Positions 1-64,000 of a stretch of DNA of 64,000 bases are shown in pieces. Position 1 is the first letter of the stretch, and each line of letters opens with the position of its first letter. The notes under the pieces are model-generated. The model saw only the letters and a program-made list of their open reading frames with translations. It had not been told where the DNA came from and searched no databases. The translations under genes were made by a program, and so were the position numbers. The DNA is taken from contig OZ243037.1 in NCBI GenBank assembly GCA_965212015.1, positions 640,001-704,000 of the forward strand. Reading direction: 5' to 3'. The stretch comes from Cenarchaeum sp. GTDB taxonomy: Archaea; Thermoproteota; Nitrososphaeria; Nitrososphaerales; Nitrosopumilaceae.

Positions 1-1
1 A

Positions 2-223
2 ACTAGAAATAAAAATCCACAATTGCCATTAAACAAAGAAGATGTAAGCTATTTAAAATCTGGTCTTAAATTAAATGAACATTATCTTCAAAAATATGAT
101 ACGTGGGTCATTAGCAATATCGAAAATCGAGAAGAAGATCTGCGCATACTGGCATCTAAAGTCTGGGATTTAACAAGCTATATAGACTCTGCAGAAAAAC
201 CAATTAATACGAGTGATAAATGA
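2..223 (+). CDS. 3' end of a hypothetical protein (open to window edge)
   Basis: Frame open from position 2 to TGA at 221-223; AT-rich like neighbours. Confidence 0.5.
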   Translation, partial: TRNKNPQLPLNKEDVSYLKSGLKLNEHYLQKYDTWVISNIENREEDLRILASKVWDLTSYIDSAEKPINTSDK

Positions 224-251
224 TATGATTACGAGGCTAAAAATAATTTAG

Positions 252-407
252 GATAGAATATCTCCCATATGTGTTGGCGCTATTTTAAAATCCCTCCGTA
301 ATAATGACTTTGATGCATACTCTGCTATTTATGTAGTCATTGATAATTCACTGCAAGCCAAATCAAAAGGGATCAAGATTAAATTTAAAATGGATATACT
401 TAGATGA
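252..407 (+). pseudogene. Truncated relic of a GHKL/MORC ATPase N-terminus (paralogue of 2109-3845, inverted)
   Basis: Translates RISPICVGAILKSLRNNDFDAYSAIYVVIDNSLQAKSKGIKIKFKMDILR*, aligning to KISPIRVGAAIKSLRNNDFDAYSAIYEVVDNSIQAESKEIRIKFEMDTLG; no start codon, in-frame TAG just upstream. Confidence 0.85.
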
Positions 408-482
408 ATTTATTCCGTGTACTGTATGTCATTTGTAATTTATTCCAAATATAATATTTTGAGCTAATATTTCTACTCAAAA

Positions 483-2108
483 TCAAGCAGATGATTTGTT
501 GTATTTCCATAGTTCGGCAAAATATTCATCAGCCAATTCTATTGATGGAAGCACATCTAATATTCGAATCAATCTAAATTGCTCTGTTCCACCCATACGT
601 GGACCGCGCATCCCACGTCCGATCATTTGTTGATGAAGCACGATTGATCTAGTCGGCCTAGCTATAAAGACGACATCGATATTAGGTGCATCAAAACCAA
701 CTGCAAAGACATTCACATTACAGATCACTTTGATTGTGCCATTTTTGAATTTTGATATCACATCTCGTCTATATTCAATTGGAGTATTACCGTCAACATG
801 TGCAGCATTACCACCCAGTGCTAAAATTATGGCACATATCAGTTTTGATTGTTTTATGTTTGGGGCAAAATATAGTATCTGTTTGTTCTCATTTATTAGC
901 TGTTTTAATCGTTCAACAATCATGACGTTTCGTTCATAATCCATTGCAATCTTGTCCAATAATTCCAATGGCAGATCATGATCCGCGGCAAATTTACGTC
1001 GCTGTTCCTGTGTTAGGATAAACTCTCTATTGGATTCAATAGTCTCTGGGTCACAGTATGCAAGATATCCCTTTGACTGAAGAAATGAGATATTGTCCAT
1101 ATCACCGGAATCAATCTCAATTATCTGATCATTGAAATATTCTCGTAGTTTTTCATTCTCTGGATTATTCATCCCTCTTACCGGCGTAGCTGTTAAACCA
1201 ACTATTCTTGTTCCCTTTTTTTCAAGCTGGCGTATGATGTTTTTATGCGTAGGCGCAATGATATTGTGAGCTTCATCTGCTACGACTAGTTCAGGTTGGG
1301 GAAAATTGTCTGTTCCTAGTAAATTATTCAGCTTTTGATATGTGGCAACTATGAATGCGTTGGGCTTAAAATCACTAACAGTGTTTTGACCCCACATGCG
1401 ATACACGTGCAATTCATCTTTTCCCAAATGCGACCAAATTTCTTGCATTGATGATATGGCCTGCTCACATAGTTCTTCTCGATCGGCAAGCCATACTGTC
1501 CGTCTCTTTTCATCATTTTCAATGCCATTGTTTAGAAAATTACTTACTATTTCTAAAGCTGTGCGTGTTTTTCCTGCACCTGTGGGCATTTTTATGATAA
1601 AACGTGTCCATTGATTCTCTACTGTACTCATTCCTTCATAGAAGATCTTACTTTGATATTCTTTGAGCATTCTCAGAGGTTTGATTGATGATATTGTAAA
1701 TTCAGCCGCATTATCTTGTGTCGGTTCCGGCAACATGCTGATGTCATATCCAAATTCCTCGATGAATGCACGTGTCTCATCATTATGTCCCCAGGTTAGT
1801 TTTGAAGCCTTTTCAATCAGAGTTGCATATTCCTTATCATTCTGAAATGATCCGATGCCGATCCTATTGAAAAATCTAAGGCATGTTTTTCTATCTGCAT
1901 ATTTGAGAAGTTGTGCACGAAATGTTGATTGTTTGTATGAGGATATGTTAAGTGCATGATGAAGCTTTCCCATGATTTCTTTTGTTTCAATATTAAAATC
2001 TTGATCAGGTGCAATTTTATCTAGAATTAAGTTTATAGGATCCCAATATTCTCTCAAAGAGGTTTCTAATTCACTGCGTGGGAGCTTTTCATTAAGCACT
2101 AGCTTCAC
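483..2108 (-). CDS. Superfamily II DEAD/DEAH-box helicase (ResIII-like + Helicase_C)
   Basis: MPTGAGKT Walker A, DEAH, GLTATP, GFDAP, QMIGRGMR motifs. Confidence 0.9.
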   Translation of the reverse strand: MKLVLNEKLPRSELETSLREYWDPINLILDKIAPDQDFNIETKEIMGKLHHALNISSYKQSTFRAQLLKYADRKTCLRFFNRIGIGSFQNDKEYATLIEKASKLTWGHNDETRAFIEEFGYDISMLPEPTQDNAAEFTISSIKPLRMLKEYQSKIFYEGMSTVENQWTRFIIKMPTGAGKTRTALEIVSNFLNNGIENDEKRRTVWLADREELCEQAISSMQEIWSHLGKDELHVYRMWGQNTVSDFKPNAFIVATYQKLNNLLGTDNFPQPELVVADEAHNIIAPTHKNIIRQLEKKGTRIVGLTATPVRGMNNPENEKLREYFNDQIIEIDSGDMDNISFLQSKGYLAYCDPETIESNREFILTQEQRRKFAADHDLPLELLDKIAMDYERNVMIVERLKQLINENKQILYFAPNIKQSKLICAIILALGGNAAHVDGNTPIEYRRDVISKFKNGTIKVICNVNVFAVGFDAPNIDVVFIARPTRSIVLHQQMIGRGMRGPRMGGTEQFRLIRILDVLPSIELADEYFAELWKYNKSSA

Positions 2109-3845
2109 CTAAACTTTGTATGATTTTCTTAGGTGATGACTCCATTTTAGCATGTGTTCTTCTACCGTATCTTTAACGGATTGCATCCTAGTCAGATCAT
2201 CTAGATCATATTGTCCTTCAGCATATGCATAAAGAAGCCTGTCAATATCAGCCCTTAATGCCTTGCTTGCCTTTTGTAGATCTGATTTTTGCGGATCTAT
2301 AGCCATAGATTCAATTTCAGAGATTCGACGATTGATTTCTACAAAAAATGGGTGTTGCATGTTATAATGAATTACCTTCTTGCCTACATCATCAAGTACA
2401 TCGATAAATGTACCATCGGAACGTGCTTTGTAATCATGAATTATTTTATAGACTATGCTGGGATCCGTTACAGCCTTGACATAATCTGCCTGTTCATCTG
2501 GATTATCGGATATGTCTTTTGATCTATTTTCTATATTCTCTTTTATGTGGTCTTTGGTATCGGTCGATTGCATCGGTGCAGTTATTGGTGTCAATGTCTC
2601 TTCTACAGTTTTATGGCTGTTTATGGGGCCTTTATTTTCTTCATTTTCTTTTTGTTCCTCCGCATCTGCAGCTTCTTTTATTGTTTTCCTAAAATTATTA
2701 AGTATAGTTGGATTGAGTTTTTTTTCTAATATGTCCCTAAGATCTTTAAGCGGTCTAGCACCAACTTTAATATTTTTTACTGAAAACCAATAATCTAAAA
2801 CAGAATCAAAATCAATCTCACATCCCCAAAATCGATCTAGAGGTTTTGCTACAGGTGAGAATCTTGGTATTGGTCCATAATATACTTCGCGTCCATTTCT
2901 CAATATGGAAAATCCTTCGTTATATGGAATTCGTCTTTCTGCACTATGCTTGCTAGTTCCACCATATCCTGGTATGCCGGCATTATCTTTCTTTAACCTC
3001 CAAGATTCTGGCAGTATCGATGTTCTGATTATGATTTTACCTTTTCGCTCACCGCTATTGGGTCTGTCTACATCATGTACGTTATGCTCAAATGAATGTT
3101 CTGGTTGAAGTACTGCTCTTTCATCATCTGGAAATTTAGAGTTTTTTGTAACATATAGAGGATCATGAGAAGCAATTAATTCATTGTTGGAATTATCGGC
3201 CACAAATATTTTTCGTTGATTGTTATTTTTCTTGATCTTGCCGTTTTCTATAATTTCCTCACCTATGAATTTACGATAAATCCTACCAAGGTGATGTTTA
3301 ATCTCCTCAACTTTGAATTCTGAATCAATTCTGTCTATATTGGTCCAAATTACTAGTGTGCCATGATCTCCTACAAGATCTTTGTATTTTGCAGGTAAAT
3401 CTCTTTGTTCGATAGGGCTTAAAGAGGGCTCTACATCATTGTCAATTCCACTGATATCTAAAAGCGTATAATTCCAATTTCCTTGTTTTGCTCTAGAATA
3501 TACTTCAATTTTATTACATACATTGATTGCACCCATAGTCATTCCTACCCCAAATCGTCCTATACCTTTTCGATCATCATATCTGTTTGAATAACCAATG
3601 GCCAAACAGTGCTGAAGTGTCTTAGAGTCCATTCCATGACCATCATCACCAAATGCTATGGCAATTGGACGAGGCACACGTTGGCTCCCCAACGTGTCCA
3701 TTTCAAATTTAATCCTGATCTCTTTTGATTCTGCCTGAATGGAATTATCAACTACCTCATAGATTGCAGAATATGCATCAAAATCGTTGTTACGTAGTGA
3801 TTTTATAGCTGCGCCGACCCGTATAGGGGATATTTTTGTAGACAT
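2109..3845 (-). CDS. GHKL/MORC-like (HATPase_c_3) ATPase
   Basis: EVVDNSIQA, DDGHGM, GRFGVGM, HGTLV Bergerat-fold motifs; S5-like GFSILRNGR; abuts helicase. Confidence 0.88.
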   Translation of the reverse strand: MSTKISPIRVGAAIKSLRNNDFDAYSAIYEVVDNSIQAESKEIRIKFEMDTLGSQRVPRPIAIAFGDDGHGMDSKTLQHCLAIGYSNRYDDRKGIGRFGVGMTMGAINVCNKIEVYSRAKQGNWNYTLLDISGIDNDVEPSLSPIEQRDLPAKYKDLVGDHGTLVIWTNIDRIDSEFKVEEIKHHLGRIYRKFIGEEIIENGKIKKNNNQRKIFVADNSNNELIASHDPLYVTKNSKFPDDERAVLQPEHSFEHNVHDVDRPNSGERKGKIIIRTSILPESWRLKKDNAGIPGYGGTSKHSAERRIPYNEGFSILRNGREVYYGPIPRFSPVAKPLDRFWGCEIDFDSVLDYWFSVKNIKVGARPLKDLRDILEKKLNPTILNNFRKTIKEAADAEEQKENEENKGPINSHKTVEETLTPITAPMQSTDTKDHIKENIENRSKDISDNPDEQADYVKAVTDPSIVYKIIHDYKARSDGTFIDVLDDVGKKVIHYNMQHPFFVEINRRISEIESMAIDPQKSDLQKASKALRADIDRLLYAYAEGQYDLDDLTRMQSVKDTVEEHMLKWSHHLRKSYKV

Positions 3846-3936
3846 TTCTATACAGGGGTAATTATATGCTCTTTTTAATCTATTGGCATATCAGGGCTTG
3901 TATTCATGTACAGTCTTCTTGGGAATCTGAGATCTA

Positions 3937-4902
3937 TCAAGTTTTTCTAATTCTCTGGGATCTGGCGCCAGGCACATCTATCCTGTATCTGCCATTTCCC
4001 AGCTTTTCGAACCATTCCAGTAAAACCTGGACGTTTCCAGTCAGCTCCCTCCTACTCGGCACCGGCACGTCCGTACAGTTGTCCTGAATCCATTCCTTGA
4101 TTCTCCCAAAATATGCCTCTGGAGCGATAAACTCGTCAATCTTCCGGATAAATGAATGCTCGAAAAATTGTGTGGATAATTCCTGCAAAAACTCTTCTTT
4201 TGAAAGCCCGCTGCCAATGTCATAGTTTGCCAGATCATGAAATACACATGCTGCAATCTCGGGATCATCAGATGGTAACTGATCCGCAGCAATTCTTTGA
4301 TATCCGGTTACCAGATCATCCACGCTGCGAGTCATCGGCAGTGCAGATATCAGAAAATCATCCTTTTTTGGCGCTGATATGATGTCCTTTAGTTTGACCT
4401 GCTCTGGCAATTCAACCTTGTTGTTCTCGCTCCATTTTTTGAGCTCTTCATACATTGCATCATCGGCCAATCTTGCCTCACGCCGAATTTTTTCAAAGAA
4501 CAATCTGTCCTTGTTAGTCAGATTTTCAATCAGAGTTGCAGCCTCATAGTTGCCATCCGGTAGCAATCCCCTGTGCGAGATGTTTCCTGTGGCAAGAATT
4601 GCGCTGGAAAGATCAACAGAATACACCTTGAGATGCATGTTTTCGCTGATGTATAACGCAATGTTTCTTTCCTTGCAGAATGGATACAAGGATAATTCTG
4701 ATGATCTAAACTGGATATCTTTTGGCTCCCAGGTGGTGACAATCACCACTTTGTTTTCTATTCCATCCAAAAGCTGCATCAGCACCTTGGTCTTGACATA
4801 TGGAACAAAAAGAAATATCGTCTCATCTGGGTCACACTGTTTTAGATATTCCCTGATATGCTCATACAGTGGGCTGTGATAAAGATCGGTCAAATCATAC
4901 AC
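3937..4902 (-). CDS. Phospholipase D-family (HKD) nuclease domain protein
   Basis: FVPY and HLKVY...ATGNISHRGL...NYEA motif typical of PLD-like nucleases. Confidence 0.75.
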   Translation of the reverse strand: MYDLTDLYHSPLYEHIREYLKQCDPDETIFLFVPYVKTKVLMQLLDGIENKVVIVTTWEPKDIQFRSSELSLYPFCKERNIALYISENMHLKVYSVDLSSAILATGNISHRGLLPDGNYEAATLIENLTNKDRLFFEKIRREARLADDAMYEELKKWSENNKVELPEQVKLKDIISAPKKDDFLISALPMTRSVDDLVTGYQRIAADQLPSDDPEIAACVFHDLANYDIGSGLSKEEFLQELSTQFFEHSFIRKIDEFIAPEAYFGRIKEWIQDNCTDVPVPSRRELTGNVQVLLEWFEKLGNGRYRIDVPGARSQRIRKT

Positions 4903-4903
4903 C

Positions 4904-5677
4904 TCATTTGTAATCCGGAAATCGGTCTTTTATGTATCTGACTTGATCTTTCACGTCTAGCTTTTCCGCCCTTGGGGACGGGCCCCTCACAAAGAATGTC
5001 TTTTCTTTTCCGCAAAGCCATAGGGGACTATTTGCAGGCAATACCTGTATTATGCAGACGGTCTTGTTATCAATAACCCGAAATTTCATCTCTAGTCTGC
5101 TAGTGACAAACACGCGATCCTCCAGTAGATTTTCCAATCTGTCCCTCATGTGATTTGCAAATGAATCCTCATAGTCGGAAAACCCGCCGAATTTTTTATC
5201 CCTGTCCAGACCCACAACAGTACCATTTGACTTGATACCAAGATACACAAATCCTCCCTTTTTGTCGTTCCCAAAAGAGCATATCGCTGTGGCAAATCTC
5301 TCCTGTACGGATTTTTTTATGCCATCTATTGCTTGTTTGCTCTCTGGGGCCTGTTTTTCCAATAATTTCCCTATACTTTCATCATACTGGTAAAATTCCT
5401 TGAATTCATTTTGCTTGTCTTCAGTATCCGGTATCTCTATTTTGCCTAGATCGACAAATCTCGGAGCAGCCGTTGCTTTCTGTACCTTGATGTTTTTGAC
5501 ACGTCCCACCTGCCCGTCCTCCAGCCTGACCTTGATTCCGTGTGGGTGGGTCTCGCTGGAGGTCAGAATCTCGGCCACCACACCGTCAGTCAGTCTGCCC
5601 GTCCCTTGGTTCTCCTTGGTCTCAATCGAGACCACACATCCGCCTTTGATCTGGTTTCTGATCGGAGTCTCCGGCAT
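4904..5677 (-). CDS. YwbE (DUF2196) - Schlafen/AlbA_2 fusion protein
   Basis: N-term TGRLTDGVVAEILT...HPHGIKVRLEDGQVGRV (YwbE); C-term EDKQNEFKE...ICSFGN..GGFVYLGI (AlbA_2). Confidence 0.8.
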   Translation of the reverse strand: MPETPIRNQIKGGCVVSIETKENQGTGRLTDGVVAEILTSSETHPHGIKVRLEDGQVGRVKNIKVQKATAAPRFVDLGKIEIPDTEDKQNEFKEFYQYDESIGKLLEKQAPESKQAIDGIKKSVQERFATAICSFGNDKKGGFVYLGIKSNGTVVGLDRDKKFGGFSDYEDSFANHMRDRLENLLEDRVFVTSRLEMKFRVIDNKTVCIIQVLPANSPLWLCGKEKTFFVRGPSPRAEKLDVKDQVRYIKDRFPDYK

Positions 5678-5713
5678 GGGTGTTACTTGGAGGCGTCACA
5701 ATTTAAGCCTGAT

Positions 5714-6157
5714 CTAGTCCGAATCCACCGGGATCTTCCTAAAGTCCAGCATCCCGAACCACTCTAGCTCATCAAAGAACATCCTGATTACGTCCATGAT
5801 CTTTCTTGTACTAGTCAAGGCGTACCAGGGACACCTATCCTCCTTTCTCTTGGCTATTACGGGGACCTCCGCCAGCCACACGTCCTCCTTTATCCGGGTG
5901 ATGTGTATTGCGTCCACCATGCGCGAGTTGCTAAACCCGATTGATTCCCTGTGCTCCCAGAGAAGTTTTTCCGTCTCCCGTAAAGCCTTCTCCCGGTCTA
6001 TGGTGACCATGTCCTTGTTCCCTATGGTCTCAAATTTGCCGTACTTCCAGTATATGATCTTTCTTGGAACGATATTCGCGGTACGGGTCATTATCCTGTA
6101 GAGATCCTCGTGGGGGTGTATGCTGGAGGTGGTAAGGGATCTCTCGGGCTTGTCCAT
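5714..6157 (-). CDS. Hypothetical protein
   Basis: 147 aa ATG ORF, TTTAAA upstream, collinear with downstream genes. Confidence 0.6.
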   Translation of the reverse strand: MDKPERSLTTSSIHPHEDLYRIMTRTANIVPRKIIYWKYGKFETIGNKDMVTIDREKALRETEKLLWEHRESIGFSNSRMVDAIHITRIKEDVWLAEVPVIAKRKEDRCPWYALTSTRKIMDVIRMFFDELEWFGMLDFRKIPVDSD

Positions 6158-6245
6158 GTACTGTTATTGTGTACAGTGTTTTAAAAATCGTTTGCCCGAA
6201 TATGGGGATCAGATCGCTTATTAGATTCCAAATACACCCAAATGT

Positions 6246-6725
6246 GTGAAAATCTCCTTCAGGGTGTGCGGCAAGCCTCCGAAAAAATCAAGCGGGGGCT
6301 CGATTTGGACCGGCGAGTCAAGATCCGAACAGGTCCTAGATCTGCGCAGATCCGCGGCAGGTGAAAAAAAGAGGATAAACATGGAGTATCCTATGAGGGG
6401 CCCGCTAAGGATCAAACTGACAATACACTCCTCACAGGACATCACGAAAAAGGAGGATACCCACAATTACATCGGGGATCTGGACTCGCTTGTGGCCGGG
6501 GTGTGCGATGCCCTGAGGAAGGCAGATGAGAACGTCACGCCTCACGTGCGGTTCAACCAATACAAGGAAGTCGACCCGAAAAAACCCCTCATAATCGAGG
6601 ACGACTCGAACATAACTGCAATCGAGGCCAGCAAGATCAAGGACACCGAGGAATACTATACGGTGACAGTTGAGGAGATCCGGAATTCTAGCATGTGCGG
6701 ATTCCTGAAAAAAATCCGGGGCTGA
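6246..6725 (+). CDS. RusA-like Holliday junction resolvase/endonuclease
   Basis: G-x-P-x-x-K N-terminus, GDLDSLVAGVCDAL and IIEDDSNI acidic motifs characteristic of RusA. Confidence 0.65.
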   Translation: MKISFRVCGKPPKKSSGGSIWTGESRSEQVLDLRRSAAGEKKRINMEYPMRGPLRIKLTIHSSQDITKKEDTHNYIGDLDSLVAGVCDALRKADENVTPHVRFNQYKEVDPKKPLIIEDDSNITAIEASKIKDTEEYYTVTVEEIRNSSMCGFLKKIRG

Positions 6726-6825
6726 CTGGCAGATCATGGTTTCGCCCGATCGATTCATACCTGAACGGCACGCCGTGTGTGAAAACTCCATAACCCATAA
6801 TAATTCCTGAACCGGATGTAACATA

Positions 6826-7149
6826 TTGGTAAAATCCAAGGAATCGATCAAGGAACGATACCGAAAATACCAGAGGGAATATCATAGGAAATATTATCAA
6901 AAGCCGGAGACAAAGGAATGGGTTAGAGAATACAACCAGAGGCCGGAGGTAAAGGAAAGGCTCAGGAAATACAACCAAAGGCCGGAGGTAAAGGAAAAGC
7001 TCAGGAAATACAACCAGAGATCGGAGGTAAAGGAGCGGATCCGAAAATACCATCAGAGGCCGGAGGTAAAGGCGCGTAAAAGATATTTGGCAAAGATGAG
7101 GAGGATCCGTGGGAAATCCAAGACAAAGACCCGTAGAAAATCATACTGA
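6826..7149 (+). CDS. Highly basic repeat protein (YNQRPEVKERLRK 13-aa repeats)
   Basis: TTG start; tandem 39-bp coding repeats; paralogue immediately downstream. Confidence 0.65.
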   Translation: MVKSKESIKERYRKYQREYHRKYYQKPETKEWVREYNQRPEVKERLRKYNQRPEVKEKLRKYNQRSEVKERIRKYHQRPEVKARKRYLAKMRRIRGKSKTKTRRKSY

Positions 7150-7229
7150 CAGAGCAATATGATCAAATCAACGCCCACCTTTCCACGCTCAAAGAAACTC
7201 ATAATAATTCCCAAACAAGACATCACACA

Positions 7230-7763
7230 TTGGCAAAATCCAGGGAATCGGCCAAAAAAAGACTGGAAAGGCTAAGGCGCCAGAGGGAGTATGCCCAGAG
7301 GCCAGAAGTGAAGAAAAGGCTCAGGAAATACCGCCAGAGGCCGGAGGTAAAGAAGCGGATCCAGAAATACCAGAAGGAATACAGCCAGAGGCCGGATGCG
7401 AAAAAGCGGAATCGGGAACGACAGAAAAAATATAGCAAGAGGCCCGAGGTGAAAAAGCGACACGCTGAAAACAGCCTGAAATACAGTCGAAGGCCGGAGG
7501 TAAAGAAGCGGGTCAGGAAACGCAATCAGAGGCCGGAGGTAAAGAAGAGGGTCAGGAAATACCACCAGAGGCCGGAGATGAAGAAACGTAAGGGAGAATA
7601 CATGAAGAAATACAACCAGAGGCCGGAGGTGAGGAAACGCAAAAGGAGATACGCCCAGAGGCTGGAGGTGAAGGAACGTAAGAGAGAATACCAGAAAAAA
7701 TATTATCAAAGGCCGGAGGTAAAGGCGCGTAGAAGACACTCAGCAAAGACCCGTGGGAAATAA
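7230..7763 (+). CDS. Highly basic repeat protein (about 10 RPEVK-type repeats)
   Basis: Paralogue of 6826-7149 with similar start, end and upstream CATAATAATTCC motif. Confidence 0.65.
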   Translation: MAKSRESAKKRLERLRRQREYAQRPEVKKRLRKYRQRPEVKKRIQKYQKEYSQRPDAKKRNRERQKKYSKRPEVKKRHAENSLKYSRRPEVKKRVRKRNQRPEVKKRVRKYHQRPEMKKRKGEYMKKYNQRPEVRKRKRRYAQRLEVKERKREYQKKYYQRPEVKARRRHSAKTRGK

Positions 7764-7773
7764 CTAGTCCGAT

Positions 7774-7920
7774 GATGGTCCTTGGGTAGTCGGGCTGGCC
7801 TGCCAGCCCGACGGTGTGGTGGTACGGGGCTCCCGTCAGGGAGCCCGGGGAAAAGACGTTGATGGAGCCGAGTGAGAGTTCGTTGTCGGGGGATTGTGAG
7901 GTAACTGCGAGCTGAAAATC
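7774..7920. repeat. Conserved hairpin-rich element, copy 1 of 5
   Basis: GTCGGGCTGG-cctg-CCAGCCCGAC stem (7789-7812), GGGCTCCC-gtca-GGGAGCCC stem (7827-7846), TGTGAGGTAACTGCGAG at 7895. Confidence 0.9.
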
Positions 7921-7937
7921 TGTTCGGAGAGTTTGAA

Positions 7938-8122
7938 AAAGGTGCAAAAGGGGTCAGTTAGTGACGCAAAATAAGTCACCGGAAAAGGAGTCAAAGGTGC
8001 AAAAGGGGTCAGTTAGTGACGGAAAATAAGTCACCGGAAAAGAAGTCAAAGGCGCTTTAGGGGTCGGAGAATTAGGGGTCGAAAGCGCCTTAGGGGTCGA
8101 CGATAGGCGCTTTAGGGGTCGG
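7938..8122. repeat. Iteron-like array 1 (55-bp period x2, then TTAGGGGTCG x4)
   Basis: GGTGCAAAAGGGGTC at 7941 and 7996; GTC motif spacing 22/33 bp. Confidence 0.85.
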
Positions 8123-8283
8123 ACATCGGTGGGGCTTGAACAGTTTTGATTTTTGTAATTGGATATCGTGTTGGTGATATGGAAAACCCAAGTGAACCTG
8201 ACTCCGCCTGACACAGGACTGTGATTGCCAAAGTAATACAGGCCGTATGATTCGAGGTCGGTCCGAGCCTACCCATCCTGTCA

Positions 8284-8443
8284 GGCCGGGACTCTGATTT
8301 GGGCGGTCGGGCCGGCTCACGGCCCGACGGTGTGATGGTACAAGGCTCCCAACGGGAGCCTTGGGAGATGACCTTGAAGGCCAGGATGAGGTCGTCATTG
8401 GAGGGTTTGTGAGGTAATGCAAGTCGAAAATCCGCGCGCGGGG
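8284..8443. repeat. Conserved hairpin-rich element, copy 2 (most diverged)
   Basis: GTCGGGCCG-gctca-CGGCCCGAC, GGCTCCC-aac-GGGAGCC, TGTGAGGTAA at 8408. Confidence 0.85.
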
Positions 8444-8459
8444 CGGAATCCCACGATGA

Positions 8460-8621
8460 AAATACATGGTTTCCATGGTTTTTTTACATGGATTCCATGT
8501 TCTGGAAAACAGGCAAAACATGGTTTCCGTGGCTTTTTTACATGGATTCCATGTTCTGGAAAACCTGTAAAACATGGTTTCCATGTTTTAAAAAACAGGC
8601 AAAACATGGATTACATGGTTT
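8460..8621. repeat. Iteron-like array 2 (palindromic ACATGGWTTCCATG units)
   Basis: Units at 8465, 8487, 8519, 8541, 8573, 8605 (spacing 22,32,22,32,32). Confidence 0.9.
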
Positions 8622-8786
8622 GACGCGGGTCTGAATGATTCCGGCCTCTACATGAATGACAAAAGACGTTAGGAAACAAGCCTCTGCCACTCGTTTATCC
8701 TGACCGTTTCCTGAATAGCTAGATTACATCTGGGGGCTAGGATGATCCTGATACCGTTGGCCAGTGCCAGCCTTGGTGTGTGGTTT

Positions 8787-8975
8787 GGGCCGGGACTCCG
8801 GCCCGGGATGATACTGGGCAAGAGGGCCGGCTCTGCCGGCCCGACGGTGTGGTGGAACGGGGCCTCCCGTCAGGGAGCCCCGGGAAAAAGACATTGAGAT
8901 TACTGAATCGTGGTTCGTCGTTGGGGGGTTTGTGAGGTAACTGCGAGTTGGAAATCCGCGCACGAGGCTTGAAAA
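8787..8975. repeat. Conserved hairpin-rich element, copy 3
   Basis: GGGCCGG-gact-CCGGCCC, GGGCCGGC-tct-GCCGGCCC, CTCCC-gtca-GGGAG, TGTGAGGTAACTGCGAG at 8931. Confidence 0.9.
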
Positions 8976-8977
8976 AT

Positions 8978-9135
8978 GGCACTTTTGCAGTCAAAAAAAT
9001 GTAGGCAAAAGCATTTTTGCAGTCAATTTTTGGCACTTTTGCAGTCAGTAAAAAGATGCCAAAAGCATTTTTGCAGTCAAAAAAATGCAGTCAAAAGCAC
9101 TTTTGCGGTCGAAAAACGACCCTTTTGCGGTCGAA
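8978..9135. repeat. Iteron-like array 3 (TTTTGCRGTC units)
   Basis: GCRGTC at 8987, 9019, 9041, 9073, 9105, 9127 (32,22,32,32,22), plus one off-lattice copy at 9087. Confidence 0.9.
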
Positions 9136-9233
9136 ATGGATCCGGATGACAGGACGGCTCAAAAGCCAGAGCAGATAACAGAGTCGACCTGCCATCAAGA
9201 TTGAGAGACTCCCCTTGGTGATGTGGGACCTGC

Positions 9234-9551
9234 GGGCCTTGGTGACCTGTACGGGCCTTGGTGACCTGTACGAGTGTGTACGGGCCTTGGTGACCTGTAC
9301 GAGTGTGTACGGGCCTTGGTGACCTGTACGGGCCTTGGTGACCTGTACGAGTGTGTACGGGCCTTGGTGACCTGTACGAGTGTGTACGGGCCTTGGTGAC
9401 CTGTACGAGTGTGTACGGGCCTTGGTGACCTGTACGAGTGTGTACGGGCCTTGGTGACCTGTACGAGTGTGTACGGGCCTTGGTGACCTGTACGAGTGTG
9501 TACGGGCCTTGGTGACCTGTACGAGTGTGTACGGGCCTTGGTGACCTGTAC
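9234..9551. repeat. Perfect tandem repeat: 29-bp unit GGGCCTTGGTGACCTGTACGAGTGTGTAC x9 plus three 19-bp truncated units
   Basis: Counted directly; units identical, no unique spacers. Confidence 0.95.
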
Positions 9552-9565
9552 GGACTCGTATCCTG

Positions 9566-9751
9566 TCCGGGCCGGGACTCCGGCCCGGATGGTTCTGGGC
9601 AAGAGGGCCGGCTCTGCCGGCCCGATGGTGTGGAGATGGGGGCTCCCGCCAGGGAGCCCGAGGAAGAGACGTTGAGATTACTGAATGGTTCGTCGTTTGT
9701 GGGTTTGTGAGGTAACTGCGAGTTGGAAATCCGCGCGCGGGGCTTGAAAAA
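9566..9751. repeat. Conserved hairpin-rich element, copy 4
   Basis: TCCGGGCCGG-gact-CCGGCCCGGA, GGGCCGGC-tct-GCCGGCCC, GGGCTCCC-gcca-GGGAGCCC, TGTGAGGTAACTGCGAG at 9706. Confidence 0.9.
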
Positions 9752-9899
9752 CGACCTCTTTGCGGTCGGTTTTCGACCCTTTTGCGGTCGAAAAAAAGAG
9801 GTCGAAAGCACTTTTGCGGTCGAAAAACGACCCTTTTGCGGTCGAAAAAAAGAGGTCGAAAGCACTTTTGCGGTCGAAAAGCGACCCTTTTGCGGTCGA
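9752..9899. repeat. Iteron-like array 4 (TTTGCGGTCG units, 54-bp period)
   Basis: GCGGTC at 9762, 9784, 9816, 9838, 9870, 9892 (22,32,22,32,22). Confidence 0.9.
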
Positions 9900-10127
9900 T
9901 ATGGTAGGATGACAGAGCGGCTCAGGAGTCGTAGTAAGTAACACCGAGTCGGCTGGCCATCAAGATTGGAACAGACCCATTGGTCATGTGGCCTGTGGCC
10001 AGCCTTGGTGATCTGTGGGAGTCGTGACTTTTCCAGATGGTTTTGGGTAAGATGACCGGCTCTGGCCGGCTTGGTGTGTGGTCCGGCCCGGATGATTCTA
10101 GGTAAGAGGGCCAGACCTGCCGGCCCG

Positions 10128-10265
10128 AGATGGTCCTTGGCTAGTCGGGCTGGCCTACAGCCCGACGGGATTTGGTATGAGGCTCCCGCCAGGGAGCCTT
10201 GGGGAAAAGACGTTGAGATTACTGAATCGTGGTTCGTCGTTTGTGGGTTTGTGAGGTAACTGCGA
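10128..10265. repeat. Conserved hairpin-rich element, copy 5 (degenerate partial modules upstream at ~10036-10128)
   Basis: GTCGGGCTG-gccta-CAGCCCGAC, GGCTCCC-gcca-GGGAGCC, TGTGAGGTAACTGCGA at 10250. Confidence 0.9.
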
Positions 10266-10309
10266 ACCTGCTGCTACAAACACGCGCGTGCGGGGGATAT
10301 TAGGCATAT

Positions 10310-10836
10310 TTTTGCGTACACTCAGTGTACCGTCACGTAGCACCCAGTGTACGCAAAAAGGGTACACTTGGTACACTTGGTGTACCCATACGTAGCACTT
10401 GGTGTACCCAGTGTACGCAAAAAGGGTACACTTGGTACACTTGGTGTACCCATACGTAGCACTTGGTGTACCCAGTGTACGCAAAAAGGGTACACTTGGT
10501 ACACTTGGTGTACCCATACGTAGCACTTGGTGTACCCAGTGTACGCAAAAAAATGCATTTAATGCATTCAAAAAATGCATTTAATGCACTCAGTGTACGC
10601 AAAAAAATGCATTTAATGCATTCAAAAAATGCATTTAATGCACTCAGTGTACGCAAAAAAATGCATTTAATGCATTCAAAAAATGCATTTAATGCACTCA
10701 GTGTACGCAAAAAAATGCATTTAATGCATTCAAAAAATGCACTTAATGCACTTTGTGCTACCTCACGTGGCTCTTTGTGCTACCCCCGCATAGCTCTTTG
10801 TGCTCTTTGTGCTACCCCACGTAGCTCTTTGTGTCC
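10310..10836. repeat. Composite iteron-like array 5: 64-bp x3 (10345-10536), 54-bp x4 (10537-10752), CTTTGTGCTAC units (10751-10836)
   Basis: CAGTGTACGC at 10345, 10409, 10473, 10537, 10591, 10645, 10699; ATGCATTTAATGCA at 22/32 spacing; CTTTGTG at 10751, 10773, 10805, 10827. Confidence 0.92.
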
Positions 10837-11056
10837 TTTTTACCCCAAGTTGATCTGTGGCAACAGATACAGAAATTAAAGATAAATTAAATCCCGTGCG
10901 GTCACACCAACATCTGTTTTCCCGCGCCCCAAAACCAATAATGATTTCCAAACAGGACTGGCAGAATCCAAGACATCAATCAAGTAAAGGCTCAGACGCC
11001 AGAGGCATGGCGTAAGAGTCATGCTCCTGTAACTTGTGCTCGTTGTACCGCCGACA

Positions 11057-12589
11057 CTAGGATTCCCGCGCGGTTGCCCGGCGCACAAGGAACCTGCCGT
11101 CGGAGAGCTCCGTGTCCACCTCCCACCCCTGGGCAGAATGCTCCAGCAGGCTCTGTTCATCCTCGATAATTCGGCTTTCATATGGGGCATCCGCCTTGGC
11201 AGGTCTTGCCGGTATTTCCTTGGGGACCGTGACAGAATCGTTTCGGATCAGGGAAGTCGGATCCATCCCGTACATCTTGGCCTGCTGCCGCCACAGGTTG
11301 AGTAGCATGTCCTTTTTGTTAGCGCCGTCGGCCTTGAGGTCCGTAGCCAGAAACGTCTGACTCTGCGCGTACGCGCGCCTCATGTCCTCCGTCATCTGCT
11401 CTGTGAGCCTGCCCTTGTTGGTGGTGTATCGAGCCTCCATGTCGCCCTTGTGTCCCATAAAGAATTGTCTGTATGCGTGCGTCATGCACCCGTGGCTTTC
11501 GGCCATGAGCATCTGCGTGTCAAAGTATGCCCTCAGGGCGTACGGGCGGATCTTCATCACGCCCCAGATCGTCCTCCGTATGCTCTCCGATATGGCCGGC
11601 GTGGTCAGAAATAATGTGTCCGATTTCTTACGCTGCCCCCTTTCCTGGTATCCATTGTTGAACGTAATGAGCGGCGAGTCCGGTTCCAGTATATCGCCGT
11701 GCGCGATACGCTGCCGCAGATATCCCAAAAGATACTCACATCCCTGCTTTGTCAGGAACGTAAAGTACTTGTTTTTGGTCTTGCTAAGCTGGGCGCGGAC
11801 GACAATCATTGCCGGCATCTTTTCAAACGACACCCTGTCGCCGTCGATGCGCAGTTCCGGCAGATCCGAGAGTTTCAGCCCGTCACCCTTGTCAGACGTG
11901 CCCATCACCTGGGGGCGGATGCCGGAGAATGCCATCATGCCTACGATGAGCTTTGTGCGCGGGGATCCTGCGCCTAGAATCTGATCAAGTTGCTCCTGCG
12001 TGGGGACCTGCTCGTCCTCTATGCTTACCGCAATGCTGGCGTTTCTCACCTTTATTTTGCGCCTTATCTCGATGTGGTTGTATTCAAGCCACGACTTTAT
12101 CGCCTTTATCATCCCCTCTGTGTAGCCCGGCGCGTAATTCTGTTTTTCCATCCACGAGACGTGATCAAGCAGAATGTTCTCCATGTCCATTGGATTGTCG
12201 CGTCCTATGGTAACCAAGTTTGTAGGAGTCTTGTCAACCCTGTGGCAGAACAGATTGAGTCTGCGCAGCCTTACCTTTGAGTTGAGTATGCTAGAGCGCG
12301 CACAGTTTTCATACCAGCGTCTAACGTCATCATCCTTCAATAGTATAACTGGAGCTTGTGTCGTCACCTGATTCCACCGGATGTTATCAAAACGCGTTCC
12401 CCTATTTTTCCTTTTTGTTGTACGATTTTTTTCGTTAGGAATTATATTAGAGGAGTTTTCATGTTGTGTAATAACCGCGCGCTTTTTTTCCGGTTCCCTG
12501 TCAGGGCGCCGTGAGTTTGCACTCTTTATTTGTAGGCGAGGCTTGCAGTCGGCTTTTGAATTTACAGATTTTGTTTTCTGTTTTTTCAT
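11057..12589 (-). CDS. Tyrosine recombinase / site-specific integrase (start uncertain)
   Basis: SGIRP (catalytic R), RPYALRAYF, FMGH, ARYT (catalytic Y). Confidence 0.88.
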   Translation of the reverse strand: MKKQKTKSVNSKADCKPRLQIKSANSRRPDREPEKKRAVITQHENSSNIIPNEKNRTTKRKNRGTRFDNIRWNQVTTQAPVILLKDDDVRRWYENCARSSILNSKVRLRRLNLFCHRVDKTPTNLVTIGRDNPMDMENILLDHVSWMEKQNYAPGYTEGMIKAIKSWLEYNHIEIRRKIKVRNASIAVSIEDEQVPTQEQLDQILGAGSPRTKLIVGMMAFSGIRPQVMGTSDKGDGLKLSDLPELRIDGDRVSFEKMPAMIVVRAQLSKTKNKYFTFLTKQGCEYLLGYLRQRIAHGDILEPDSPLITFNNGYQERGQRKKSDTLFLTTPAISESIRRTIWGVMKIRPYALRAYFDTQMLMAESHGCMTHAYRQFFMGHKGDMEARYTTNKGRLTEQMTEDMRRAYAQSQTFLATDLKADGANKKDMLLNLWRQQAKMYGMDPTSLIRNDSVTVPKEIPARPAKADAPYESRIIEDEQSLLEHSAQGWEVDTELSDGRFLVRRATARES

Positions 12590-12703
12590 ATTGAAAGCGC
12601 CACTAGACCCGCTTCCACTGTGGGTTCGGGTCTTTCCCTGGCAAAATGCCCACAAACCGGTATCCGCGGGTGATTAACGCCCCCGCTTTTGCTGTATCGG
12701 CAA

Positions 12704-13966
12704 CTATTCTGTTTGGCCCGTCTTGGCGCTCATCAGCACCTCTAGTACCCGGTCAAGCTGTTCTGGCGTTGCCTTTTCCATGACGTTCTGTATGTGGTGT
12801 CTCTGCTCCAGTGTGGGGTCTATCTTGCTCTGATCCAGATACTCCTCGGATCGCATGAATCCCTCGCGCATCTCGGCTGTCAGGACCTCTGGCAGTATGC
12901 TCTTGTTTGTCGTGTACCTTGACTCCATGCTGCCCTTGTGTCCCATGAAAAAGACCCTAAAGTCGTGGGCTATCTTTCCCTTGGACTCTGCAATTAGCAG
13001 CTGCGTGTCAAAGTACGCCCTTAGAACGTATGGCCTCCATGTGAATCTGGGCCTGAACGTCCTTCTTACCAGATCACTTATTTGCTGCGTGGGCAGAAAC
13101 GCCTTTCTTGTATTGACGCCCCTGTGCGTCTTGTAGATATAGTCGGGCGCTACAATTGGCGCATTATCGTGCAGTGATTCCCCGTGAACCAGCCTGTCGT
13201 TCAGGTATGCCACGATGTGGCTCGTTGCGGACTGTGTCGAGAATGTAAAGTACTGGTGGCGTGCCTTTGAGAGCTCGCGCCGTACTATGATTCTGTTTGG
13301 AATTCTAACGCACTTTGCCTTTCCCTGATGGATTACCAGATCCGGCAGATCCTTCATTTGCAGTCCGTCCGTTCCGTTATGGTTTCCAATGACCTGTGGT
13401 CTGAGGCCCGACTTTGCCATCAGCGATATTATCACCGACTCGCGCAGGCCGGCCCTGCTGTATATCTCGGTCATCTCTTGCCCCTCCGGGACGCGTTCGT
13501 TTTGAAGCGTAGGGGTATAGTTTGTGGACGTCACCTTGATCTTTCTTCGTATCTCCACATCAAAGTGTCTCAGCCACGACTTTACCGTCTTGATCTGCTC
13601 CTCAATGTATCCCGGGGAATAATTCTTGGACTCCATCATGGTGATGTGATCCTCAAGCAAGTCCGTTGCAGTTCTCAGATCCCTAGTTGCCAGATCCGCC
13701 AGCTGTATCGGTGTCATCTGGTGAATCTCGCAGAACCGTCCCAGTCTCCTGAGACGCCCATCTGCTGTGATGGGGCTTCCGCGCGCCAGATTATCATGCC
13801 ATCTTTTGATGTCCGTGTTGGCCAACAGCCTTGATTTTTTTGTCTGTTTGGCAGTATCTTTTGCGTATGGTTTTGTTTTTTCCATATCTGTCAGCCTCTC
13901 GGTTACATTCTCGGTATGGTATGGTTTTGCTATTTGACTTTTGAGCGCGTTTTCCATTGTTATCAT
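12704..13966 (-). CDS. Tyrosine recombinase / site-specific integrase, paralogue of 11057-12589
   Basis: SGLRP, RPYVLRAYF, FMGH, SRYT motifs. Confidence 0.9.
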   Translation of the reverse strand: MITMENALKSQIAKPYHTENVTERLTDMEKTKPYAKDTAKQTKKSRLLANTDIKRWHDNLARGSPITADGRLRRLGRFCEIHQMTPIQLADLATRDLRTATDLLEDHITMMESKNYSPGYIEEQIKTVKSWLRHFDVEIRRKIKVTSTNYTPTLQNERVPEGQEMTEIYSRAGLRESVIISLMAKSGLRPQVIGNHNGTDGLQMKDLPDLVIHQGKAKCVRIPNRIIVRRELSKARHQYFTFSTQSATSHIVAYLNDRLVHGESLHDNAPIVAPDYIYKTHRGVNTRKAFLPTQQISDLVRRTFRPRFTWRPYVLRAYFDTQLLIAESKGKIAHDFRVFFMGHKGSMESRYTTNKSILPEVLTAEMREGFMRSEEYLDQSKIDPTLEQRHHIQNVMEKATPEQLDRVLEVLMSAKTGQTE

Positions 13967-14024
13967 GTTATCTGATACAAAGCTTTATTTAAAGATTTAC
14001 CATGTAGCATGATACAGGCTGATC

Positions 14025-14312
14025 ATGGGCATATTTATAAAAAAAATCCACGGGGCGGAATACCTGTATTTTCTGGCAGGGGATTCCCAGTATTTCCTGG
14101 GAAGAAAGGACGATCTGGAAAACCTGAACATTCAGAATCTGCGCAAGGCTGTGCGGATTGCAGACAGGAACTTTGATAGGATTTTTGTAAAATACATCCG
14201 GGATCTGCTGAAAAATGTCAGGTACATGCCCGATGATGAGAGGGCCCGGTACCTGTCCGCGCGGATTGCAAACTTGGATTCTGCGTTAAGACAGCTCAAA
14301 AATACGCGATAA
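14025..14312 (+). CDS. Hypothetical protein divergent from the integrases
   Basis: 95 aa ATG ORF; N-terminal IKKIHGAEYLY...FLG beta-rich motif; TTTATTTAAA in the shared intergenic region. Confidence 0.65.
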   Translation: MGIFIKKIHGAEYLYFLAGDSQYFLGRKDDLENLNIQNLRKAVRIADRNFDRIFVKYIRDLLKNVRYMPDDERARYLSARIANLDSALRQLKNTR

Positions 14313-14334
14313 TCATGCGATTTTTTGCAAAAAA

Positions 14335-14496
14335 TTATGACTCGTTGCCGGCCTTGAGGTAGAGCCTGTCTCCTTCCCTCTCAAAGACGATCACATCACC
14401 CTTTTCGAACCTGCAGCTGTTTCGGACCCGTTTCGGGATGGTAATCTGGTACTTGTATGATACCACGGTTGTGCCTAGGATTTCCTTGTTATTCAT
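14335..14496 (-). CDS. AbrB/MazE/SpoVT-family DNA-binding protein (53 aa, not in ORF track)
   Basis: MNNKEILGTTVVSYKYQITIPKRVRNSCRFEKGDVIVFEREGDRLYLKAGNES; QITIPKxVR...GD motif. Confidence 0.88.
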   Translation of the reverse strand: MNNKEILGTTVVSYKYQITIPKRVRNSCRFEKGDVIVFEREGDRLYLKAGNES

Positions 14497-14557
14497 GCCT
14501 TACTTGTAGGAATCGTAGGAAAAACACATAAAGTATCCCCAAGAATGTAAAGATCAC

Positions 14558-16474
14558 TTGAAAAGTAAGGCAAAAAAGGCATCTCAGATGGCCAAATGTA
14601 CTACAATGCTAAAGTGGTATTTTCCACCAACAGGTGGTGGAGTAACTCAGGGATTTAATGATGGTTCACAAGAATTCTTCCGATCTAATGCATGGGAGCA
14701 GACCATAAGAGAGATAATTCAGAATTCACTTGATGCTGTAGATGATCGAAGAGACGGGCCAGTAAAAATAAACATCTCTGAAATAACGATACCTGCATCA
14801 GAGATAGGAGCCACTGATCTTGCTGGCCACATAAGCAAGGCTTTGGAACGCACTAGAAAACAAGAATCCACCACAGGGAGTAAATTTTACGAAAATGCAT
14901 TGAAGGTTTTAAATCAAAATGAGATCAAAATGCTTGCAATAACTGATACTAACACTACAGGTTTAGTGGATGAAAAATGGGATGCGCTGATATATGATGA
15001 AGGTACATCAAGTAAAGGTGGTATAAATGCAGCAGGAGGAAGTTTTGGCATTGGAAAAAATGCACCATATGTGGTTTCAGATTTAAAAACTGTATGTTAT
15101 TCCACACGATATCTAGGCAAGGGAAGAATTGAAAAGTTTATTGCTCGATGCAAGATTTCTGCACATGAGAATCCCGATGAATCTTCTAAAGAAATGCTAC
15201 AACACATAGGATTTGGAACTAAAACAAAATTAGCAAAAAATATTCGTCCTTTACCAACAGAAGGAAGTGACATTCATCAACTATTTCGTCTTGATGAATA
15301 TGGAAGTGGAATATTTATTATGGGATTTAATCCACAACTAAAAAATTGGATCAAAGTGGCCAAAAAATCTATAGCACATAATTTTTTTGTTGCAATACAT
15401 GAAAAGAAATTAGAAATTTATATAAATTCTGATCCGATAAACTATGAAACATTAGATGGTATATTTGAGGATGATCGTAAAAAAGAACCTACTCGTCACT
15501 ATTATCATATCATCCGTGATGATATTAAGAAAGAAATTGTAGAAGGAGATCTGGGAAAATTTACAGTACAAATAAATATTGATGATGAAGATGCACCAAA
15601 CCAAATTGCATATATAAACCGAAGAGGAATGATGGTAACTGACAAGCGTATTTTCGATGAAAATCCATTTTATACGGCAGTTGGAAAAGGTTGGGCCAAA
15701 TATGCAGTAGTAATTATGTCACATGATGATGCAACAGATATGAAAATACGTATGATGGAGCCGCCTAACCATCAATCAATCGAATACAAGCGCATCAATG
15801 ATCATAAAAAACGAGATTCTATGGAACGACAACTTCGTGTCATAAAAAATAAAATTACTGATATTATTAACAACGCAATTTCCGACAGTAATCATGAACA
15901 TGACATAAATCTATCAGAACTTGCAGACATATTGCCTTTTCCTGATGATTCAGGAAAAGAAGGTATTGAACAAAGTGAAAAAGATCAGTCTCTAGATCAT
16001 CATACTATAGAGTCTGGCACATCATCTCATATCGTAGATGATGATGGATTAGATTCAGGTAAAAAGTTAGGTGGGACCTCAGATACACATGGAAAGAATC
16101 ATAAATCTATTTCTGGTCGCAAAATAAGCAGTAAAGGAACACCAATTTTGCATCGTCAGCGAATTGTGCGCAGCAAGGATATACTCCGTGTTGCATTTAC
16201 ATCACGTCAAAATAATGGAAAACCAGTGTGCTTTGGCATCAAACCTGTAGGTGAAGAAAGAAAAAATGAAATCATGATTCCAATAACTTCGGCCCGTGTG
16301 GAAACACCATCGAATTTTACCATTAAAATGAATAACAATCGTATAACCATGACTCCAAAATATGATGAACGGGTTGTAATGGATCTAAAAATACCTCAAA
16401 CCAAGTCATATACAGGATATGAGATCATTGAAATAGTACAAAACAAAAAACCCTCAAAAGGTAATAAAAAATGA
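14558..16474 (+). CDS. GHKL-like ATPase domain protein
   Basis: REIIQNSLDA, ITDTNTTGL, GGSFGIGK motifs; first gene of an overlapping operon. Confidence 0.75.
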   Translation: MKSKAKKASQMAKCTTMLKWYFPPTGGGVTQGFNDGSQEFFRSNAWEQTIREIIQNSLDAVDDRRDGPVKINISEITIPASEIGATDLAGHISKALERTRKQESTTGSKFYENALKVLNQNEIKMLAITDTNTTGLVDEKWDALIYDEGTSSKGGINAAGGSFGIGKNAPYVVSDLKTVCYSTRYLGKGRIEKFIARCKISAHENPDESSKEMLQHIGFGTKTKLAKNIRPLPTEGSDIHQLFRLDEYGSGIFIMGFNPQLKNWIKVAKKSIAHNFFVAIHEKKLEIYINSDPINYETLDGIFEDDRKKEPTRHYYHIIRDDIKKEIVEGDLGKFTVQINIDDEDAPNQIAYINRRGMMVTDKRIFDENPFYTAVGKGWAKYAVVIMSHDDATDMKIRMMEPPNHQSIEYKRINDHKKRDSMERQLRVIKNKITDIINNAISDSNHEHDINLSELADILPFPDDSGKEGIEQSEKDQSLDHHTIESGTSSHIVDDDGLDSGKKLGGTSDTHGKNHKSISGRKISSKGTPILHRQRIVRSKDILRVAFTSRQNNGKPVCFGIKPVGEERKNEIMIPITSARVETPSNFTIKMNNNRITMTPKYDERVVMDLKIPQTKSYTGYEIIEIVQNKKPSKGNKK

Positions 16475-17307
16475 GTCATACGAACTTCTTGCTACCACAT
16501 CCAATAATTAAACCTGGAGGATTTGACTACAATGAAAATTGTCACTTTGACATAGAGATAAAACAGGCCACGACACTTGATGGAAATATCCACATTGAGA
16601 TATCATGTGATCTGTCCAGTTTTACTATAAATGATCTCATAAAGAAAGAAAAAGCAAAATTTTTTATTACTTTAAAATGTGTTAAAACCCATCAAAGAAT
16701 CACACATAGCTTTACAGAAACTTCCATGGTTTGGGATATTCCGATGTCTAACTGTGTCGATAAAATAAACATAACGCCATATGTGGCAACAACTGAGGAA
16801 ATACCAGCATTTTACTCCAAAGAACATGATGATGAAATTCAACAAATGATTCCTGATGGCGTAGATCTTCCGACAGGTGCCATTTTGGCAGTAGGAAAAT
16901 CACACGAAATCACGATTGATGCGATAGAAAAGATCCAAGCTGCCATCAAGATAATCCAAAATAAGGAATTGGAAGTAGGAACTTACGCCATAGACACCAG
17001 TGGCGATTATCTAGACATTCAAATGCATCCTAAAACACAAAACAGCATACGTAATATACACAACCAATCAGTAGAACTTTTGTATCCATCAATTTACCTG
17101 ACTGCCATCGAACAAGCCATACGTGATATGGAAAATTATAAAGATCGCAAATGGGCACAAGCTTTGCACAAAACTCTAGAAAAACACAATATTGAGATTG
17201 ATTATGATAAATTAAAGGAAGAAGCAAATAAGCATGCCCAGACAATACTGAACAAACCATTGGATCGCATCATACAATGGCACAATCGAGAGAATGAATA
17301 TGATTGA
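16471..17307 (+). CDS. Hypothetical protein
   Basis: 278 aa; stop/start overlaps with both neighbours as given in the ORF track. Confidence 0.8.
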   Translation: MSHTNFLLPHPIIKPGGFDYNENCHFDIEIKQATTLDGNIHIEISCDLSSFTINDLIKKEKAKFFITLKCVKTHQRITHSFTETSMVWDIPMSNCVDKINITPYVATTEEIPAFYSKEHDDEIQQMIPDGVDLPTGAILAVGKSHEITIDAIEKIQAAIKIIQNKELEVGTYAIDTSGDYLDIQMHPKTQNSIRNIHNQSVELLYPSIYLTAIEQAIRDMENYKDRKWAQALHKTLEKHNIEIDYDKLKEEANKHAQTILNKPLDRIIQWHNRENEYD

Positions 17308-18919
17308 AAGAGAACCCCTTTACAGATTTACCCATGAAGCATTTGAAATGTTATTCAAGAACTTTGAAAAACATCTTGAACATTACAAGAATCCTGATGC
17401 AGATTTTATCAAACTATTAACAGAGAATGGAATCAATAATTACAAAGAACCAATAATCGCGCATATCATTAATCCAATCAAACTTGAATTGACAGAGGGC
17501 AAACCATCCCATCTAGCAGACATTCAGGCACTCGATTTTTATAATTCCTTTGAAGGCATGACGCCTAGACTTGCGTCAGATCCACGTGTACTGGCATATC
17601 TGAATCATTTTTATTTTCACAAGTATGGCATTGCTCGCTGGCCGATATCTGCAAGCACAAAACCAGAACATATGCGTAGACATTGGCTTACGCGTAGCAC
17701 AGAAAATACTCACATATGGAAATCAAACATTTCGGGCAGAACCTGGTGGATTGCACATATGGCCATCAAGGCAGCAGAGTCTTCGGCCGGCACATTTGAT
17801 GCAAAGCAAGCATTGAAAAAATTTACAGAAGCTCCAGAATATTACCATCGCACCATGGAATATGCCATACTCAAAAATCATACGCTTATGGCAGAATTCA
17901 TCAGAGCATTACACAGGGAGGCAGAGGGTATAAACCGTGATGGATACATAGCCATGGCAAAGGAATTAAACCTGGAGGCTGGTGCAAGGCTAATTGATTC
18001 GCTGGACAGACAATACCTGCGTAAACTAGTACAGCGTGCAGCAGATCGTCAGATGTGCAATCCAAAATCTGTTACAAATCGCAAATATATTCATAATGTG
18101 AAAAAATTCAAAGTGTTGAGTTTGGGAGCTGGAGCACAGTCTACCGTGTTGGCGCTCATGGCAGAAGAGGGATGGAATGGACTTGAAAAACCAGATCTAG
18201 CTATATTTGCAGATACTCAATGGGAACCACCGAATGTATACGAGCACCTAGATTGGTTAGAAAAACAGCTATCGTATAAGGTAATTCGAGTATCTGCAGG
18301 AAACATACGTGAGAACATACTAAACGGTGTCAATTCAGATGGAGACAAATTTATGGACATACCGGCATTTTTAGTAAATCCTGATGGAAGTAAATCCGTG
18401 GCCCGCAGACAATGCACTACGCATTATAAAATAAGACCCATACACAAGGAGCTTAGAAAACACCTCGGCATACCAACCGGTCGACGTGCTCCAAAAGATA
18501 TTCAGGTAGAAATGTGGCTGGGTATTAGTGCAGATGAATCAAATAGAATTAAACCTAGCAGAGATGAATGGATCGACAATCGATATCCACTTATTGAAAA
18601 GGACATGACCCGGGCCAACATATACAATTGGTTTAGTGAGAGGTATCCGGATCGTCGTTTGCCTCGCAGTGCATGCGTAGGATGTCCTTACCACAACAAC
18701 ATGGAGTGGAAATGGATCAAAGAAAACGATCCGGATTCATTTGAGGAAGCAGTCAATGTTGACTGGTCGCTTCGTAATGTTCAAAAGACACGTGGTACAC
18801 TCAAAGGAGATGCGTACTTGCATCACACGCGCAAACAGTTAAACAAAGTGGATTTTAGCAAGACAGAAAATTATGATGACTATATGGCGAGCGAATGTGA
18901 GGGACTCTGTGGTGTCTGA
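17294..18919 (+). CDS. Fusion: DUF6339-like N-terminal domain + PAPS-reductase-like PP-loop domain with Cys clusters
   Basis: N-term TPRLASDPRVLAYLNH..ARWP..ISGRTWW; C-term LSLGAGAQST, AIFADTQWEP, RQCTTHYKI, WLGISADE, YPL, SACVGCP, ECEGLC. Confidence 0.75.
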   Translation: MNMIEREPLYRFTHEAFEMLFKNFEKHLEHYKNPDADFIKLLTENGINNYKEPIIAHIINPIKLELTEGKPSHLADIQALDFYNSFEGMTPRLASDPRVLAYLNHFYFHKYGIARWPISASTKPEHMRRHWLTRSTENTHIWKSNISGRTWWIAHMAIKAAESSAGTFDAKQALKKFTEAPEYYHRTMEYAILKNHTLMAEFIRALHREAEGINRDGYIAMAKELNLEAGARLIDSLDRQYLRKLVQRAADRQMCNPKSVTNRKYIHNVKKFKVLSLGAGAQSTVLALMAEEGWNGLEKPDLAIFADTQWEPPNVYEHLDWLEKQLSYKVIRVSAGNIRENILNGVNSDGDKFMDIPAFLVNPDGSKSVARRQCTTHYKIRPIHKELRKHLGIPTGRRAPKDIQVEMWLGISADESNRIKPSRDEWIDNRYPLIEKDMTRANIYNWFSERYPDRRLPRSACVGCPYHNNMEWKWIKENDPDSFEEAVNVDWSLRNVQKTRGTLKGDAYLHHTRKQLNKVDFSKTENYDDYMASECEGLCGV

Positions 18920-19241
18920 AATCGTATCACAACTAATGTTGAAAAAAATTCCTTTCGACTATGATTTTCACAATCATTTAAACAATTCTGGTGGATTGTA
19001 TTGCTTTTGGTTGCGCAATAGTTGTCTTTATGTGGGCATGAGTGAGGATCTAAAGAGGCGTATTGCACAACATAGCCATAAGGAAGATAATCCGGAATTG
19101 ATCAAATATTTCAGAACATGTCCAGATGAAATCGAAATATCCATAGTGTATCTAGATCTTACTGCAAACAAGCTCAGAAACATCGAATCAAGAGCCATAC
19201 TAGAATTACATCCAGTGGCCAATAGGCAAGGAATTTCTTAG
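18912..19241 (+). CDS. GIY-YIG nuclease
   Basis: GLYCFW...LYVGMS..LKRRIAQH...E...N motif; GTG overlaps upstream stop. Confidence 0.75.
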   Translation: MSEIVSQLMLKKIPFDYDFHNHLNNSGGLYCFWLRNSCLYVGMSEDLKRRIAQHSHKEDNPELIKYFRTCPDEIEISIVYLDLTANKLRNIESRAILELHPVANRQGIS

Positions 19242-19289
19242 GTATGATCATGCCATTTGAATATCTTTTACTTTCCATGGAGATATGTC

Positions 19290-20549
19290 ATGACTAGCTC
19301 ATATCCTGCACTACGAGGAAAATTTGGAAAGACAGATTATTTTTTGACTGCCATGCCAGTAGGAGAATTGATCAGTCGTGTCACATTCCCAATAGATCTT
19401 CCAGGCTGGGAGAACCGCTCCATAGAGGAGAGATTTCAGCGAAAGATCGATATAAGGAGAATTAGACGTGACATTGCTCCATATTTTGCAAATGATGAGA
19501 ATAGATTTTCTGGTGCACTGGTACTGGCAGTACTAAATTCTGATAAAATGATACTAGAATCATTACAAGATATTGCAGGAGTCAGTAATAATATCCCAAA
19601 ATTGTATAATAGTGTTATCGGTGATATGGGATTCCTGATAATGTCGGGAGATGAAGTTTTTGTTCCACTTGACGGACAGCATAGGGCTAAGGCATTCAAA
19701 CTTGCAATAGAAGGCTATAAGGATAGTAGTAAGGTAGCCCCATTAATACGGCCTAATCCAGATCTGGCAAAGGACAAAGTCGCTGTGATATTGGTTCGTT
19801 TTGACGACTTGATGTCCAGATATATATTCAACAAGATAAACCGATACGCAAAGCCTACCACCAAGGCTGACAAATTGATTACTGACGATGATAATGCCGT
19901 AGCAGTAATAACAAGGCAGATGATAAGTGACGGTGTCATTCCGGAACGTCTAGTGAACATAGACACAAACTCACTTAGCAAAACAATGCACGAATTTACA
20001 ACACTTTCTACGTTTTATGATGCCAACATGTACCTTCTGTCTGGATTACAGGTTGCCAGTATAGCAAATCCAGAAAAAATGTCCAAACCTGAAAGGGAGA
20101 TGCGATTAACAGAAGTAAGCGCAGAATGGAAGCGTTTGATATCTGGAATTGGTTTGTGGAAAAAAGCCCTCAAGGATCCATCCATAAAAGGGGATGACAT
20201 ACGCAAAAAGATCCGCAAGGAATACTTGCTAGGTAAACCCATCGGTCAGCTCTCGCTGGTAGGCGGATACGCCTTTACATGTCAGAGGCACAGGAATGAG
20301 GTGGATAGAGATCTCCTAATAAGACGACTAGATAAGATAGATTGGAGGGTGCGCACAAAGATGTGGTCAGGAGTGCTGATCCGTCAAAACGGCAGGATCA
20401 TGTCGGGAAGACCGACAGCAAAAAATGCCATCAAGTTCATAGCTTATCTCATAGGTGCTGAGCTGACAAAACTAGAGAAGGACAGCATTTTAGGATGGAT
20501 TTATGGCGACAGATGGAAAAAGAATGTTCTTCCAGAACCGATCAAATGA
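19290..20549 (+). CDS. DndB-family / DGQHR-domain protein
   Basis: ERFQRKID, PLDGQHR, IFNKINRYAKP motifs. Confidence 0.85.
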   Translation: MTSSYPALRGKFGKTDYFLTAMPVGELISRVTFPIDLPGWENRSIEERFQRKIDIRRIRRDIAPYFANDENRFSGALVLAVLNSDKMILESLQDIAGVSNNIPKLYNSVIGDMGFLIMSGDEVFVPLDGQHRAKAFKLAIEGYKDSSKVAPLIRPNPDLAKDKVAVILVRFDDLMSRYIFNKINRYAKPTTKADKLITDDDNAVAVITRQMISDGVIPERLVNIDTNSLSKTMHEFTTLSTFYDANMYLLSGLQVASIANPEKMSKPEREMRLTEVSAEWKRLISGIGLWKKALKDPSIKGDDIRKKIRKEYLLGKPIGQLSLVGGYAFTCQRHRNEVDRDLLIRRLDKIDWRVRTKMWSGVLIRQNGRIMSGRPTAKNAIKFIAYLIGAELTKLEKDSILGWIYGDRWKKNVLPEPIK

Positions 20550-20615
20550 TCGAAATACAAGTATTAAAATTCATAAGAATTTTATTGTACTGAAGAATCG
20601 TCAACAATTGTACCG

Positions 20616-22037
20616 TTATGGCAAAGGAATTGGGTTGAATCCGTACTCATTACAAATACCATAATGGTTTATGATGACAGGTTCCCATCCCCTACCTATA
20701 TCTAATTGATCTAAAGAATTTTTTAACTCTTCTATCTGATCATAATACAGTGCATTTCTATCGATCAAGCTATCCAGAAATTTTTCCTCTGGTAACGAAT
20801 TGCTTTTTTTACAATTGCATTTTTGACACGATAAAACCAAATTCCATGGATGATCGTCATAAATATAGGACCATGGAATAAAGTGATCCACATGTGTAGA
20901 ATCATATTTTAGTTTGTTTTTACAGTAAAAACATTGATCAACATATTCAGAATATATTTTTCTGTATTCTGTCAATGACCCTCTTACTGGATCATTATGT
21001 TCTAGCTTTGCAACCAATCTAGGTAATGAATGGTTAATTTTTTCCAAGAATTTTGCCCACTGTGCAAGAACTACTTGGGATAATATCCTGTTGTTTTTAC
21101 GGAAAAAACTAAAAGCTTCTGGCTTTAGATATAGCATTTTTGCAGAGTTATCATAATTATAAAATATCCTGATATCTTCTGAATCATTACTAGTTGTGAT
21201 ATTTTGAAATGCAGGAATCACAATTGATTTTTTTCCTCTGATTGTACCAAATACGTTTTTGAGTATTTCTCCTTCCGCATTTTTGATGTCTTTTTTCTTA
21301 AGAAGTTCAAAATCAGCTGGAGGATTATTCCCAAAAACACTGTTTATTGCTTTTATTACATTTGGTTTTCCGCTTGTCCTAAAATCCTGTTTCATTTTGA
21401 ATTTGTATTCTTGATGCCAGTAATATTTTAGAAATTTACTTGCAAAATATTGATATGGTATTTCATGTATTTGTTTCTCTTCCGTAGTATCTTTGCAATA
21501 ATCTAACAGTGATTTAGCAAGGGTAAATTTGTACGTATTAGATTTGGGCGAATCTGCAATTATGGATAAAAATGCTCGTTTCAGATCTTTTTCTGAAACA
21601 TCTGATTCTATATACGGGTTTGTATCTTGTATGAATCTCTTTTCACCATTAGTCATTACCGGTTTTTTAATTGGTTTATTTGATAGCTTGTCAAGTCGGA
21701 ATATTCCAAAATGTTTTGAACTGTTCCAATCTATCAGCTTTTTGTTGCTTCGTAGCTTGGAAATCTCTTGATCTATGATATTTGGAAATTTATTAGATGT
21801 ACGATATGATCCCCACATACTAGGATCTAATTTTAATTCTCTTCCTACTGATGATATCAGATCAGTTCTGCTATGCCAAATTTTCTCATTTTGATGCTTT
21901 AATTGTAATTTATCTCCTGACTTGTCATCACGATGATTTGTAATGGTAGGTATGGTCTTGCCTTTTTGGTTTAGAACATATAGGACTAGCTCAGATGTGA
22001 ATTTACGAGGTATTTTACCAGATCGACTTATTGCCAT
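20616..22037 (-). CDS. HNH endonuclease with N-terminal accessory domains
   Basis: NTYKFTLAKSL; CFYC...HVDHFIPWS...NLVLSCQKCNCKKSN. Confidence 0.88.
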   Translation of the reverse strand: MAISRSGKIPRKFTSELVLYVLNQKGKTIPTITNHRDDKSGDKLQLKHQNEKIWHSRTDLISSVGRELKLDPSMWGSYRTSNKFPNIIDQEISKLRSNKKLIDWNSSKHFGIFRLDKLSNKPIKKPVMTNGEKRFIQDTNPYIESDVSEKDLKRAFLSIIADSPKSNTYKFTLAKSLLDYCKDTTEEKQIHEIPYQYFASKFLKYYWHQEYKFKMKQDFRTSGKPNVIKAINSVFGNNPPADFELLKKKDIKNAEGEILKNVFGTIRGKKSIVIPAFQNITTSNDSEDIRIFYNYDNSAKMLYLKPEAFSFFRKNNRILSQVVLAQWAKFLEKINHSLPRLVAKLEHNDPVRGSLTEYRKIYSEYVDQCFYCKNKLKYDSTHVDHFIPWSYIYDDHPWNLVLSCQKCNCKKSNSLPEEKFLDSLIDRNALYYDQIEELKNSLDQLDIGRGWEPVIINHYGICNEYGFNPIPLP

Positions 22038-22259
22038 ATTAATGCATATGATTTACTTGAATTTAAATATTGCAAAGATGAATGTTGGGATTTGATCATT
22101 TTTATATATGGGGTGGTCAGCCATCATGATCCATAGCTTTTTCAGTTTTCTTGTATGGACACGCAATTAAATTGATTTATCCTGATAAAAATCAACCATC
22201 CTATAACACAAAGCAATTAGTGTTAAAATATTACAGCATAGGATACAGAATCCATGTGT

Positions 22260-22649
22260 TTATCTGATTTTTACAACACCTGTCTTTTCTGAATAGAAAT
22301 AAAACTCAATATCATCAAGCCATCTGTCAAATTCACGTATATACAGATCTGCCATTCTTCTATCCTCTCCAATTACAAATAATTTTTTCCATGGTTTGTT
22401 ATCGTATTTTTCCAATAAACCCATAAGCCAAACATATTCATTCAAAACAGAAAATTTTGCAGAAGGTCTATTTCCTCCACTTGTCATAGTATAATGTTTG
22501 ATATCTCCGACGATTTTGTGTTCTAGATTTATTAGATCAAAATTTTTGAATTTACCATTTATTGCAATTTTAACACTTGATAATTGTACATTCATGAGTT
22601 TTTCCATGGCTTTTCTTGCCTTGCTCTCGTATTCTTGCCAAGAATCCAT
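22260..22649 (-). CDS. Putative PD-(D/E)xK nuclease-like protein
   Basis: E...FDLI...VGDIK motif. Confidence 0.6.
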   Translation of the reverse strand: MDSWQEYESKARKAMEKLMNVQLSSVKIAINGKFKNFDLINLEHKIVGDIKHYTMTSGGNRPSAKFSVLNEYVWLMGLLEKYDNKPWKKLFVIGEDRRMADLYIREFDRWLDDIEFYFYSEKTGVVKIR

Positions 22650-22729
22650 CCTAAAATATTATGATCTAGATTAGTTATAAATGATCAGATTTGCAAAATA
22701 TGGTGTTTTTGATTTTTATCTAATATCTA

Positions 22730-22900
22730 TTAACAATTACGCGGAATATCGGACGCATCGGAGGAATCGTTGATGAATTTTACATCACTGCTAGTATCCA
22801 CAAGTTGCAGGGCAGAGGTCGGTCCTGACGAGGTTTCCTTATATTTTGGAAGCATCTCCTCGATTTCCTCCATGGTGTATTCCGTCCTCGTTTCTGCCAT
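22730..22900 (-). CDS. Small acidic hypothetical protein (56 aa)
   Basis: MAETRTEYTMEEIEEMLPKY..., preceded by TATATAAAAA on the minus strand. Confidence 0.4.
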   Translation of the reverse strand: MAETRTEYTMEEIEEMLPKYKETSSGPTSALQLVDTSSDVKFINDSSDASDIPRNC

Positions 22901-22953
22901 GCCTGATTCCTATTTGTCTGGTTTTTATATATACTTGTTGGTGAAAAATCACG

Positions 22954-23973
22954 TTATTCCTCATCATTTTTCATCCATTTCTCACTCATGACCGACTGTT
23001 GGTAACCTATCTTCGCAATACCCGTCTTGGCATCACATAGTTGAACACGATTGATTTTAAGACGTACAGAGTATGTATGAGTCAAGTCCTTGCTTTCCAG
23101 GACACATTTGTGTAGTGTGGTAATTATTTCATTCTTGGCACCTAGTTCAGCTTCAAGGCTGTAAGGTGTATCCAAATTTAGCAATTTGTTATATTCTCCA
23201 TACAGCTTCATAATATTCTCCATTAATTCTTCTGGTACGTCTATTATGCTCAATCCTAAATCATCCTTTGCTTCCCTTCTGCCTATCAGATAATTATGAG
23301 AGAATCTTTCCTCTATGAGAATTTTTACAATGGTGTCTATTTTCTTCTCATCGGTCATATGTTGTTTGAGCAGGGTTTTTGACAGGAACCTAATCTCGTT
23401 TCTTGATCTATTCACGGCACCAAGAACCAGCGGATGGAGTCCGCCTGCCAACACGGCCATGATCTTGGTCAGCTCCTCCTCCGAATCAGTTTTTGCCTCT
23501 TTTTTTGCAAGATCAAAAAAACTTACAACATCTTCCACATTGACTGGCATGTTGACCTGTATTGTGGGATTTTGTGGGTGTGGGAATTTTGGTCCCAGTG
23601 GATGTGTCAGGGAGGGATCCACGGGGCCGAGTTGCCCAATCTTTGACATGATTATTGAATTGGCCCCAAGGGTCATCAGAGTTCCGGTGCTTAGGCACTT
23701 GAATGGGACTATCATTCCATATTCCTTACAATACTCCCTTATCAAATTCACAATCCCATATCCAGATATTGTAATTCCGCCCGTAGTGTAAATCAATAGG
23801 TTGATTTTTTGAGTAGATTTTATCTTGTCCAAATGCTTATAGATGAACGGAATCACATCCGATGAAATTTTTGCCTCTAATCCTTTTCGGTCTCCAGTCA
23901 TGTAAACTAGAATCTTGGAATTTGTCTGTTCTTCAATCTTTTTGATCAGTTCCAGACGATTTTGTCGTCCCAT
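22954..23973 (-). CDS. SDH/ClpP-class serine protease-like protein
   Basis: YTTGG, CLSTGTLMTLGA, LGPVDP, SHNYLIGRREA motifs. Confidence 0.8.
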   Translation of the reverse strand: MGRQNRLELIKKIEEQTNSKILVYMTGDRKGLEAKISSDVIPFIYKHLDKIKSTQKINLLIYTTGGITISGYGIVNLIREYCKEYGMIVPFKCLSTGTLMTLGANSIIMSKIGQLGPVDPSLTHPLGPKFPHPQNPTIQVNMPVNVEDVVSFFDLAKKEAKTDSEEELTKIMAVLAGGLHPLVLGAVNRSRNEIRFLSKTLLKQHMTDEKKIDTIVKILIEERFSHNYLIGRREAKDDLGLSIIDVPEELMENIMKLYGEYNKLLNLDTPYSLEAELGAKNEIITTLHKCVLESKDLTHTYSVRLKINRVQLCDAKTGIAKIGYQQSVMSEKWMKNDEE

Positions 23974-24864
23974 TAGCAGGATTAATAATAGTCGCTTATA
24001 AAATGTTTAGAAAAAAAATGGCAGGAATATTGTAAGTGTTCCGATCGCTTTCTGCCGTCATTACCGGCCCGCGGTATAAAATGCCCGGATTTGCCTGATT
24101 TTTGCCAATGGATAAATAACAAGAATGACGAACCAAAAGGAGTGGTTTTATTGGATTCTATCGATCAGATCTCAGGATGCTTCGATGAGATTAAATGCCG
24201 TACCCACATGAGCCCGAGGATCGCCAACTGGACAGACTCCCGTTGGCCCAAGGGATTCGCGTACGGTTATACATGGTAGGGTCACCCAACATAATAAAGT
24301 TTATGGGAAATCTACCCGTTAACAGATCACCATGACCACAGCTTGTATCATATGCCGTACTGTATGGCATCAATCTAGTCTGAATCCACACGTCATAAAA
24401 TATGGTTTTTTTGTATGTATGATTTAATCATGGAGGGCATATCTATTCTATTTCTAAAATAATGTGTCCGTATCCACTACTAGCCCAAGATCGCCGACAA
24501 CCATGTCGTCCTTGAGATCCGGTTACGGGTAACTATACTGCATCGAACTAGTATATTTGGATTTATGTAAAAATCCGCCCAAATTAGGGCTGTCAGGCCC
24601 GCCAAATCCGGTATGGCAAATGTCTGAAAAACTCTGATTCACACCACGAATTCACGGGTTCAAATCCCGTCCCTACGCGGTTATTGAAATATTGAGAATT
24701 AAAAGTATCCTGATGAGTCGGGCATGGCAGCAGATCTGAACGGCCCTTGGGTTTTAATTCGGATGACGGCATCTCCGGTAGATCTAGTCCGAACCTGCCA
24801 GGATCATCTGCAAACATTTGACCAAAAACAAATGTGGTGGGAGGTGAGGAATGACTATGGCAGA

Positions 24865-25995
24865 TTACAGTGTAAAGTTTGTAGCAGACTCATAGTTCTT
24901 GTTAAGATCCGGAAATTGTGCAAACAGCTCGTCCAGATATTCCTGCGTATCGTTAAACGGCCTTAGCAGCTCCAGATGGTTTGCATCCGGATAGTGCTCC
25001 AGCAAAAACTCGCCAAACTCCTTTATCGGAGGTGATCCGTTTCTCTCTTCAGGCGGGATGTAATTCGGCGAGTTTAGTATGTCGGTTGAGTTGTATTGCT
25101 TGCCTACATATACCGGTGCATTTTCAAGCAGCTCATCAGAAAGACCACCCACAATATCTCCCTCATATACTCTTGCCGTGCCGTTGTCAATTATAAAAGT
25201 ATAATTCGGTCCGACATTGTGGTAAAATAATATGGAAAGATATCCTACCGGAGGAAATCTGGGATCAGGCTCGTTGATTACCACCGGAATTTGTAGGTAA
25301 AGTTTTTGTGTATTGTTAAATGGCAGATCAATTCTGCCTTCAGATGTGACGACAGGCGGCCTATAATCATAATGCGTATAGTCTTCTGCCCTGAATAAAT
25401 CCTCGTGATTAATCGAGATAAACGTCGAATATGAGGCATGTATGGCATCACCGTACGGATACGTCCGTTCATAGTCGTCATATTCCAGCCTCTCCTCATA
25501 GTCATCATAACCGGCATCCTTGTCCGGTACCACATATTCGTATTCGAGATCGATTAAAAATTCCTCGCCTATGTTGACTATTTTTGGTGCCTTGAATGTG
25601 TACTTGGGCCAGTACTCATATTTGAAAACAGGACCCATCATCATTTCAAATCCAATCGCCTCTGATGATTCATCCAGATTGGATGTCATTATCGTCTCTC
25701 CGACTGTCATGTTCTTGTCTTGGATTGTGTAATCATCAGTCTGTACATTTCGTTCATCCAAAATGGGCACACCCCATCCCCTCTCCAAGAGCTTGGCCAG
25801 CGTATCATCAAAGACGCAGGCCAGCTTTCCATGCGGTGATTCTATCAGATTTTTATCCTCGCTGCATTGTATGGCAAATGCGTCGGGTAGAGCAATCATG
25901 CCGGCTGTCAATACTGCCAGAATTCCTAGGATTTTGAACATTGTTATTGAATATGGCAAAATCATACTAATAAATGAATCATACAGATTCCACAA
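24865..25995 (-). CDS. Secreted/surface hypothetical protein (thaumarchaeal type)
   Basis: Signal peptide ending AFA; C..LACV...KLLERGW motif; acidic composition; start likely at MFKILG. Confidence 0.7.
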   Translation of the reverse strand: MWNLYDSFISMILPYSITMFKILGILAVLTAGMIALPDAFAIQCSEDKNLIESPHGKLACVFDDTLAKLLERGWGVPILDERNVQTDDYTIQDKNMTVGETIMTSNLDESSEAIGFEMMMGPVFKYEYWPKYTFKAPKIVNIGEEFLIDLEYEYVVPDKDAGYDDYEERLEYDDYERTYPYGDAIHASYSTFISINHEDLFRAEDYTHYDYRPPVVTSEGRIDLPFNNTQKLYLQIPVVINEPDPRFPPVGYLSILFYHNVGPNYTFIIDNGTARVYEGDIVGGLSDELLENAPVYVGKQYNSTDILNSPNYIPPEERNGSPPIKEFGEFLLEHYPDANHLELLRPFNDTQEYLDELFAQFPDLNKNYESATNFTL

Positions 25996-26458
25996 AGTTA
26001 TCTAATCGAGTCGCGGATCTCCGATTTCAAAATCATCGTGACTCCCGTGGACAAACAATGGAACCATTGAACCAGAGGGATCATGGCAGATCTTGCAAAC
26101 GTGCAGAGAAAACCAAGAAATTTTATGATGAATAATATGGATCCATAATCACATGAGCCCAAGGGTAACCAACAACAGTTGGTCCAAGGGATTCGACTAT
26201 GAATGATTTTGGTACGCTAAACTAGTATAGTAGTGTTGCTTTTGATGAGTGCAAAATCGTCCGATTTAGGCGTAAAGTGCATGCGATCAGTCAAGCCTGT
26301 AAAATCACAGATACAAGAAAATCTAGAGAGGATCGGCAAAGCCATACGAGGCTCCGGTGCCCCTGCGGCACGGACATACAGGATAATCCCCGATATTTTG
26401 TGGTAAAACTGCCGGATCTGACGGGAATTTTTAATAACCCATCTGCCGGCCACTAACC

Positions 26459-26980
26459 ATGAGGATTTCCGCAAAGATGAAAAAATCGCTCAATGATCAG
26501 ATCGCAATGGAGGCCTATGCCTCGCAGTACTATCTCTCGATGGCCTCCTGGTGCGAACTGACCGGCTATGACGGCTCTGCAAAATTCCTGCACAAGCAGG
26601 CAGACGAGGAAAGAATGCACATGATGAAAATAATCCAGTATCTAAACGAGATAGGAGCCGGCGCCGTCATACCCGCAGTGGGGCAGCCCCCCTCGACATT
26701 CAAGTCCCTAGAGCTGATATTTCAGGCCATTCTTAAAAACGAGCAGGCGGTGACTGCCTCGTTTAGCAGAATGGCCGAGCTTGCCCAAAAGGACAAGGAT
26801 CATACGACGTTTGCCTTTTTGCAGTGGTTCATAAGCGAGCAGATCGAGGAGGAAAAAACCGCCGAGACAATACTCCAAAAATTCGTCCTTCTCGGCAATG
26901 ACAAGATAGGGATATACGAGGTGGATAAAATTCTAGACGCAATGTCCGCCCAGATGGGCGCACAGCAGCAGGTTAAATGA
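26459..26980 (+). CDS. ftnA: Non-heme ferritin
   Basis: EERMHMMK, FLQWFISEQIEEE ferroxidase motifs. Confidence 0.93.
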   Translation: MRISAKMKKSLNDQIAMEAYASQYYLSMASWCELTGYDGSAKFLHKQADEERMHMMKIIQYLNEIGAGAVIPAVGQPPSTFKSLELIFQAILKNEQAVTASFSRMAELAQKDKDHTTFAFLQWFISEQIEEEKTAETILQKFVLLGNDKIGIYEVDKILDAMSAQMGAQQQVK

Positions 26981-27021
26981 CGGCATTCCGGGAATCATAA
27001 AGCGTCACGCATTACAGCCAG

Positions 27022-27708
27022 TCACCTGTGTTTTTTGCCTTGCCGCCGCGCACCGGGCCTCGCATAATGCAGGACAATCTCATCGCCCAGCCGGACTGTC
27101 CTTTTTAGTTTAAATCCCGGCGAGTCGCGAATCCTCGGGAATCCGGCCCCGTCCACAAGCGTGGCAGAGTCTGCGCCTCCCAGCATCCTAGGCGAGATTG
27201 TAACAAAGACCTCGTCTATCAAATCGCGCCGTACAAACTCCCAGCTAGTCGTCCCGCCACCTTCCAAAAGTATGGATTCGATATTCTCCCTGTAAAGCAT
27301 CAGGAGCATCCTCTCAAGATTAACCGAGTTTTTGCCCGCCGTGATTACCCTCACGGAAAAACCCTCCAGCATGCGCCGGGTTTTCCCGGTGATTCTTTCA
27401 GTGCAGATCATTATCGTGGGGATTTTTTTTGCAGTCACAAGTATTCTCGAGTGGGCCGGTATGTCGCCTGTCGAGCTTAGAATCACGCGCACGGGGTTTT
27501 TCCCCTTTACGTGCCTTACCGTCAGGAGTGGATCATCTGCTATTATGGTTTTTTTCCCGACAAGTATGGCATCCACGCCGGCGCGAAGCCTGTGGAGCCG
27601 CCGCAGATCGTCCCCAGATGAGAGTCCAGAATCCCCGGAACGAGTCGATATCTTTCCGTCCATGCTCATGGCAGCACAGAATATCACCCTCGGCCTAGAG
27701 CCTTCCAT
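27022..27708 (-). CDS. arfC: 2,5-diamino-6-ribosylamino-4(3H)-pyrimidinone 5'-phosphate reductase (RibD_C)
   Basis: SMDGKI, DDPLLTVR, LLEGGG motifs; in riboflavin cluster. Confidence 0.88.
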   Translation of the reverse strand: MEGSRPRVIFCAAMSMDGKISTRSGDSGLSSGDDLRRLHRLRAGVDAILVGKKTIIADDPLLTVRHVKGKNPVRVILSSTGDIPAHSRILVTAKKIPTIMICTERITGKTRRMLEGFSVRVITAGKNSVNLERMLLMLYRENIESILLEGGGTTSWEFVRRDLIDEVFVTISPRMLGGADSATLVDGAGFPRIRDSPGFKLKRTVRLGDEIVLHYARPGARRQGKKHR

Positions 27709-28882
27709 GAATTATCCTTCCCCCGATCATGACTGCCCTGACTGCCGACTCGGACGCCCGGTGCACGATGGATGCGTGCACGTCGTGTATGGGATCCAAG
27801 TCTATCGAATGCCTGTCAATAAAGACACAGTCGGCTAGCTTTCCTGCCTCGATTACCCCCACGTCCATGCCCAGCATTTTTCCTGCGTTGACTGTGGCCA
27901 TCTTTAGAACATCCGCAGGACTGATTCTTTTTTTGTGTACGGCCATCGAGGCCTTCCAGAGATAGTCCATTTCGCGAAACATGTCCGGCGAGTTGATCAT
28001 GACATTGTCAGTGCCAATTGCCACGTTGCAGCCGCATTTCATCATCAGGCCGACGTCCGGAATTCCCTCCGCCAGGGCCGCATTGGCCCTGGGACACACC
28101 ACTATTCCGCGCGTCTTTTTTGCCGCCAGCCCCAAGTCCGCCCTCGAGGCGTGCGTCATGTGCACCACAAAATGCGGTCTTAGCTGCAAGGCGCGGACAG
28201 TCTCTGATCTTTTATAGTTCCTCGCAGATGTGGACACGCCCTCGGCAGTCTCTGATGCGTGAATCGCCCTGAGTCCGCCGCACCGGGAGTACGACTTCAG
28301 GACAGAATCGCTGTTCTCGTTTGCCCCGCTGACTCCCAGCCCGTCGCACTCGCCGAGAATCCCCCCAAGCTCGGAGATTGTCTTTTGCGAGACGCCCTCG
28401 TTTTTTTTGATCCGGCGCACGTCCTGGTACGACTCTGCCCTGCCAAGGATTACCCGGCGGATGGGCAGGCCCCTTAGCGCCCGCTTTAGCAGCAGGACCC
28501 CCTCCATTCCGCCCTCCCTAAAGTCGACAAAGGTAGTAGTCCCCCTTGCCACCATCGATTTTGAAGAATTTCTCATATAGCTTGCAAGGTGCCCGGGGCT
28601 CGTGTTTTTGAGTATTTTTGCCTTGGCCCCCGATACTGGATGGATTCTTTTTCTGGCAGAGCCGTTTAGCGTGACGTCCTTGGCTATAGAGTCGCCCACA
28701 TGCGTGTGCGCATTTACCATCCCCGGCATCAGGAGCATCCCCTCGCAGTCTACTGATTCTTCTCCTGCCTCCGGACGGATGTCTTTTTTGACGCACTCGA
28801 ATCTTTCGCCGATCCTCACGCTGGTGCCTGCAACATACCTCAGATCCCGGCCAAAAAGAACGCCAATGTTCCTTAAGAGCAT
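27695..28882 (-). CDS. Metal-dependent amidohydrolase
   Basis: PGMVNAHTH, HASE, GTDN, GKLAD motifs. Confidence 0.88.
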   Translation of the reverse strand: MLLRNIGVLFGRDLRYVAGTSVRIGERFECVKKDIRPEAGEESVDCEGMLLMPGMVNAHTHVGDSIAKDVTLNGSARKRIHPVSGAKAKILKNTSPGHLASYMRNSSKSMVARGTTTFVDFREGGMEGVLLLKRALRGLPIRRVILGRAESYQDVRRIKKNEGVSQKTISELGGILGECDGLGVSGANENSDSVLKSYSRCGGLRAIHASETAEGVSTSARNYKRSETVRALQLRPHFVVHMTHASRADLGLAAKKTRGIVVCPRANAALAEGIPDVGLMMKCGCNVAIGTDNVMINSPDMFREMDYLWKASMAVHKKRISPADVLKMATVNAGKMLGMDVGVIEAGKLADCVFIDRHSIDLDPIHDVHASIVHRASESAVRAVMIGGRIIHGRL

Positions 28883-29619
28883 GACAGCTCGTACACCCCG
28901 GGCTTTTCCTTTTCAGAGTCACGGATTTTCCTGATGGTGTCAAGTGACTCTGTGGCAAGCCTTGCCGCGTCGCGCGCGGTGCGTCCCGTGCCTATCCCGC
29001 AGTTGATGGCAATGCCGTCCTTTTTTGCCGCATCAACGAACTCTTTTGCATGCAGCTTTGATTCGTCGTCTGCCAGCACCATAAAGTTGTCCCCGCCCAT
29101 GAAAAAGCACAGCGCCTTTTTTCTGGCAAAAAACTCTGACATTTTGGAGTACAGGCCAAACACCATTTCAGATATCTCATAGGGCGACTTTGTCCTTCCC
29201 ACAGAGGTGAGATCCTCAATGTCCAGATGCATTATGGTGACTGTACTGTCGGATTCCTCAATGCTTCCGTATATGCCGCACTCCCCATCTAGCACAGTCC
29301 CGGACCGTCTTGCGGCGTGCGCCGCAAGGTTTGCATCAAACGGGTTTTTGGCATGCCCGATGGACATTGTCAGGCTCAGATCAAATGACTGTATGAGCTT
29401 TTTTTGAATCCCGACGTGTGCCGTACGGTCAGCCCCGTTGCTTGCCACAAAAAACTCGTCATACCTGTTGGGAAACGCAAGGCACCCCATCTCCGAGAAC
29501 AGCCCCTGTATTCTCCCGTACAGCGACGCCTGCAGCATTTGCAGCTCGTGCTCCCTGTCGCTGCCCAGCTCCAGCGTCCATTTGCCGTATCCGGCAATCT
29601 TGAGTATGGTCAGCTGCAT
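28873..29619 (-). CDS. gch3: GTP cyclohydrolase III
   Basis: GYGKWT..LGSDREHELQ, RYDEF, FMGGDNFM. Confidence 0.88.
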   Translation of the reverse strand: MQLTILKIAGYGKWTLELGSDREHELQMLQASLYGRIQGLFSEMGCLAFPNRYDEFFVASNGADRTAHVGIQKKLIQSFDLSLTMSIGHAKNPFDANLAAHAARRSGTVLDGECGIYGSIEESDSTVTIMHLDIEDLTSVGRTKSPYEISEMVFGLYSKMSEFFARKKALCFFMGGDNFMVLADDESKLHAKEFVDAAKKDGIAINCGIGTGRTARDAARLATESLDTIRKIRDSEKEKPGVYELSCS

Positions 29620-30029
29620 CTTGCCCTTCCCAGTTCGTCTGCCACTGTCTGAACCGCCTCCACTGCCCTCTCGGCTACGGGCCTTATTCTCGCATATGCG
29701 TGCCTCTCTTGCATGCCGGGGCCGCTTATCCCGAGTGAGACTGGCTTTTTGTGCTTTAATGACAGCTCTATTAGGGATTTTGCGACAGCATGCGCTATTA
29801 CCTCGTCGTGCTTTGTCTGGCCCTTTATTATGGCGCCCAGCGTGACTACTGCGTCAATGTCGTCCCTGCCAAGCAGGGCGTCTATTACAACTGGCGCGTC
29901 ATACGCGCCGGGAACCATACACGTCTGCACAATGTTCATCTTTAGGTGTGCCGCCTTTTCCCGGGCGACGCTGAGCATCCGGGATGTTATCTTTTCGTTA
30001 AACGCAGACGTCACTATTGCAATGTTCAA
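29610..30029 (-). CDS. ribH: 6,7-dimethyl-8-ribityllumazine synthase
   Basis: VPGAYD, LGAIIKGQTKHD. Confidence 0.93.
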   Translation of the reverse strand: MNIAIVTSAFNEKITSRMLSVAREKAAHLKMNIVQTCMVPGAYDAPVVIDALLGRDDIDAVVTLGAIIKGQTKHDEVIAHAVAKSLIELSLKHKKPVSLGISGPGMQERHAYARIRPVAERAVEAVQTVADELGRARCS

Positions 30030-30700
30030 GCCTGGTGCACCTTGGCATACTCTACTAGCTCCCCCCCGTCAATTAGCGGAATGCCGTTTTGCTTTGCATA
30101 CTTTGATGCCTTTTCCACGGAAAGCGCAGAGTACGTCTCTGCATCCATCATCTCACAAATGGCAGTGACCGGCACCAGCTCGGAGATCTTTGCCAGGTAT
30201 ACTGACATTTCTGTATGGCCGCGCCTCTTTGAGAGCAGGCCGTCAGATGCGATCAAAAGCGGCACGTGTCCTGGGGTCCTAAAGGACGATACAAACCTGT
30301 TCTTTGGATTCTCTGCCCCGTACAGGTTTGACATCTCCTTTACGGTCATGGCCCTGTCCCTGTCAGTGACGCCGGTGTACGTCCTGTAATGGTTGATGGA
30401 GACAGAAAACGTGGGGCGGTCCCCGTACGGCGCCATGCCGATTATCATCTCTTTTGACTTTGAATCGAGTGATTCGGAGAGTATCTCGTGCATGTATCTT
30501 GCCCCAATGCTGCTCCCAAACGAATCGTCAATTGCAATGCAGAGCAGCCCGCCTGCGTGCTGCCTCATGCGAGCAATGTGCTCCGGCGTGACGAACTGCG
30601 CTGCTGCCACCATGTCTATCTCGTTTTCGCGCCCGGCAGAGTCGTACAGCAGCACAAACTCGCCGCGCCTTAGCGACCCTATGGCGTCCTGAAGCGTCAT
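30026..30700 (-). CDS. ribB: 3,4-dihydroxy-2-butanone 4-phosphate synthase
   Basis: RENEID, PGHVPLL, RRGHTE, ICEM. Confidence 0.93.
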   Translation of the reverse strand: MTLQDAIGSLRRGEFVLLYDSAGRENEIDMVAAAQFVTPEHIARMRQHAGGLLCIAIDDSFGSSIGARYMHEILSESLDSKSKEMIIGMAPYGDRPTFSVSINHYRTYTGVTDRDRAMTVKEMSNLYGAENPKNRFVSSFRTPGHVPLLIASDGLLSKRRGHTEMSVYLAKISELVPVTAICEMMDAETYSALSVEKASKYAKQNGIPLIDGGELVEYAKVHQA

Positions 30701-30768
30701 GACAAAACGCCCGTACCTCGGATTATAAAGTTTACTAGAAAATTTGTTATTACCAAAAAAATGGTAGC

Positions 30769-31353
30769 TTATCGTTTCATGGCATATTTTCCCAGAATGT
30801 CAGTCTCGATATTGACCCTGTCGCCGGCATCCTTGCCCCCAAGACTCGTAACCTCAAGCGTGTGCGGAATCAAACAGACCAGGGCAAGGTTTTTTTTAAT
30901 GTCCGCCACGGTCAGGCTGATCCCATCAACTGCAATGGATCCCTTTTTTACGACATGGCCCAAAAGCGGTCCTGGGATCTCCAGCCAGACCCCGACCTCG
31001 CCTGGTTTTTTTTGCACCCTTTTTATGAGTGCGGTGCCGTCAATGTGTCCCAGGACAAAGTGGCCCTCGAGTCTGTCGCCTGCCCTCAGGCTGCGCTCCA
31101 CGTTCACCGTGCCGCCGCGCCTGAGACCCCCAAGATCGGTCTTTTGTATGGTCTCGTCAATCATCTCAAAACTGCACCTGTCCTGCGATTTTTTGACCAC
31201 CGTGAGGCAGACGCCGTTGAGTGCCACGCTCTGGCCGATTTTCAGCCCCCTTGCGTTCTCGCCCAGACTCACCGTAATCCGGACTGCGCTGCGGTTTTTT
31301 GCGGGCCTCACGTCCTCTATCCTGCCCGTCCCCTCTATAATCCCGGTAAACAT
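30769..31353 (-). CDS. ribE: Riboflavin synthase (bacterial-type alpha chain)
   Basis: MFTGI start, NGVCLTV, GHFVLGHID, DGISLTV. Confidence 0.93.
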   Translation of the reverse strand: MFTGIIEGTGRIEDVRPAKNRSAVRITVSLGENARGLKIGQSVALNGVCLTVVKKSQDRCSFEMIDETIQKTDLGGLRRGGTVNVERSLRAGDRLEGHFVLGHIDGTALIKRVQKKPGEVGVWLEIPGPLLGHVVKKGSIAVDGISLTVADIKKNLALVCLIPHTLEVTSLGGKDAGDRVNIETDILGKYAMKR

Positions 31354-31417
31354 TTTCTTTGTTGCAGTATGGTTCGTATAAAATTTTTTAGATCGGCACT
31401 GTACCGCATGCGGCAGC

Positions 31418-32266
31418 TCATATGTCCAGCAGCGCGGATGCCTGCTTGTAGTGCACCTCGTCGATCATCTTGCCGTCTAGTACGGTGGCGCCCCTTCCCC
31501 TGCCGGCAGACAGGACGTACGCATCACACACCCTCTGCGCCCATCTCAGCTCCGCCTTGCTGGGATGAAACGCCCTGTGCACCTGCGGGATCTGCGACGG
31601 ATGTATTATGCTTTTTCCGGAATATCCCAGCTCCCTGCCTGCCTTGCAGTCCGCCCTCAGGCCCTTTTCGTCCCTTATGTCCTGCCATATGGCGTCGATT
31701 GCCGGTATGCCTGCGGCAGACGCATCTAGCGCAATCTTTGCGCGGGCGTATCCTGCTCCCCTGGCCTGCTTTGTGTACTCTATTCCCATGTCGCTTAGCA
31801 GGTCAAATACGCCAAACACCACGGCACAGACGCGCCCCGAAAACGACGCAATGCCGTGACAGTTTACGACCCCCGCAGGCGACTCTATCGACGGAATAAA
31901 CGGCGTTCTGCCGAGCCTTCTTTTTTTCTCCAGGCCTGCGGCCGTCCTTGTGATTTTTCTGAGCTCGTCTGTATGGCCTACCTTTGGTATCACTATTCCG
32001 TCGATTCCGTCTTGCAGCACCTCGCGCAGGTCGTCTGGGATCATTCCAGATGCCGGAGAGTTTGTCCGGACAAACAGCTGCGGGCCGTACTCGGACCTGT
32101 TTTTTAGCGCGTCGCAGACCAGTCTTCTTGCGCTTTTCTTTTCAGGCCCCGGAACCGAGTCCTCCAGATCAAGGCACGCAATGTCCGCATCAAGTGACTT
32201 TGCCTTTTCCAGAAACCTGGGATTGTTTCCCGGCACAAAGACAAGACTGCGAAAAAGCCAGGCCAT
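31418..32266 (-). CDS. CitE-like CoA ester lyase (HpcH/HpaI family)
   Basis: RSLVFVPG, DLEDSV, GKSIIHPSQ, GKMID. Confidence 0.88.
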   Translation of the reverse strand: MAWLFRSLVFVPGNNPRFLEKAKSLDADIACLDLEDSVPGPEKKSARRLVCDALKNRSEYGPQLFVRTNSPASGMIPDDLREVLQDGIDGIVIPKVGHTDELRKITRTAAGLEKKRRLGRTPFIPSIESPAGVVNCHGIASFSGRVCAVVFGVFDLLSDMGIEYTKQARGAGYARAKIALDASAAGIPAIDAIWQDIRDEKGLRADCKAGRELGYSGKSIIHPSQIPQVHRAFHPSKAELRWAQRVCDAYVLSAGRGRGATVLDGKMIDEVHYKQASALLDI

Positions 32267-32274
32267 GAAACCAG

Positions 32275-33354
32275 CTAGGCGCCGTCGGGCTTCATTAGGA
32301 TCTTGCCGAACAGTCCCTTTCCTGTCAGCATCTTTGTGTGCGCCTCTGCTGCCTGCTCAAAGGGATAGACAGAGTCCACCACCGCCCGTATCTTTTTTTG
32401 TCCCATCCAGTACAGACCCTGCTCCAGCTCCGCCTTTGTGCCCTGAGTCGAGCCAAGAATGTTTGTTCCCTTGAAAAAGATGTGTCGTAGATCCGTCATT
32501 GCGTCGTATCCCGTAGTCGCGCCGCACGACACCAGCGTTCCGCCGTACTTTAAGAGTGTAAGCTGCTTGTTCCAGTGGGTCTGTCCGATGTGGTCAAATG
32601 ACAGGTCGATTCCCGGCGACTTGCCCTTTTCCTTTGAGATGCCCTTGGCAATGGACCTGACCTCCTTGTGCCAGTCGTCCTTTCTGTGGTCTACCGCATA
32701 ATCTGCGCCGAGCTCCTTGCACTTTTCAAGCTTGTCCGGGCTTGCAGTGGCAATGACGTCGCAGTTGTAGAGTTTTGCAATTTGGATTCCAAAGCTTCCG
32801 ACTCCAGAGCCTCCACCCATGATCAGAACCGTCTGTCCCGGCGTTATCCTTGCCCGTCCCACCAGCATGTGCCATGACGTGAGCAGCGTCATCGATGCGG
32901 CGGCCGCATCGTCATAGCTTACGCCCTGCGGAATCCTCGAGACGTTTACCTCGGGAAGGTGCGTCACCTCCGAGAATGCGCCCCACGTGGGCCCAGTCTG
33001 AAACCCCCAGATCGTCCTGTTTGTACAGTCGTACTCCCTGCCGTCCGTGCACGCATTGCAGACCCTGCACGCCATGTTTGAGTGCGAGACTATGCGGTCC
33101 CCGACTGTGATGTTTTTTACATCCTCGCCCACCGCAATTACGTCGCCTGCCGCATCGGAGCCAGATACGTGCGGAAGCGGCACCGGAACCGGCTGTCCCC
33201 GCATGCCCCAAATATCGTTATAGTTCAGAGAGGCCGCCTTTACCTTAAAGACCACCTCGTCGGCCTTTGGTTTTGGCTCTTCAATGTCCTTTATCTTTAG
33301 GATCTTTTTAAAATCGTCATCAGGTGCATACTCGTCGTATACCAGCGCCTTCAT
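32275..33354 (-). CDS. Zinc-binding MDR-family dehydrogenase/reductase
   Basis: CxxCxxC Zn site, GGGSGVG Rossmann motif. Confidence 0.88.
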   Translation of the reverse strand: MKALVYDEYAPDDDFKKILKIKDIEEPKPKADEVVFKVKAASLNYNDIWGMRGQPVPVPLPHVSGSDAAGDVIAVGEDVKNITVGDRIVSHSNMACRVCNACTDGREYDCTNRTIWGFQTGPTWGAFSEVTHLPEVNVSRIPQGVSYDDAAAASMTLLTSWHMLVGRARITPGQTVLIMGGGSGVGSFGIQIAKLYNCDVIATASPDKLEKCKELGADYAVDHRKDDWHKEVRSIAKGISKEKGKSPGIDLSFDHIGQTHWNKQLTLLKYGGTLVSCGATTGYDAMTDLRHIFFKGTNILGSTQGTKAELEQGLYWMGQKKIRAVVDSVYPFEQAAEAHTKMLTGKGLFGKILMKPDGA

Positions 33355-33398
33355 AGATACTGTCGAATTTTTCCCCTAATTATGTTTTATCCGGCGAG

Positions 33399-33689
33399 TC
33401 AGAGCCTGTTGATCTTGAAATCCCGCTTTGGCTTTTGCATCGACTGCAGGATCTGCTTGAGCTGCTCGTCGGATATCTGCGAGCCGATCTTTCCCTGCGA
33501 GGCCATGCCGACCAGATAGTTCTCCAGCATCGATGCAAGATCGGGCTTTACCATCCGGATGTTGCCCAGGCGCATTCTTGCATGCGGGTCGAGAATCTGC
33601 TTTAGGACCGCCTCCTTTTGGGCGGAAACTTCGGCGTCGTTTGGGGCGTATTCTGGGTTTCCTGTTTCGTCCCGGTTTGGATGGCTCAT
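33399..33689 (-). CDS. PDCD5-family dsDNA-binding protein
   Basis: ARMRLGNIRMVKP...ISDEQLKQIL; next to rps19e. Confidence 0.85.
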   Translation of the reverse strand: MSHPNRDETGNPEYAPNDAEVSAQKEAVLKQILDPHARMRLGNIRMVKPDLASMLENYLVGMASQGKIGSQISDEQLKQILQSMQKPKRDFKINRL

Positions 33690-33696
33690 TTTAACA

Positions 33697-34149
33697 CTAG
33701 GAGTACACTTTGAGCTGGGGGTTTTCTGCTATGAGGTCCTTGAGAATCTCGGTGGCCAGCCTGTCAATCTTTTGCATTCCCTGCTTTGAGACAATCCTAC
33801 CCTTTTTTTCAATCTTTTCTACATAACCTAATTTTTCCAGCCCGTGAATGGCGTTTCTGATTATCGCCCCGCCGGCGTTCCTGTGGTGTGCCGCGCCGTA
33901 TCCGTGCGGCTTGCCTCCCCCGTACCCCCTGCAGAGCTCATTTACGCCGATCGGCCCGTGAAGATAGATTTTTCTCAATAGTGAGGCGCATCGCGTGTGC
34001 CACCACTCCCTGTCCTGCGGCGGCTTGTCTGCGTGCGCGCCGGTCTTTACAAACGGAATCCAGCCCGGGGCCGCAATGTCCTCGCCCTTTAGAACCGTGG
34101 CAAGCCTGTCAATTAGCATGTCTGGCGGAACGTCATACACCTTTGCCAT
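33697..34149 (-). CDS. rps19e: 30S ribosomal protein S19e
   Basis: VKTG, WWHTRCASLLRKIY. Confidence 0.95.
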   Translation of the reverse strand: MAKVYDVPPDMLIDRLATVLKGEDIAAPGWIPFVKTGAHADKPPQDREWWHTRCASLLRKIYLHGPIGVNELCRGYGGGKPHGYGAAHHRNAGGAIIRNAIHGLEKLGYVEKIEKKGRIVSKQGMQKIDRLATEILKDLIAENPQLKVYS

Positions 34150-34306
34150 GAGGGAAAAAACTCGGTACTGGCCTTATAAATCATGGAGCCATTGTTTTGC
34201 AGTTGCGGGAAAAACCGGTCCGGCCGCATGCCGCCAGATCTTGCACGACCGCACGCGCAGCCGCCGATCCTAGAATTTTTATCTAGATGCCGGGCAGTCA
34301 GCAGTA

Positions 34307-34708
34307 TTGTCTGACACGGAGCAGGTAATCAGGATAATAGAGAGGTTTTTTGAGACCGGCAGGACCAAGGATCTGGCATCGCTAAAGGAGATTCAGATGA
34401 CAGATTCGAGCTTTTCAAGCTTTAGCGACGTGCCGCCGTACGACCTGAAGGACTATCAGACCACAATAGCGCTAGAGGAGCTCCGGTTCATCAGCATATC
34501 GGACTATCAATACGAGATAAAAAGCCCCAAAATCAGCATGTTTGGCGACACTTCCATAGTGGCATTCGAGCTGACACAGACGGGAATGCTAGTCGACAAC
34601 AAAAACTATACGGGCGAGCACATTACAATCAACGGAAGGGCTACATTCGTACTGGTAAAAAAACCGACCTGGAAGATAGCACACATACACCTCTCAAGGA
34701 CGCCGTGA
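34307..34708 (+). CDS. SnoaL/NTF2-like protein
   Basis: RATFVLVK..WKIAHIHLS C-terminal motif. Confidence 0.75.
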   Translation: MSDTEQVIRIIERFFETGRTKDLASLKEIQMTDSSFSSFSDVPPYDLKDYQTTIALEELRFISISDYQYEIKSPKISMFGDTSIVAFELTQTGMLVDNKNYTGEHITINGRATFVLVKKPTWKIAHIHLSRTP

Positions 34709-34713
34709 CGGGA

Positions 34714-35550
34714 CTAGGCCACTCTGTCGTTTGAGGCGTCCGGCTTTTTGCACAGCGACTTGTAAAAGTCGTATGCCCCGCCGACGTCTGAGTTGCCGTG
34801 CACTATGGAGCGCACCGCCCTGATCATGGGCACCGGATTGTCAGACTGCCATATGTTGCGGCCCATGTCCACCCCGACTGCGCCTGCCTGAATTGCGTTA
34901 TAGGTCAGCTCCAGTGCGTCGCGCTCTGGTATCTTTTTGCCGCCTGCAACGATGATCGGAACCGGACATGATCCCACCACCTTTTCCATGTCCTTGCAAT
35001 AGTACGTCTTAACAATGTGGGCGCCCTGCTCTGCGGCAATCCTGCACGCCAGCGAGAGATAGCGCGCATCCTTGCCCATGTCCTTTCCCACCGCAGTCAC
35101 TGCCAGCACGGGAATGCCGTATTCTGTGGCCTCATCCACCAGCCGTCCCAGGTTGACTATGGTCTGCTGCTCGTATTTGCCGCCCACAAAGACTGACATT
35201 GCAAGCGCGCTTGCGTTGAGGCGGATCGAGTCCCTTATGCCCGTCGTTATCTGCTCGTTGGACAGATCCTCGCCTATTATGCTCGAGCCTCCTGACACCC
35301 TCAGTACGACGGGAACGGGATGGCCCGGGTTGACTGACGTTCTCAGCACGCCCCTGGTCACCATCAGCGAGTCGCAGTACTTTAAGAGCGGCCGTATCGT
35401 CTCTTTTGGATTCTCTAGTCTCTGGGTGGGTCCGAGAAAATACCCGTGATCCACTGCCAGCATTACTGCCCTGCCGTCTGCCGGCTTTATTATACAGGCC
35501 AGCCTGTTTTGCAATCCCCAGTCCAATACTATCGGGTTGAGAGGCGGCAT
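34714..35550 (-). CDS. lsrF: LsrF/DhnA-type class I aldolase family protein
   Basis: MLAVDHGYFLGP, VKTYY, AGGKK, DMGRNIWQ. Confidence 0.8.
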   Translation of the reverse strand: MPPLNPIVLDWGLQNRLACIIKPADGRAVMLAVDHGYFLGPTQRLENPKETIRPLLKYCDSLMVTRGVLRTSVNPGHPVPVVLRVSGGSSIIGEDLSNEQITTGIRDSIRLNASALAMSVFVGGKYEQQTIVNLGRLVDEATEYGIPVLAVTAVGKDMGKDARYLSLACRIAAEQGAHIVKTYYCKDMEKVVGSCPVPIIVAGGKKIPERDALELTYNAIQAGAVGVDMGRNIWQSDNPVPMIRAVRSIVHGNSDVGGAYDFYKSLCKKPDASNDRVA

Positions 35551-35583
35551 ATATCTATCTTAATCTTTCTGCACCGCAGGCAG

Positions 35584-36612
35584 TCACGGCCGGCCGATGA
35601 TTATCTTCATGGCATCCTTGCCGCTGCGCGCGTGCTCAAAGGCCCTTTGCGATTCCGTCAGGGAATACCTGTGGGTAATCAGCCCTCCTGCGTCTATTTT
35701 TTTAGAGTCAATAAGCTGTAATGCCTTTTTTGTGTCCAGATCCGATGCCGCATAGCTTGTCACCAGCGTAATCTCTTTGGAGTACACCGCACCCATGTCA
35801 ATCCCCGCCGTGTCGCCTACTGTGGGGACGCCAAACATCACGGCCGTCCCGCCCCTTCTGAGCATCCCCACGGCGTCACGGAGTGCGGCAAGGCTGCTAG
35901 TCGCAACTATTGCCAGGTCGACTCCGCCGTCTGTCTGCGCAAGAATCCTTTCTGTCCTGCCGGGATCGGATGCCCCGATTGCCTCAGTAACGCCGGATTT
36001 TCTGGCAAACTCTAGCCGAAAGTCATTGACGTCAAGGCAAAAGATCTTTTCTGCGCCGCAGTTTTTGGCCAGCATTGCGTGCATCATTCCGGTAGGCCCC
36101 ACGCCGAATATTGCGACAGAATCCCCGCTGCCAAACGCGGTCCTGTTCCATGCGCGTATGCAGCATGCAAGCGGCTCTATCATTGCCGCCTCATCGAAGC
36201 TCATCGATTCTGGAAGCTTTAGCACCCCGCCATTCTCCACGTTCCACTTTGGAACAATGTATTTCTGGGCCAGTCCGCACGGGTTCAGGTTGCTCTCGGA
36301 ATATTTCCGGCACATCGTCTCGTTGCCATGCCTGCAAAGGCGGCACGAGCCACACGGCACGTGGTGGTGCGTAAAGACGCGGTCGCCTGCCTTGTAGCCG
36401 CGCACGCCTGCGCCCACCTCCAGTACGGTGCCTGCCGGCTCGTGGCCGAGTCTCATCGACGGCTTGCCGTACCTTCCAAACACCTTTTCAACATCAGAGC
36501 CGCATATTCCGCATGCGTCCATCCGGACCAGAATCTCCCCGCCTCCCGCCACGGGATCCCCCTGCTCCCTAATTGCAACTTTTGATGGACCAGACACGAA
36601 TACGGCCTTCAC
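35584..36612 (-). CDS. Zinc-dependent alcohol/sugar dehydrogenase
   Basis: CGSD, GHE, CxxCxxC, GVGPTG. Confidence 0.88.
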   Translation of the reverse strand: MKAVFVSGPSKVAIREQGDPVAGGGEILVRMDACGICGSDVEKVFGRYGKPSMRLGHEPAGTVLEVGAGVRGYKAGDRVFTHHHVPCGSCRLCRHGNETMCRKYSESNLNPCGLAQKYIVPKWNVENGGVLKLPESMSFDEAAMIEPLACCIRAWNRTAFGSGDSVAIFGVGPTGMMHAMLAKNCGAEKIFCLDVNDFRLEFARKSGVTEAIGASDPGRTERILAQTDGGVDLAIVATSSLAALRDAVGMLRRGGTAVMFGVPTVGDTAGIDMGAVYSKEITLVTSYAASDLDTKKALQLIDSKKIDAGGLITHRYSLTESQRAFEHARSGKDAMKIIIGRP

Positions 36613-36614
36613 AG

Positions 36615-36908
36615 TCAGACGCCCAGGATTTTCTTTAACATCACTCTATAGTCAATGCTGGTCTTTTGGCTGCCAATCGAGGGCAGTGCAAACACCAGGG
36701 TCGACTTTTCTGCGCGAAGCGCGGTTAGCTGATCATTGATGGGCCCCGATATGTCGTCGCTTACCAAAACCAGGCCCGTATCTGAATCCTCGGATAGTTT
36801 TTTGATTTCCTCCAGCGCCTGCTCGGGTGTCTCTGTGATTATTCCCGACACGCCTGCAAGCTGAAAACTTGTAACAAAAGATCTTGCCCCCACCGTGACG
36901 ATTCTCAT
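36615..36908 (-). CDS. atpF: A/V-type ATP synthase subunit F
   Basis: FVTSFQLAGV...KKILGV. Confidence 0.85.
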   Translation of the reverse strand: MRIVTVGARSFVTSFQLAGVSGIITETPEQALEEIKKLSEDSDTGLVLVSDDISGPINDQLTALRAEKSTLVFALPSIGSQKTSIDYRVMLKKILGV

Positions 36909-36997
36909 GCGTCAAGGGGGGCCCGGAATCCAATTTAACCCTTTATCATGGCCGGATTCAAGGCAAGGTTGATTAGGCAAAACCATCCAGCAATATC

Positions 36998-37297
36998 ATG
37001 ACAGATATTGACGCGCAAAAAGACGTGTATCTTTTCGTGCACGGCCGCATGGACCTACAGGAAAAATCAACAGGCGCCCTAGTCGCAAAGGGGTTCTCCA
37101 AGGACAGAATCATCATGGCGGTGCCGACCAAGACAGGCCAGACAGGCGACTATATGGCAATGCTGTGGGCACCCCCCAATCCGGATCACATCAAAATCCA
37201 GCGGATTACAAGGGTGGAGAGTGTAAAGGCAGAGGGCATGATCGGCCTGTGGAAGGGCGTCTCAAAGGACGACCTGTTTATCATACCGCTGGAATAG
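36998..37297 (+). CDS. Hypothetical protein
   Basis: 99 aa ATG ORF filling the intergenic gap. Confidence 0.7.
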   Translation: MTDIDAQKDVYLFVHGRMDLQEKSTGALVAKGFSKDRIIMAVPTKTGQTGDYMAMLWAPPNPDHIKIQRITRVESVKAEGMIGLWKGVSKDDLFIIPLE

Positions 37298-37299
37298 GC

Positions 37300-37551
37300 C
37301 TAGCTGAATCCGACTCCGAATTTGTCGCCGTCCTGAAGGGGATCGGCGGATTTTGAATTTTTTAGCTTTAGATACAGCAGGGACTCGTAGACTAGCCGAA
37401 CTGCCTCGTCTTTGCCTGCTCCAAGGTTCTGTACCGCATACCTGCGGTACTTTGCAAATTTCGTTGAATCCTGCTCGTCGGGGGATATTCCGTCCTTTTC
37501 CATCAGGCCTGCGATTTTTTCAACTCGCGCGTTATCACTTGATTCGGACAT
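37300..37551 (-). CDS. Hypothetical protein
   Basis: 83 aa ATG ORF, convergent with upstream gene. Confidence 0.65.
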   Translation of the reverse strand: MSESSDNARVEKIAGLMEKDGISPDEQDSTKFAKYRRYAVQNLGAGKDEAVRLVYESLLYLKLKNSKSADPLQDGDKFGVGFS

Positions 37552-37590
37552 GCGTTATGGTACGGCAGGGCAGTTAATGACGTTTGTGGA

Positions 37591-37968
37591 TCACACCTTG
37601 GAGCCGATTCTTTTCACAGAGTTTACCAGGTGTATCTTGTCCTTGATGCCAAGCTCCGGCTCTACGGTGATGAATATGGTGAACTTTTTGGTATAAACGA
37701 CTAGCTGGGAGACCTTGTCCCTCTCTACGTGCACATAGCGCACCTTTCCTAGCGTCTTGTCAAACTCCTTGCGCATCATTCTTCGCTGACCCACCTGCTT
37801 GCAAAACCGCTCCTCCTCCTTTTGGGATTCAAGCGAGGTCTTGCCCTTTTTCATAATGCCCTCCACAATGTTTCCCTTTAGATCGATGATTGCCACAAAG
37901 CGCATCTTTGGGTTGTGCACGATGATCTTTTCGGCCATCTCTGTAAGCTTTGATTTTTTCGCATTCAT
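37591..37968 (-). CDS. Thaumarchaeal DUF6659/roadblock-like protein
   Basis: MRFVAIID..G, LGKVRYVHVERDKV. Confidence 0.7.
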   Translation of the reverse strand: MNAKKSKLTEMAEKIIVHNPKMRFVAIIDLKGNIVEGIMKKGKTSLESQKEEERFCKQVGQRRMMRKEFDKTLGKVRYVHVERDKVSQLVVYTKKFTIFITVEPELGIKDKIHLVNSVKRIGSKV

Positions 37969-38008
37969 GCCCTAGATGGGGCATGCACTTGGATATAACT
38001 CAAATCAA

Positions 38009-38299
38009 TCACATATCAGAGAGCAGTCCCGAGATGAAATCCACATACTCCTCGTCGGCAAACGGTACGGCCTCGGCGCCCCCCTCCCTTTTGGCCGATT
38101 TTAGCGCCTCTAGGTGATAGCACCACTTTTTGCCCCTTTTGTCAAAATAGTATCCCGGGCACGAGCAGAATTCCCGCTCCGGATGGACCCAGTACTCCTT
38201 TTTGCCCACCACAGTCCAGATCTCCCTCCTGCTTGGCTCAAAAACGTGCATCTTTACCCTGTGCTGGCCGAGAATGTTCCTTATCTTGTCGTCTTGCAC
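38009..38299 (-). CDS. SWIM zinc finger protein
   Basis: FCSCPGY...CYH. Confidence 0.8.
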   Translation of the reverse strand: MQDDKIRNILGQHRVKMHVFEPSRREIWTVVGKKEYWVHPEREFCSCPGYYFDKRGKKWCYHLEALKSAKREGGAEAVPFADEEYVDFISGLLSDM

Positions 38300-38434
38300 G
38301 CATAATAATCCCGATTCCGGGGTATATCTGTGGCGGCGCAGCGTTACCGGGGCGCCGCAGATGGATAATTACCCCGGCGGTTGTAAAATCAAATTCAGCG
38401 CGATTCTCTTAAGGAACCGGATGCTTGAAATGCC

Positions 38435-38794
38435 ATGCACAGGCCGGTAATCGAGATTCCCGTCTCACAGAGCCCGTCAGACGCACAGCTCAAAAAAATC
38501 AGGGAGTACTTTAAAGAGATGCCAATCGATGATGTGCTCACCGGGCTCAAGTTTGCAAAAAACCGCTGGTCTGCAAAGGACGCCGGCGTCCTCAAAGTAG
38601 GCAGAAAAAGCATAGTGCAAAGAGAGGTCCATTCCGTGACTTTTGAGCAGGCACAGTGGCGGCTCAAAAACTGGAAGATGATGATCCAAAACTACCGGCG
38701 GCGCGGATACAGCTATCCCACCATATCGAGGATCAAAAAGATCCTGGTTCAGAAAAGCCGGGGCCTCCACGATCGTGGCCTGCGGCGCGCGTGA
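38435..38794 (+). CDS. Conserved hypothetical protein
   Basis: 119 aa basic ORF with host-like codon usage. Confidence 0.7.
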   Translation: MHRPVIEIPVSQSPSDAQLKKIREYFKEMPIDDVLTGLKFAKNRWSAKDAGVLKVGRKSIVQREVHSVTFEQAQWRLKNWKMMIQNYRRRGYSYPTISRIKKILVQKSRGLHDRGLRRA

Positions 38795-38806
38795 ATGTGC
38801 GCCAGT

Positions 38807-39451
38807 CTAGGTATAGACCTTGCGCCTTTTCATAATGTCGTCTTTAAGATTGTCTGGCAGATCCGGCAGGCTGTCCTTTGTCTTTCCGGCCATCACGTCG
38901 TGCGCCTCCTCCAGGATGGCCATGGTCTCCGCATTGGCGTTCTCGCCGATGCTCATGTCCCGTCCTGCTACTGCCGAACTTGAAAGGACGTCCTCGAGCA
39001 TCTTTGATAGGTCCTGCATCGAGGCGTTTGCGTCTGGCACCAGCCCGCCAATGGAGGTGTTCAGTCCCTTGATTACCGACATGCACGGGCTGAGCGTCAC
39101 CACCACGTCGCCCAGATCCGAGATTGTGTTTAGCCTGTGTTGAATCTGCTCCATGGACAGCTTTGTGTTTTTTACCATGTTGCCCATCTTTCTTATCTCT
39201 TGTAGCTCGATTGCGTATGCCTGGGCGCACGCCACATTGTTTGATTTCTGGGCGTCCACTATCTTGCTGAATATCATGTCGTTTCGCTGCTGCAGCCTCT
39301 GGTGGATTGACTCCAGTTTTGTAATCTGAGTGTCAAGCTGGCTTTGTGCCAGGTTGATCTTGCTCTTGATGGGTGCGTCTGGCTTTATCCTGTCTAGCAC
39401 CTTTTGCGACAAGTTTGGGCCTCCCTTGGAACGGTTCCATTTTCCAATCAA
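38807..39451 (-). CDS. Snf7/ESCRT-III (CdvB-family) protein
   Basis: AYAIELQEIRK, LGDVVVTLSP, AILEEA coiled-coil motifs. Confidence 0.85.
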   Translation of the reverse strand: MIGKWNRSKGGPNLSQKVLDRIKPDAPIKSKINLAQSQLDTQITKLESIHQRLQQRNDMIFSKIVDAQKSNNVACAQAYAIELQEIRKMGNMVKNTKLSMEQIQHRLNTISDLGDVVVTLSPCMSVIKGLNTSIGGLVPDANASMQDLSKMLEDVLSSSAVAGRDMSIGENANAETMAILEEAHDVMAGKTKDSLPDLPDNLKDDIMKRRKVYT

Positions 39452-39550
39452 CCCTGTTTGGTGCTGAAAAATGGTTTTAAACCATACTGTAACTGCCGCC
39501 TGTGTGACCCCGGTTACACCACCGTACGGTTACACCGCCATACGGTTACA

Positions 39551-40657
39551 CTAGCCGAAAGTAAAGGTGAATATCTCAAAGCCCGGCTCGTCTGCCCTGA
39601 TCACAAGGGTGTGCACGCCAGGCTCTTCGCTGCTCACCAAATTGTACAAGTCGTGCTCGCCTATCTGTACGATGCCGTCTGGCGCAATGCTTGTGCCTGC
39701 ATGCGGCTGCGCTATCGGCTCCCCGTCTAGCAGGACTGCCAGCTCTGCGGGGTTTCCGGCCACAATGTTTACCTGTTTTGCGTAATAGTGCAGGACTATC
39801 GTGCCGGACTCGGATATCAGCTCCATTCCGTCCTCCAGGTTCCTCCACGTGCCGTCAAGGTAGAAATAGTGCACCTCCTGGCCCTCCGGAATCGAGTATG
39901 TGACCTCCCTTTCTGGCCTAAACCCCTCGTCGTTGCCAAGGCGATCCCGGCCCGCTGCAAACTTGTATCCAAAGTAAAGCTCCGGCGTCAAAAACGACGT
40001 GTGCTGGAACTCGTCGATGTTTACCAGCTCTTCTGCGGAGGCGACCTGCATTCCAATGCTGTCGGCCCTCTCTTTGAGGAGCTTTTGTATCACGCCCTCG
40101 GTCTCCTTGTACGCACCCTCGCCGATGTGATCATACCGGATATAGCCCTCGTGGTCTGCAATGTATTTTCTAGGCCAGTACCTGTTCTCAAAGGCCTTCC
40201 ACGTCTCCTTGTCGTTGTCAAGTATCACGGGGTACGCGATTCCGTTCTTTTCCACTGCAAACTTTACATTCTCAACGTTCTTTTCAAACTCAAACTCCGG
40301 CGAGTGGATTCCAACGATTAGCAGCCCGTCGTCGGCGTACTTGTCGTCCCACGCAGTAATGTACGGCAGGGTCCTGATGCAGTTGATGCACGAGTACGTC
40401 CAAATGTCGTACAGTATTACCTTGCCCTCCATCTGCTCTCTGAGCTCCTCCGGGGTGGTGTTGATATAGTCGGCGATCCCGACTAGCTCCGGTGCTACCT
40501 TGAAGCCGGACTTGTCCACGTCTGCCGCCGGCACGGAATCTGCGGTGTCTGCCGGCTCGATTTCTGTCTCCAGCATGGAGAGGCCGATGCTGATTCCCGC
40601 CACCGACGCAAGTATTATCGCGCCAAGATAGATTGCACTTTTGGAGCCGGACTTCAT
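39551..40657 (-). CDS. DipZ-like thioredoxin/redoxin
   Basis: WTYSCINC, GIHSPEF, NRYWP, TPELYFG, FTFG. Confidence 0.88.
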   Translation of the reverse strand: MKSGSKSAIYLGAIILASVAGISIGLSMLETEIEPADTADSVPAADVDKSGFKVAPELVGIADYINTTPEELREQMEGKVILYDIWTYSCINCIRTLPYITAWDDKYADDGLLIVGIHSPEFEFEKNVENVKFAVEKNGIAYPVILDNDKETWKAFENRYWPRKYIADHEGYIRYDHIGEGAYKETEGVIQKLLKERADSIGMQVASAEELVNIDEFQHTSFLTPELYFGYKFAAGRDRLGNDEGFRPEREVTYSIPEGQEVHYFYLDGTWRNLEDGMELISESGTIVLHYYAKQVNIVAGNPAELAVLLDGEPIAQPHAGTSIAPDGIVQIGEHDLYNLVSSEEPGVHTLVIRADEPGFEIFTFTFG

Positions 40658-40661
40658 GTCT

Positions 40662-41396
40662 CTATCCTAGCAGCACCAGCTCATTTAAGAGCGGAAAGTT
40701 TGCGATATATGCAAGCTGGTTTGTAAAGACGAGTATTCCCAGGACTATGATCAGTCCACCGAGTATGACAGAATAGTATTTCAAATGCCTGCTCATCGCA
40801 CGTATGACCCTGGTGGCCCGGGAAAAGAACACGCCCATCAGGATAAACGGTATTCCGAGGCCCAGTGAGTATACAAGCAGGAGGTTAAACGCCATTGCCG
40901 GAGTCGTTGCAGCAAGGGTGAGAATCGTGCCAAGGACGGGTCCCACGCACGGGGTCCATCCCGCCGCAAAGGCGAGTCCGAACAGAAACGACAGGGGATA
41001 GCTGGCCTTGTCCCTCTTTGGAAAGAACTTTTTCTCCATGTTTAGTGATTTGAATCTGGCAGAGAGCATCAAAAACGCGCCAAAGGCTATGATTATCACC
41101 CCGCCCACCTGGCTAAAGCTGTCAATAAAGTCCGATGCGGAGCCGGCCAAAACGCTGTTGATTACCACCCCAATGGTGGAGAATACCACCGAAAAGCCCA
41201 GCACAAAGAACACGGTGTTTAGGATTACGTTTGTCCTGTTTACGGTGACCGTGTTGCCGCCGGATTTCTGGCTTAGCTCAGTCACCGTGGTGCCCGAGAT
41301 ATATGCAAGAAAGGCGGGAATCATGGGCAGTATGCATGGGGCCACAAATGAGCTCAGCCCTGCAAGTGCCGCAATGGCAAGCGTGATTTCCGCCAT
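40662..41396 (-). CDS. ccdA: Cytochrome c biogenesis CcdA family protein
   Basis: SFVAPCILP, GWTPCVGP. Confidence 0.9.
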   Translation of the reverse strand: MAEITLAIAALAGLSSFVAPCILPMIPAFLAYISGTTVTELSQKSGGNTVTVNRTNVILNTVFFVLGFSVVFSTIGVVINSVLAGSASDFIDSFSQVGGVIIIAFGAFLMLSARFKSLNMEKKFFPKRDKASYPLSFLFGLAFAAGWTPCVGPVLGTILTLAATTPAMAFNLLLVYSLGLGIPFILMGVFFSRATRVIRAMSRHLKYYSVILGGLIIVLGILVFTNQLAYIANFPLLNELVLLG

Positions 41397-41490
41397 GTGG
41401 TTTTGAGCCGTATTTTTACTTTAAAGCCTTACTCCATATCTTTACCATATTTCCAATTGCTTTTTATCATGGCATTTTTCCAGTTTTGGC

Positions 41491-41592
41491 ATGAACATAC
41501 GCTTTATCGTGGTGGGAATAGGGCTCGGAATCATAGTCACAGTCGCCTTTGTGGTCGGCTCGCCCCTGTTTTTAGGCTTTGACGTGCGCTAG
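41491..41592 (+). CDS. Small single-pass membrane peptide (33 aa, not in ORF track)
   Basis: MNIRFIVVGIGLGIIVTVAFVVGSPLFLGFDVR; TTTTTATC ~30 bp upstream; stop abuts bioF stop. Confidence 0.5.
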   Translation: MNIRFIVVGIGLGIIVTVAFVVGSPLFLGFDVR

Positions 41593-42723
41593 TCAGATTA
41601 TCCGGAATTTTTTGCCCGCACTCTCAAATGCCCCGAGCGCGCACTCGATATTATCCGGGCCAAGCCACGCAGTCACCGAGAGCCTGATTCTTGCCGTGCC
41701 CCTCGGCACCGTGGGATACCTGATGGGCTGTGCAAACACGCCGTTTTTTAGCAGCTCCCCGCCAAAATCCACGGCCCTTTTCTCGTCGCCTATCACAACG
41801 GGGATTATGTGCGTCTTTGAGCTAATCTCGTATCCCAGCTTGCGCAGTCCGCCAGAGACGCGCCTGACGTTTGCGGCAAGCGCCCTTCTTTTCTTCTCCC
41901 TGTCATGATCGAATCTTTTTGAGGCGTGCCTTATGAGGAGCGAGGGCAGGGCGGAGGTATAGATGAATGCCTTTGACTTGTTTGTGCAGAACTCTATTGC
42001 GTCCCTGCTTGATGCCACATACCCCCCAAACGATCCCAGTGCCTTGCTTAGGCTGCTAATGTACACATCTATCTGCCTTGCCACCCCCAGGTGGCTTGCA
42101 GTCCCCCTTCCGTCGCGCCCCACCGCAAAGTCCCCGTGTGCGTCATCAAGTACCAGTATTGCGCCTGCCTGCCGCGCAAGCTCTGCAATGCGCCTCAGAT
42201 CCGCAAAATCCCCGTCCATGCTAAAGACCCCCTCAGTTATGATGAACTTTCTTTGCCGCCTTTGCGCAAGCTTTGCCCCGAGATCGTCCATGTCGTTGTG
42301 TCTGTAGACTGAGATTTTCGCCCCCGACAGCCTGCACGCCTCGATGATGCTTGCATGGTTTAGCGAGTCCGAAAGCACGAGATCCCCGCCCCGGACTATC
42401 GAGGATATCGCCCCAAGATTCGCCATATAGCCGGTGGGGTATACCAGCGAGGCCTGCTGGGACTTGTGCCTTGCAAGTTTTTTTTCAAGATAATAGTACG
42501 AGGCATCATTGCCCGATACGAGCCGCGAGCTTGACTGCATCTGTCCTGCCGCCACCCTCTGGGGCGGAATTCCCAGATAGTCGTTTGAGCACAGGTTCAG
42601 GTATCTTTTGCCGCCAATTACAATGTGCGCGCCTGCGACAGTACCAAGGCGCATGCGCCTGTACAGGCCGTCCTTTTTGATCCCGTCCATCTCTGAGGCG
42701 AGAAACCCAAGCTTATGCGTCAA
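41593..42723 (-). CDS. bioF: 8-amino-7-oxononanoate synthase
   Basis: SNDYLG, EGVFSMDGD, DDAH, SLSKALG. Confidence 0.9.
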   Translation of the reverse strand: MTHKLGFLASEMDGIKKDGLYRRMRLGTVAGAHIVIGGKRYLNLCSNDYLGIPPQRVAAGQMQSSSRLVSGNDASYYYLEKKLARHKSQQASLVYPTGYMANLGAISSIVRGGDLVLSDSLNHASIIEACRLSGAKISVYRHNDMDDLGAKLAQRRQRKFIITEGVFSMDGDFADLRRIAELARQAGAILVLDDAHGDFAVGRDGRGTASHLGVARQIDVYISSLSKALGSFGGYVASSRDAIEFCTNKSKAFIYTSALPSLLIRHASKRFDHDREKKRRALAANVRRVSGGLRKLGYEISSKTHIIPVVIGDEKRAVDFGGELLKNGVFAQPIRYPTVPRGTARIRLSVTAWLGPDNIECALGAFESAGKKFRII

Positions 42724-43690
42724 GTCCGATACTTTTTATCATTGCAATGTCCCTTGCTGCGTCGTTTCCCCCCAGCGTAAGGTATCCGGCAGTTATTATC
42801 CCGTTTGCGCCGCTTTGCAGCAGTGCCTCCCCGTCGTCTGCAAGTCCGGTCTCCCGTCCGCCTGAGATCTTGATTATCGCATCAGGCAGCATAAAGCGCA
42901 GCAGCGCAAACATGCGGATGATCTCATTCTCCGGGATGGGCGACTGCAGCTGCAGCGGCGTTCCTTCGACTGGAACCAGTATGTTTATCGTGACCTCCTC
43001 TGGCATTATTGATGCGAGCTCTTGTGCAAGCTCTAGTCTCTGCTGGCGCGTCTCGCCCATGCCGATAATCCCGCCCGTGCAGAGCTCAAGGCCGGCATCC
43101 CTTGCAATCCTCAGCGTTTTGAGCCTGTCGTCATACGAGTGTGTAGTGCATATCTCGGGAAACTTGGACCTTGACGTCTCTAGGTTGTGGTTGTACCTCC
43201 GGACACCCAGGCCCTTTAGCCTTTTTGCCTGCCCGGGGGTCAGAAATCCCAAGCTGCACTCTATGGTTATTCCGACCTCGTCGTTTATCCTCCGGATTAT
43301 CTCGCAGACTTTGTCAAAGTCGTCGCGTGACGGCTGGCGCCACGCCGCGACCAAACAGTATGATTCCGCATTCTCGTCCTTTGCCTTTTGCGCCTGCGAT
43401 ACGACCTGCTGCGGGTCGGGCAGCGAATACGTCCCTATCGCCGTGTCGTAAAGTGCAGACTGGCCGCAAAACGTACAGTCCTCGCTGCAGGCGTTCTTTT
43501 TTATGTTGTTTAGCTGCTCGACGTCTATTTTTGTGCCGTTGAATTTTTTTGTAATCTCGTTTGCGGCACGCGCCAGCGCGCGCATGTCTGCATTATCCGT
43601 ATTGATGATTCTTGCCGCATCCTCAGCGGAGACTGCCGTCTTTGCAAGGACGCCGTCTTTGCACCCGTCAATAAAACGGCCATAGTCCAT
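42713..43690 (-). CDS. bioB: Biotin synthase
   Basis: CSEDCTFC radical SAM, YNHNLETS, GGIIGMGE; ATG at 43690. Confidence 0.93.
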   Translation of the reverse strand: MDYGRFIDGCKDGVLAKTAVSAEDAARIINTDNADMRALARAANEITKKFNGTKIDVEQLNNIKKNACSEDCTFCGQSALYDTAIGTYSLPDPQQVVSQAQKAKDENAESYCLVAAWRQPSRDDFDKVCEIIRRINDEVGITIECSLGFLTPGQAKRLKGLGVRRYNHNLETSRSKFPEICTTHSYDDRLKTLRIARDAGLELCTGGIIGMGETRQQRLELAQELASIMPEEVTINILVPVEGTPLQLQSPIPENEIIRMFALLRFMLPDAIIKISGGRETGLADDGEALLQSGANGIITAGYLTLGGNDAARDIAMIKSIGLDA

Positions 43691-43767
43691 GACTGGCCTT
43701 GGGGGAATTCGTCTAAATAAGGATAGCTGAATGGTTAACCATATAGTGTAATTACGGTTAACACAAA

Positions 43768-45087
43768 TCACAGCTCGTCTCTGACCTGGTTTATCGTCTT
43801 GATGGCGCCCTCGATGAGGTCCTTCAGGTGCGTTTCGGGCATGGCAAGCGGCGGAACAAGCATGAGTATGTTTCCCAGCGTGCGCAGATAGATTCCGTGC
43901 CTTTTGCCTGCCTCAAAGACTGTCTTGTTGACCGATTCCCGGGGCGATATCGGAGTCATTTTTTTCCTGTCCCGGACCAGCTCGATTCCCATCAGCATCC
44001 CCTTGTGCCTGACGTCGCCTACAAGCTCCAGGCCGGATATCTCGTCCAAATACCGCTCAAAAATCCCCGATGATTTTTTTATCCCCCGAATCAGCCCCGT
44101 CCTCTCGTAGAGTTCCAGGTTTTCATTTGCCACTGCGGCGGCTATCGGGTTTCCAGTATACGTATGGCCGTGAAACAGGTGCCTGTAATCGTGAAATTCC
44201 CCCAGAAACGAGTCATAGATCTTTTTTGTCGCCAGCGTGGCAGACATTGTCAGGTATCCGCCCGTGAGCATTTTGCCGTATGCCACAATGTCGGGGCTGC
44301 TTTTCTGGGCCGCGTATTCTGCCATGGAGCCCAGCCTGCCAAATCCGGTCGCAATCTCGTCGAGCACCAGCAAGACGCCGTATTTTTTGCAGATTTTTGA
44401 GACCCTGCGCTGGAATCCCTCCGGATATATTGCAACCCCGCCTGCAACCTGCGCCCCGCTTTCCATTATCAGCGCCGCAACGGAATCATCGGCTGCGAGT
44501 TTTTTTTCCATCCCCTCCAGGCATTCGTCCAGGTGCCGCGCCGTGGCGGCGCCCACAGGCTGCATGTATCTGTCGGGGGCATCAAAGCGCACCGTAGGAA
44601 ACAGATACGGCCCGAATCCTGAAAAAAACTCTGGAATATACCCTACTGACATGGCGCCAAACGTGTCGCCGTGGTATCCGTTTTTTAGCGACGCGATTTT
44701 TTTCTTGTTTTTAACGCCGGTGTTTGTCCAGTACTGCAAGGCGATCTTTATCGCAATCTCTACTGCCGTGGATCCGTTGTCTGAAAAAAACACGCGGTGC
44801 ATGCCGGGGGACATTTTGACTAGCTTTTCTGCCAGTATTTCTGCCGGCTCGTTTGTCAGGTTGAACATTGGCGAATGCTGGAGCTTTCTTGCCTGGGCGT
44901 GCATGGCCGAGATCAGCTCCTGCCTCGAGTGGCCCCATACGTTACACCACATCGATGCCACGCCGTCAAGCAGCCTGCGGCCGTTTTTGTCAATCAGAAA
45001 CATGCCTTCTGCCCTTACGATCTCATCAAAGCTGCGCCATTCCTTCATCTGGGTGTTGGGATGCCATACGACACTGTTGCCTGTCAA
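43768..45087 (-). CDS. bioA: Adenosylmethionine-8-amino-7-oxononanoate aminotransferase
   Basis: VWHPNTQM, GYHGDT, DEIATGFGR, GKMLTGG, HGHTYTGN. Confidence 0.93.
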   Translation of the reverse strand: MTGNSVVWHPNTQMKEWRSFDEIVRAEGMFLIDKNGRRLLDGVASMWCNVWGHSRQELISAMHAQARKLQHSPMFNLTNEPAEILAEKLVKMSPGMHRVFFSDNGSTAVEIAIKIALQYWTNTGVKNKKKIASLKNGYHGDTFGAMSVGYIPEFFSGFGPYLFPTVRFDAPDRYMQPVGAATARHLDECLEGMEKKLAADDSVAALIMESGAQVAGGVAIYPEGFQRRVSKICKKYGVLLVLDEIATGFGRLGSMAEYAAQKSSPDIVAYGKMLTGGYLTMSATLATKKIYDSFLGEFHDYRHLFHGHTYTGNPIAAAVANENLELYERTGLIRGIKKSSGIFERYLDEISGLELVGDVRHKGMLMGIELVRDRKKMTPISPRESVNKTVFEAGKRHGIYLRTLGNILMLVPPLAMPETHLKDLIEGAIKTINQVRDEL

Positions 45088-45246
45088 TCCTCACCGATAC
45101 CCCCTCGCCATATCTTAATAATCCATCCCCGGGCAGGGGGGGCCCGTCAGGCTCGCATCGTGCCAAACGCATCCGCACCGCCCCCCTCCGGATCAAAAAC
45201 CCGCCAAAAAATTACACATAAATCAAAGAGGGATTTCACAGTCCTT

Positions 45247-46377
45247 GTGAAAATTACCGTTTCTGTAATCAAGGCCGACGTGGGGGGCATCGGGGGGCAC
45301 ACGAGGCCCAGCGACGCACTCATCGATGCCGTGCGCAAGAAAGTCGAGTCCGGCGGCATGCTAATAGACCACTATATAGGATACTGCGGGGACGACGTGC
45401 ACATTGTCATGACGCACAGGGGCGGAGTCGACAACAGGGACGTGCACAAGCTTGCCTGGGACGCGTTCATGGCAGGCACGCAGGTGGCCCGGGACGAGGG
45501 GCTTTACGGCGCAGGCCAGGACCTGCTCAAGGACTCTTTTTCTGGAAACGTAAAGGGCATGGGGCCCGGCGTGGCCGAGATGGAGTTCGAGGAGAGGCAA
45601 AACGAGGCCTTTACCGTGTTTGCAGCAGACAAGACCGAGCCTGGCGCGTTTAACTATCCCCTTTACAGGCTGTTCGTCGACGGCCTGAGCAACACCGGTC
45701 TGATCGTAAACAAGCACCTTGCAGGGGGCGTGGTCATCAACGTGATGGACGTAGAAAAGGCGAAAATCGCAAGGCTGGTACTGTGGGAGGACAAGCCCAC
45801 CGTAGAGGCTGCGCTGATGTATCCTGGCAGGTACGTGGTGGCGTCAGTCGAGACCAAGGACGGCGAGCCCATAGTGTCCGCATCCACTGACAGGCTGCAC
45901 AACATTGCGGGAACCTATGTGGGAAAGGACGATCCCGTCTGCCTGATAAGGACGCAAAAGAAATTCCCCGCGACAGAGGAGGCCGGCAGCGTCTTTAACA
46001 ATCCGCACTATGTGGCAGGCAATACGCGCGGAAGCCACAACATGCCGCTGATGCCAGTAAAGCTCAACTCTGCTGCAACGATTAACTTTTGCATACCCAT
46101 CGTAGAGTCGCTCGTCTTTAGCATGCATGGCGGAAAGCTTACGGGGCCGTTTGACGGATTCTCGACTCCCGACTGGGACCACATCAGGGAGATTGCCACA
46201 AAAAAGGCCATGGCCATGAGAAGCCAGGGGTTCATACACCCCGCCACCCTGGTGCCAGACGAGCTGGAATATGCCGAGGGGTACAGGGCCAGAATGGACG
46301 TGCTGGAGAAAAAAATGTCGCCCCTTGATCAGGACGCCCCGTCTGGCGCAAGAAAATCATACGAGGATCCAGACTAG
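45247..46377 (+). CDS. fbp: Fructose-1,6-bisphosphate aldolase/phosphatase (class V)
   Basis: KADVGGIGGH, GLYGAGQDLL, YVGKDDP, GNTRGSH; GTG start at 45247. Confidence 0.95.
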   Translation: MKITVSVIKADVGGIGGHTRPSDALIDAVRKKVESGGMLIDHYIGYCGDDVHIVMTHRGGVDNRDVHKLAWDAFMAGTQVARDEGLYGAGQDLLKDSFSGNVKGMGPGVAEMEFEERQNEAFTVFAADKTEPGAFNYPLYRLFVDGLSNTGLIVNKHLAGGVVINVMDVEKAKIARLVLWEDKPTVEAALMYPGRYVVASVETKDGEPIVSASTDRLHNIAGTYVGKDDPVCLIRTQKKFPATEEAGSVFNNPHYVAGNTRGSHNMPLMPVKLNSAATINFCIPIVESLVFSMHGGKLTGPFDGFSTPDWDHIREIATKKAMAMRSQGFIHPATLVPDELEYAEGYRARMDVLEKKMSPLDQDAPSGARKSYEDPD

Positions 46378-46417
46378 TCTGAGAGAATTTTTATAGCAAG
46401 AAAAGTCTCCCGCAGTC

Positions 46418-46765
46418 ATGCAGTATTTTTCGGCGCTAAAGCTGGGGCAAAAGAGGGTGGCAGCTGCGCGCCAGTACCTGGACAAGCTTACAAACGGAAA
46501 GGCAATGCCCGCACTGGCCCTCAAGGACACAAAATCCAAGGACTGGGAGCCAGTCGGCGAGGAGATCCTGTATGCGTTTGTAGACGAGTCATCCGGCTTT
46601 GTGCTGACTGACTCTAGCGGGTACATTCTTTCTCTAGTAGACGGCGACGGGCTATCCAAGGCGCTAGTACAGGGTGTGACAGCAGGGCAAAAGGAGGTCC
46701 TGCTCAAATCCCTAGAGTCCGACGGCATTCCAAAGTTCCAGGGAAAGGTAGTCCTGCCGGTCTGA
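46418..46765 (+). CDS. Conserved hypothetical protein
   Basis: 115 aa ATG ORF with TTTATA upstream. Confidence 0.7.
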   Translation: MQYFSALKLGQKRVAAARQYLDKLTNGKAMPALALKDTKSKDWEPVGEEILYAFVDESSGFVLTDSSGYILSLVDGDGLSKALVQGVTAGQKEVLLKSLESDGIPKFQGKVVLPV

Positions 46766-47379
46766 AGGGTTCCTGCTGCGGCGCGGCGCACTGCAGAGTT
46801 TGTACGAGGTCACGTCCTACTGGAACTAGACACGAATTTTGCGTCATGGCTGTCTTTTAGGCGTGACAGGTGACCTCGTACTATCGATTTTATAGCGACG
46901 CTTTTAACGAATTTTTGGATAAAATGGGGGATAAAAAATCAAATATCGTAAAAGAGGCATTGAATAAATTTGTAAAAGGCGAGCTAGATTTGTGACCCAG
47001 AGATTGTCAGCACTATGACGGAAGGGTCAAAATAATGATAGAGGAGGCAAAAGTCGTGGTTTATTTTGATAAAAAAGACGATCGCATAGTTATGATAGAC
47101 GGGAACGAGGTACACGACCGTGCTGCCTAATATGTCCAGAAAACAGCATCATGCCCATTAGAATATTTGAGACGCGGCACTATCGAGAAGACAAAATGTG
47201 ACCACTGCGGCGCTACGTGAATGGGGTTCTTTCCGACGTGCCAGAACAGTACAAAAACGCAGACGATGCGGATCTCAAAAAAACAGTGGCAAGGCTCGAG
47301 AGGGATGGCCGACGGGGTTGCCAGACTGGTGGTGGCACCATACCAAAGTTTTAGATACTGATCAAAACAAGGCATGTGA

Positions 47380-48609
47380 ATGGCCAAATTCTCCCGGGAA
47401 ATCGAAGTCAGCGGGCACCTGATCGACTCTCTTATCCTTACCAAGATATTTGACGGGATAATGGACGTGGGCGGGGAGTTCAAGGTCCTGGAGATCAGCA
47501 TAGGCAAAAAAAAGATGGATTCCAGCCATGCCCGGCTTTTGGTCTGGGGCAGGGACCGGGGCCAACTGAACAAGATTCTGGATCTGGTGTACCGCGAGGG
47601 CGCCACCTCAAAGGTCGACAAAAACGCCAGGATGAGGCCGGCTCCAAGGGACATGGTAATGCCTGACAATTTTTACAGCACCACCAACAACCAGACGCAG
47701 ATATTCCATAATAACAGGTGGATGCGGGTGGAGGACATGATGATGGACAAGTGTATAGTCATGCGTGGCGACAGGGCATGCTGTGTTCCAATCCGGGACG
47801 TACAAAAGGGCGACCATATAGTAACTGGGGAGACCGGGGTAAGGGTGACTCCGCCTTCCAGACCGCGCGAGGGGGTAGACGTCTTTGAGTTTATGGGCGG
47901 CAGCAGCTCAAGTGAGCGGCCGACCGGGCATGTCGCAAAACAGATAGCAAGGGACATTCGCGCGATAAAAAAATCAGGGGGAAAAATCATACTTGTGGGC
48001 GGACCTGCCATCATACACACGGGGGCCGCAGATTCCGTCGCAGAACTGATCAAGGGCGGATACATTCACGGCGTCCTGGCCGGCAACGCCCTGGCGGTGC
48101 ACGACATCGAGTACGCCACTATGGGAACGTCACTTGGCATGAACATCCGCGACGGTACGCTGGCGGTGCGCGGACACCGCAACCACATGGATGCGGTAAA
48201 CGCAGTCTTCAAGGCAGGCTCCATATCGGCGATGGTCAGGACAAAAAAGCTCAAAAAGGGAATCATGTACCAGTGCGTCAGGCAAAAGATCCCCTTTGTC
48301 CTTGCGGGATCCATTCGCGACGACGGACCGCTGCCGGACGTCATAACTGACGTCACCGAGGCCCAAAGGCAGTATAAAAAAATCCTCAAGGGTGCGAAAA
48401 TGGTAATGATGGTCTCCACCATGCTGCATTCAATTGCCACAGGAAACATGCTTCCCGCCGACGTCAAGGTGGTAGTGGTGGACATCAACCAGCCCACGGT
48501 GACAAAGCTGATGGATCGTGGAACCTGGCAGGCATTGGGAGTGGTCTCAGACGTGGGCGCCTTTTTGCCGCTGGTAAGCAGAGAGGTAAAAAGGCTGGAT
48601 CGTGCGTGA
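47380..48609 (+). CDS. TIGR00300 / LOR-SDH-like (ornithine cyclodeaminase-related) protein
   Basis: GHLIDS, FYSTTN, GNALAVHDIE, LAGSIRDDGPLP. Confidence 0.85.
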   Translation: MAKFSREIEVSGHLIDSLILTKIFDGIMDVGGEFKVLEISIGKKKMDSSHARLLVWGRDRGQLNKILDLVYREGATSKVDKNARMRPAPRDMVMPDNFYSTTNNQTQIFHNNRWMRVEDMMMDKCIVMRGDRACCVPIRDVQKGDHIVTGETGVRVTPPSRPREGVDVFEFMGGSSSSERPTGHVAKQIARDIRAIKKSGGKIILVGGPAIIHTGAADSVAELIKGGYIHGVLAGNALAVHDIEYATMGTSLGMNIRDGTLAVRGHRNHMDAVNAVFKAGSISAMVRTKKLKKGIMYQCVRQKIPFVLAGSIRDDGPLPDVITDVTEAQRQYKKILKGAKMVMMVSTMLHSIATGNMLPADVKVVVVDINQPTVTKLMDRGTWQALGVVSDVGAFLPLVSREVKRLDRA

Positions 48610-48617
48610 GTGCAGTA

Positions 48618-49244
48618 TCAGGCCTTTAGCTGGCCTAGAATCTCTTTGAATTCGCCAAGCCTGTTTGACAGCTCGGAGATTCCCGCAAGGACTATTTGTT
48701 CGGGAGGCACCGCTCCTGTGGACTCGACAGTCAGAATTCGCTCGTCTGCCTTGTCGGTCTTTACAAGCACGGCAATGTTAGACGAGTTCCATTTTGCGTG
48801 CTCCAGCCCCCTGCCCAGCCTTGCATACGCCTCCACCTTGACTCTCTGGTCAGGTACCAGATCCACTATGGGGATTTTATCAGAGACGGGTTTTACAAAG
48901 CTGTCCTCCGAGCTCAGCTCGTTTGAAAACACGGTGCGAGTCTCTGTAACGTCGCCTGAGTCCAGGGTCAGCATGACCCTGTTTGTCGAGTCATCCGTAT
49001 TGATGTCCGACAGATCCTTGAATTCGGAAAGGTCGGTCCTCAGGGGTATCAGCCCGAGCCTGTGTGCCAGGCCCTCGTCTGCAAGTACAGACGAATTCTC
49101 GATAATGTCGACTGTATCTATTGCAAACACTGGAATTCCGTTAAGACAAATCCTTCTCAGCGCGTTGGTATACTGGAGGGGAACGCCCTTGATCCTGACG
49201 GATATTCTCTGTTCGTCCTGGCTTAGTACTTCTAAAGAAGGCAA
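48618..49244 (-). CDS. rpoD: DNA-directed RNA polymerase subunit D (Rpo3)
   Basis: NALRR, NSSVLADEGLAHRLGLIP, EHAKW. Confidence 0.93.
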   Translation of the reverse strand: MPSLEVLSQDEQRISVRIKGVPLQYTNALRRICLNGIPVFAIDTVDIIENSSVLADEGLAHRLGLIPLRTDLSEFKDLSDINTDDSTNRVMLTLDSGDVTETRTVFSNELSSEDSFVKPVSDKIPIVDLVPDQRVKVEAYARLGRGLEHAKWNSSNIAVLVKTDKADERILTVESTGAVPPEQIVLAGISELSNRLGEFKEILGQLKA

Positions 49245-49408
49245 ATCCAACTCAAAGGCGCCCAAAATCCACATAAAAATCTAGCTTGCTTTTCTGGGAA
49301 AAAATTCGCGCGCATGCGGCGGATTCGTTATCCTGCCTAGGCCGGCGTCTGCCCGGGGCGTGTCGCCTTTACGTATAGATAAATATCGAGCCCGCACACC
49401 ATGACACC

Positions 49409-50092
49409 ATGGATGTAAGCACGGCCAGATTCTCCTTTGAGGGTGAAAAGTTTGAAATCCTCGTCAAGCCCGATCCCGCCCTCGACTACAAGCTGGGCAA
49501 AAAAAAGGACGTCTCCTCCGTGCTGGTATCTGACGATATTTACACAGACTCGGGAAGGGGCACCAAGCCGTCCGCAGAAAAGCTGCTAAAGGCGTTCAAG
49601 ACGGCAGACTCGCTTGCAATTGCAGAGATAATCCTCAAAAAAGGCAGCCTCAACCTTACCACCGATCAAAGGCGCAAGATGGTAGAGGCAAAGAGAAGGC
49701 AGATTGTAGATCACATCGCCAAGACCTTTGTAGACCCGCGATCACACCTGCCGCATCCCCCGCTAAGAATCGAGCAGGCATTCAAGGACGGCAGGATTCT
49801 AGTGGATCCCCAGAAAAACGCCGAAGAGCAGGTCAAGGAAATAGTCGAAAAGCTCCGGAGCATAATCCCGCTAAAGTCCGAAAATCTGGACCTTGAGATC
49901 ATTGTACCTGCGCAGTATGCGGCACAGTCATACTCTGTCCTGAAATCCACCGGCACCCTAAAGGGGGAGGATTGGCTTACAAACGGTTCTCTCAAAGCAA
50001 TACTTGAAATACCGGCGGCGGCAAGGCCAAATGTGATAGACAGATTAAACTCTATAACCAAGGGAACTGCGACAGTTGAGGTAGTGCAGTGA
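49409..50092 (+). CDS. Ribosome maturation factor SBDS/Sdo1
   Basis: GEKFEILV, PHPPLRIE. Confidence 0.93.
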   Translation: MDVSTARFSFEGEKFEILVKPDPALDYKLGKKKDVSSVLVSDDIYTDSGRGTKPSAEKLLKAFKTADSLAIAEIILKKGSLNLTTDQRRKMVEAKRRQIVDHIAKTFVDPRSHLPHPPLRIEQAFKDGRILVDPQKNAEEQVKEIVEKLRSIIPLKSENLDLEIIVPAQYAAQSYSVLKSTGTLKGEDWLTNGSLKAILEIPAAARPNVIDRLNSITKGTATVEVVQ

Positions 50093-50763
50093 TGGATAAC
50101 AAAAGACAGGTAATCCCCGGCGATGTAATCACCACCGGCTCATACAAGCCTGATCAAAACACCGTGCTAGACGGCGACAGGGTCATGGCGACTGTCACGG
50201 GAATCAGCGAGATTGTCGATGACTCTGTCAGGGTCATACCGCTTACCGGAATGTACTATCCCAAAGTCAACGATTTGGTAATCGGCAAGGTCATATCGCA
50301 CACCTCCCTTTCGTGGGAGCTTGACATCAATTCCTGCTATGTCGGGTTTCTGCCGGCACAGGACGTGTTTGGACGCGATTTTTCGGCCCATGCAGACGAG
50401 CTTACCTCAAAGCTTGGCAAGGGCGATCTGGTGGCGGCCAGGGTTGCCAATTTTGACAGGACGCGCGATCCCCTGATTACCATCTCAGACAGGGAGCTAG
50501 GAAAGATCGACGCAGGCGAGCTTTTGAGCATCTCTCCAGGCAAGATACCGCGCCTGATCGGAAAGCGAGGAACCATGATTCAGACAATAGAGACGGCCAC
50601 CGGTGCAGCTGTCACCATAGGCCAGAACGGATGGATAGTGATCTCGTCTGAAAATCCCGATGGCTTATTAAAGGCCAAAAAGGCAATAACCATGATTGAA
50701 GAACAGGCACATATTGCGAATCTTACCGATCGTATCAAAGATATGCTAGAGTCAAATGGGTGA
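50089..50763 (+). CDS. rrp4: Exosome complex RNA-binding protein Rrp4
   Basis: S1 + KH (IPRLIGKRG). Confidence 0.93.
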   Translation: MMDNKRQVIPGDVITTGSYKPDQNTVLDGDRVMATVTGISEIVDDSVRVIPLTGMYYPKVNDLVIGKVISHTSLSWELDINSCYVGFLPAQDVFGRDFSAHADELTSKLGKGDLVAARVANFDRTRDPLITISDRELGKIDAGELLSISPGKIPRLIGKRGTMIQTIETATGAAVTIGQNGWIVISSENPDGLLKAKKAITMIEEQAHIANLTDRIKDMLESNG

Positions 50764-50769
50764 ATAGAG

Positions 50770-51507
50770 ATGGGCGGAAGAGACACAGATATTGTTTTAC
50801 TTGACAAGGACGGAATACGGTGTGACGGCCGAAAGGTAAACGAGACCAGAAAGGTCACCATAAAGGCAGGCGTCCTAAAGAACGCAAACGGCTCGGCGTA
50901 TATCGAGTTTGGTGAAAACAAGATTCTGGCGGGGATCTTTGGCCCGCGTGACGTACATCCAAAGCACATGTCAGACACCGACACGGGAATCCTGCGATGC
51001 AGGTACCACATGTCGCCTTTTTCAGTAACGGAGAGAAAAAACCCCGCACCGTCAAGGCGGGAGATTGAAATCTCAAAGGTAATCAAGGAGGCCCTAGAGC
51101 CGGCCGTAATGCTCGAGCAGTTTCCCAGAACGGCAGTGGACGTCTATATAGAGGTGCTTCAGGCAGACGGGGGCTCTAGGTGTGCCGCACTGGATGCTGC
51201 GTCCGTAGCGCTAGCCGATGCCGGAATCCCAATGCGCGACATGGTCTGTGCGTGTGCCGCAGGCAAGGTGGCAGACACCATCGTGCTTGACGTAAACAAC
51301 GAGGAGGATCAGGCAGGACAGGCAGACATGCCCGTGGGATACATGCCAAACCTGGACAAGGTCACGCTCATACAGCTAGACGGCGTCCTTACCCCCGACG
51401 AGTACAAAAAATGCGTCCAGACTGCGATTGACGGATGCAAGCAGGTATACGAGGTTCAAAAAAACGCGCTAAACGAGAGATTCTTTTCTGACGGGGACGG
51501 CAAGTAA
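50770..51507 (+). CDS. rrp41: Exosome complex exonuclease Rrp41
   Basis: RCDGR, GSAYIE, SRREIEIS, ADGGSR. Confidence 0.95.
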   Translation: MGGRDTDIVLLDKDGIRCDGRKVNETRKVTIKAGVLKNANGSAYIEFGENKILAGIFGPRDVHPKHMSDTDTGILRCRYHMSPFSVTERKNPAPSRREIEISKVIKEALEPAVMLEQFPRTAVDVYIEVLQADGGSRCAALDAASVALADAGIPMRDMVCACAAGKVADTIVLDVNNEEDQAGQADMPVGYMPNLDKVTLIQLDGVLTPDEYKKCVQTAIDGCKQVYEVQKNALNERFFSDGDGK

Positions 51508-52319
51508 TGGCCCACACATCAGTCATTGACGATCTGAAAAGATCAAAGATTATCGAACTGCTAGAGCAGGGAAAGCGAGTCGACGGCAGGGCCCCCGAGG
51601 AGGTCCGTCCGCTAAAGATTCAGACCGGCGCGATTCCAAAGGCAAACGGCTCTGCACGGGTTTTTCTGGGCAACACCGAGGTTGTAACGGGGATAAAGGT
51701 ACAGCCAGACAGGCCGTTTCCCGACACCGGAGACAGGGGGATATTCATCTGCACCGCCGAAATTCTGCCCCTCGCCCATCCGGATATCGAGACTGGGCCC
51801 CCCAATCCCGCAGTCATCGAGCTGGCGCGCGTAGTCGACAGGGGAATCAGGGAGAGCGGCATGATAGACCTCTCGCAGCTGGTCCTGGTGAAAAACAAGT
51901 CCGTCATCGGGGTCTTTTCTGACAACAGTGTGGTTGACGTCGACGGGAATCTTTTTGATGCGTGCTCGTACGCATCGACTGCCGCAATCCTTACGACAAA
52001 GATTCCAAAGTGGGAGATCAAAGACGACGCCCCGACGCTCGTCGAGGGCGAGGAATCCGCCGCGCCGATAACGACCATTCCGGTATCTGTCACCATGGCA
52101 AAGATCAACGACCACATACTGGTGGATCCCAACCAGGACGAATGGGACGTAATGGACGCCAGGGTCACCATAACTACCAATTCCGACGGAAACATATGCG
52201 CGCTGCAAAAGGGCGGCAAGCACGGCTTTACCTATGACGAGCTGGTCCGGTGCGGCGAGATATCCGTGGCAACCGGCGCCAAAATCCGCGACACGATCAA
52301 AAACAGCGCGGGTGCTTGA
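51507..52319 (+). CDS. rrp42: Exosome complex component Rrp42
   Basis: RVDGR, ELARVVDRGIRES, DGNLFDA. Confidence 0.95.
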   Translation: MAHTSVIDDLKRSKIIELLEQGKRVDGRAPEEVRPLKIQTGAIPKANGSARVFLGNTEVVTGIKVQPDRPFPDTGDRGIFICTAEILPLAHPDIETGPPNPAVIELARVVDRGIRESGMIDLSQLVLVKNKSVIGVFSDNSVVDVDGNLFDACSYASTAAILTTKIPKWEIKDDAPTLVEGEESAAPITTIPVSVTMAKINDHILVDPNQDEWDVMDARVTITTNSDGNICALQKGGKHGFTYDELVRCGEISVATGAKIRDTIKNSAGA

Positions 52320-52322
52320 TTA

Positions 52323-52532
52323 TTGGCAAAAAAAAAATCACTAAAGGGCCTTGGCGCAAGATACGGGATCAAAATCCGCAAGGAATACACAAAGACGCAC
52401 ATGAAGCTAAAGGAAAAGCGGACGTGCCCCGAATGCGGCTCGAAACAGTTCTCAAGAAGGGCAGTCGGGATATGGGCGTGCAAAAAATGCAACCTAAAGA
52501 TAGCGGGTACCGCATATGACATCAAGCTTTAG
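52323..52532 (+). CDS. rpl37ae: 50S ribosomal protein L37ae
   Basis: GARYG, CPEC, GIWACKKC. Confidence 0.93.
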   Translation: MAKKKSLKGLGARYGIKIRKEYTKTHMKLKEKRTCPECGSKQFSRRAVGIWACKKCNLKIAGTAYDIKL

Positions 52533-52758
52533 GGCCAGAATCACGATTGACGCAAAAGAGAACACTGGGGCGATTTTCGACTCGCTAAACACCGACAACA
52601 GGTTTCATCCGGAAGACTCTGCCAATACCATGTCCGGCGGCGATGCCATCTCAATAGACATAGAATCGGGGCAGATCTCGCATTTGCGCGCAAACCTCAA
52701 CTCCATTCTGAGACTAGTCCAGGCCGGCCATGACGCCATCGAGTCAGTAAAGGTATAA
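52516..52758 (+). CDS. pcc1: KEOPS complex subunit Pcc1
   Basis: LRANLNSILRL; conserved position in exosome superoperon. Confidence 0.75.
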   Translation: MTSSFRARITIDAKENTGAIFDSLNTDNRFHPEDSANTMSGGDAISIDIESGQISHLRANLNSILRLVQAGHDAIESVKV

Positions 52759-52783
52759 AAAAAGCGGCGATTCTAGGCATGTC

Positions 52784-53164
52784 ATGTCAGGACAGCAAAT
52801 CCCACCGTGGCTGCAAGAACAGATAGCAAAGATGCAACAGGCACAGCAGAGCCTCCAGTCCATCCTTGCCCAAAAGCAGCACCTCGAGATGGAAAAGCTA
52901 GAGTCAGAAAAGGCCCTGGCGGAGCTAAAAAAGGCCTCTGATGAGGACACCGTATACAAGCATTCTGGCTCCATCCTGATAAGGTCCAAAAAGACCGACC
53001 TGCTCGGTGAGCTGGACGAAAAGAGGGAAATGTGCGAGACGCGCTTTAAGGTGATAACAAAGCAGGAGGAGAGAATCAAGGAAAGCATAAAGGAGCAGGA
53101 GGCCAAGATCAACGAGATGATAAAGGGCGCATCGCAGCCCCCGCAGACAAAACCTCCACAATAA
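52784..53164 (+). CDS. pfdB: Prefoldin beta subunit
   Basis: Coiled coils, VYKHSGSILI. Confidence 0.9.
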   Translation: MSGQQIPPWLQEQIAKMQQAQQSLQSILAQKQHLEMEKLESEKALAELKKASDEDTVYKHSGSILIRSKKTDLLGELDEKREMCETRFKVITKQEERIKESIKEQEAKINEMIKGASQPPQTKPPQ

Positions 53165-53190
53165 TATATCGAGTGTTACCATTACAGGCC

Positions 53191-53880
53191 GTGAATCTGG
53201 CCGGACTTCGTATAGTCGTAGACGAGCGGGAGAAAAAAAGCGGAATTCCCGACCTGCTCAGAAAGGTGGGCATCGGCATGGAAGTCAAAATGCTGCCCGT
53301 CGGGGACTATGTCGTGGCCCCCGAGACGGTAGTCGAGAGAAAAAGCCTGCCGGACTTGGTCTCGTCTGTCTTTGACGGGCGGCTCTTTGATCAGTGCAGC
53401 AGGCTAAAGGAGAATTTCAAGTTTCCAATAATACTGATGGAGGGAAACGTCGACGAGATTGAAAACATTACCGAAAATCCCCTGGTCTTTTACGGCGCAG
53501 TGTCGCGCATTGCGCTTGATTTCAAGATACCGATAATTCCCACCCCCAGCGCCACCCACACTGCAAAACTGCTAGTCTCCATGTGCATGAGAAGGGAGAA
53601 CGCTGGCGGGCCGTTTCTCAAAAAGATAAAAAAGTCAGGCAACGTGCAGGTGCAGCAGCTCTCCGCCCTCTCCAGCATGCCCGGAGTCGGCGAAAAGCTT
53701 GCGATACGAATGCTGGAAAGGTTCGGGACCCCGCTGCGGGTCTTTAACGCCTCGCTGGCAGAGCTGGCAAAAATCGACGGCCTGGGGGAGGCCAGGGCCA
53801 AGAAAATCAAAAACATGCTCGGGAAAAAAAGCACGCACTATAAAAAAACCAGCCAAAAGACGCTCCATGATCTGACATAA
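53191..53880 (+). CDS. xpf: ERCC4/XPF structure-specific endonuclease
   Basis: VDERE, GDY, VERKS, tandem HhH. Confidence 0.9.
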   Translation: MNLAGLRIVVDEREKKSGIPDLLRKVGIGMEVKMLPVGDYVVAPETVVERKSLPDLVSSVFDGRLFDQCSRLKENFKFPIILMEGNVDEIENITENPLVFYGAVSRIALDFKIPIIPTPSATHTAKLLVSMCMRRENAGGPFLKKIKKSGNVQVQQLSALSSMPGVGEKLAIRMLERFGTPLRVFNASLAELAKIDGLGEARAKKIKNMLGKKSTHYKKTSQKTLHDLT

Positions 53881-53887
53881 ATTAGCT

Positions 53888-54664
53888 GTGCGGCGGCCCT
53901 TGGACATGCTGGTCTCCTACGAGTGGCTAAGGGATCACGCCGACGATCCTGATCTGATGGTCGTCGACTCTAGATCCGGCGTGTCATACAGTTACGGTCA
54001 TCTGAAAAACTCTGTCCGGCTCGGCATGGAGGACGTAATTACGACTGACAAATACGGCTCGAATCTGGCCGCGCCGGCAGACTCGATATCTGCCGTTCTG
54101 GGACGCCTGGGCATCGACGGGCAAAAGACGCTGGTGGTGACCGGGGATTTCATGGATCCCTCGGCTGCCCGAATCCTCTGGACCCTGCAGTATATGGGGC
54201 ATCAAAAAACCGCACTCTTGAGGGAGAGCTTTGGGCAGCTCCGGGGACTGGGTGCGGAGCTTACGCGGGAGCGATCCTGCTTTGCGCCGGCCGTATTTCA
54301 CGCCAAACCCGATCCCGGGATCAGGATTGATGCCGGCCCGCTAAAGGACAGTCCCTCAGAATTTTCGCTAATAGATGCGCGCTCGCCGCAGGAATTCATG
54401 CACGGCCACATTCCCGGCGCCACCCTGATCCCGTTTACCGACGGGATCGGCCAGGACGGGGACATGTTTTTGCCAAAGCAAAAGCTGGAAAAGCTCTTTG
54501 CGCAAAAGGGCGTCTCAGATGACAGGGAGCTAGTCTGCTACTGCATGCACGGCCACAGGGCATCTAGCATGTTTTACCAGCTAAAGCTCGCCGGATTCTC
54601 GCGCGTCAGGCTCTATGACGGCTCATTTGTCCAGTGGTATGGAATGGGGCTGGCCACGGAGTAG
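53888..54664 (+). CDS. Tandem-domain rhodanese sulfurtransferase
   Basis: GHIPGA, YCMHGHRAS, LYDGSF.QW. Confidence 0.88.
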   Translation: MRRPLDMLVSYEWLRDHADDPDLMVVDSRSGVSYSYGHLKNSVRLGMEDVITTDKYGSNLAAPADSISAVLGRLGIDGQKTLVVTGDFMDPSAARILWTLQYMGHQKTALLRESFGQLRGLGAELTRERSCFAPAVFHAKPDPGIRIDAGPLKDSPSEFSLIDARSPQEFMHGHIPGATLIPFTDGIGQDGDMFLPKQKLEKLFAQKGVSDDRELVCYCMHGHRASSMFYQLKLAGFSRVRLYDGSFVQWYGMGLATE

Positions 54665-55129
54665 CTTTTTTTTCAGGGGATTTCCGCACCGCGGGCACCT
54701 GGTGGCCTCTGGGAACTGCGCCTTGCAGCCAGTACAGTAGCGAATCCACCTCCCCGCGTTCCTGATGCCAGACGTCATTACCGGCAGGGTTTTGATTCCC
54801 AGGCTTGCCGCCACGTTAGATACTGCAAAGTCATCCGTGATTATCTGGCCTTGCAGCTCCAGACACAGCGCAAGTATCGAGACGTCGCCCTCTGAGAGCT
54901 CTTGCATGTCGCCGCTTTCCCTTGCGCGCACCCTGATTTTTGAGACAAAGCCGGAATCCGGCTCCCTTACTATCAGCCGCCTGGTCTCAATCAGGGTCCT
55001 TAGCGCCTCGTGGCTTTTCTTTATGTGCTGTATTTCATCGAGGATCAGCTGCGTGGTGTGGTGCTGTTCTGGCGAGCCAAACGGTATTCCCGCATAAAAC
55101 GCACTTGCATCCAGGACCCTGACTGCCAA
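54623..55129 (-). CDS. nob1: Nob1 PIN-domain rRNA endonuclease
   Basis: VLDASAF, LSEGD, ITDDF, C-terminal Zn ribbon. Confidence 0.88.
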   Translation of the reverse strand: MAVRVLDASAFYAGIPFGSPEQHHTTQLILDEIQHIKKSHEALRTLIETRRLIVREPDSGFVSKIRVRARESGDMQELSEGDVSILALCLELQGQIITDDFAVSNVAASLGIKTLPVMTSGIRNAGRWIRYCTGCKAQFPEATRCPRCGNPLKKKLLRGQPHSIPLDK

Positions 55130-55465
55130 CCTACCGCAACCTTGATCCAGTCATTTCATCTGCTGTCGCGGCAAGCCAATTTATGCCTTTGATGGGCGGC
55201 GCCCTGTTTGCGGCCAGGGCGGGCTTTGTGCGCCCCTGCCTGCCACGCAGGCAGTACGGCGCAGAATCCATGCATCGGCAGACTGGTGGTCCGTCGCGGT
55301 AATTTCCGCCCGACTGCGGCGCCTGCCGGATTCTGGCGCATGCCTGGCAGGCCGGCACGGGCCGTGGCCTGCCGCAGGCACCTGTCGCGGACTGTAGACC
55401 CGGGCCCAAAAGCGGCGTTTTTGCGAAAATTCGCCGATTCGGAAACATTTATCACGTATTGATTT

Positions 55466-55825
55466 GTGGTATTTTTTATGGAAGTAGAAATTGCAGTACG
55501 AAAAATACTGGCACTTAGTCCTTCTGTTCGCGTGGTAACGATCTGTGACATGACCGGAAAACTGGTTTTTTCAGGACGCAGAAAGACTGTAAAAAACGCA
55601 CTGACTCCATCTGAGAGCAAACAGTCGCTAAAGGCATCCGCTAGAAACATGAAGGGCCGCAAAGCACTTGCAAGAAAACTCGGCAAGTGCAAATACACCC
55701 TGGCCGAATACGACAAGGTAAAACGACTGGTAATGCCTGCGGGCAGATCACACCTGTTTTTCATCACGTGTTCTCCCGGCTATGACCACACAAAGATAGT
55801 CCGCAAAGTAAGGGCCATGAAGTAG
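55466..55825 (+). CDS. Thaumarchaeal DUF6659/roadblock-like protein
   Basis: VRVVTICDMTG, LGKCKYTLAEYDKVKR; similar pattern to 37591-37968. Confidence 0.7.
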   Translation: MVFFMEVEIAVRKILALSPSVRVVTICDMTGKLVFSGRRKTVKNALTPSESKQSLKASARNMKGRKALARKLGKCKYTLAEYDKVKRLVMPAGRSHLFFITCSPGYDHTKIVRKVRAMK

Positions 55826-55973
55826 GAATTGGGACGATAATTCCTTTTTATATTTTTCAAAACAGGCAGGCATCTGCCATGCGCCATTCGGGCGGGGACG
55901 TGCCAGGTGTTGACACACTGTCAGCTCTTATTCAATGCCATGGATTTTATTATTTTGCCGCAGGTTACAGTGC

Positions 55974-56105
55974 ATGAAGGCGAGATTTTCCTCACCGTGC
56001 CCGTCATGCGGGGATCAGATCAAGCAGGGCAAGGAGATTGCAAAGGACGATTCTGACAGGTGGGTACACGAACACTGCGTAGAGACGACTGCCGATCTCC
56101 CGTAA
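55974..56105 (+). CDS. Small zinc-finger protein (43 aa, not in ORF track)
   Basis: MKARFSSPCPSCGDQIKQGKEIAKDDSDRWVHEHCVETTADLP: CxxC...HxxC; TTTTATTA upstream. Confidence 0.75.
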   Translation: MKARFSSPCPSCGDQIKQGKEIAKDDSDRWVHEHCVETTADLP

Positions 56106-56196
56106 CCGTTTTTTATAAAGCGGCACGATGCCGGCCGGATTCCCCGGCTAGCAACAGGTTCAAAAACATGAATAGGGCTATCAAATACGGGTACAA

Positions 56197-57222
56197 ATGG
56201 GTCTGGATCTAAAGTCGCTGGTAGTCAGGGAAAGGACAAAGCTAGAGTCATTCACCTCAAGGATAGTCGCAATCGACGCATACAATGCAATCTATCAGTT
56301 TTTGGCCATCATAAGGGGTCCCGATGGCATGCACCTTGCCGATTCGCGCGGAAGGGTGACGAGCCACCTTAGCGGCCTGCTATACAGGAATGTCAACTAT
56401 CTGTCGCTGGGAATAAAACCCGTCTATGTGTTTGACGGCAAGCCGCCGTCGATGAAATCCGCCGAGATCGAGCGCCGAAGGCAGATCAAAAAGGACGCCA
56501 CCGTAAAATATCAAAAGGCCGTGGACGCAGGAAACATGGAGGACGCCAGAAAATTCGCGCAGCAGACTACTGCAATGAAGGACGGAATGGTGGACGATTC
56601 CAAGAAAATTCTGGGACTGTTTGGCATCCCGTTTATCGACGCCCCCTCAGAAGGCGAGGCCACTGCTGCATACCTGACGCAGACCGGCGGCGCGTACGCC
56701 TCTGCAAGCCAGGACTTTGACTCTGTCCTGTTTGGGGCAAAAAAACTCGTGAGAAATTTCACCAACAGCGGCAGGAGAAAGATCCCCAACAGGAACACCT
56801 ACATCGACGTCGAGCCAGAAATAATCGACACGCAAAAAACCCTTGACAGCCTGGGACTGACGCGCGAGCAGCTGGTGGACGTGGGCATACTGATCGGGAC
56901 TGATTTCAACCCGGACGGCTTTGAGAGAATCGGGCCAAAGACGGCCCTCAAGATGATAAAAGAGCACCGCAAGCTAGAAGGGATTCCCAAGATACAAGAC
57001 CAGCTGCGGCAAGTCGATTACGAGCAGATCCGCGAAATCTTTTTGTCGCCGCAGGTGCCTGATGCGCCTGAAATCCGGTTCGGCGAGGTGGATTATGACG
57101 GAATCACCGAGTACCTGTCAGGGCAGCGAAGCTTTTCTGCAGACAGGGTGGCCTCGTCGCTCAACAGGCTCAAAAAGGCGATGGAAAAAAAGGGCCAGAA
57201 TCTGGACAAATGGTTCCAGTAG
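56197..57222 (+). CDS. fen: Flap endonuclease 1
   Basis: [25 protein letters not shown]-terminal PIP box QNLDKWF. Confidence 0.96.
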
Positions 57223-57229
57223 AACAAGG

Positions 57230-58093
57230 CTAGCTTGGGGAATAATCCTTGGCCTTTGATGCCAGTCCACGGGCCTGTGCGTCTGCCTTTTGCAGGATTT
57301 GCTCCCTGGTCTCGTCGGTGACAAATGCCGATTCCATACAAAGCGATACTGCGTGCTGCATTGCCCTTGCAAGTATCTGCCCTGCGTTTTCTGGCGTGGC
57401 GTATGCCGCCTCTATTGACAGCGACACGGCCGCCTGATGCAGCCGGGCAATCTCGCTTTTCGTGCCCTCAACGTCCACCGTGAGATCCTCGCCGGTATAC
57501 TCGAGTCCGCCCTCCAGCGCCGAATCCAGCGTGATCTTTGCCTCCACCGGCTTTATGTCAAGCTTGCCTAGCAGCGGCGCAAGCTTTGCGTTTATTGGCT
57601 CGCCCTTTTTGACTGGGACAGAGTCCTTTACTATCCAGATGGTTCCCTGGTCGATCTTTGTCGGGATGCCGGCCTCCTTGAACTCTGTAAGCATCGGCCC
57701 GGGGGCGATTCCGGTGTTCTTTGCGGGCACCACAACGTCCATGCTTGCAATGTCCCCCGCCCTTGCCGGCATCATGATCCTGTTTTTTGCCAGCAGCACG
57801 CTTAGCTTGAAGGGCGACATGTCGGTAAACATAAACATGTACTGGCCGGCAAGCTTGTCGAACATTCCTATTCCCGGCACGTCCAGATCCTTTAGGGCCT
57901 TTTTTGCGACCTTGTTTTTGATGCTGACAAACTCTACCTCGCCCTTTAGCTTTTTTCGCAGCGGCAGGATTTGCGAGGCGCGGATCTTTGCCATCTTTAC
58001 CAGGGCAGTCACCTTGTATTTTTTCGGAAGCTCCTGCATCTGGGTGTGTATCTGCACCTTTCTCTTGGGATAATCGGTCCTGTCTGCGCGCAT
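57230..58093 (-). CDS. rpl10: 50S ribosomal protein L10 (P0)
   Basis: TGIAPGP, GIPTKIDQGTI. Confidence 0.93.
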   Translation of the reverse strand: MRADRTDYPKRKVQIHTQMQELPKKYKVTALVKMAKIRASQILPLRKKLKGEVEFVSIKNKVAKKALKDLDVPGIGMFDKLAGQYMFMFTDMSPFKLSVLLAKNRIMMPARAGDIASMDVVVPAKNTGIAPGPMLTEFKEAGIPTKIDQGTIWIVKDSVPVKKGEPINAKLAPLLGKLDIKPVEAKITLDSALEGGLEYTGEDLTVDVEGTKSEIARLHQAAVSLSIEAAYATPENAGQILARAMQHAVSLCMESAFVTDETREQILQKADAQARGLASKAKDYSPS

Positions 58094-58746
58094 TATTTTT
58101 TCACCTGCGGGATTTGTTTTGCAATCTTGCCCATCGTGGTCTTTATCATTATTTTCTTGATGTTCTTGTCGCCGTTTGGCAGCTTTTTCTCGATCGTATT
58201 GTACACTGCCAGCGCGTTTGAGGCCAGATCCGCATCGTCCATCGTCTCGTCGCCGATCTTGCAGGACATTGAAAGCGACGCCCTGACTCGCACCCTTATC
58301 GACGATTTGAACCGCTCCAGAAACGACTCGATCGGGGCGTTAAACGGGACGGGGGTGGGCATCTTTCCCCTGGGGCCGAGGATCTGTCCGAGTACCTTGC
58401 CCACTATCGGCATCAGCTTTGTGTCTGCCAGAAAAAAGTCGTACCGGTTGATGAACTTTCTTGATTCGCGCTTGTTTGCCCCAAGCTTGTTGAGGGCATC
58501 GGTGTCCACCACCATGTCTGCCTTTGCGTTCTTTGCCTTTACCCCCATGTCCCCCGAGGCCATCACGCAGACAGTCGAGGGCGACTTGGTTTTTGGAAGC
58601 TGGACGGTTTCGTTTATCGCAAACCCCTTTTTTACATCAATGTCCTTGAATACCATGATAAGCTCTATGGCCTGCGTGAATTTTCGCTTCTTTTCGCCGT
58701 CCCTGGCCCTTTTTATCATCTCGACTATCTCTGAATCGTTTACCAA
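58093..58746 (-). CDS. rpl1: 50S ribosomal protein L1
   Basis: RKFTQAIE, LGPRGKMP, KTTMG. Confidence 0.95.
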   Translation of the reverse strand: MVNDSEIVEMIKRARDGEKKRKFTQAIELIMVFKDIDVKKGFAINETVQLPKTKSPSTVCVMASGDMGVKAKNAKADMVVDTDALNKLGANKRESRKFINRYDFFLADTKLMPIVGKVLGQILGPRGKMPTPVPFNAPIESFLERFKSSIRVRVRASLSMSCKIGDETMDDADLASNALAVYNTIEKKLPNGDKNIKKIMIKTTMGKIAKQIPQVKK

Positions 58747-58808
58747 TATGGAAATTTTACCAAAAAACCTACTTAAAATCGTTAACAATCCCCAAGGCCG
58801 TTGTAATG

Positions 58809-59111
58809 TCAGCCAAACAGCGACGAGAGGCCTTCCATGGCCTGCTCTTCGGACTTGCCGTCGTCCTTCTTTTTCTCTTTGGCCTCTGGCTTTGCCTCGC
58901 CTGCCGCCGGTGCGGCCGCAGCTGCGACTGCCGCTACAGGAGCAGCCTTTATCGCCTCGCCTATATCGACGTCGGCAAGAGCCGCCACTAGCGACTTTAC
59001 CTGTGCCTCGTTTACCTCTGCGCCGGACGCCTTTACGACTGAAGCCAAACTGGTCTCAGTTATGTCCTTTTTTAGCTTGTGCAAAAGCAGCGCGGCATAA
59101 ACATATTCCAT
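58809..59111 (-). CDS. rpl12: 50S ribosomal protein L12 (P1)
   Basis: MEYVYAALLLH...GLSSLFG. Confidence 0.95.
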   Translation of the reverse strand: MEYVYAALLLHKLKKDITETSLASVVKASGAEVNEAQVKSLVAALADVDIGEAIKAAPVAAVAAAAAPAAGEAKPEAKEKKKDDGKSEEQAMEGLSSLFG

Positions 59112-59257
59112 TTCTACCGGACTTGGCCTCCGAGAGTAATATAAAACTATCATGCCCGGGGTTTTGCACAAAACCGGGATCGGATGCGGGAGGCCGGTTT
59201 TTCCAGGCCGGCGTCTGAGGCAAAAAATCAGGCCGGATTGCGCGCGCCCGTACGGGC

Positions 59258-59779
59258 CTAGTCCTGTCCCGAGAGGATTCTGAGGCTCCGGCAGATGGAG
59301 TACAGGTTGCGTCTTAGATCCCTGTCTAGCAGCGTGTCCATCTTTTGTTTTAGCGTTCTTTTTGCAGAATCGCGCTCGGCGCCGTGGGAGAGCGACAGGA
59401 CGTTGTTGATGAGCTCCGGAATCTCCTCGCGCACCCAGCCGTCAAATATCGCGTGGGATTTGGGCGAGATCATTACTGCCCTGTCCTGTTTTGCGTCTAT
59501 TGTTCCGGTAAAGTTGTCCTGCTCTATCCTGTAGATTAGCGCAAAGATGCAGTTCTCCGGCGTCGGGTTTTCCAGGATTTCGACGGAGCGCGGGCCCGCC
59601 TTGCTTTGCAGTATCTTGTTTTTCAGGCCCACGGGGTTTATGACGAGTCCGTTGACCCCTATCTCATCCCCCCGGACCCCGGTAATTACGCCAAAGACAA
59701 AGTCGTTATACTCGCCGTTTTTTTTGGCCGCAAACACGTATGCGCCCTCCTTCCAGTCGCCGGGCTTTTTTCCAAACAC
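59258..59779 (-). CDS. Conserved hypothetical protein
   Basis: 173 aa ORF with host-like composition. Confidence 0.7.
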   Translation of the reverse strand: MFGKKPGDWKEGAYVFAAKKNGEYNDFVFGVITGVRGDEIGVNGLVINPVGLKNKILQSKAGPRSVEILENPTPENCIFALIYRIEQDNFTGTIDAKQDRAVMISPKSHAIFDGWVREEIPELINNVLSLSHGAERDSAKRTLKQKMDTLLDRDLRRNLYSICRSLRILSGQD

Positions 59780-59826
59780 GAGTGGTCTGTCCCGATATCG
59801 TATTTAATTCATGGCAGTCGCGCGAC

Positions 59827-60015
59827 TCATAGAAATCCGGGTCCTGCCGCATGATCAGGCGGGCTGCCCTTGTAGCGGATTATTACCGAGACCTGCGGCT
59901 TTTCATTGTGTACGTGGCTTGAGATTCTGATGTCAAGCACCTGCACGTCCTTGATGAACTTGTTTACCGATTTTTCCACTATATAGTCGACGCCGCTAAA
60001 GATCTTTACTGGCAT
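59827..60015 (-). CDS. Small hypothetical protein
   Basis: MPVKIFSG...VNKFI..VLDIRIS...VIIRY; ATATAATAA upstream on the minus strand. Confidence 0.45.
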   Translation of the reverse strand: MPVKIFSGVDYIVEKSVNKFIKDVQVLDIRISSHVHNEKPQVSVIIRYKGSPPDHAAGPGFL

Positions 60016-60210
60016 GCAGGGACTTGGCCTTGGAATTATTATATGCACCTATGGCGTGCCTGCGCCGGCAGGCAGGGGCGGCATCTGCGTGCCAGACCTG
60101 TTTGCGGCATTGTGGCCGGTCTTTTTTGCGGCCTGCCTGCCTTTGGGCGGATTCGGGCATCCCGGGGGCCTTTGGTTTTGTTTTTATTCCCACACAGGCG
60201 AGTCAATCCG

Positions 60211-62907
60211 TTGGACAAGGCAGACATTCTCAGGGCGTTTTCGGCGGATCCCGACAGGTACTACAAGGTGGGCCTGTTTGACGAGCAGGGCTTTGTCCGG
60301 AGATCGTGCGCAAAATGCGGGAGGTTTTTCTGGAGCATTGCAGAGTGCAGCACGTGTCCGGACGACTCGGAGGACACTTATTCGTTTATCGACAGCCCCG
60401 TGACTTCCCGGCGCTTTGACTATGTCCAGGCGTGGCAGCAGATCGAGGATTTTTTCGTGAAAAACGGCCACACCTCAGTCGGCAGGTATCCCGTGGTCTG
60501 CAGGTGGCGCGACGATCTTTACTTTACGATTGCAAGTATTGTTGATTTTCAGAGGGTGATGGGCTCAAAGGTGGTCTTTGAGTTTCCCGCAAACCCGCTG
60601 ATAGTCCCGCAGACGTGCCTGCGCTTCAAGGACTTGGAGAATGTGGGAATCACGGGCAGGCACTTTTCGTCGTTTTGCATGATAGGGCAGCACTCGATTC
60701 CAGGCGGAGGCGGATACTGGAAGGACGGATGTATAGACCTTGACTTTAGGCTGCTGACACAGCAGTTTGGAATTGCCCGGGAAAAAATCGTGTTCGTCGA
60801 GGATGTCTGGTCCGGCGGCGGCTCGTTTGGCTCGTCGCTGGAGTATTTCGTCGGCGGACTGGAGCTGGGAAACGCCGTCTTTACCGAGTTTCAGGGCGAG
60901 CTTGGACGGCACACCGTGCTGGATCAAAAGATAATCGACATGGGCGCCGGACTGGAGCGGCTTGCGTGGATTACAATGTCGACTCCCACGGCATACGACT
61001 GCTGTTTTGGGCCGATCACCGGCCATCTCTTTGAGAGTATGGGGATCGATTCGGGCACCGAGATGCTGTCAAGATATTTTACGGCGATTGCAAAAAACCT
61101 GGACAGGACAGGCGATCTTAACGAGGTAAAGCGGCTTGCGGCAAAAAAGGCCGGCCTCACAGACGGACAGCTGGAACGGATAATAAACCCGCTAGAGGGG
61201 GCGTACCTGGTTGCGGATCACACAAGGACGCTGATCTTTGCAATATCAGACGGCGCGCTGCCAAGCAACGTGGGCGGCGGCTACAACCTGAGGGTGATGC
61301 TTCGCAGGATAATCGGGACCATGGACGGGCTCGGGGCGAGACTTGACATGGACCGCCTGGTGGACTTGCACATCGACTATCTCAGGGACATGTATCCAGA
61401 GCTGGACGGCAGGAGGCAGGACGTCAAGACCATCCTGGGTATTGAGGCCGCAAGATACGGCGAGTCGAAGATCAGGATGGGAAACATTGCAGACAGGATG
61501 GCCGAAAAAAAGCAGACGCCCGGAATAGACGAGATGGTTACACTGTACGAGTCCGACGGCATAACGCCGGATTACCTTCGTGATCACGGCATAATCTCGG
61601 AAATCCCCTCTGCGTTTTACTCAAAGCTCTCAGAGCTGCACCAGTCCGACAAAAAGCCGGCGCAAAAGGGGTTTGCGCCGGAGGGGTTTGCAGAGACGGA
61701 TTTGCTTTTTTACAAGGACGATCCGATGCGGTTCACTGCCAGGGTGCTCGGGACGTTTGAGCGTTCCGTCATACTTGACAGGACGTCGTTTTATGCAAGG
61801 GGCGGCGGACAGGAGCCCGATCACGGGACGATCGGCGGCTTTGAGGTGACAGACGTCAGCAGGCATGCGGGCGTCATCGTGCATACCCTTAGTGGGGGGA
61901 TGCCAAACCGCGGGGATTCCGTGCAGTGTGTGGTGGATGAAAAAAGGCGATCCGACATTACGAAAAACCACACAAGCACGCACATACTCAACTCGTCGAC
62001 CCGCAAGGTGCTAGGCTCGTGGGTGTGGCAGCACTCTGCATTCAAGGAGGCCGATCACGGCAGGCTGGACATCACCCACCACTCGTCACTTTCTGACGGG
62101 CAGGTGCGGCAAATTGAGGATACTGCCAACGAGATAGTCGCCCAAGACCTCCGTGTCGACATACGGGATCATGACAGGGGGGCAGCAGAGCAAATGTACG
62201 GCTTTAGAATTTACCAGGGCGGCGTGGTTCCGGTAAAATCCGTCAGAATCGTCTCGATCGGTGACTTTGATGTGGAGGCCTGCGGCGGGACGCACGTAAA
62301 GAAAACCGGCGACATTGGGCTGATAAAGATTACAAAGACCAAGAGAATTCAGGACGGCGTGGTAAGGCTAGAGTTCGTCTCTGGCCCAAACGCGCAGCAA
62401 TACGTCAGGCACCACGCAGACGACTGGCAGAAAAAACACGCAGATGCGGAGGCCAAGGAAAGCCACGACAGGCTCCGGAGTCAGAAAAAGGAGCGGGACA
62501 GGGCCGTCATCTCTGAAGTGCTCGCACAGCTTGAAACGCTTGACGGCACGGCCACCATTAACGGAATTGAAATTGACGCAAAAGGCGCCGGACCGCTGTG
62601 CTTTACTGCAAGCGACAGGTACGACGAGTATTTCCATGTCAGTTTCGGCAAAAAGCTCACAGGAGCGCACCCCGGCGCCGTATACTGCGGAATCTTTGAT
62701 GCGGGACCTGCAATACGCATAATCGCATACGCCGGCAGGCAGGCCCCAAAGACTGCGCTGGAAATTGCGCAGCAGGTCTCCGGCATTCTGGGCGGCTCCT
62801 TTGGCGGCGGCGATGCCTTTGCGCAGGGCGGCGGAAAGGACGCATCCAAAAGGGACGAGGCCGTAGGCAAAGCAAGATTAATGGTTCTAGGCAGGCGAGA
62901 CCTGTGA
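60211..62907 (+). CDS. alaS: Alanine--tRNA ligase
   Basis: TIASI, ELGNAVF, DMGAGLER, HTSTH editing site, EACGGTH; TTG start at 60211. Confidence 0.96.
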   Translation: MDKADILRAFSADPDRYYKVGLFDEQGFVRRSCAKCGRFFWSIAECSTCPDDSEDTYSFIDSPVTSRRFDYVQAWQQIEDFFVKNGHTSVGRYPVVCRWRDDLYFTIASIVDFQRVMGSKVVFEFPANPLIVPQTCLRFKDLENVGITGRHFSSFCMIGQHSIPGGGGYWKDGCIDLDFRLLTQQFGIAREKIVFVEDVWSGGGSFGSSLEYFVGGLELGNAVFTEFQGELGRHTVLDQKIIDMGAGLERLAWITMSTPTAYDCCFGPITGHLFESMGIDSGTEMLSRYFTAIAKNLDRTGDLNEVKRLAAKKAGLTDGQLERIINPLEGAYLVADHTRTLIFAISDGALPSNVGGGYNLRVMLRRIIGTMDGLGARLDMDRLVDLHIDYLRDMYPELDGRRQDVKTILGIEAARYGESKIRMGNIADRMAEKKQTPGIDEMVTLYESDGITPDYLRDHGIISEIPSAFYSKLSELHQSDKKPAQKGFAPEGFAETDLLFYKDDPMRFTARVLGTFERSVILDRTSFYARGGGQEPDHGTIGGFEVTDVSRHAGVIVHTLSGGMPNRGDSVQCVVDEKRRSDITKNHTSTHILNSSTRKVLGSWVWQHSAFKEADHGRLDITHHSSLSDGQVRQIEDTANEIVAQDLRVDIRDHDRGAAEQMYGFRIYQGGVVPVKSVRIVSIGDFDVEACGGTHVKKTGDIGLIKITKTKRIQDGVVRLEFVSGPNAQQYVRHHADDWQKKHADAEAKESHDRLRSQKKERDRAVISEVLAQLETLDGTATINGIEIDAKGAGPLCFTASDRYDEYFHVSFGKKLTGAHPGAVYCGIFDAGPAIRIIAYAGRQAPKTALEIAQQVSGILGGSFGGGDAFAQGGGKDASKRDEAVGKARLMVLGRRDL

Positions 62908-64000
62908 TGGACTGGGGTTTAATGGAGGCAAAGTGGAGAAAAAGGTGGGAGGAGCGGCGGCACTTTGAGGCAAATCCCGACGACAGGCCGAAAAAATTCA
63001 TAACTGTGGCATACCCCTATCCGAACTCGCCGCAGCACATAGGGCACGGCAGGACGTACACCATAGCGGACATTCATGCGAGGTACTACAGGATGCGGGG
63101 ATTCAACGTGCTGTTCCCCATGGCGTTTCACTATACCGGAACCCCGATTCTCGGCATGTCAAAAAGGGTAGAGTCAAAAGATCCCGAGATAATGGACGGG
63201 CTGAGGAACATCTATCACGTGGCAGACGACGTCATCAGGACGTTTGTCGAGCCGGTAAAGATTGCGGATTACTTTCATGCAGAGATCAAGGCCGGAATGA
63301 TCGAAATGGGATACTCGATCGACTGGCGCAGGGAGTTTACCACGATTGATCCCGCCTATCAAAAGTTCATCGAGTGGCAGGTCTCCACGCTGCGTGAAAA
63401 AAACCTGATAATCCAGGGCTCGCATCCGGTCGGCTGGTGCCCGAAGGATCAGAATCCCGTCTCGCAGCACGACACGCTAGGCGACGTAGAGCCGGACTTT
63501 ACAGAATACATACTAGTCAAGTTCAAGATGGGGGATTTTGTCATTCCCGCCGCCACGCTGCGGCCTGAGACCGTGTTTGGCGTGACGAACCTCTGGGTAA
63601 ACCCCGAGGTGACATACGAAAAGATATCCGTCGACGGCGAAAAATGGATAGTCTCCGGCCAGTGCGCGTACAAGCTGGAATTTCTGGACAAAAAAATCAC
63701 GCACGACGGCACAATTTCAGGCCGCGAGCTTGCCGGAAAAACAGCATCCGTTCCCGGCAGAGGCACAAAAGTCCCCATCCTGGCCGCAGGCTTTGTCGAG
63801 GCGCAGACGGGGACCGGCCTTGTAATGTCGGTGCCTGCGCACGCCCCGTTTGACTGGCAGGCACTCGAGGATCTCAAAAAAACCGGGGATGCTGCGGCGC
63901 TGCAAATAGAGCCGATATCCATCATTGCGACTGACGGGTATGGCGACTGTCCCGCCATGGAGGTGTGCCGGGGCCTCAAAATCAAAGACCAGGACGATCC
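62907..64000 (+). CDS. leuS: Leucine--tRNA ligase (5' part, runs off window)
   Basis: AYPYPNSPQHIGH (HIGH), FHYTGTP, DWRREFTT, ATLRPET, GTGLVMSVPAHAP. Confidence 0.95.
   Translation, partial: MDWGLMEAKWRKRWEERRHFEANPDDRPKKFITVAYPYPNSPQHIGHGRTYTIADIHARYYRMRGFNVLFPMAFHYTGTPILGMSKRVESKDPEIMDGLRNIYHVADDVIRTFVEPVKIADYFHAEIKAGMIEMGYSIDWRREFTTIDPAYQKFIEWQVSTLREKNLIIQGSHPVGWCPKDQNPVSQHDTLGDVEPDFTEYILVKFKMGDFVIPAATLRPETVFGVTNLWVNPEVTYEKISVDGEKWIVSGQCAYKLEFLDKKITHDGTISGRELAGKTASVPGRGTKVPILAAGFVEAQTGTGLVMSVPAHAPFDWQALEDLKKTGDAAALQIEPISIIATDGYGDCPAMEVCRGLKIKDQDD

Follow-up and report, generated by a model that had tools for sequence, protein, structure and literature searches.

Side-by-side integrase genes of two islands probably inserted successively in one archaeal tRNA-Lys gene

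Results

Gene content of the locus

The stretch of DNA analysed here, 64,000 nt long and referred to below as the window, carries two neighbouring tyrosine-recombinase-type integrase genes, which we call recA and recB; the features around them are collected in Table 1. Both genes are intact and lie in the same orientation, with a gap of 114 bp between them. The longest open reading frame (ORF) of recA covers 11057-12655 on the minus strand, its likely true start being the ATG at 12589. The two proteins are 41% identical across 333 aa (E 6e-94) and have in common an R..K..YxxR..H..Y signature as well as the motifs SG[IL]RPQV, LSK, RPY[AV]LRAYF, FMGHKG and [AS]RYTTN. In recA there is also an N-terminal tail rich in K and R, and its C-terminus is extended, as is that of recC, a paralogue in the same genome that is 65% identical to recA over 455 aa. 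The original prediction of two full-length, co-oriented recombinases was borne out, with the ORFs as it gave them, and the 95-aa gene, the 53-aa AbrB gene and the adjoining repeat array that it described are all present. It had placed the array ~220 bp from the recombinases; the last tandem repeat finishes near 10833, leaving 224 bp to the stop codon of recA.

Table 1 Features of the locus (window coordinates; E1 and E2 denote two putative islands)
Feature	Position	Strand	Remarks
Further E1 cargo	1-6157	minus	helicase (PbeA-like), HATPase (MzaB-like), PLD-like, DUF2196/AlbA_2 genes
RusA-like Holliday-junction resolvase gene	6246-6725	plus	E1; phrog_140, E 5.7e-6
Two ORFs with K/R-rich 13-aa (39-nt) repeats	6792-7763	plus	directly 5' of array
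Repeat array	7746-10850	plus	five units, part of putative island E1
recA	11057-12589	minus	tyrosine-recombinase-type integrase attributed to E1, 510 aa
att'	12600-12613	plus	14-nt exact copy of tRNA-Lys(ttt) 3' end; putative E1/E2 junction
recB	12704-13966	minus	tyrosine-recombinase-type integrase attributed to E2, 420 aa
95-aa basic protein gene	14025-14312	plus	pI 9.9; divergent from recB
AbrB/SpoVT (MazE-like) DNA-binding protein gene	14335-14496	minus	53 aa; PF04014, TIGR01439
E2 cargo	14558-22037	plus	PDC-M33 A/B/C candidate defence genes, GIY-YIG, DndB-like; HNH endonuclease on minus

Several of the surrounding genes have counterparts elsewhere. A homologue of the RusA-like gene is present in a related locus (L127), and paralogues of the K/R-repeat ORFs precede or accompany other copies of the array element in the genome. 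The SspABCD genes attributed to E1 lie to the left of the window, directly after a tRNA-Lys gene. On the E2 side, a low-GC stretch reaches ~26.4 kb.

Fold and active site of the two integrases

No Pfam family, Phage_integrase (PF00589) included, matched recA or recB even at E<=10, and a PDB sequence-profile search returned no recombinase for the recA/recB family; NCBIfam gave weak XerA matches (5e-5 and 3.4e-3) in the N-terminal part. TALE-repeat proteins appeared in the PDB profile search (alignment A5) and were rejected, as no stretch passed alone and the match was read as an artefact of low-complexity N-terminal columns. With the AlphaFold2 model of recB (pLDDT 85.8), a Foldseek search of the PDB gave 36 matches at E<=1e-3, the best being XerA (5hxy, 6.7e-7), with XerA 4a8e, IntI 2a3v, Cre, XerH, Tn1549 Int and lambda Int among the further top matches. 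The predicted fold of recB is that of a two-domain tyrosine recombinase with a C-terminal catalytic domain of XerA/Cre/lambda Int type.

Across 51 aligned family members, R189, K234, Y313, R316 and Y351 (recB numbering) are invariant, and H343 is kept in at least 90%. In a profile alignment with a canonical integrase of the same genome (hhalign probability 96.3%), the catalytic residues align with its R, R, H and Y, and Y313 falls on the His of its HxLR motif. The first catalytic His (His II, in the HxxR box) is accordingly a Tyr in all 51 members (Y313 in recB, Y350 in recA), and the earlier remark that a Tyr replaces the His of HxxR is correct, since Y313 aligns on that residue. Some tyrosine recombinases tolerate other residues at this position.

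A tRNA-end copy between the genes and the tRNA settings of relatives

A copy of the tRNA-Lys(ttt) 3' end (att') stands in the gap between the two genes, the recB stop being 90 nt and the recA ATG 10 nt away from it. The 1.76-Mb genome has just two occurrences of this 14-mer, one in att' and one in the tRNA gene itself, which maps at 628864-628938 (G000 coordinates), 11 kb to the left of the window and 23.7 kb to the left of att'; a tRNA scan of the window found no tRNA. An extra copy of their own 3' 14-mer exists for only two of the 37 tRNAs of the genome. The att core bounds E1 on either side, as the tRNA-Lys end and as att'; no right-hand copy for E2 was found in positions 1-40000 of the window with up to three mismatches in 16 nt. 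There was no synteny around the locus in four genomes of the same genus, where the flanks map to non-syntenic places. A 'suicidal' integrase of the SSV type was ruled out, both genes being intact and att' intergenic.

The relatives of recB have a characteristic tRNA setting. Six of the 16 closest loci (62-77% identity) have an intact tRNA gene in convergent orientation just past the recB-type stop (tRNA-Lys in L160, L163, L172 and L175, tRNA-Val in L171 and L173). Four more (L161, L162, L165 and L166) have a tRNA-Lys-end fragment 100-150 nt past the stop; this distance agrees with the 90 nt of the window. A right-end att copy is present for the L160 island. In the tree, the tRNA-convergent geometry is seen in 12 of 23 recB-clade homologues and in none outside the clade, recB itself nesting in a tRNA-Lys-targeting subclade; it is repeated at seven more distant loci. 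No recA-type gene neighbours recB relatives at any of these 16 close loci or at 22 further ones.

The recA and recB types fall into separate clades that diverge deeply and differ in gene-to-att geometry, the one being opposite to the other. Next to the relatives of recA there are tRNA genes or pieces of tRNA ends, and hardly ever a recB-type gene: a same-strand tRNA lies within 700 nt upstream at 41 of 79 recA-type loci, and a recB-type neighbour at one of the 79. recC conforms to this layout: it has a tRNA-Lys(ctt) gene 220 nt upstream, the 3' end of which is repeated over 15 and 17 nt at distances of 21 and 30 kb. With respect to the att core, recA has the opposite orientation to recC and these 41 canonical loci. 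The window has a piece of att in antisense immediately 5' of the integrase and the intact tRNA gene tens of kb 3' of it. The geometry of the window recurs at three other loci, namely G061 (tRNA-Met, 13-nt copy), L084 (tRNA-Lys, 15-nt copy) and L080 (tRNA-Val, 13-nt copy); neither L084 nor L080 has a recB-type gene beside it.

The twin layout was found in one other genome, G061, at a tRNA-Met gene. Its order is array units, recA-like gene, att', recB-like gene, 95-aa homologue, PDC-M33 A/B/C, GIY-YIG and DndB, so that the E2 cargo is syntenic with that of the window; the proteins are mostly 38-58% identical between the two loci (~31% for the 95-aa homologue). Every att copy in G061 matches the local tRNA-Met and not tRNA-Lys, and the recB-like island closes, immediately past the DndB-like gene, with 17 nt copied from the tRNA-Met end. 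The recurrence of the twin layout and of syntenic E2 cargo at a different tRNA could mean that the two islands, or their integrases, are coupled and not stacked by chance.

Two islands in one tRNA gene

The att copy in the gap and the tRNA settings of the recA and recB relatives lead us to read the locus as tRNA-Lys / E1 (Ssp defence, array, recA) / att' / E2 (recB, 95-aa gene, PDC-M33/DndB). recA and recB are thus most likely the separate integrases of two mobile islands inserted successively in the 3' end of one tRNA-Lys(ttt) gene of an archaeon of ammonia-oxidising type. E2 would comprise recB, the 95-aa gene, AbrB, PDC-M33, DndB and HNH, its integrase being convergent to the tRNA end as in the recB relatives. 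E1 (23.7 kb), with SspABCD and other defence genes, RusA, the K/R-repeat proteins, the array and recA, would have been inserted later at the same att core, an event that would have displaced the tRNA gene by 23.7 kb and left the 14-nt att' between recB and recA. Each enzyme presumably acts as a homo-oligomer on the att sites of its own element, using an Arg-Lys-Tyr-Arg-His-Tyr active site. Against the two-island reading stand the right-hand att copy of E2, looked for and not found, and the inverted orientation of recA relative to the att core. The proposal that the recombinase mobilises the island is right insofar as both enzymes would be island integrases, but with one enzyme for each island instead of joint action.

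It seems unlikely that E1 and E2 constitute a single composite element, inherited and mobile as one, with two integrases (e.g., for integration and internal resolution), or that E1 is a hitch-hiker specifically targeting the tRNA/E2 junction. Such readings are in line with G061, which repeats the gene order with all its att copies matching the local tRNA-Met, and with the fact that two of the four islands having the geometry of recA abut a recB-type island. However, the other two (L084 and L080) have no recB-type gene, four close recB loci carry the att fragment followed by other DNA without any recA-type gene, and an internal att' is what tandem insertion predicts.

The 95-aa and AbrB proteins

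Homologues of the 95-aa protein lie beside recB-type integrases at 10 of the 16 close loci and at four of the 22 further ones. Its model (pLDDT 94.2) shows a three-stranded sheet and a helical hairpin. The sequence had no match in Pfam, PDB or PHROG, nor did the model in a Foldseek search of the PDB (best E 0.43); a wider structure search with the model gave only helical-hairpin look-alikes (Z<=6). A lead to DUF6788 (scored 0.79) was abandoned when Pfam scans of 14 members did not confirm it. As the conserved divergent partner of recB-type integrases, the 95-aa protein is a plausible candidate for an excision/directionality or regulatory factor. The 53-aa AbrB protein matches PF04014 (2.3e-7, 31.1 bits, cut-off 24.7) and TIGR01439 (2.1e-8, 33.7 bits, cut-off 28.3); tblastn found no homologue of it beside recombinase homologues, and it is not a conserved integrase partner.

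The repeat array as cargo of the recA lineage

Each unit of the array consists of a conserved structured element of ~200 nt followed by tandem repeats that differ from unit to unit. The elements start near 7746, 8275, 8778, 9560 and 10100, and the repeat periods are 22/32/54/55/64, and 29. No Rfam family reached gathering scores over the whole window, the array giving sub-threshold chance matches only. The G-U pairs of the element favour one strand, antisense to the integrase; this bias fits RNA as well as folded single-stranded DNA.

The link between array and integrase is specific to one clade. Arrays or elements are found close 3' of the integrase in nine of 16 recA/recC-clade members and in no member outside the clade, and a second array adjoins recC in the same genome. 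The association put forward in the original prediction is therefore real for the recA clade, including in other genomes, with no tie for the recB lineage. Similar arrays beside homologous pairs elsewhere, which the original prediction had suggested looking for, are represented by a single case, the G061 twin, which has element-plus-repeat units as well. BLAST with seven element copies had no match in the 22 loci or in the 79 loci. Covariance model R1 matched L088, L084 and L087 (twice, one of them only at E 0.55) and found nothing in L115 or its genome; since both BLAST and R1 were negative, the homology of the L115 array units is a matter of resemblance by eye alone.

Units W3-W5 and recA are colinear with units X1-X3 and recC, at 69-80% nucleotide identity. 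Judging from this comparison, the array appears to be cargo of the recA-type element lineage, passed on colinearly with its integrase. An integron-like activity, in which recA, with or without recB, adds or removes element-plus-repeat cassettes, is less probable still than a composite element. The association of arrays with nine of the 16 clade members and none outside would suit it, as would the hairpin-rich nature of the elements with their compensatory changes, the single cassettes of the same types scattered across the genome, and contigs from two public runs that join element copies (8403>9701 and 9588>10131). Nevertheless, the colinearity of the two loci indicates block inheritance and not shuffling, the integrase recA converges on the array, the cassettes contain no credible ORF, and the G-U strand bias fits RNA equally well. 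The contig joints, metagenomic, of 85% likeness and at homologous positions, can be due to paralogues or to homologous recombination. We see no sign of the insertion and excision of array cassettes that had been proposed, the array and integrase being colinear at both loci of the genome. The public contigs (four runs, two studies) are short, multi-strain and fragmentary; the region is present in those of both studies, and no excision product or activity was seen in these contigs, which cannot show excision, expression or strand.

It is conceivable, if rather doubtful, that the recA/recC clade represents an undescribed family of archaeal integrated elements with, as its hallmark, an array directly 3' of the integrase made of units with a structured element of ~200 nt and phased palindromic tandem repeats. 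The array could then be a functional module, either a source of non-coding RNAs or a set of protein-binding repeats (iteron, centromere or decoy) for the integrase or the neighbouring K/R-repeat proteins. On this view, such elements might in addition have a preference for stacking onto recB-type islands.

Finally, the heteromeric XerC/XerD-like or Tn554-like pair of the original prediction, in which each enzyme would bind half of a shared site and depend on the other, is very improbable: recA and recB are adjacent, co-oriented and both intact, and G061 has one more twin, but the pair is rare (a single recA-type locus in 79, and no recB-type locus in 16 and 22), the types belong to deep separate clades of opposite geometry, either type alone flanks tRNA att sites in nearly all relatives, and an att copy lies between the genes.

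Discussion

Comparison with known systems

The locus is of an ordinary kind with one unexplained module, the array. The att copy between the genes shows how defence islands accumulate at a single tRNA gene in these archaea. Two integrase clades with opposite gene-to-att geometries, together with a Tyr-for-His variant missed by Pfam, should aid the annotation of archaeal islands. The repeat array is narrowed to one integrase clade and, since it is confined to the recA clade, experiments on it know which mobile element and enzyme to start from.

Passages of two papers on thaumarchaeal integrated elements (PMC6563490, PMC8371274) describe integration at tRNA genes, att sites that are short, with a median of 17 bp, and the repeated use of sites in tandem. 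Those of Krupovic et al. 2019 (PMC6563490) concern elements of Thaumarchaeota with XerC/XerD-like integrases, which share with the present locus integration at tRNA 3' ends, tandem site reuse and defence cargo; the att repeats measure 13-17 nt here against the median of 17 bp there. Compared with the elements in these passages, the integrase family here has no PF00589 match and carries a Tyr for the first catalytic His, and the recA-type islands have an element-plus-tandem-repeat array, a feature not found in those passages of PMC6563490 or in passages of two sponge-symbiont genome papers. Tandem accretion of islands at one tRNA, described for tyrosine-recombinase elements of archaea and bacteria (PMC8371274, PMC6563490), has the same intact tRNA at the end, internal partial copies between elements and one integrase per element; a difference is that the integrase genes here come to be neighbours, as that of E1 is at the far end of its island and that of E2 at the near end.

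Archaeal XerA (5hxy, 4a8e), IntI, Cre, XerH, Tn1549 Int and lambda Int share the two-domain fold (Foldseek E 6.7e-7 to 1e-3), and XerA and other solved tyrosine recombinases have the same order of catalytic residues. Identity to these solved enzymes is 9-18%, they have HxxR where YxxR is found here, and recA has additional N- and C-terminal regions; in contrast to XerA, the genes stand at island tRNA att sites and not at a chromosomal dif site. The conserved co-occurrence of recombinases in obligate sets of the XerC/XerD or Tn554/RIT type is not seen for recA and recB, whose homologues do use tRNA-type att sites, as in one part of the refutation test set by the original prediction. Integrons (IntI, attI, attC) offer a parallel to the array, as they too have a tyrosine recombinase beside an array of repeated hairpin-forming elements. 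Whereas intI is divergent from attI and from a cassette array of ORFs that each end in attC, recA converges on the array, whose units are tandem repeats without genes, colinear with those of the paralogue and adjoining an integrase of a tRNA-att family.

The locus and its genes

The genome holding the window is complete (1.76 Mb in one contig; archaeal SSU rRNA model, 1457 bits). ORF calls, domain matches and the distance of 224 bp between the final array repeat and the recA stop codon bore out the original prediction as to the open reading frames, the pair of neighbouring tyrosine recombinase genes (recA and recB, whose products are 41% identical across 333 aa) and the adjoining repeat array. 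In this array each conserved element is followed by a different tandem-repeat block.

Features of the recombinase locus and of related loci (positions in the window or, where marked, in the whole genome under study, G000, or in another genome, G061; L + number, individual loci)
Feature	Position	Strand	Remarks
recA	window 11057-12655 (longest ORF)	minus	likely start ATG 12589, giving 510 aa
recB	window 12704-13966	minus	420 aa
95-aa ORF	window 14025-14312	plus	
AbrB/SpoVT protein	window 14335-14496	minus	53 aa; PF04014 2.3e-7, TIGR01439 2.1e-8
Array	window about 7746-10850		left of recA; five ~200-nt conserved element copies
tRNA-Lys(ttt)	G000 628864-628938	plus	11 kb left of window
att'	window 12600-12613	plus	90 nt beyond recB stop, 10 nt ahead of recA ATG
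Island E1	tRNA-Lys(ttt) to att'		23.7 kb; order from tRNA: SspABCD directly, more defence-type genes, RusA-like resolvase, K/R-repeat ORFs, array, recA
Island E2	right of att'		first genes: recB, 95-aa gene, AbrB, PDC-M33 A/B/C candidate defence genes; last genes: GIY-YIG gene, DndB-like gene, HNH nuclease
SspABCD region	G000 629160-640000 (L061 5160-16000)		complete phosphorothioation set beginning 220 nt past tRNA-Lys(ttt), then HNH protein, putative DUF262-like ORF
Genes following SspABCD region	window 1-5677		PbeA-like helicase, MzaB-like ATPase, PLD-like, DUF2196/AlbA_2 genes
PDC-M33 block	window 14558-20549; G061 975326-981140		PDC-M33 A/B/C candidate defence set, then GIY-YIG, DndB-like gene
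recC	G000 1164947-1166359		third paralogue
Second array	G000 1162730-1164890 (L035 6731-8891)		recC side; units: ~200-nt hairpin-rich element, then tandem repeats
K/R-repeat family	window 6792-7763; G000 325045-326103, 881199-881783, 1145946-1147334, 1161736-1162545		
Putative integrated element	G000 744577-764333 (partly L038)		19.7 kb, from tRNA-Asp(gtc) to its 14-nt 3'-end copy; solitary array element (756481), AbrB-like gene, 1038-aa TrwB/AAA-like ATPase, helicase/NOV_C protein
Solitary element-plus-repeat unit	G000 947064-947795 (L039)		just past tRNA-Val(tac) gene
Solitary element-plus-repeat unit	G000 1134214-1136477 (L041/L062)		just past tRNA-Lys(ctt) att copy; IS (DDE_Tnp_4 transposase) between

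Probable stacking of two tRNA-targeting islands

A tRNA scan of the window found no tRNA gene inside it. The 3'-terminal 14 nt of tRNA-Lys(ttt), CCACTAGACCCGCT, occur exactly twice genome-wide, in the tRNA gene itself and, on the same strand, at att' between recB and recA. Two of the 37 tRNAs have an extra copy of their own 3' 14-mer, tRNA-Lys(ttt) and tRNA-Asp, the latter bounding another island. From this arrangement, and from that of the relatives of both integrases, the locus most probably consists of two stacked tRNA-targeting islands, E1, which ends in recA, and E2, which starts with recB. GC remains low as far as about 26.4 kb, the point from which ferritin and riboflavin genes are again encountered. 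The SspABCD region and the genes that follow it form a dense, low-GC defence island. On the E2 side, the PDC-M33 C protein is a DUF6339 domain fused to a PAPS-reductase/SspD-like domain, and the order of the five genes of the PDC-M33 block is kept in two genomes.

The recB query had matches in 27 of 61 sampled relatives, with none in the four of the same genus, and at E≤1e-30 in 111 of 401 genomes from this family, a tally that takes in five unpublished genomes (G287, G105, G233, G285 and G255) used for no other result. Among the 16 closest loci examined (62-77% identity), a convergent intact tRNA lies just past the recB-type stop in six (tRNA-Lys in L160, L163, L172 and L175; tRNA-Val in L171 and L173), and four more (L161, L162, L165 and L166) carry a tRNA-Lys-end fragment, with at most 2 mismatches in 16, 100-150 nt past the stop, the tRNA itself being absent or displaced. 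At L160, an element of ~9.8 kb is delimited by a further att copy, found 8.4 kb upstream. Convergent tRNAs are also found at more distant recB-clade loci (L042, L043, L045, L047-L050). Thus, recB appears to be an ordinary island integrase with its att site just 3' of the gene, and att' lies exactly at the expected place. One close homologue, L165, has three tRNA-Lys 3'-end copies (11597, 13037 and 16039) with the tRNA 4.6 kb off, implying that small insertions devoid of an integrase were probably stacked between integrase and tRNA.

A scan with the recA and recC alignment, using one genome per species, retrieved 79 recA-type loci from Nitrososphaerota, Bathyarchaeia and Thermoplasmatota. A same-strand tRNA is located ≤700 nt upstream in 41 of them, the upstream sequence being too short to tell in six. 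The third paralogue, recC, which is 65% identical to recA across 455 aa, C-terminal extension included, has a same-strand tRNA-Lys(ctt) 220 nt upstream, and 3'-end copies of this tRNA (15 and 17 nt) lie 21 and 30 kb away. The geometry of recA is the mirror image: just upstream of the gene is an att fragment in antisense orientation, and the intact tRNA is found far downstream. This arrangement recurs three more times: in G061 (tRNA-Met, 13-nt copy), L084 (tRNA-Lys 38 kb off, with one 15-nt copy immediately 5' of the gene and a further copy between) and L080 (tRNA-Val 23.5 kb off, 13-nt copy immediately 5' of the gene). No recB-type gene is found near the L084 or L080 integrases, so that recA-type integrases evidently also stand alone.

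These data do not support the idea, put forward in the original prediction, of a heteromeric recombinase pair mobilising the island. In a tree of sequences of ≥320 aa among 97 homologues, together with recA, recB, recC and the G061 recB-like protein, recA and recB fall in deep, separate clades, with the convergent-tRNA geometry confined to the recB clade, where 12 of 23 homologues show it, and each type occurs alone at tRNA ends. The search for homologous pairs beside similar arrays gave one positive case and no further twin. This single twin (L087 and its flanks in G061) contains array units, a recA-like gene, att', a recB-like gene (54.6% protein identity to recB) and a 95-aa homologue, then a 7.5-kb insert and PDC-M33 A/B/C, GIY-YIG and DndB homologues, syntenic with the window. 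Its att copies match tRNA-Met rather than tRNA-Lys; att' is 24.3 kb to the right of this tRNA, and the recB-like island is closed directly after the DndB-like gene by a 17-nt copy of the tRNA end. This twin is the strongest point against stacking by pure chance, and E1 and E2 might accordingly be read as a composite element, or E1 as a hitch-hiker. We consider this improbable, given that twins were found at one of the 79 recA-type loci and at none of the 16 closest recB loci, all without a recA-type neighbour, or of 22 further loci, that two of four E1-type islands lack E2, and that other DNA follows the att fragment in four close recB loci.

Homologues of the 95-aa gene lie divergently and directly upstream of recB-type genes at 10 of the 16 close loci, four of the 22 further loci and in G061; none was found, among the loci examined, beside recA-type genes that have no recB-type gene next to them. 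A basic protein (pI 9.9), the 95-aa product had no match in Pfam, PHROG or PDB; it is modelled (pLDDT 94.2) as a sheet of three strands and, after it, a helical hairpin. To judge from its linkage, it may be an excision or regulatory partner of recB. The AbrB gene is not conserved with either integrase across the homologue loci of recA and recB.

An integrase family with an atypical active site

Neither recombinase matched a Pfam family, even at E≤10; NCBIfam XerA gave only weak matches in the N-terminal half (5e-5 and 3.4e-3), and sequence searches of PDB returned nothing useful. An AlphaFold2 model of recB built from 51 family members (pLDDT 85.8) had 36 Foldseek matches in PDB at E≤1e-3, the best being XerA (5hxy, 6.7e-7; also 4a8e), with integron integrase 2a3v, Cre, XerH, Tn1549 Int and lambda Int among the further best ones. 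The predicted structure settles that the family are tyrosine recombinases. R189, K234, Y313, R316 and Y351 (recB numbering) are invariant in all 51 sequences, and H343 is present in ≥90%. A profile alignment with a canonical integrase encoded in the same genome (303 aa; PF00589, 5.6e-4) had a probability of 96.3% and placed Y313 on the His of HxLR, with the other catalytic residues aligned; therefore, the tyrosine originally read in place of the His of HxxR was correctly identified. This substitution is a trait of the integrase family and no defect.

An array module associated with the recA/recC clade

The conserved element has about 14 copies in the genome, of which eight belong to two arrays; these lie immediately 3' of the recA-type genes recA and recC, respectively. 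Array units W3-W5 and recA are colinear with units X1-X3 and recC (69-80% nucleotide identity), and the two arrays share one repeat block at 95% identity, with the adjacent integrase genes only ~69% identical (nucleotide). The array thus travels with the recA/recC integrase lineage as a block. Comparison of the two loci revealed no evidence of cassette traffic, and the integron-like insertion and excision of array cassettes once envisaged is not upheld by these colinear blocks.

A covariance model of the element (11 copies, 156 positions, 26 pairs) detected further elements in L088 (58 bits), L084 (48.6) and L087 (30.1), located 6-9 kb from recA-clade genes on their 3' side, all on the strand opposite the integrase and in only 2-4 copies per genome. 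L087 has a further match at E 0.55, and both of its matches directly adjoin tandem-repeat blocks. In L115, a tRNA-Lys and a recA-clade integrase are followed by four or more units of repeats with a 22-nt period plus a conserved unit of ~250 nt, an array in which the model found no match. Tandem repeats come directly after the gene in L116/L117 (near-identical contigs) and L127. Overall, arrays or elements are found near 9 of 16 recA/recC clade members (8 of 15 if L116 and L117 are counted once) and at none of the loci examined outside this clade.

Compensatory changes preserve pairing in the element hairpins, where G-U pairs are frequent when the plus strand is read. This agrees with an RNA, or else a single strand in folded form, running antisense to the integrase. 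The words repeated in the array are short palindromic sequences (CCATGG, ATGCAT, TACGTA, GGTCG..CGACC) with A-runs between them, in a 22/32/54/64-nt phase, which can be read as a spacing of about 2, 3 and 5 turns of the helix.

A multi-copy K/R-rich protein family with 13-aa (39-nt) repeats, devoid of Pfam match, is represented immediately 5' of each of the two arrays and also next to a solitary element copy. The element found at G000 324650 is flanked by an ATPase and AbrB pair similar to that of the putative tRNA-Asp(gtc) element. The two solitary element-plus-repeat units (L039 and L041/L062) are oriented as in the recC island, lack an integrase and may be remnants of similar elements.

Comparison with known integrated elements

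Sponge-associated thaumarchaeal genomes are enriched in phosphorothioation and restriction systems, according to passages of PMC6790972 and PMC7848895; the portions consulted contain no mention of arrays of this sort. Integrated elements of archaea, including Thaumarchaeota, are described in parts of PMC6563490 and PMC8371274 as having tRNA targets, att sites down to 8 bp (median 17 bp), repeated tandem use of a single site and defence-gene cargo. The locus most probably shares with the elements described there both tRNA targeting and stacking at one site. To such stacked islands it adds a clade-specific array module and an integrase family invisible to Pfam with a Tyr-for-His motif.

Follow-up and report, generated by a model that had tools for sequence, protein, structure and literature searches.

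A candidate restriction-modification-type immune operon of Cenarchaeum sp. with an SspD-related enzyme in the place of the methylase

The five-gene operon

We analysed a 64,000-nucleotide stretch of Cenarchaeum sp. DNA (GCA_965212015.1 OZ243037.1:640001-704000; hereafter the window, from whose first letter positions are counted), and verified in its sequence five co-linear open reading frames on the plus strand between positions 14558 and 20549, which are conserved in relatives. The junctions between genes 1 to 5 are, in order, overlaps of 4 nt, 14 nt and 47 nt and a gap of 15 nt, so that the arrangement given in a preliminary description of this DNA, five genes of which the first four overlap, was recovered in full. 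The true start of gene 4 may lie downstream of its 47-nt overlap with gene 3. The operon lies in a defence island, and its DNA has a GC content of 0.37-0.40, versus 0.51-0.56 beyond 26 kb. Two tyrosine-recombinase-like genes lie directly 5' of the operon, and relatives of them are also found upstream of the operon in locus L001. As the preliminary description had stated, there is no methyltransferase by the C5-methylase profile, which gave no match in positions 4001-31000 of the window. Its further statement that the window holds no DndA, DndD or DndE stands for the genes scanned, none of the five operon proteins matching DndC, DndD or DndE (PADLOC, E <= 0.01), but canonical sspA, sspB, sspC and sspD genes lie just upstream of the window.

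Gene 1 (A; 14558..16474, plus strand) encodes 638 aa from a TTG start, its publicly annotated form having 628 aa, and matches PDC-M33A of the PADLOC library at 1.7e-84. It has no Pfam match, and profile-profile alignment to HATPase_c_3 proteins by hhalign gave a probability of just 5.7%. Because sequence methods gave nothing firm, its GHKL identity is drawn from the predicted structure only: a Foldseek search with the AlphaFold model (pLDDT 76.7) returned 267 PDB chains at E <= 1e-3, with resemblance to TRAP1/Hsp90 and Topo VI-B and a best value of 4.5e-9 (TRAP1/Hsp90). In the model a Bergerat fold and a middle domain are joined through a disordered linker (aa ~439-517) to a C-terminal beta domain, and the protein conserves E42/N46/D49, DxNTTGL and GGSFGIGK, which we take to be the GHKL motifs. 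The predicted structure confirms gene 1 as a GHKL/Bergerat-fold ATPase in which the Bergerat fold is followed by a transducer/middle domain. Gene 2 (B; 16471..17307, plus strand, 278 aa) matches PDC-M33B at 1.6e-32 (PADLOC), and no family for it was found in Pfam, NCBIfam, a PDB profile search or Atlas. A phmmer search located homologues of gene 2 in 73 of the 80 loci surveyed (the best 80 of 457 matching stretches), and in the protein P0262 B is fused to DUF6339 (hhalign probability 100%, E = 3.5e-53).

Gene 3 (17294..18919, plus strand, 541 aa) is a DUF6339::PP-loop fusion. Its N-terminal half (17294..18085), a helical domain, matches Pfam DUF6339 at aa 81-247 (1.5e-20) and PDC-M33C (PADLOC, 2.2e-25), and a limited search found no other structural or sequence match for it. 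Residues H105, R115, W152 and G230 of DUF6339 are invariant in fused and stand-alone forms, and P0292 joins DUF6339 to the DNA-binding domain of a restriction enzyme. The C-terminal half (18086..18919) reaches 22.3 bits with PAPS_reduct, just under the Pfam cut-off of 22.5. When the gene 3 model was compared with the PDB, this domain gave Z 13.4 with PAPS reductase 7rge (rmsd 3.9, 167 aligned), 12.1 with APS reductase 2goy, and 9.7-11.6 with NcsA (11.6), TtuA, LarE, GMP synthetase, YcfA and Cap9; the model thus confirms a predicted Rossmann-like PP-loop fold, with PAPS/APS reductases and [4Fe-4S] thiolases as its closest neighbours.

The sole match of the fused PP-loop domain in the PADLOC defence library is SspD (2.1e-18, 65 bits, aa 273-493 on profile positions 2-202 of 277). 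We rejected a family-level assignment to SspD, as genuine SspD proteins score 340-452 bits over positions 1-277, but homology itself is clear. Aligned with genuine SspD from end to end, the domain shows 27-28% identity, and common to both are RxCT, DExxR, SxCxxCxY and a C-terminal Cys; the fused domains show no variation in the cysteine set or the other catalytic-type motifs, which argues for retained chemistry. The canonical SGGxDS PP-loop motif is absent, 37 of the 38 fusions having SLGAGxQS versus SGG[RK]DS in three genuine SspD proteins, and since the Asp is thereby replaced by Gln, ATP pyrophosphatase activity of the fused domain is not assured. Stand-alone "PAPS reductases" 37-47% identical to gene 3 aa ~270-541 occur in 80 phage and 238 plasmid records; the full-length fusion is found in none of either set (0/80 and 0/238), and no record covers at least 80% of it. 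In phage replication regions, on conjugative plasmids and on integrative elements these homologues occur singly, some adjoining ParB-type genes, as is expected for an enzyme acting on DNA by itself. In the tree the unfused phage/plasmid-type copies form the sister group of the fused domains, canonical SspD is very distant (branch lengths 5.7 + 0.68 + 3.95 in a quick tree), and the archaeal clade branches from within bacterial sequences, which indicates horizontal transfer. The PP-loop domain is a member of the SspD/DndC/BrxP superfamily, in a mobile-element-type subfamily.

Gene 4 (18873..19241, plus strand) encodes a small stand-alone protein of 122 aa that scores 22.4 bits with GIY-YIG, 0.2 under the Pfam cut-off of 22.6. 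GLY...YVGMS, R63, H67, E105 and N117 are invariant in 11/11 orthologues, and GLY/YVG, R63, E105 and N117 presumably are the catalytic-role positions of GIY-YIG nucleases; with the hairpin and the conserved Arg, Glu and Asn present, gene 4 is by its sequence a predicted GIY-YIG nuclease. Gene 5 (19257..20549, plus strand; 430 aa from TTG, with an ATG at 19290) matches Pfam DndB at 4.3e-36 and the NCBIfam DGQHR domain at 83.9 bits (cut-off 58.85), its DGQHR motif being invariant in 11/11 orthologues, and is a predicted DGQHR-domain, DndB-like protein of the ParB superfamily. We rejected its assignment as a DndB equivalog (TIGR03233, 86.7 bits versus a cut-off of 328). Gene 4 was found only in 11 archaeal five-gene loci, and genes 4 and 5 occur together in the archaeal clade only; predicted docking between them is weak. 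Because gene 5 travels with a GIY-YIG nuclease in one clade only, reading the two as an effector pair is no less fitting than the regulator role proposed for gene 5 in the preliminary description. The domain identities given in the preliminary description, namely, a GHKL-like ATPase, a DUF6339-like::PP-loop fusion, a GIY-YIG protein and a DGQHR protein, agree with all these results.

Conservation of the locus and exclusivity of PP-loop domain and C5 methylase

We surveyed the neighbourhoods (+-10 kb) of the best 80 of 457 matching stretches, many of these loci coming from sponge-associated MAGs. The genes are conserved together: the A-B-C order is kept in 38 fusion loci, which span Nitrososphaerota, Chloroflexota and Actinomycetota, and all five genes are present in 11 loci. 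L096 and L100 have unfused four-gene forms, A-B-DUF6339-PP-loop. None of the 40 fusion or split loci has a C5 methylase within +-10 kb, versus 29 of the 37 loci with a stand-alone DUF6339 (Fisher p = 3e-14, with relatedness ignored and the loci not phylogenetically independent), and the representative of the methylase cluster matches Pfam DNA_methylase at 1e-60. Thus, the comparison of methylase and PAPS-reductase variants suggested by the preliminary description yields two exclusive locus types among these 80 loci, and PP-loop domain and C5 methylase are mutually exclusive in the DUF6339 loci surveyed. In L037 and L038 a separate PP-loop gene lies directly upstream of A, which is the position of the methylase in most methylase-type loci; the DUF6339 proteins of these two loci are the closest unfused relatives of the window DUF6339, with 45% and 43% identity, respectively, versus 16-21% for methylase-linked ones. 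The preliminary description's statement that an ATPase-unknown-DUF6339 trio usually accompanies a C5 methylase is therefore borne out by the 29 of 37 loci, and the exclusivity, together with the PP-loop gene in the methylase position, supports the idea that a PAPS-reductase-like enzyme replaces the methylase here. Neither A nor B nor DUF6339 yielded a nuclease domain, and in many fusion loci no gene beside the trio is recognisable as a nuclease. The operon is a candidate immune system of the restriction-modification type, with an SspD-related enzyme in the methylase's place, and this arrangement recurs in many microbes.

Phosphorothioate genes and the putative function of the operon

The canonical sspA/B/C/D genes lie at genome positions 629160-638207 (the window starts at 640001), that is, 16-25 kb upstream of the operon, with SspB and SspC 20-25 kb upstream, in the same low-GC island, and so the operon might serve, or in this genome depend on, that system. 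However, canonical SspD is absent from 24 of the 38 fusion genomes, and the fusion is the only SspD-like match in 6 of those 24, which argues that the fused domain is not just an Ssp add-on. The genes beside the trio are overwhelmingly of restriction type. A true SspE (786 bits) follows the fusion in L032, GmrSD-like (DUF262+DUF1524) genes occur in 8 of the 38 fusion loci and directly after the fusion in 6, and L039 has PbeA (662 bits) and PbeC (169 bits), the same clusters being found in L010, L026 and L030. In L037 and L038 the A-B-DUF6339 trio lies inside a canonical sspABCD-sspE locus, in L038 between SspA-B-C-D and SspE. The preliminary description had proposed a different self mark, by thiolation or an adenylation-activated modification; since the domain is an SspD relative and the fusion repeatedly has phosphorothioate (PT)-linked restriction genes as neighbours, we take a sulfur or backbone mark to be the most plausible candidate.

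These observations could well reflect a modification-restriction defence system in which the fused PP-loop domain is predicted to write a phosphorothioate-like mark, our leading interpretation, to which we give about even odds. With DNA as the presumed substrate, the PP-loop domain of gene 3 would activate the backbone at the expense of ATP and insert sulfur, yielding PT or a closely related mark; this chemistry is modelled on the relatives SspD, DndC, BrxP and TdpC, and a cysteine desulfurase encoded at another genomic site would supply the sulfur. Gene 1, gene 2 and DUF6339 may form a conserved complex that examines DNA and acts as an ATP-driven switch, like MutL-/MORC-type GHKL proteins, licensing the cutting of unmarked DNA, and an activity against viruses would be expected. 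The nuclease would be a swappable accessory: in the archaeal clade, the putative GIY-YIG nuclease of gene 4 would work with the DGQHR protein of gene 5, the two possibly corresponding, as separate proteins, to the DUF262+nuclease proteins (GmrSD-like, SspE) found after bacterial fusions.

That the operon is instead an accessory restriction module, a reader or effector like SspE or SspFGH, for the SspABCD system of the same island is unlikely. The SspD-like domain would then be no writer, but a binder of PT-DNA or of the Ssp machinery or a regulator of Ssp, a role with which the nearby sspA-D genes, the trio within the Ssp loci L037 and L038 that hold the nearest unfused DUF6339 relatives, and the Asp to Gln change of the PP-loop agree. 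Canonical SspD is also commoner in fusion genomes (14/38) than in stand-alone-DUF6339 genomes (3/37), but this may reflect a shared habitat or taxon, many being sponge-associated MAGs. Against such a module, most fusion genomes have no canonical SspD, and in the others it mostly lies on a different contig or at a distance of over 80 kb; moreover, the close stand-alone homologues are lone genes on phages and plasmids, and the invariant cysteine set and catalytic-type motifs argue for retained chemistry.

We regard it as quite unlikely that the PP-loop domain performs chemistry other than backbone phosphorothioation, for example thiolation or amidation of a base via an adenylated intermediate, or action on a protein or nucleotide of the system, as by Cap9 in CBASS. 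Several features count towards this and against a writer: the fold is common to enzymes acting on tRNA, cofactors, nucleotides and proteins (NcsA, LarE, YcfA, Cap9), and the neighbours within 4 Z units comprise the tRNA thiolases NcsA and TtuA, LarE, GMP synthetase, the thioguanine enzyme YcfA and Cap9; the domain, very far from SspD, has its own PP-loop variant; and the operon, whose ATPase is of the GHKL type, has no P-loop NTPase partner by Pfam and PADLOC. According to PMC12914056, Dnd, Ssp and Brx require such a partner (DndD, SspC or BrxC) to make PT, and an isolate with a PAPS reductase adjoining an ATPase has no detectable PT. However, SspD is the only defence-library match by sequence, SspE and PbeA/PbeC are recurrent neighbours, and the superfamily's defence members with a stated product (Dnd, Ssp, Tdp, BREX type 4) are reported to make PT (PMC12914056). 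It is very improbable, finally, that the operon is no immune system and has a mobile-element function, such as self-marking or maintenance of an integrative element, lying by chance in a defence island: the stand-alone homologues on conjugative or integrative elements and phages, some beside ParB-type genes, the recombinase-like genes upstream here and in L001, and the horizontal transfer would suit this, but the full-length fusion is absent from the 80 phage and 238 plasmid records, the neighbours are restriction-type genes, and the trio matches a defence candidate found through embedding in known systems.

Comparison with known systems

The operon is a variant of that candidate, PDC-M33, a predicted defence system in PADLOC: genes 1 and 2 and the N-terminal half of gene 3 match its A, B and C components, and are adjacent and co-oriented in the order of the stand-alone form. 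The best PDC-M33C matches are stand-alone DUF6339 proteins of ~245-340 aa, whereas the DUF6339 of this operon is extended by a 277-aa PP-loop domain and no C5 methylase accompanies it. A PADLOC match to an already described system, which the preliminary description had named as a refutation of its proposal, thus exists for genes 1-3, but to a predicted candidate only; a literature search, whose scope did not include the supplementary tables defining PDC-M33, found no paper with "PDC-M33" or "DUF6339". PDC systems are presented as predicted defence candidates found through embedding in known systems (bioRxiv 10.1101/2024.01.29.577857).

The stand-alone phage and plasmid "PAPS reductases" resemble the fused domain as its sister group with 37-47% identity, but come without DUF6339, A and B. 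We know of no tested function for them. The Ssp mark is a PT, CpsC in CCA motifs. Like SspABCD-SspE, the operon has an SspD homologue with common cysteines, and SspE/GmrSD-like genes follow several fusions; unlike SspABCD, it is without the SspB nickase and the SspC ATPase, neither of which matched any of the five operon proteins (PADLOC), and the partners are a putative GHKL ATPase and two orphan proteins. TdpA is described as a hexameric translocase, unlike the GHKL protein of this operon, and no Tdp-titled PDB entry is among the matches listed for the gene 1 and fusion models, though a relation to Tdp may still exist.

Genes 5 (DGQHR) and 4 (nuclease) resemble the NTPase-plus-nuclease logic of SspE, whose activities are described in PMC8092258. 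TdpABC (An et al. 2025, Nat Chem Biol), as PMC12914056 describes it, is a compact three-gene PT system in which TdpC alone writes PT via an adenylated intermediate, and it thereby sets a precedent for one protein writing the mark with neither DndD nor SspC. None of the five operon proteins matched BrxP, BrxC, BrxZ or BrxL (PADLOC, E <= 0.01), and the operon differs from BREX type 4 in its fusion partner, DUF6339 and not DUF4007, and in its ATPase, GHKL and not P-loop. However, a PAPS-reductase protein replaces the PglX methylase in BREX type 4 and makes PT with BrxC, as stated in PMC12914056, which is a published precedent for the proposed writer, and in both systems a PAPS-reductase-type protein stands in the methyltransferase place and is fused to a system component (BrxP being SspD-like plus SspB-like).

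The five-gene operon and its products

The five-gene operon of the preliminary description was confirmed, with open reading frames present on the + strand at 14558-16474 (gene 1, A), 16471-17307 (gene 2, B), 17294-18919 (gene 3, a DUF6339::PP-loop fusion), 18873-19241 (gene 4, GIY-YIG) and 19257-20549 (gene 5, DGQHR), the first four overlapping by 4, 14 and 47 nt in order and the last following after a 15-nt gap. The GC content of the operon DNA is 37-40%, against 51-56% past 26 kb of the window, and no tRNA was found in the window, including the island edges. The comparison with PADLOC proposed in that description was run, and genes 1 to 3, the A-B-C trio, match the components of PDC-M33 (PDC-M33A, E 1.7e-84; PDC-M33B, E 1.6e-32; PDC-M33C, E 2.2e-25), the match thus being to a predicted defence candidate. 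According to the excerpted source, PDC systems are 145 predicted candidates derived by 'guilt by embedding' (bioRxiv 10.1101/2024.01.29.577857).

Gene 1 has no match in Pfam or NCBIfam, the PDB profile search returned Topo VI-B alone (E 0.22-0.69), and hhalign against verified HATPase_c_3 proteins gave a probability of 5.7%. An alignment of 18 homologues reveals the conserved blocks E42/N46/D49-A50, DxNTTGL and GGSFGIGK, which we take to be Bergerat-fold motifs. The AlphaFold model (pLDDT 76.7) retrieved 267 PDB chains at E<=1e-3 (Hsp90/TRAP1/Topo VI; best E 4.5e-9), and it is this fold search alone that settles the predicted protein as a GHKL ATPase; the earlier term 'GHKL-like' was correct, though visible through structure only, the sequence methods being weak or empty. 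Gene 2 is otherwise an orphan, with a best PDB profile E of 1.4, unnamed Atlas clusters only and no Pfam match. In gene 3, DUF6339 is recognized by Pfam (E 1.5e-20) and the fused partner domain by PADLOC SspD (E 2.1e-18). Structure searches with the whole fusion return the PP-loop half only, the PDB profile search for DUF6339 yields designed helical repeats only, and the Atlas holds no usable match to it. The GIY-YIG hallmarks of gene 4 are kept in 11 of 11 orthologues, and gene 5 contains the DGQHR motif and passes the DGQHR domain model but fails the DndB equivalog model (86.7 vs 328 bits).

Eleven loci, every one from Nitrososphaerota, have genes 4 and 5 alongside the trio; in the twelfth archaeal locus (L021) the sequence ends 92 bases past gene 3, and a Dehalococcoidia locus (L023) carries a distant DGQHR gene. 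Therefore, the core of the system is A-B-C, and genes 4 and 5 are a clade-specific accessory, in the place taken by DUF262+nuclease proteins in bacterial loci. Docking prediction for the products of genes 4 and 5 scored 0.32, against 0.00 for the best control; at least 87% of contacts agree between runs, and the partner pLDDT is at least 82. By reference counts that are only approximate, since the alignments are our own, 58 of the 80 solved complexes and 2 of the 110 mismatched pairs attained the docking mark, but only seven of the 80 solved complexes, together with both mismatches, attained it at 0.60 or under. The predicted contact lends weak support to such a pairing and is taken as a lead only.

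Methylase and PP-loop versions of the trio

We searched species-representative genomes with an ATPase profile, which gave 457 matching stretches, and took the best 80 (79 loci), making 80 loci with the window. Among these best-scoring loci, 38 contain the fusion, two a separate PP-loop gene and 37 a stand-alone DUF6339, and three are without a recognizable DUF6339. Using a C5 methylase profile built from the neighbouring methylase cluster (Pfam DNA_methylase, 1e-60), we found a methylase within the fetched +-10 kb in none of the 40 fusion or split loci, in 29 of the 37 stand-alone loci and in two of the three others (Fisher p 3e-14 for the exclusivity, uncorrected for relatedness, the locus counts not being phylogenetically independent). 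No other methylase type occurs in 77 scanned flanking ORFs of fusion loci, and the methylase-type loci additionally carry Vsr, MutY-like and MutH-like genes. Thus, the neighbourhood survey bears out the suggested link between the trio and a C5 methylase as well as the suggestion that the PP-loop enzyme takes its place, and the two are alternatives. The preliminary interpretation as a whole is supported in part: the replacement stood, and a different self mark is part of the best supported reading given below.

At E<=1e-3, the DUF6339 family counts 2,652 representatives; A, B and DUF6339 are co-conserved in ~70 loci. Two family members have other domain arrangements: P0262 (536 aa) combines B and DUF6339 in one protein (B::DUF6339; hhalign 100%, E 3.5e-53), possibly an assembly artefact since it is a single case, and P0292 (430 aa) joins DUF6339 to the B3-like DNA-binding domain found at the C-terminus of NgoFVII, a restriction enzyme. 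The co-conservation and these arrangements hint that A, B and DUF6339 may act jointly on DNA. The DUF6339::PP-loop fusion itself forms more than 120 full-length clusters among the matches listed (51-100% identity), with named sources including Pirellulales, Thaumarchaeota and Chloroflexi.

In two fusion loci (L031, 14457-18186; L032, 5905-9590), the fusion trio has beside it, head-to-head or tail-to-tail, another GHKL gene of divergent sequence (PDC-M33A, 1e-24) together with two genes that have no assignment (c62, c61). This set may be a paralogous trio in which B and C have diverged beyond recognition.

The fused PP-loop domain and its phosphorothioation neighbours

Structural matches of the gene 3 model (pLDDT 88.9) include PAPS reductase (Z 13.4, with an rmsd of 3.9 over 167 residues), APS reductase (Z 12.1) and NcsA, a [4Fe-4S] tRNA thiolase (Z 11.6), and the model likewise superposes on LarE, TtuA, Cap9 and YcfA; Tdp, Dnd or Ssp titles are absent from the top 50 structural matches. 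Over its full length, the fused domain can be aligned with genuine SspD (27-28% identity), and it shares with SspD the motifs RxCT, DExxR and SxCxxCxY and a C-terminal cysteine, five cysteines being kept across the fused, unfused and SspD groups. The PP-loop motif itself differs: 37 of 38 fusions have SLGAGxQS, the unfused copies have SLGGGxQS, and SspD has SGG[RK]DS. In a quick, midpoint-rooted tree, all 38 fused domains fall together (support 93), with five unfused copies as their sister group (support 96) and canonical SspD far away. Given this distant clade of its own and the identity of only 27-28%, we rejected the possibility that the fused domain is a recent copy of SspD. The 12 archaeal fusions (L001-L007, L020, L021, L028, L036 and the window) form one clade (support 99) nested among Chloroflexota and Actinomycetota, and many of their host MAGs have sponge-symbiont names, which points to cross-domain transfer inside one habitat.

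Unfused PP-loop genes occur in several settings. A, B, DUF6339 and PP-loop are found as four unfused genes in L096 and L100; further stand-alone copies are carried by conjugative or integrative elements (L094, L095) or lie beside ParB (L099), and one (L097) adjoins a helicase, HATPase_c_3 and PLD module. By tblastn, the PP-loop half alone is matched in 80 phage and 238 plasmid records at 37-47% identity, none of which covers the DUF6339 half; the three contexts read are two phage replication regions and one conjugative Agrobacterium plasmid, with a DUF1738 gene adjoining. SspD-like or fusion-type PP-loop genes adjoin ParB_N/HTH_ParB proteins in L090, L092 and L099, echoing the DGQHR gene of the window operon, which belongs to the ParB superfamily.

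Genes for DNA phosphorothioate (PT) modification are found beside the trio in other genomes. In L037 and L038, the separate PP-loop gene encodes genuine SspD (437 and 439 bits) and comes after SspC (1,215 bits in L037), and the order in L038 is SspA, SspB (338 bits), SspC in two ORFs, SspD, A, B, DUF6339 and SspE (779 bits). The DUF6339 of the window is 45% and 43% identical to those of L037 and L038, respectively, compared with 16-21% to methylase-linked ones. A true SspE (786 bits) comes after the fusion in L032, and a GmrSD-type DUF262+DUF1524 gene is near the fusion in eight of 38 loci, directly after it in six; PADLOC names these genes Orf5, HEC-06 or type IV enzyme, with weaker matches to SspE. 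PbeA (662 bits) and PbeC (169 bits) lie just upstream of the fusion in L039, and clustering assigns such a pair to L010, L026 and L030, the cluster being mixed, with a Bacillaceae representative scoring higher as a type IV enzyme. In L018, L024 and L029, a HATPase_c_3 GHKL gene and a PLD-like gene come after the fusion. As L038 has SspB, SspC and the trio together, the idea that the trio is a plain substitute for SspB and SspC was rejected.

Genomic setting, proposed function and comparison with known systems

The window covers positions 640001-704000 of one 1.76-Mb contig, and a canonical ssp region lies just before it (629160-640223, equivalent to 7160-12617 of the fetched stretch L087 and 621-6223 of L088). 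It comprises sspA (629160-630326), sspB (630323-631276), sspC (631273-634617; 1,005 bits) and sspD (637371-638207; 365 bits), followed by a GmrSD-type gene (HEC-06/Orf5-like) that runs into window positions 1-223. Between sspC and sspD lie an orphan ORF of 191 aa and an HNH_2 gene of 561 aa encoded on the opposite strand, and thus the ssp operon is interrupted before sspD. The window then opens on the - strand with a ResIII/Helicase_C helicase (483-2108), a HATPase_c_3 GHKL protein that is MzaB-like in PADLOC (2109-3845) and a protein weakly similar to PLD/DrmC (3937-4902), a set that also stands beside the PP-loop gene of L097; its GHKL+PLD pair (2109-4902) has its counterpart after the fusion in L018, L024 and L029. 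This module may be a second PT-linked restriction module. With sspABCD just upstream and this module, the operon is therefore part of a ~37-kb defence island that includes a canonical PT writer.

At the edge of the low-GC stretch, a DUF2196 (3.5e-25) and Schlafen AlbA_2 (1e-9) protein is encoded at 4904-5677 (- strand). A conserved ~170-nt segment containing a GC-rich hairpin occurs in 4-5 copies within 6800-10900 (~7770-7940, 8803-8976, 9584-9751, 10032-10265), and after each copy comes a separate short tandem repeat array, with units of 39 nt (6851-7640), 54 nt (8486-8621, 8983-9139, 9780-9904, 10469-10792), 29 nt (9190-9610) and 64 nt (10342-10551); ORFs called in this region are probably spurious, and an Rfam scan of 6000-14600 gave no family at gathering score. 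Directly upstream of the operon, two paralogous large proteins (11057-12655 and 12704-13966, - strand) resemble XerA-type tyrosine recombinases weakly (E 5e-5 and 3e-3), and shorter relatives are found directly upstream in L001, beside DDE transposases, which suggests that the operon travels with these genes. Convergent with the operon is a - strand gene set (20616-25995). Its products are a protein of 473 aa that has an HNH domain of the Cas9/IscB type (20616-22037), an orphan of 129 aa, a ClpP-like serine protease of the SDH type (22954-23973) and a protein with a WING-49 domain (24865-25995), after which ferritin (26459-26980) marks the return to high-GC DNA.

We consider the operon a putative PT or restriction-modification-type defence operon, an unreported form of the predicted candidate PDC-M33. 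The best supported reading, to which we give an even chance, is a modification-restriction system in which the fused SspD-like domain would write a PT-type mark, a GHKL-B-DUF6339 complex would survey the DNA, and the GIY-YIG and DGQHR pair would cut; it is weakened by a PP-loop that departs from the canonical motif, by a missing P-loop NTPase and by the phylogenetic dependence of the counts. That the operon instead serves as a reader or effector module of the neighbouring SspABCD, as the island and L038 might invite, appears unlikely. Of the 37 other fusion genomes, 13 have canonical SspD (>=340 bits; 14 of 38 counting the window's own), as do three of the 37 stand-alone-DUF6339 genomes, and in fusion genomes it usually lies on a different contig or at a distance of more than 80 kb. 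The fusion is the sole SspD-like match in six genomes (L010, L013, L014, L026, L027, L034), such absences being soft since many of the genomes are MAGs. The fusion neither requires nor excludes Ssp.

PP-loop chemistry of another kind is a quite unlikely reading, with the altered PP-loop motif and the superpositions on NcsA, LarE and TtuA on its side and the PADLOC match to SspD and the recurrent SspE and PbeA/PbeC neighbours on the other. Equally to be weighed are the conjugative, phage and plasmid copies and the recombinase-like neighbours, which would suit a mobile-element function; the phage and plasmid copies carry the PP-loop half alone, the trio matches a defence candidate and its neighbours are mainly of restriction type, and we judge this function highly improbable. 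Returning to the modification-restriction system, we put forward tentatively, as a possible but doubtful extension, that the trio is a fifth self-contained DNA phosphorothioation family (or makes a new sulfur- or adenylation-dependent mark), combining a fused writer, drawn from phage and plasmid 'PAPS reductase' genes, with GHKL (MutL/MORC-like) surveillance and plug-in nucleases and passed between bacteria and archaea. If so, the phage and plasmid 'PAPS reductase' genes would gain a DNA-marking function, and if the writer is active alone, a function would be suggested for hundreds of them. The methylase and PP-loop versions of one trio offer a natural experiment on the re-tuning of a restriction machine to another self mark, and the system would add an archaeal example from Nitrosopumilaceae, a group with little-studied defence biology.

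We found no mention of PDC-M33 or DUF6339, or of PAPS reductase jointly with GHKL in a defence context, in the searched literature. As far as the excerpted source goes, sulfur in the DNA backbone is attributed to four reported gene families, dnd, ssp, tdp and BREX type 4 (PMC12914056), and the locus points to a further widespread architecture beyond these. In the same excerpts, the PglX methylase gives way in BREX type 4 to BrxP, a PAPS-reductase protein that fuses SspD and SspB and produces PT jointly with BrxC; in Dnd, Ssp and Brx, PT synthesis requires a PAPS-reductase domain as well as a P-loop NTPase, and in the tdpABC cluster tdpC alone is sufficient (PMC12914056). In the architecture of the window trio, the putative writer is fused to an orphan domain, and a GHKL ATPase stands in place of a P-loop NTPase.

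Follow-up and report, generated by a model that had tools for sequence, protein, structure and literature searches.

The question raised by this locus is whether an open reading frame of 541 codons, which joins a DUF6339 domain to a PAPS-reductase-like domain, encodes a genuine two-domain protein, and what such a protein would do together with the genes around it. The gene lies in a stretch of 64,000 nucleotides of Cenarchaeum sp. DNA (contig OZ243037.1), which was analysed as a whole and is called the window below.

The fusion gene is natural and widely conserved

The fusion gene occupies positions 17294..18919 of the plus strand, its N-half matching DUF6339 and its C-half having, as modelled, a PAPS-reductase fold. 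It was listed as a single ORF of 541 aa with an ATG start and its translation has no internal stop, which confirms the uninterrupted frame described in the earlier note; the opposite-strand frame over the same interval is full of stops. The motifs named in that note (LSLGAGAQS, RQCT, CVGC and the terminal ECEGLCGV) were all found in the translation.

A search with the 541-aa protein gave 1925 protein matches at E<=1e-3, of which the best 120 were inspected. All of these 120 are full-length two-domain proteins of 503-567 aa with a query coverage of 92-100%, and the loop, RxCT, CxxCPY and terminal ECxGxC motifs are present in every one of them. The fused form was also seen in four of four related archaeal loci (L001-L004), as well as in the loci L011 and L031. 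In contigs assembled from two DNA runs of a single study, the region 17000-19300 showed zero inserted or missing letters and the junction was covered, with depth in 30 of 30 bins for run X1 and in 20 of 30 bins for run X2; since the assembly may itself have been built from these runs, they do not count as independent support for the junction. We concluded that the two-domain fusion is natural and widely conserved. A sequencing error that removed a stop codon, the event by which the earlier note thought the fusion might be undone, is excluded by the full-length two-domain relatives carrying all motifs among the best 120 of the 1925 matches.

In a quick tree, the fused proteins group together with a clade of 289-aa chromosomal proteins (SH-aLRT 96), and the stand-alone proteins of phages and plasmids fall outside this group. 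A DNA search of E. coli genomes gave no match.

The C-terminal half resembles PAPS/APS reductases and SspD

The C-half (18080..18919, plus strand, residues 263-541) was assigned by PHROG, PADLOC and structure matches to a PAPS-reductase-fold, SspD-like domain of the family PHROG 424. The PHROG 424 'PAPS reductase' profile was the best family match (residues 238-541, E 2.7e-48), followed by the PADLOC SspD model (residues 273-493, E 2.1e-18, 65 bits, model positions 2-202 of 277) and by Pfam PAPS_reduct (PF01507; residues 274-398, E 1.4e-4), whose 22.3 bits are slightly below the cut-off of 22.5. The full-length structure model reached a pLDDT of 89.7 and a pTM of 0.78, the latter indicating that the two halves pack in a defined way; residues 532-541 form its sole low-confidence tail (pLDDT<50). 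The VIA-wide structural search with this model probed the C-half only, the N-half model being run separately. The top matches were PAPS/APS reductases, 7rge (Z 12.4, rmsd 3.9, 167 aligned residues), 6vpu (Z 11.1) and 2goy (Z 10.6), and the Fe-S thiolases NcsA (6scy, Z 10.4) and LarE (8cnz, Z 10.3) scored nearly as high. As modelled, the C-half has the fold of solved PAPS/APS reductases. Sequence searches of the PDB with the fusion protein (P0001) and with the stand-alone family profile A6 found nothing.

The kinship with DndC and SspD that had been suggested for this half holds in part. SspD is its nearest named DNA-modification enzyme, by the PADLOC model and also by BLASTP against the SspD encoded in the same genome (E 1e-11), but the DndC models of NCBIfam and PADLOC gave no match at E<=1. 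Of the relatives of the genome's SspD, PptA (PDB 21fy) alone has a solved structure.

The variant nucleotide-binding loop LSLGAGAQS (residues 275-283; 18116..18142, plus strand) aligns with GISGGKDSS of the genome's SspD, so that GAGAQS stands where SspD has SGGKDS. The pattern SxGxGxQS was found in 120 of 120 fused proteins (the best of the 1925), in 112 of 120 short forms and in 78 of 80 metagenome homologues, and the canonical SGGxDS, which is the PP-loop of SspD, DndC and other ATP pyrophosphatases, in none of the 320 family members checked. Since SGGxDS is missing and the loop is more like SSFGAED of the genome's APS reductase, it is uncertain that the C-half uses ATP.

Five cysteines accompany this loop, all invariant in the alignment A1 (plus-strand positions throughout): Cys374 in RQCT (18413..18415), Cys461 and Cys464 in CVGC, which is followed by PY (18674..18685), and Cys535 and Cys539 in the C-terminal ECEGLC tail (18893..18910). 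Cys374 aligns with C83 of the genome's SspD and with the CC pair of its APS reductase, Cys461 and Cys464 align with the CxxC of both enzymes, and the three are invariant columns in a four-way alignment with SspD and APS reductase, which makes the binding of an Fe-S cluster by the C-half plausible. The tail pattern ECxGxC closes all 120 of the fused proteins (best of 1925); the genome's APS reductase has ECGMH near its C-terminus. The five cysteines and the motifs DTxWE, K-I-x-P and ADE are invariant or nearly so in both fused and stand-alone forms, suggesting that the C-half is catalytic. As read from these alignments, the loop SxGxGxQS and the RxCT, CxxCPY and terminal ECxGxC cysteines are hallmarks of the family. 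The fold match at Z 12.4 and the motif counts thus bear out the description of this half as PAPS-reductase-like, with a loop that departs from the canonical one and a set of conserved cysteines.

The N-terminal half is a DUF6339 domain

The N-half (17294..18079, plus strand, residues 1-262) is mostly helical and was identified as DUF6339 by Pfam and as PDC-M33C by PADLOC. Pfam DUF6339 (PF19866) matched residues 81-247 with E 1.5e-20 and 74.1 bits, above the cut-off of 23.2, so the DUF6339-like nature ascribed to this half stands; the PADLOC PDC-M33C model matched it with E 2.2e-25. An AF2 model of the N-half alone had a pLDDT of 82.4. In the VIA-wide structural search with this model the best Z was 4.7, with 0 chains at Z>=5, and Foldseek, one of the checks that the earlier note had proposed, gave nothing at E<=1e-3 (best E 0.54 in the PDB and 0.41 in BFVD); neither search detected a DNA-binding or other known fold. 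The ESM Atlas contained no usable named match.

DUF6339 is mostly a stand-alone protein: the reductase half is present in only 17 of 152 DUF6339 representatives. The domain occurs in 2 of 401 genomes of the phylum. The N-half as query had no match in plasmids, and two stand-alone DUF6339 proteins as queries had none in viral contigs. The DUF6339 alignments A4 and A5 are without a conserved stretch. A literature search on DUF6339 found nothing.

The fusion gene belongs to a five-gene cassette

The fusion gene is the third gene of a low-GC cassette of five genes, which encode M33A, M33B, the fusion protein, a GIY-YIG nuclease-like protein and a DGQHR/DndB-like protein; a search of genome contigs showed that all five are kept in four of four related archaeal loci (L001-L004).

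The PDC-M33A-like gene (14558..16474, plus strand) encodes 638 aa from a TTG start and matches PADLOC PDC-M33A with E 1.7e-84. Its orthologues in L001-L004 are 48-55% identical, and since the conserved sequence starts at M17, the true start is probably the ATG at 14606. M33A is possibly a GHKL-type ATPase, to judge from the GHKL-like motifs REIIQNSLDA, DTNTTGL and GGSFGIGK, which were read by eye only and are invariant in five orthologues. Pfam (E<=10), phmmer against the PDB and a PDB profile search gave nothing for such an assignment, the Atlas gave hypothetical clusters only, and hhalign against the window's own GHKL (HATPase_c_3) protein returned a probability of 0.4.

The PDC-M33B-like gene (16471..17307, plus strand; 278 aa; PADLOC PDC-M33B, E 1.6e-32) shares 4 nt with the M33A gene and 14 nt with the fusion gene. 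It has orthologues in L001-L004, L031 and L011, a profile search of the PDB found no match for it, and PADLOC RT_UG6 matched it weakly (E 0.0016). The models PDC-M33A, B and C thus match three consecutive, overlapping genes, which together make up a candidate PDC-M33 unit.

Downstream, the GIY-YIG nuclease-like gene (18873..19241, plus strand) is 122 aa as listed and has its first 47 nt in common with the end of the fusion gene; its true start may therefore be located further downstream. Its 22.4 bits against Pfam GIY-YIG compare with a cut-off of 22.6; a profile of six orthologues matches the UvrC N-terminal endonuclease domain (1ycz, E 2.4e-4, positions 48-130), and there is a weak PADLOC UzuA match (E 0.0026). 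Orthologues are present in L001-L004 and L048. The last gene (19257..20549, plus strand) encodes a DGQHR, DndB-like protein of the ParB type with 430 aa, a DGQHR motif and a Pfam DndB match of E 4.3e-36. It scores above the cut-off of TIGR03187 DGQHR (83.9 bits versus 58.85) and below that of the DndB equivalog TIGR03233 (86.7 versus 328), and its orthologues in L001-L004 are 50-56% identical.

The low-GC block also contains a convergent HNH-nuclease gene (20616..22037, minus strand; Pfam HNH_4, E 2.5e-11). None of the loci L001-L004, L011, L031, L048 and L094 has a corresponding gene, and the HNH gene is regarded as a neighbour, not assigned to the cassette. For the helicase-GHKL-PLD module of the window (483-4902, minus strand), nothing corresponding was found in L001-L004, L011, L048 or L094, and only a weak helicase match was obtained in L031. 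Neither a cysteine desulfurase nor a partner like SspB, SspC or DndD was found in the cassette or in the scanned flanks of L001, L003 and L004, and the PADLOC scan found no BrxC, PglZ, BrxL or DndE in the cassette.

The cassette was acquired horizontally and its parts occur separately

The GC content falls to 0.35-0.40 across 14-24 kb, compared with about 0.53 elsewhere. The cassette was acquired horizontally and lies within a defence island, with SspABCD and a DUF262 protein encoded about 20 kb upstream. The limits of this island are known from GC content only, as the window contains no tRNA and no convincing flanking direct repeats. The cassette stands among defence genes in L001 and L031 as well as in the window. 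The true SspD of the genome scores 364.7 bits (SspD model positions 1-276), and a separate true APS reductase is also encoded in the genome.

M33A and M33B precede the fused gene in all 7 loci that have upstream DNA, and GIY-YIG-like and DndB-like genes follow the reductase in 5 of the 6 that have downstream DNA. The Planococcus plasmid locus L094 carries M33A (2.4e-36), M33B (6.2e-23) and a 254-aa DUF6339 protein; genes for a reductase, a GIY-YIG protein or a DndB-like protein are absent within 9 kb. The locus L048 has a stand-alone reductase with GIY-YIG-like and DndB-like genes, and no DUF6339 in the 411 nt upstream. Thus the trio of M33A, M33B and DUF6339 and the module of reductase, GIY-YIG and DndB-like genes each occur separately, in one locus each, and the system is a natural dissection open to simple genetics. 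In L031, DndD/PbeC-like and DndH-like genes lie upstream of the M33A-M33B-fusion block, and PbeA (2.6e-167) and a PbeC-like gene (1.1e-52) come after it; this is the only locus with a Pbe association, and it is without the GIY-YIG-like and DndB-like genes.

In a metagenome scan with the C-half alignment A6 as query, the reductase was without DUF6339 in 78 of 80 loci. The C-half family also matched 52 phage records and 201 plasmid records. These stand-alone relatives lie in phage replication/modification modules and, on conjugative plasmids, in the leading region next to ArdC-like genes, and 10 of 19 annotated stand-alone loci have a C5 DNA methylase within three genes on either side.

Proposed function and alternative explanations

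We propose, with a probability of roughly 55%, that the 'C' subunit (DUF6339) of a candidate PDC-M33 unit is fused here to an SspD-like writer, giving a phosphorothioation-like writer tied to an effector complex. The fusion probably links the marking of the cell's own DNA to the surveillance of foreign DNA. In the proposed mechanism, an SspD-like enzyme domain from a mobile-element family would have become fused to the DUF6339 subunit, and the reductase domain would mark the cell's own DNA with sulfur, by analogy most likely as a phosphorothioate (PT). A cysteine desulfurase might supply the sulfur, which the flexible cysteines at the C-terminus would take up and hand on to an Fe-S cluster with C374, C461 and C464 as ligands, activated DNA being the last acceptor; the GIY-YIG protein could serve as the nickase and the DndB-like protein as a regulator or loader. 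DUF6339, we infer, would tether the writer to an M33A/M33B machine that acts on unmarked DNA, and would not choose targets; its mostly stand-alone occurrence and the plasmid trio without a reductase argue for such a tether rather than a target-recognition module. Such an arrangement would be like that of BrxP in BREX type 4, a fusion of SspD and DUF4007 that is required for PT synthesis according to PMC12914056. PbeABCD, whose relatives flank the block in L031, is described in PMC6459918 as the PT-dependent effector of DndCDEA-PbeABCD.

Because a canonical SspABCD is present in this genome, there would have to be some reason for it to keep a second PT writer. Four PT-writing systems are known, namely Dnd, Ssp, Tdp and BREX type 4, as counted in PMC12914056. 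We suggest only tentatively that the cassette represents a fifth enzymatic route, as yet undescribed, by which sulfur enters the DNA backbone, or a new sulfur-dependent mark, in which a writer from a very large mobile-element family, with a non-PP-loop nucleotide site, is fused via a new-fold DUF6339 to an ATPase machine policing unmarked DNA.

It is unlikely that the chemistry is of another kind altogether, such as thiolation or modification of a base or RNA, or the use of an APS/PAPS-like sulfonucleotide instead of ATP, so that the cassette would serve a different modification or a nucleotide-based defence. The loop that is never SGGxDS and resembles SSFGAED, the ECxGxC tail that recalls ECGMH of APS reductase, the PAPS/APS reductases at the head of the fold matches with tRNA thiolases and LarE close behind, and the placing of PHROG 424 under auxiliary metabolic genes by PHROGs all agree with such a chemistry. 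However, the genome has its own APS reductase and SspD is the best-scoring named DNA enzyme; moreover, the methylase and ArdC-like genes near stand-alone relatives in phage modules and plasmid leading regions, and the DndB-like and GIY-YIG genes here, point to a DNA setting and not to sulfur assimilation.

Still less probable is the interpretation of the earlier note, that the protein is a self-contained enzyme of the DndC/SspD type in which DUF6339 recognizes the DNA target and the cysteines hold an Fe-S cluster. It would agree with the presence of both domains in one chain throughout the best 120 of the 1925 relatives, with the pTM of the full-length model, with the cysteines that align with those of SspD and APS reductase, and with BrxP, which is described in PMC12839542 and PMC12914056 as an SspD-like domain with a DNA-binding DUF4007. 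A target-recognition role for DUF6339 nevertheless found no support, since so few DUF6339 representatives carry the reductase half, the A-B-C trio of L094 does without it, and no DNA-binding fold was detected; the reductase module of L048 and most of the metagenome reductases in turn do without DUF6339.

We consider it very unlikely that the C-half lacks catalytic activity and serves as a nucleotide-binding or sensor domain, or that a mobile element uses the cassette for anti-defence or as an addiction module and not for the defence of the host. The non-canonical PP-loop, the horizontally acquired island and the stand-alone relatives in phages and beside ArdC-like anti-restriction genes in plasmid leading regions would be in keeping with this, whereas the (near-)invariant cysteines and DTxWE, K-I-x-P and ADE motifs, and the position of the cassette amid defence genes in three loci, oppose it. 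Finally, an artefact by a lost stop codon or an assembly frameshift can practically be dismissed: no support for it was found beyond a few short forms near the fused clade (P0122-P0130, P0245-P0248) that could be split genes or fragments, and it is contradicted by the best 120 of the 1925 relatives, which are full-length and from many sources, by the fused archaeal loci together with L011 and L031, and by the indel-free contigs across the junction.

Comparison with known systems

If the proposed function is correct, the cassette would add a compact variant, archaeal as well as bacterial, to the PT-writing systems, and the fusion of writer and subunit would offer a first way into the function of PDC-M33 and DUF6339. 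It would also bear on the large family of phage and plasmid 'PAPS reductases' that share the unusual loop and cysteine set; were the fifth route real, thousands of these PHROG 424 proteins would be DNA-marking enzymes for counter-defence. A literature search on PT, GIY-YIG and PAPS reductase gave one review and nothing further, and a search on the candidate system PDC-M33 found no paper naming it.

With SspD of SspABCD the C-half shares the fold family, the positions of DT, RxCT, K-I-x-P, ADE and CxxC, and a C-terminal cysteine pair. It differs in having GAGAQS in place of SGGKDS, in scoring 65 bits versus 364.7 for the genome's SspD, and in the attached DUF6339; its operon consists of M33A, M33B, GIY-YIG and DndB-like genes and lacks SspB and SspC. 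BrxP of BREX type 4 is likewise a PAPS-reductase-type writer joined to a component of its own defence system, and together with BrxC it makes PT, as stated in PMC12914056. However, the partner of BrxP is DUF4007 and that of the present enzyme an N-terminal DUF6339, the PADLOC BrxP model gave no match at E<=1, and the cassette has no BrxC, PglZ or BrxL.

To PDC-M33 the cassette is alike in the matches of the A, B and C models to three consecutive genes (1.7e-84, 1.6e-32 and 2.2e-25, respectively). The C models, however, have 247-312 positions, which is the stand-alone size, whereas here C carries an extra enzyme domain of 280 aa, and two more conserved genes lie downstream of A-B-C. PHROG 424 is the best family match, and 78-80 of 80 metagenome homologues have the loop and cysteine motifs, but its phage and plasmid members are stand-alone proteins of about 270-300 aa outside the fused group in the quick tree.

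As in Dnd, where DndB and DndC are paired, a gene for a ParB-type DGQHR protein lies beside that of a PAPS-reductase-family enzyme; the cassette differs from Dnd in the lack of a DndC match, in the DndB equivalog score (86.7 versus 328) and in the absence of DndD and DndE. The assimilatory APS/PAPS reductase CysH resembles the C-half in the top structural matches, the non-SGGxDS loop, the Fe-S cysteine positions and the terminal cysteine tail. It is set apart from it by the NCBIfam CysH equivalog, which the C-half matches with 15.6 bits against a cut-off of 154, by the defence and mobile-element setting of the fusion, and by the separate true APS reductase of the genome.

Sequence of the fused gene and its occurrence in relatives

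The gene at 17294-18919 on the plus strand is a single ORF of 541 aa, uninterrupted as the earlier note had read it; the ORF listing gives it an ATG start, its translation contains no stops, and the reverse-strand frame over the same interval is full of them. The N-half (residues 1-262) had been proposed to be DUF6339-like, and this was borne out by a Pfam DUF6339 match over residues 81-247 with an E-value of 1.5e-20 (74.1 bits, cut-off 23.2) and by a PADLOC match to PDC-M33C over residues 9-253 (2.2e-25). For the C-half (residues 263-541), Pfam PAPS_reduct scored 22.3 bits over residues 274-398, against a cut-off of 22.5, and the PADLOC model of SspD matched residues 273-493 (2.1e-18). The best match of this half was phrog_424, "phosphoadenosine phosphosulfate reductase", in PHROGs (residues 238-541, E 2.7e-48); in NCBIfam, CysH matched the fusion weakly (15.6 bits against 154) and DndC gave no match. 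All the motifs pointed out previously are present, namely LSLGAGAQS (residues 275-283), RQCT (C374), CVGC (C461/C464) and the terminal ECEGLCGV (C535/C539).

A word-indexed protein search returned 1925 proteins matching the fusion at E<=1e-3. The best 120 of these are 503-567 aa in length with query coverage of 92-100%, and all 120 carry SxGxGxQS, RxCT, CxxCPY, DTxWE and the terminal ECxGxC. Contigs from two DNA runs of one study, possibly the assembly's own sample, contain no indels across 17000-19300. A sequencing error that removed a stop, which had been named as a possible origin of the fusion, is rejected by the two-domain length and complete motifs of these 120 relatives. The contigs of one run, X1, show alternative letters at ten places (17575, 18331-18406, 19019 and 19220 of the window), all substitutions without any indel, which suggests that strains co-existed in that sample. 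Where sources name members of the best 120, entries from Pirellulales, Thaumarchaeota and Chloroflexi are called "DUF6339 family protein" and those from Cenarchaeum "hypothetical protein"; the enzyme half is generally unannotated, since PF01507 appears in the precomputed domains of just one of them.

A conserved five-gene cassette

The fusion ORF comes third in a tightly packed cassette of five genes, which lies in a low-GC block at 14-24 kb of the window (GC 0.35-0.40, against about 0.53 around it). Upstream lie PDC-M33A (14558-16474; PADLOC E 1.7e-84) and PDC-M33B (16471-17307; 1.6e-32). The gene for the DUF6339 and PAPS-reductase-fold domains is followed by a small GIY-YIG-like gene (18873-19241), which scored 22.4 in Pfam against a cut-off of 22.6 and whose six-sequence profile matched the UvrC N-terminal endonuclease domain 1ycz at 2.4e-4. 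The last gene (19257-20549) encodes a DGQHR protein, with Pfam DndB at 4.3e-36 and TIGR03187 above its cut-off; the DndB equivalog scored 86.7 against a cut-off of 328. Each of the four related loci (Nitrosopumilaceae and Cenarchaeum MAGs by title) has the five genes in this order. M33A and M33B stand upstream of the fused gene in each of the seven loci with upstream DNA, the further fused loci L011 and L031 included, and the GIY-YIG-like and DndB-like genes stand downstream in five of the six with downstream DNA, the exception being L031. The distribution of DUF6339 is sporadic: among 401 genomes from the phylum, two have it, one of these being the genome of the window.

The two halves as separable modules

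With the N-half as query, an exhaustive HMMER search found 252 clusters at E<=1e-3. Most DUF6339 sequences are stand-alone: 106 of the 152 examined are 200-299 aa long, and the C-half is present in 17. A Planococcus plasmid carries M33A (2.4e-36), M33B (6.2e-23) and a 254-aa DUF6339 protein beside an AlwI/Vsr/Dcm restriction-modification system, with no reductase, GIY-YIG or DndB-like gene within 9 kb of this trio. The converse state is found at L048 (1-3155), where a 315-aa stand-alone reductase is followed by a GIY-YIG-like and then a DndB-like gene; in the 411 nt upstream, neither an open frame nor a DUF6339 signal is present. Because the trio occurs alone in the one locus and the reductase module alone in the other, the window's protein looks like a join of two modules able to live apart, with one locus for each separate state. 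DUF6339 had been put forward as the target-recognition module of the enzyme. The 17 of 152 sequences with a C-half, the trio without a reductase and the module without DUF6339 all speak against this, and we think that DUF6339 is not a recognition module.

Reductases beyond the cassette

The C-half has many short relatives: 1491 proteins at E<=1e-3, and in other searches 201 plasmid records, 52 phage records and 537 metagenome stretches. Among the best 80 of the 537 metagenome loci, 78 are stand-alone, without any cassette partner. Of the 28 loci that span 9 kb or more, 20 had their neighbours annotated, namely L031 and 19 with a stand-alone reductase. In 10 of the 19, the three genes flanking the reductase on each side include one for a C5 DNA methylase, and genes for primase, DNA polymerase A and UvrD-type helicase are common near these reductases. 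In ten phage-like contigs (L016, L018, L024, L025, L039, L043, L050, L061, L084 and L088) the reductase is 0-1 gene from a C5 cytosine DNA methylase, within a replication module that also encodes a primase, a UvrD-type helicase and DNA polymerase A. Two conjugative plasmids from alphaproteobacteria (L005 5962-6837 and L006 5968-6834) each carry a stand-alone C-half relative, annotated "hypothetical protein", directly after an ArdC-like gene annotated as zincin-like metallopeptidase or DUF1738. In a quick IQ-TREE run of 91 rows, with SH-aLRT support only and the careful search unfinished, the fused C-halves and 28 chromosomal proteins of 289 aa, themselves a clade, come together with a support of 96, the phage and plasmid forms fall outside this group, and seven short forms are nested among the fused proteins.

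Loop, cysteines and predicted structure

The genome is a single 1.76-Mb contig, of which the window is 640001-704000. Apart from the fusion gene, three of its genes are of the PAPS_reduct type. The first encodes a true SspD (PADLOC SspD 9.2e-110, 364.7 bits) and lies immediately upstream of the window. The second is an APS reductase by eye-read motifs (SSFGAED, CC, CxxC, ECGMH), and the third, with SGGKDS, has the look of a tRNA thiolase, also judged by eye. The fusion aligned with the genome's SspD by BLASTP at E 1e-11 and 23% identity, with VLSLGAGAQST opposite VCGISGGKDSS. Of the "variant PP-loop" described earlier, the non-canonical loop stands; the PP-loop assignment does not, as SGGxDS occurs in none of the 320 family members checked (120 fused, 120 short and 80 metagenome), and the SSFGAED of the APS reductase is nearer to the fusion's loop than SGGxDS is. 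A four-way alignment including SspD and the APS reductase has invariant columns that include the DT motif, C374, K-I-x-P, D414 and C461/C464. Since the C374 and C461/C464 columns are invariant, the cysteines flagged earlier are, as judged from sequence, the family equivalents of those of SspD and APS reductase. The sole solved chain matching the own SspD by sequence is PDB 21fy chain C ("PptA"; E 1.6e-9); the C-half family profile gave no match to this chain at E<=0.1, and no paper on it was found in the literature searched.

The AlphaFold2 model of the fusion, from a 57-sequence alignment, has a pLDDT of 89.7 and a pTM of 0.78, with disorder limited to residues 1-3 and the cysteine tail 532-541. 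In the VIA-wide comparison the C-half model falls among the PAPS/APS reductases (7rge, Z 12.4, rmsd 3.9, 167 aligned; 6vpu, Z 11.1; 2goy and 7lhr, Z 10.6), followed in the ranking by NcsA (Z 10.4) and LarE (Z 10.3), both of them [4Fe-4S] enzymes. Foldseek on the fusion model agrees weakly (best E 5.5e-4). Together with phrog_424, these matches uphold the PAPS-reductase-like reading of this half. The N-half modelled alone (pLDDT 82.4) reached at most Z 4.7 in VIA-wide, with no chain at Z>=5, an absence of match that is not proof of a new fold; Foldseek gave no match (top E 0.54 in PDB, 0.41 in BFVD) and the ESM Atlas no usable one, so the DUF6339 fold cannot be named.

The surrounding defence island

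The stretch directly upstream of the window (7160-17998 of L093, which is genome positions 622001-640000) begins with a complete, canonical Ssp cluster, with SspA (1.3e-137), SspB (8.3e-89), SspC (1.1e-302), a 191-aa ORF, a convergent HNH gene and the SspD mentioned above. With this cluster and the fusion, some 22 kb of the genome contain two genes of the SspD type. After the cluster, up to the window edge, comes a DUF262/GmrSD_N protein with HEC-06, Orf5 and SspE-like matches. A four-gene low-GC block on the minus strand (483-5677) encodes an SF2 helicase (ResIII/DEAD; weakly PbeA-like, 6.6e-24), an MzaB-like HATPase_c_3 GHKL ATPase, a PLD-like protein and a DUF2196 plus Schlafen AlbA_2 protein; it has no counterpart beside the cassette in related loci. 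Between the two low-GC defence blocks, a normal-GC stretch holds two tandem paralogous genes (11057-13966, minus strand; 532 and 420 aa, 41% identical; DNA repeats D3 and D5) with no Pfam or PADLOC match and only a weak XerA-like one (E 0.0034). At the far end of the cassette's block are, on the minus strand, genes for an SDH-type ClpP-like protease (22954-23973; Pfam 2.1e-18, phrog_11747 1e-40) and, at 24865-25995, for a WING-49 domain protein (1e-7).

In the related archaeal locus L001, PDC-M68 adjoins the cassette. L031 has the order HNH-M33A-M33B-fusion, flanked on one side by DndD/PbeC-like, DndH-like and MzaA-like genes and on the other by a 797-aa protein, PbeA (2.6e-167) and a PbeC-like gene (1.1e-52). 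PbeABCD is the effector partner of DndCDEA phosphorothioation in archaea (PMC6459918). The most direct pointer, this one locus, hints that the M33-fusion block can take the place of a phosphorothioate writer.

Proposed mechanism and comparison with known systems

By analogy with the Ssp logic of nickase, ATPase, SspD and desulfurase, the reductase half, the GIY-YIG protein as nickase and the ParB-type DGQHR protein would together write a sulfur mark, and DUF6339 would hold this writer on the M33A/M33B machine. The weak points are the non-canonical loop and M33A, which is only a candidate ATPase; moreover, neither a desulfurase nor an SspC- or DndD-like ATPase is encoded in the cassette. No mention of DUF6339 or PDC-M33 was found in the literature searched. 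PMC12914056 names Dnd, Ssp, Tdp and BREX type 4 as the established phosphorothioate writers. We consider the cassette a variant among phosphorothioation-type modification and defence systems, with a DUF6339 of unnamed fold and with moderate confidence in its function as read by analogy. Besides Ssp, the analogy is with BrxP, an SspD-like writer fused to DUF4007 and required for phosphorothioate synthesis (PMC12914056 and PMC12839542): there the writer is joined to DUF4007, and here its putative counterpart is joined to DUF6339.
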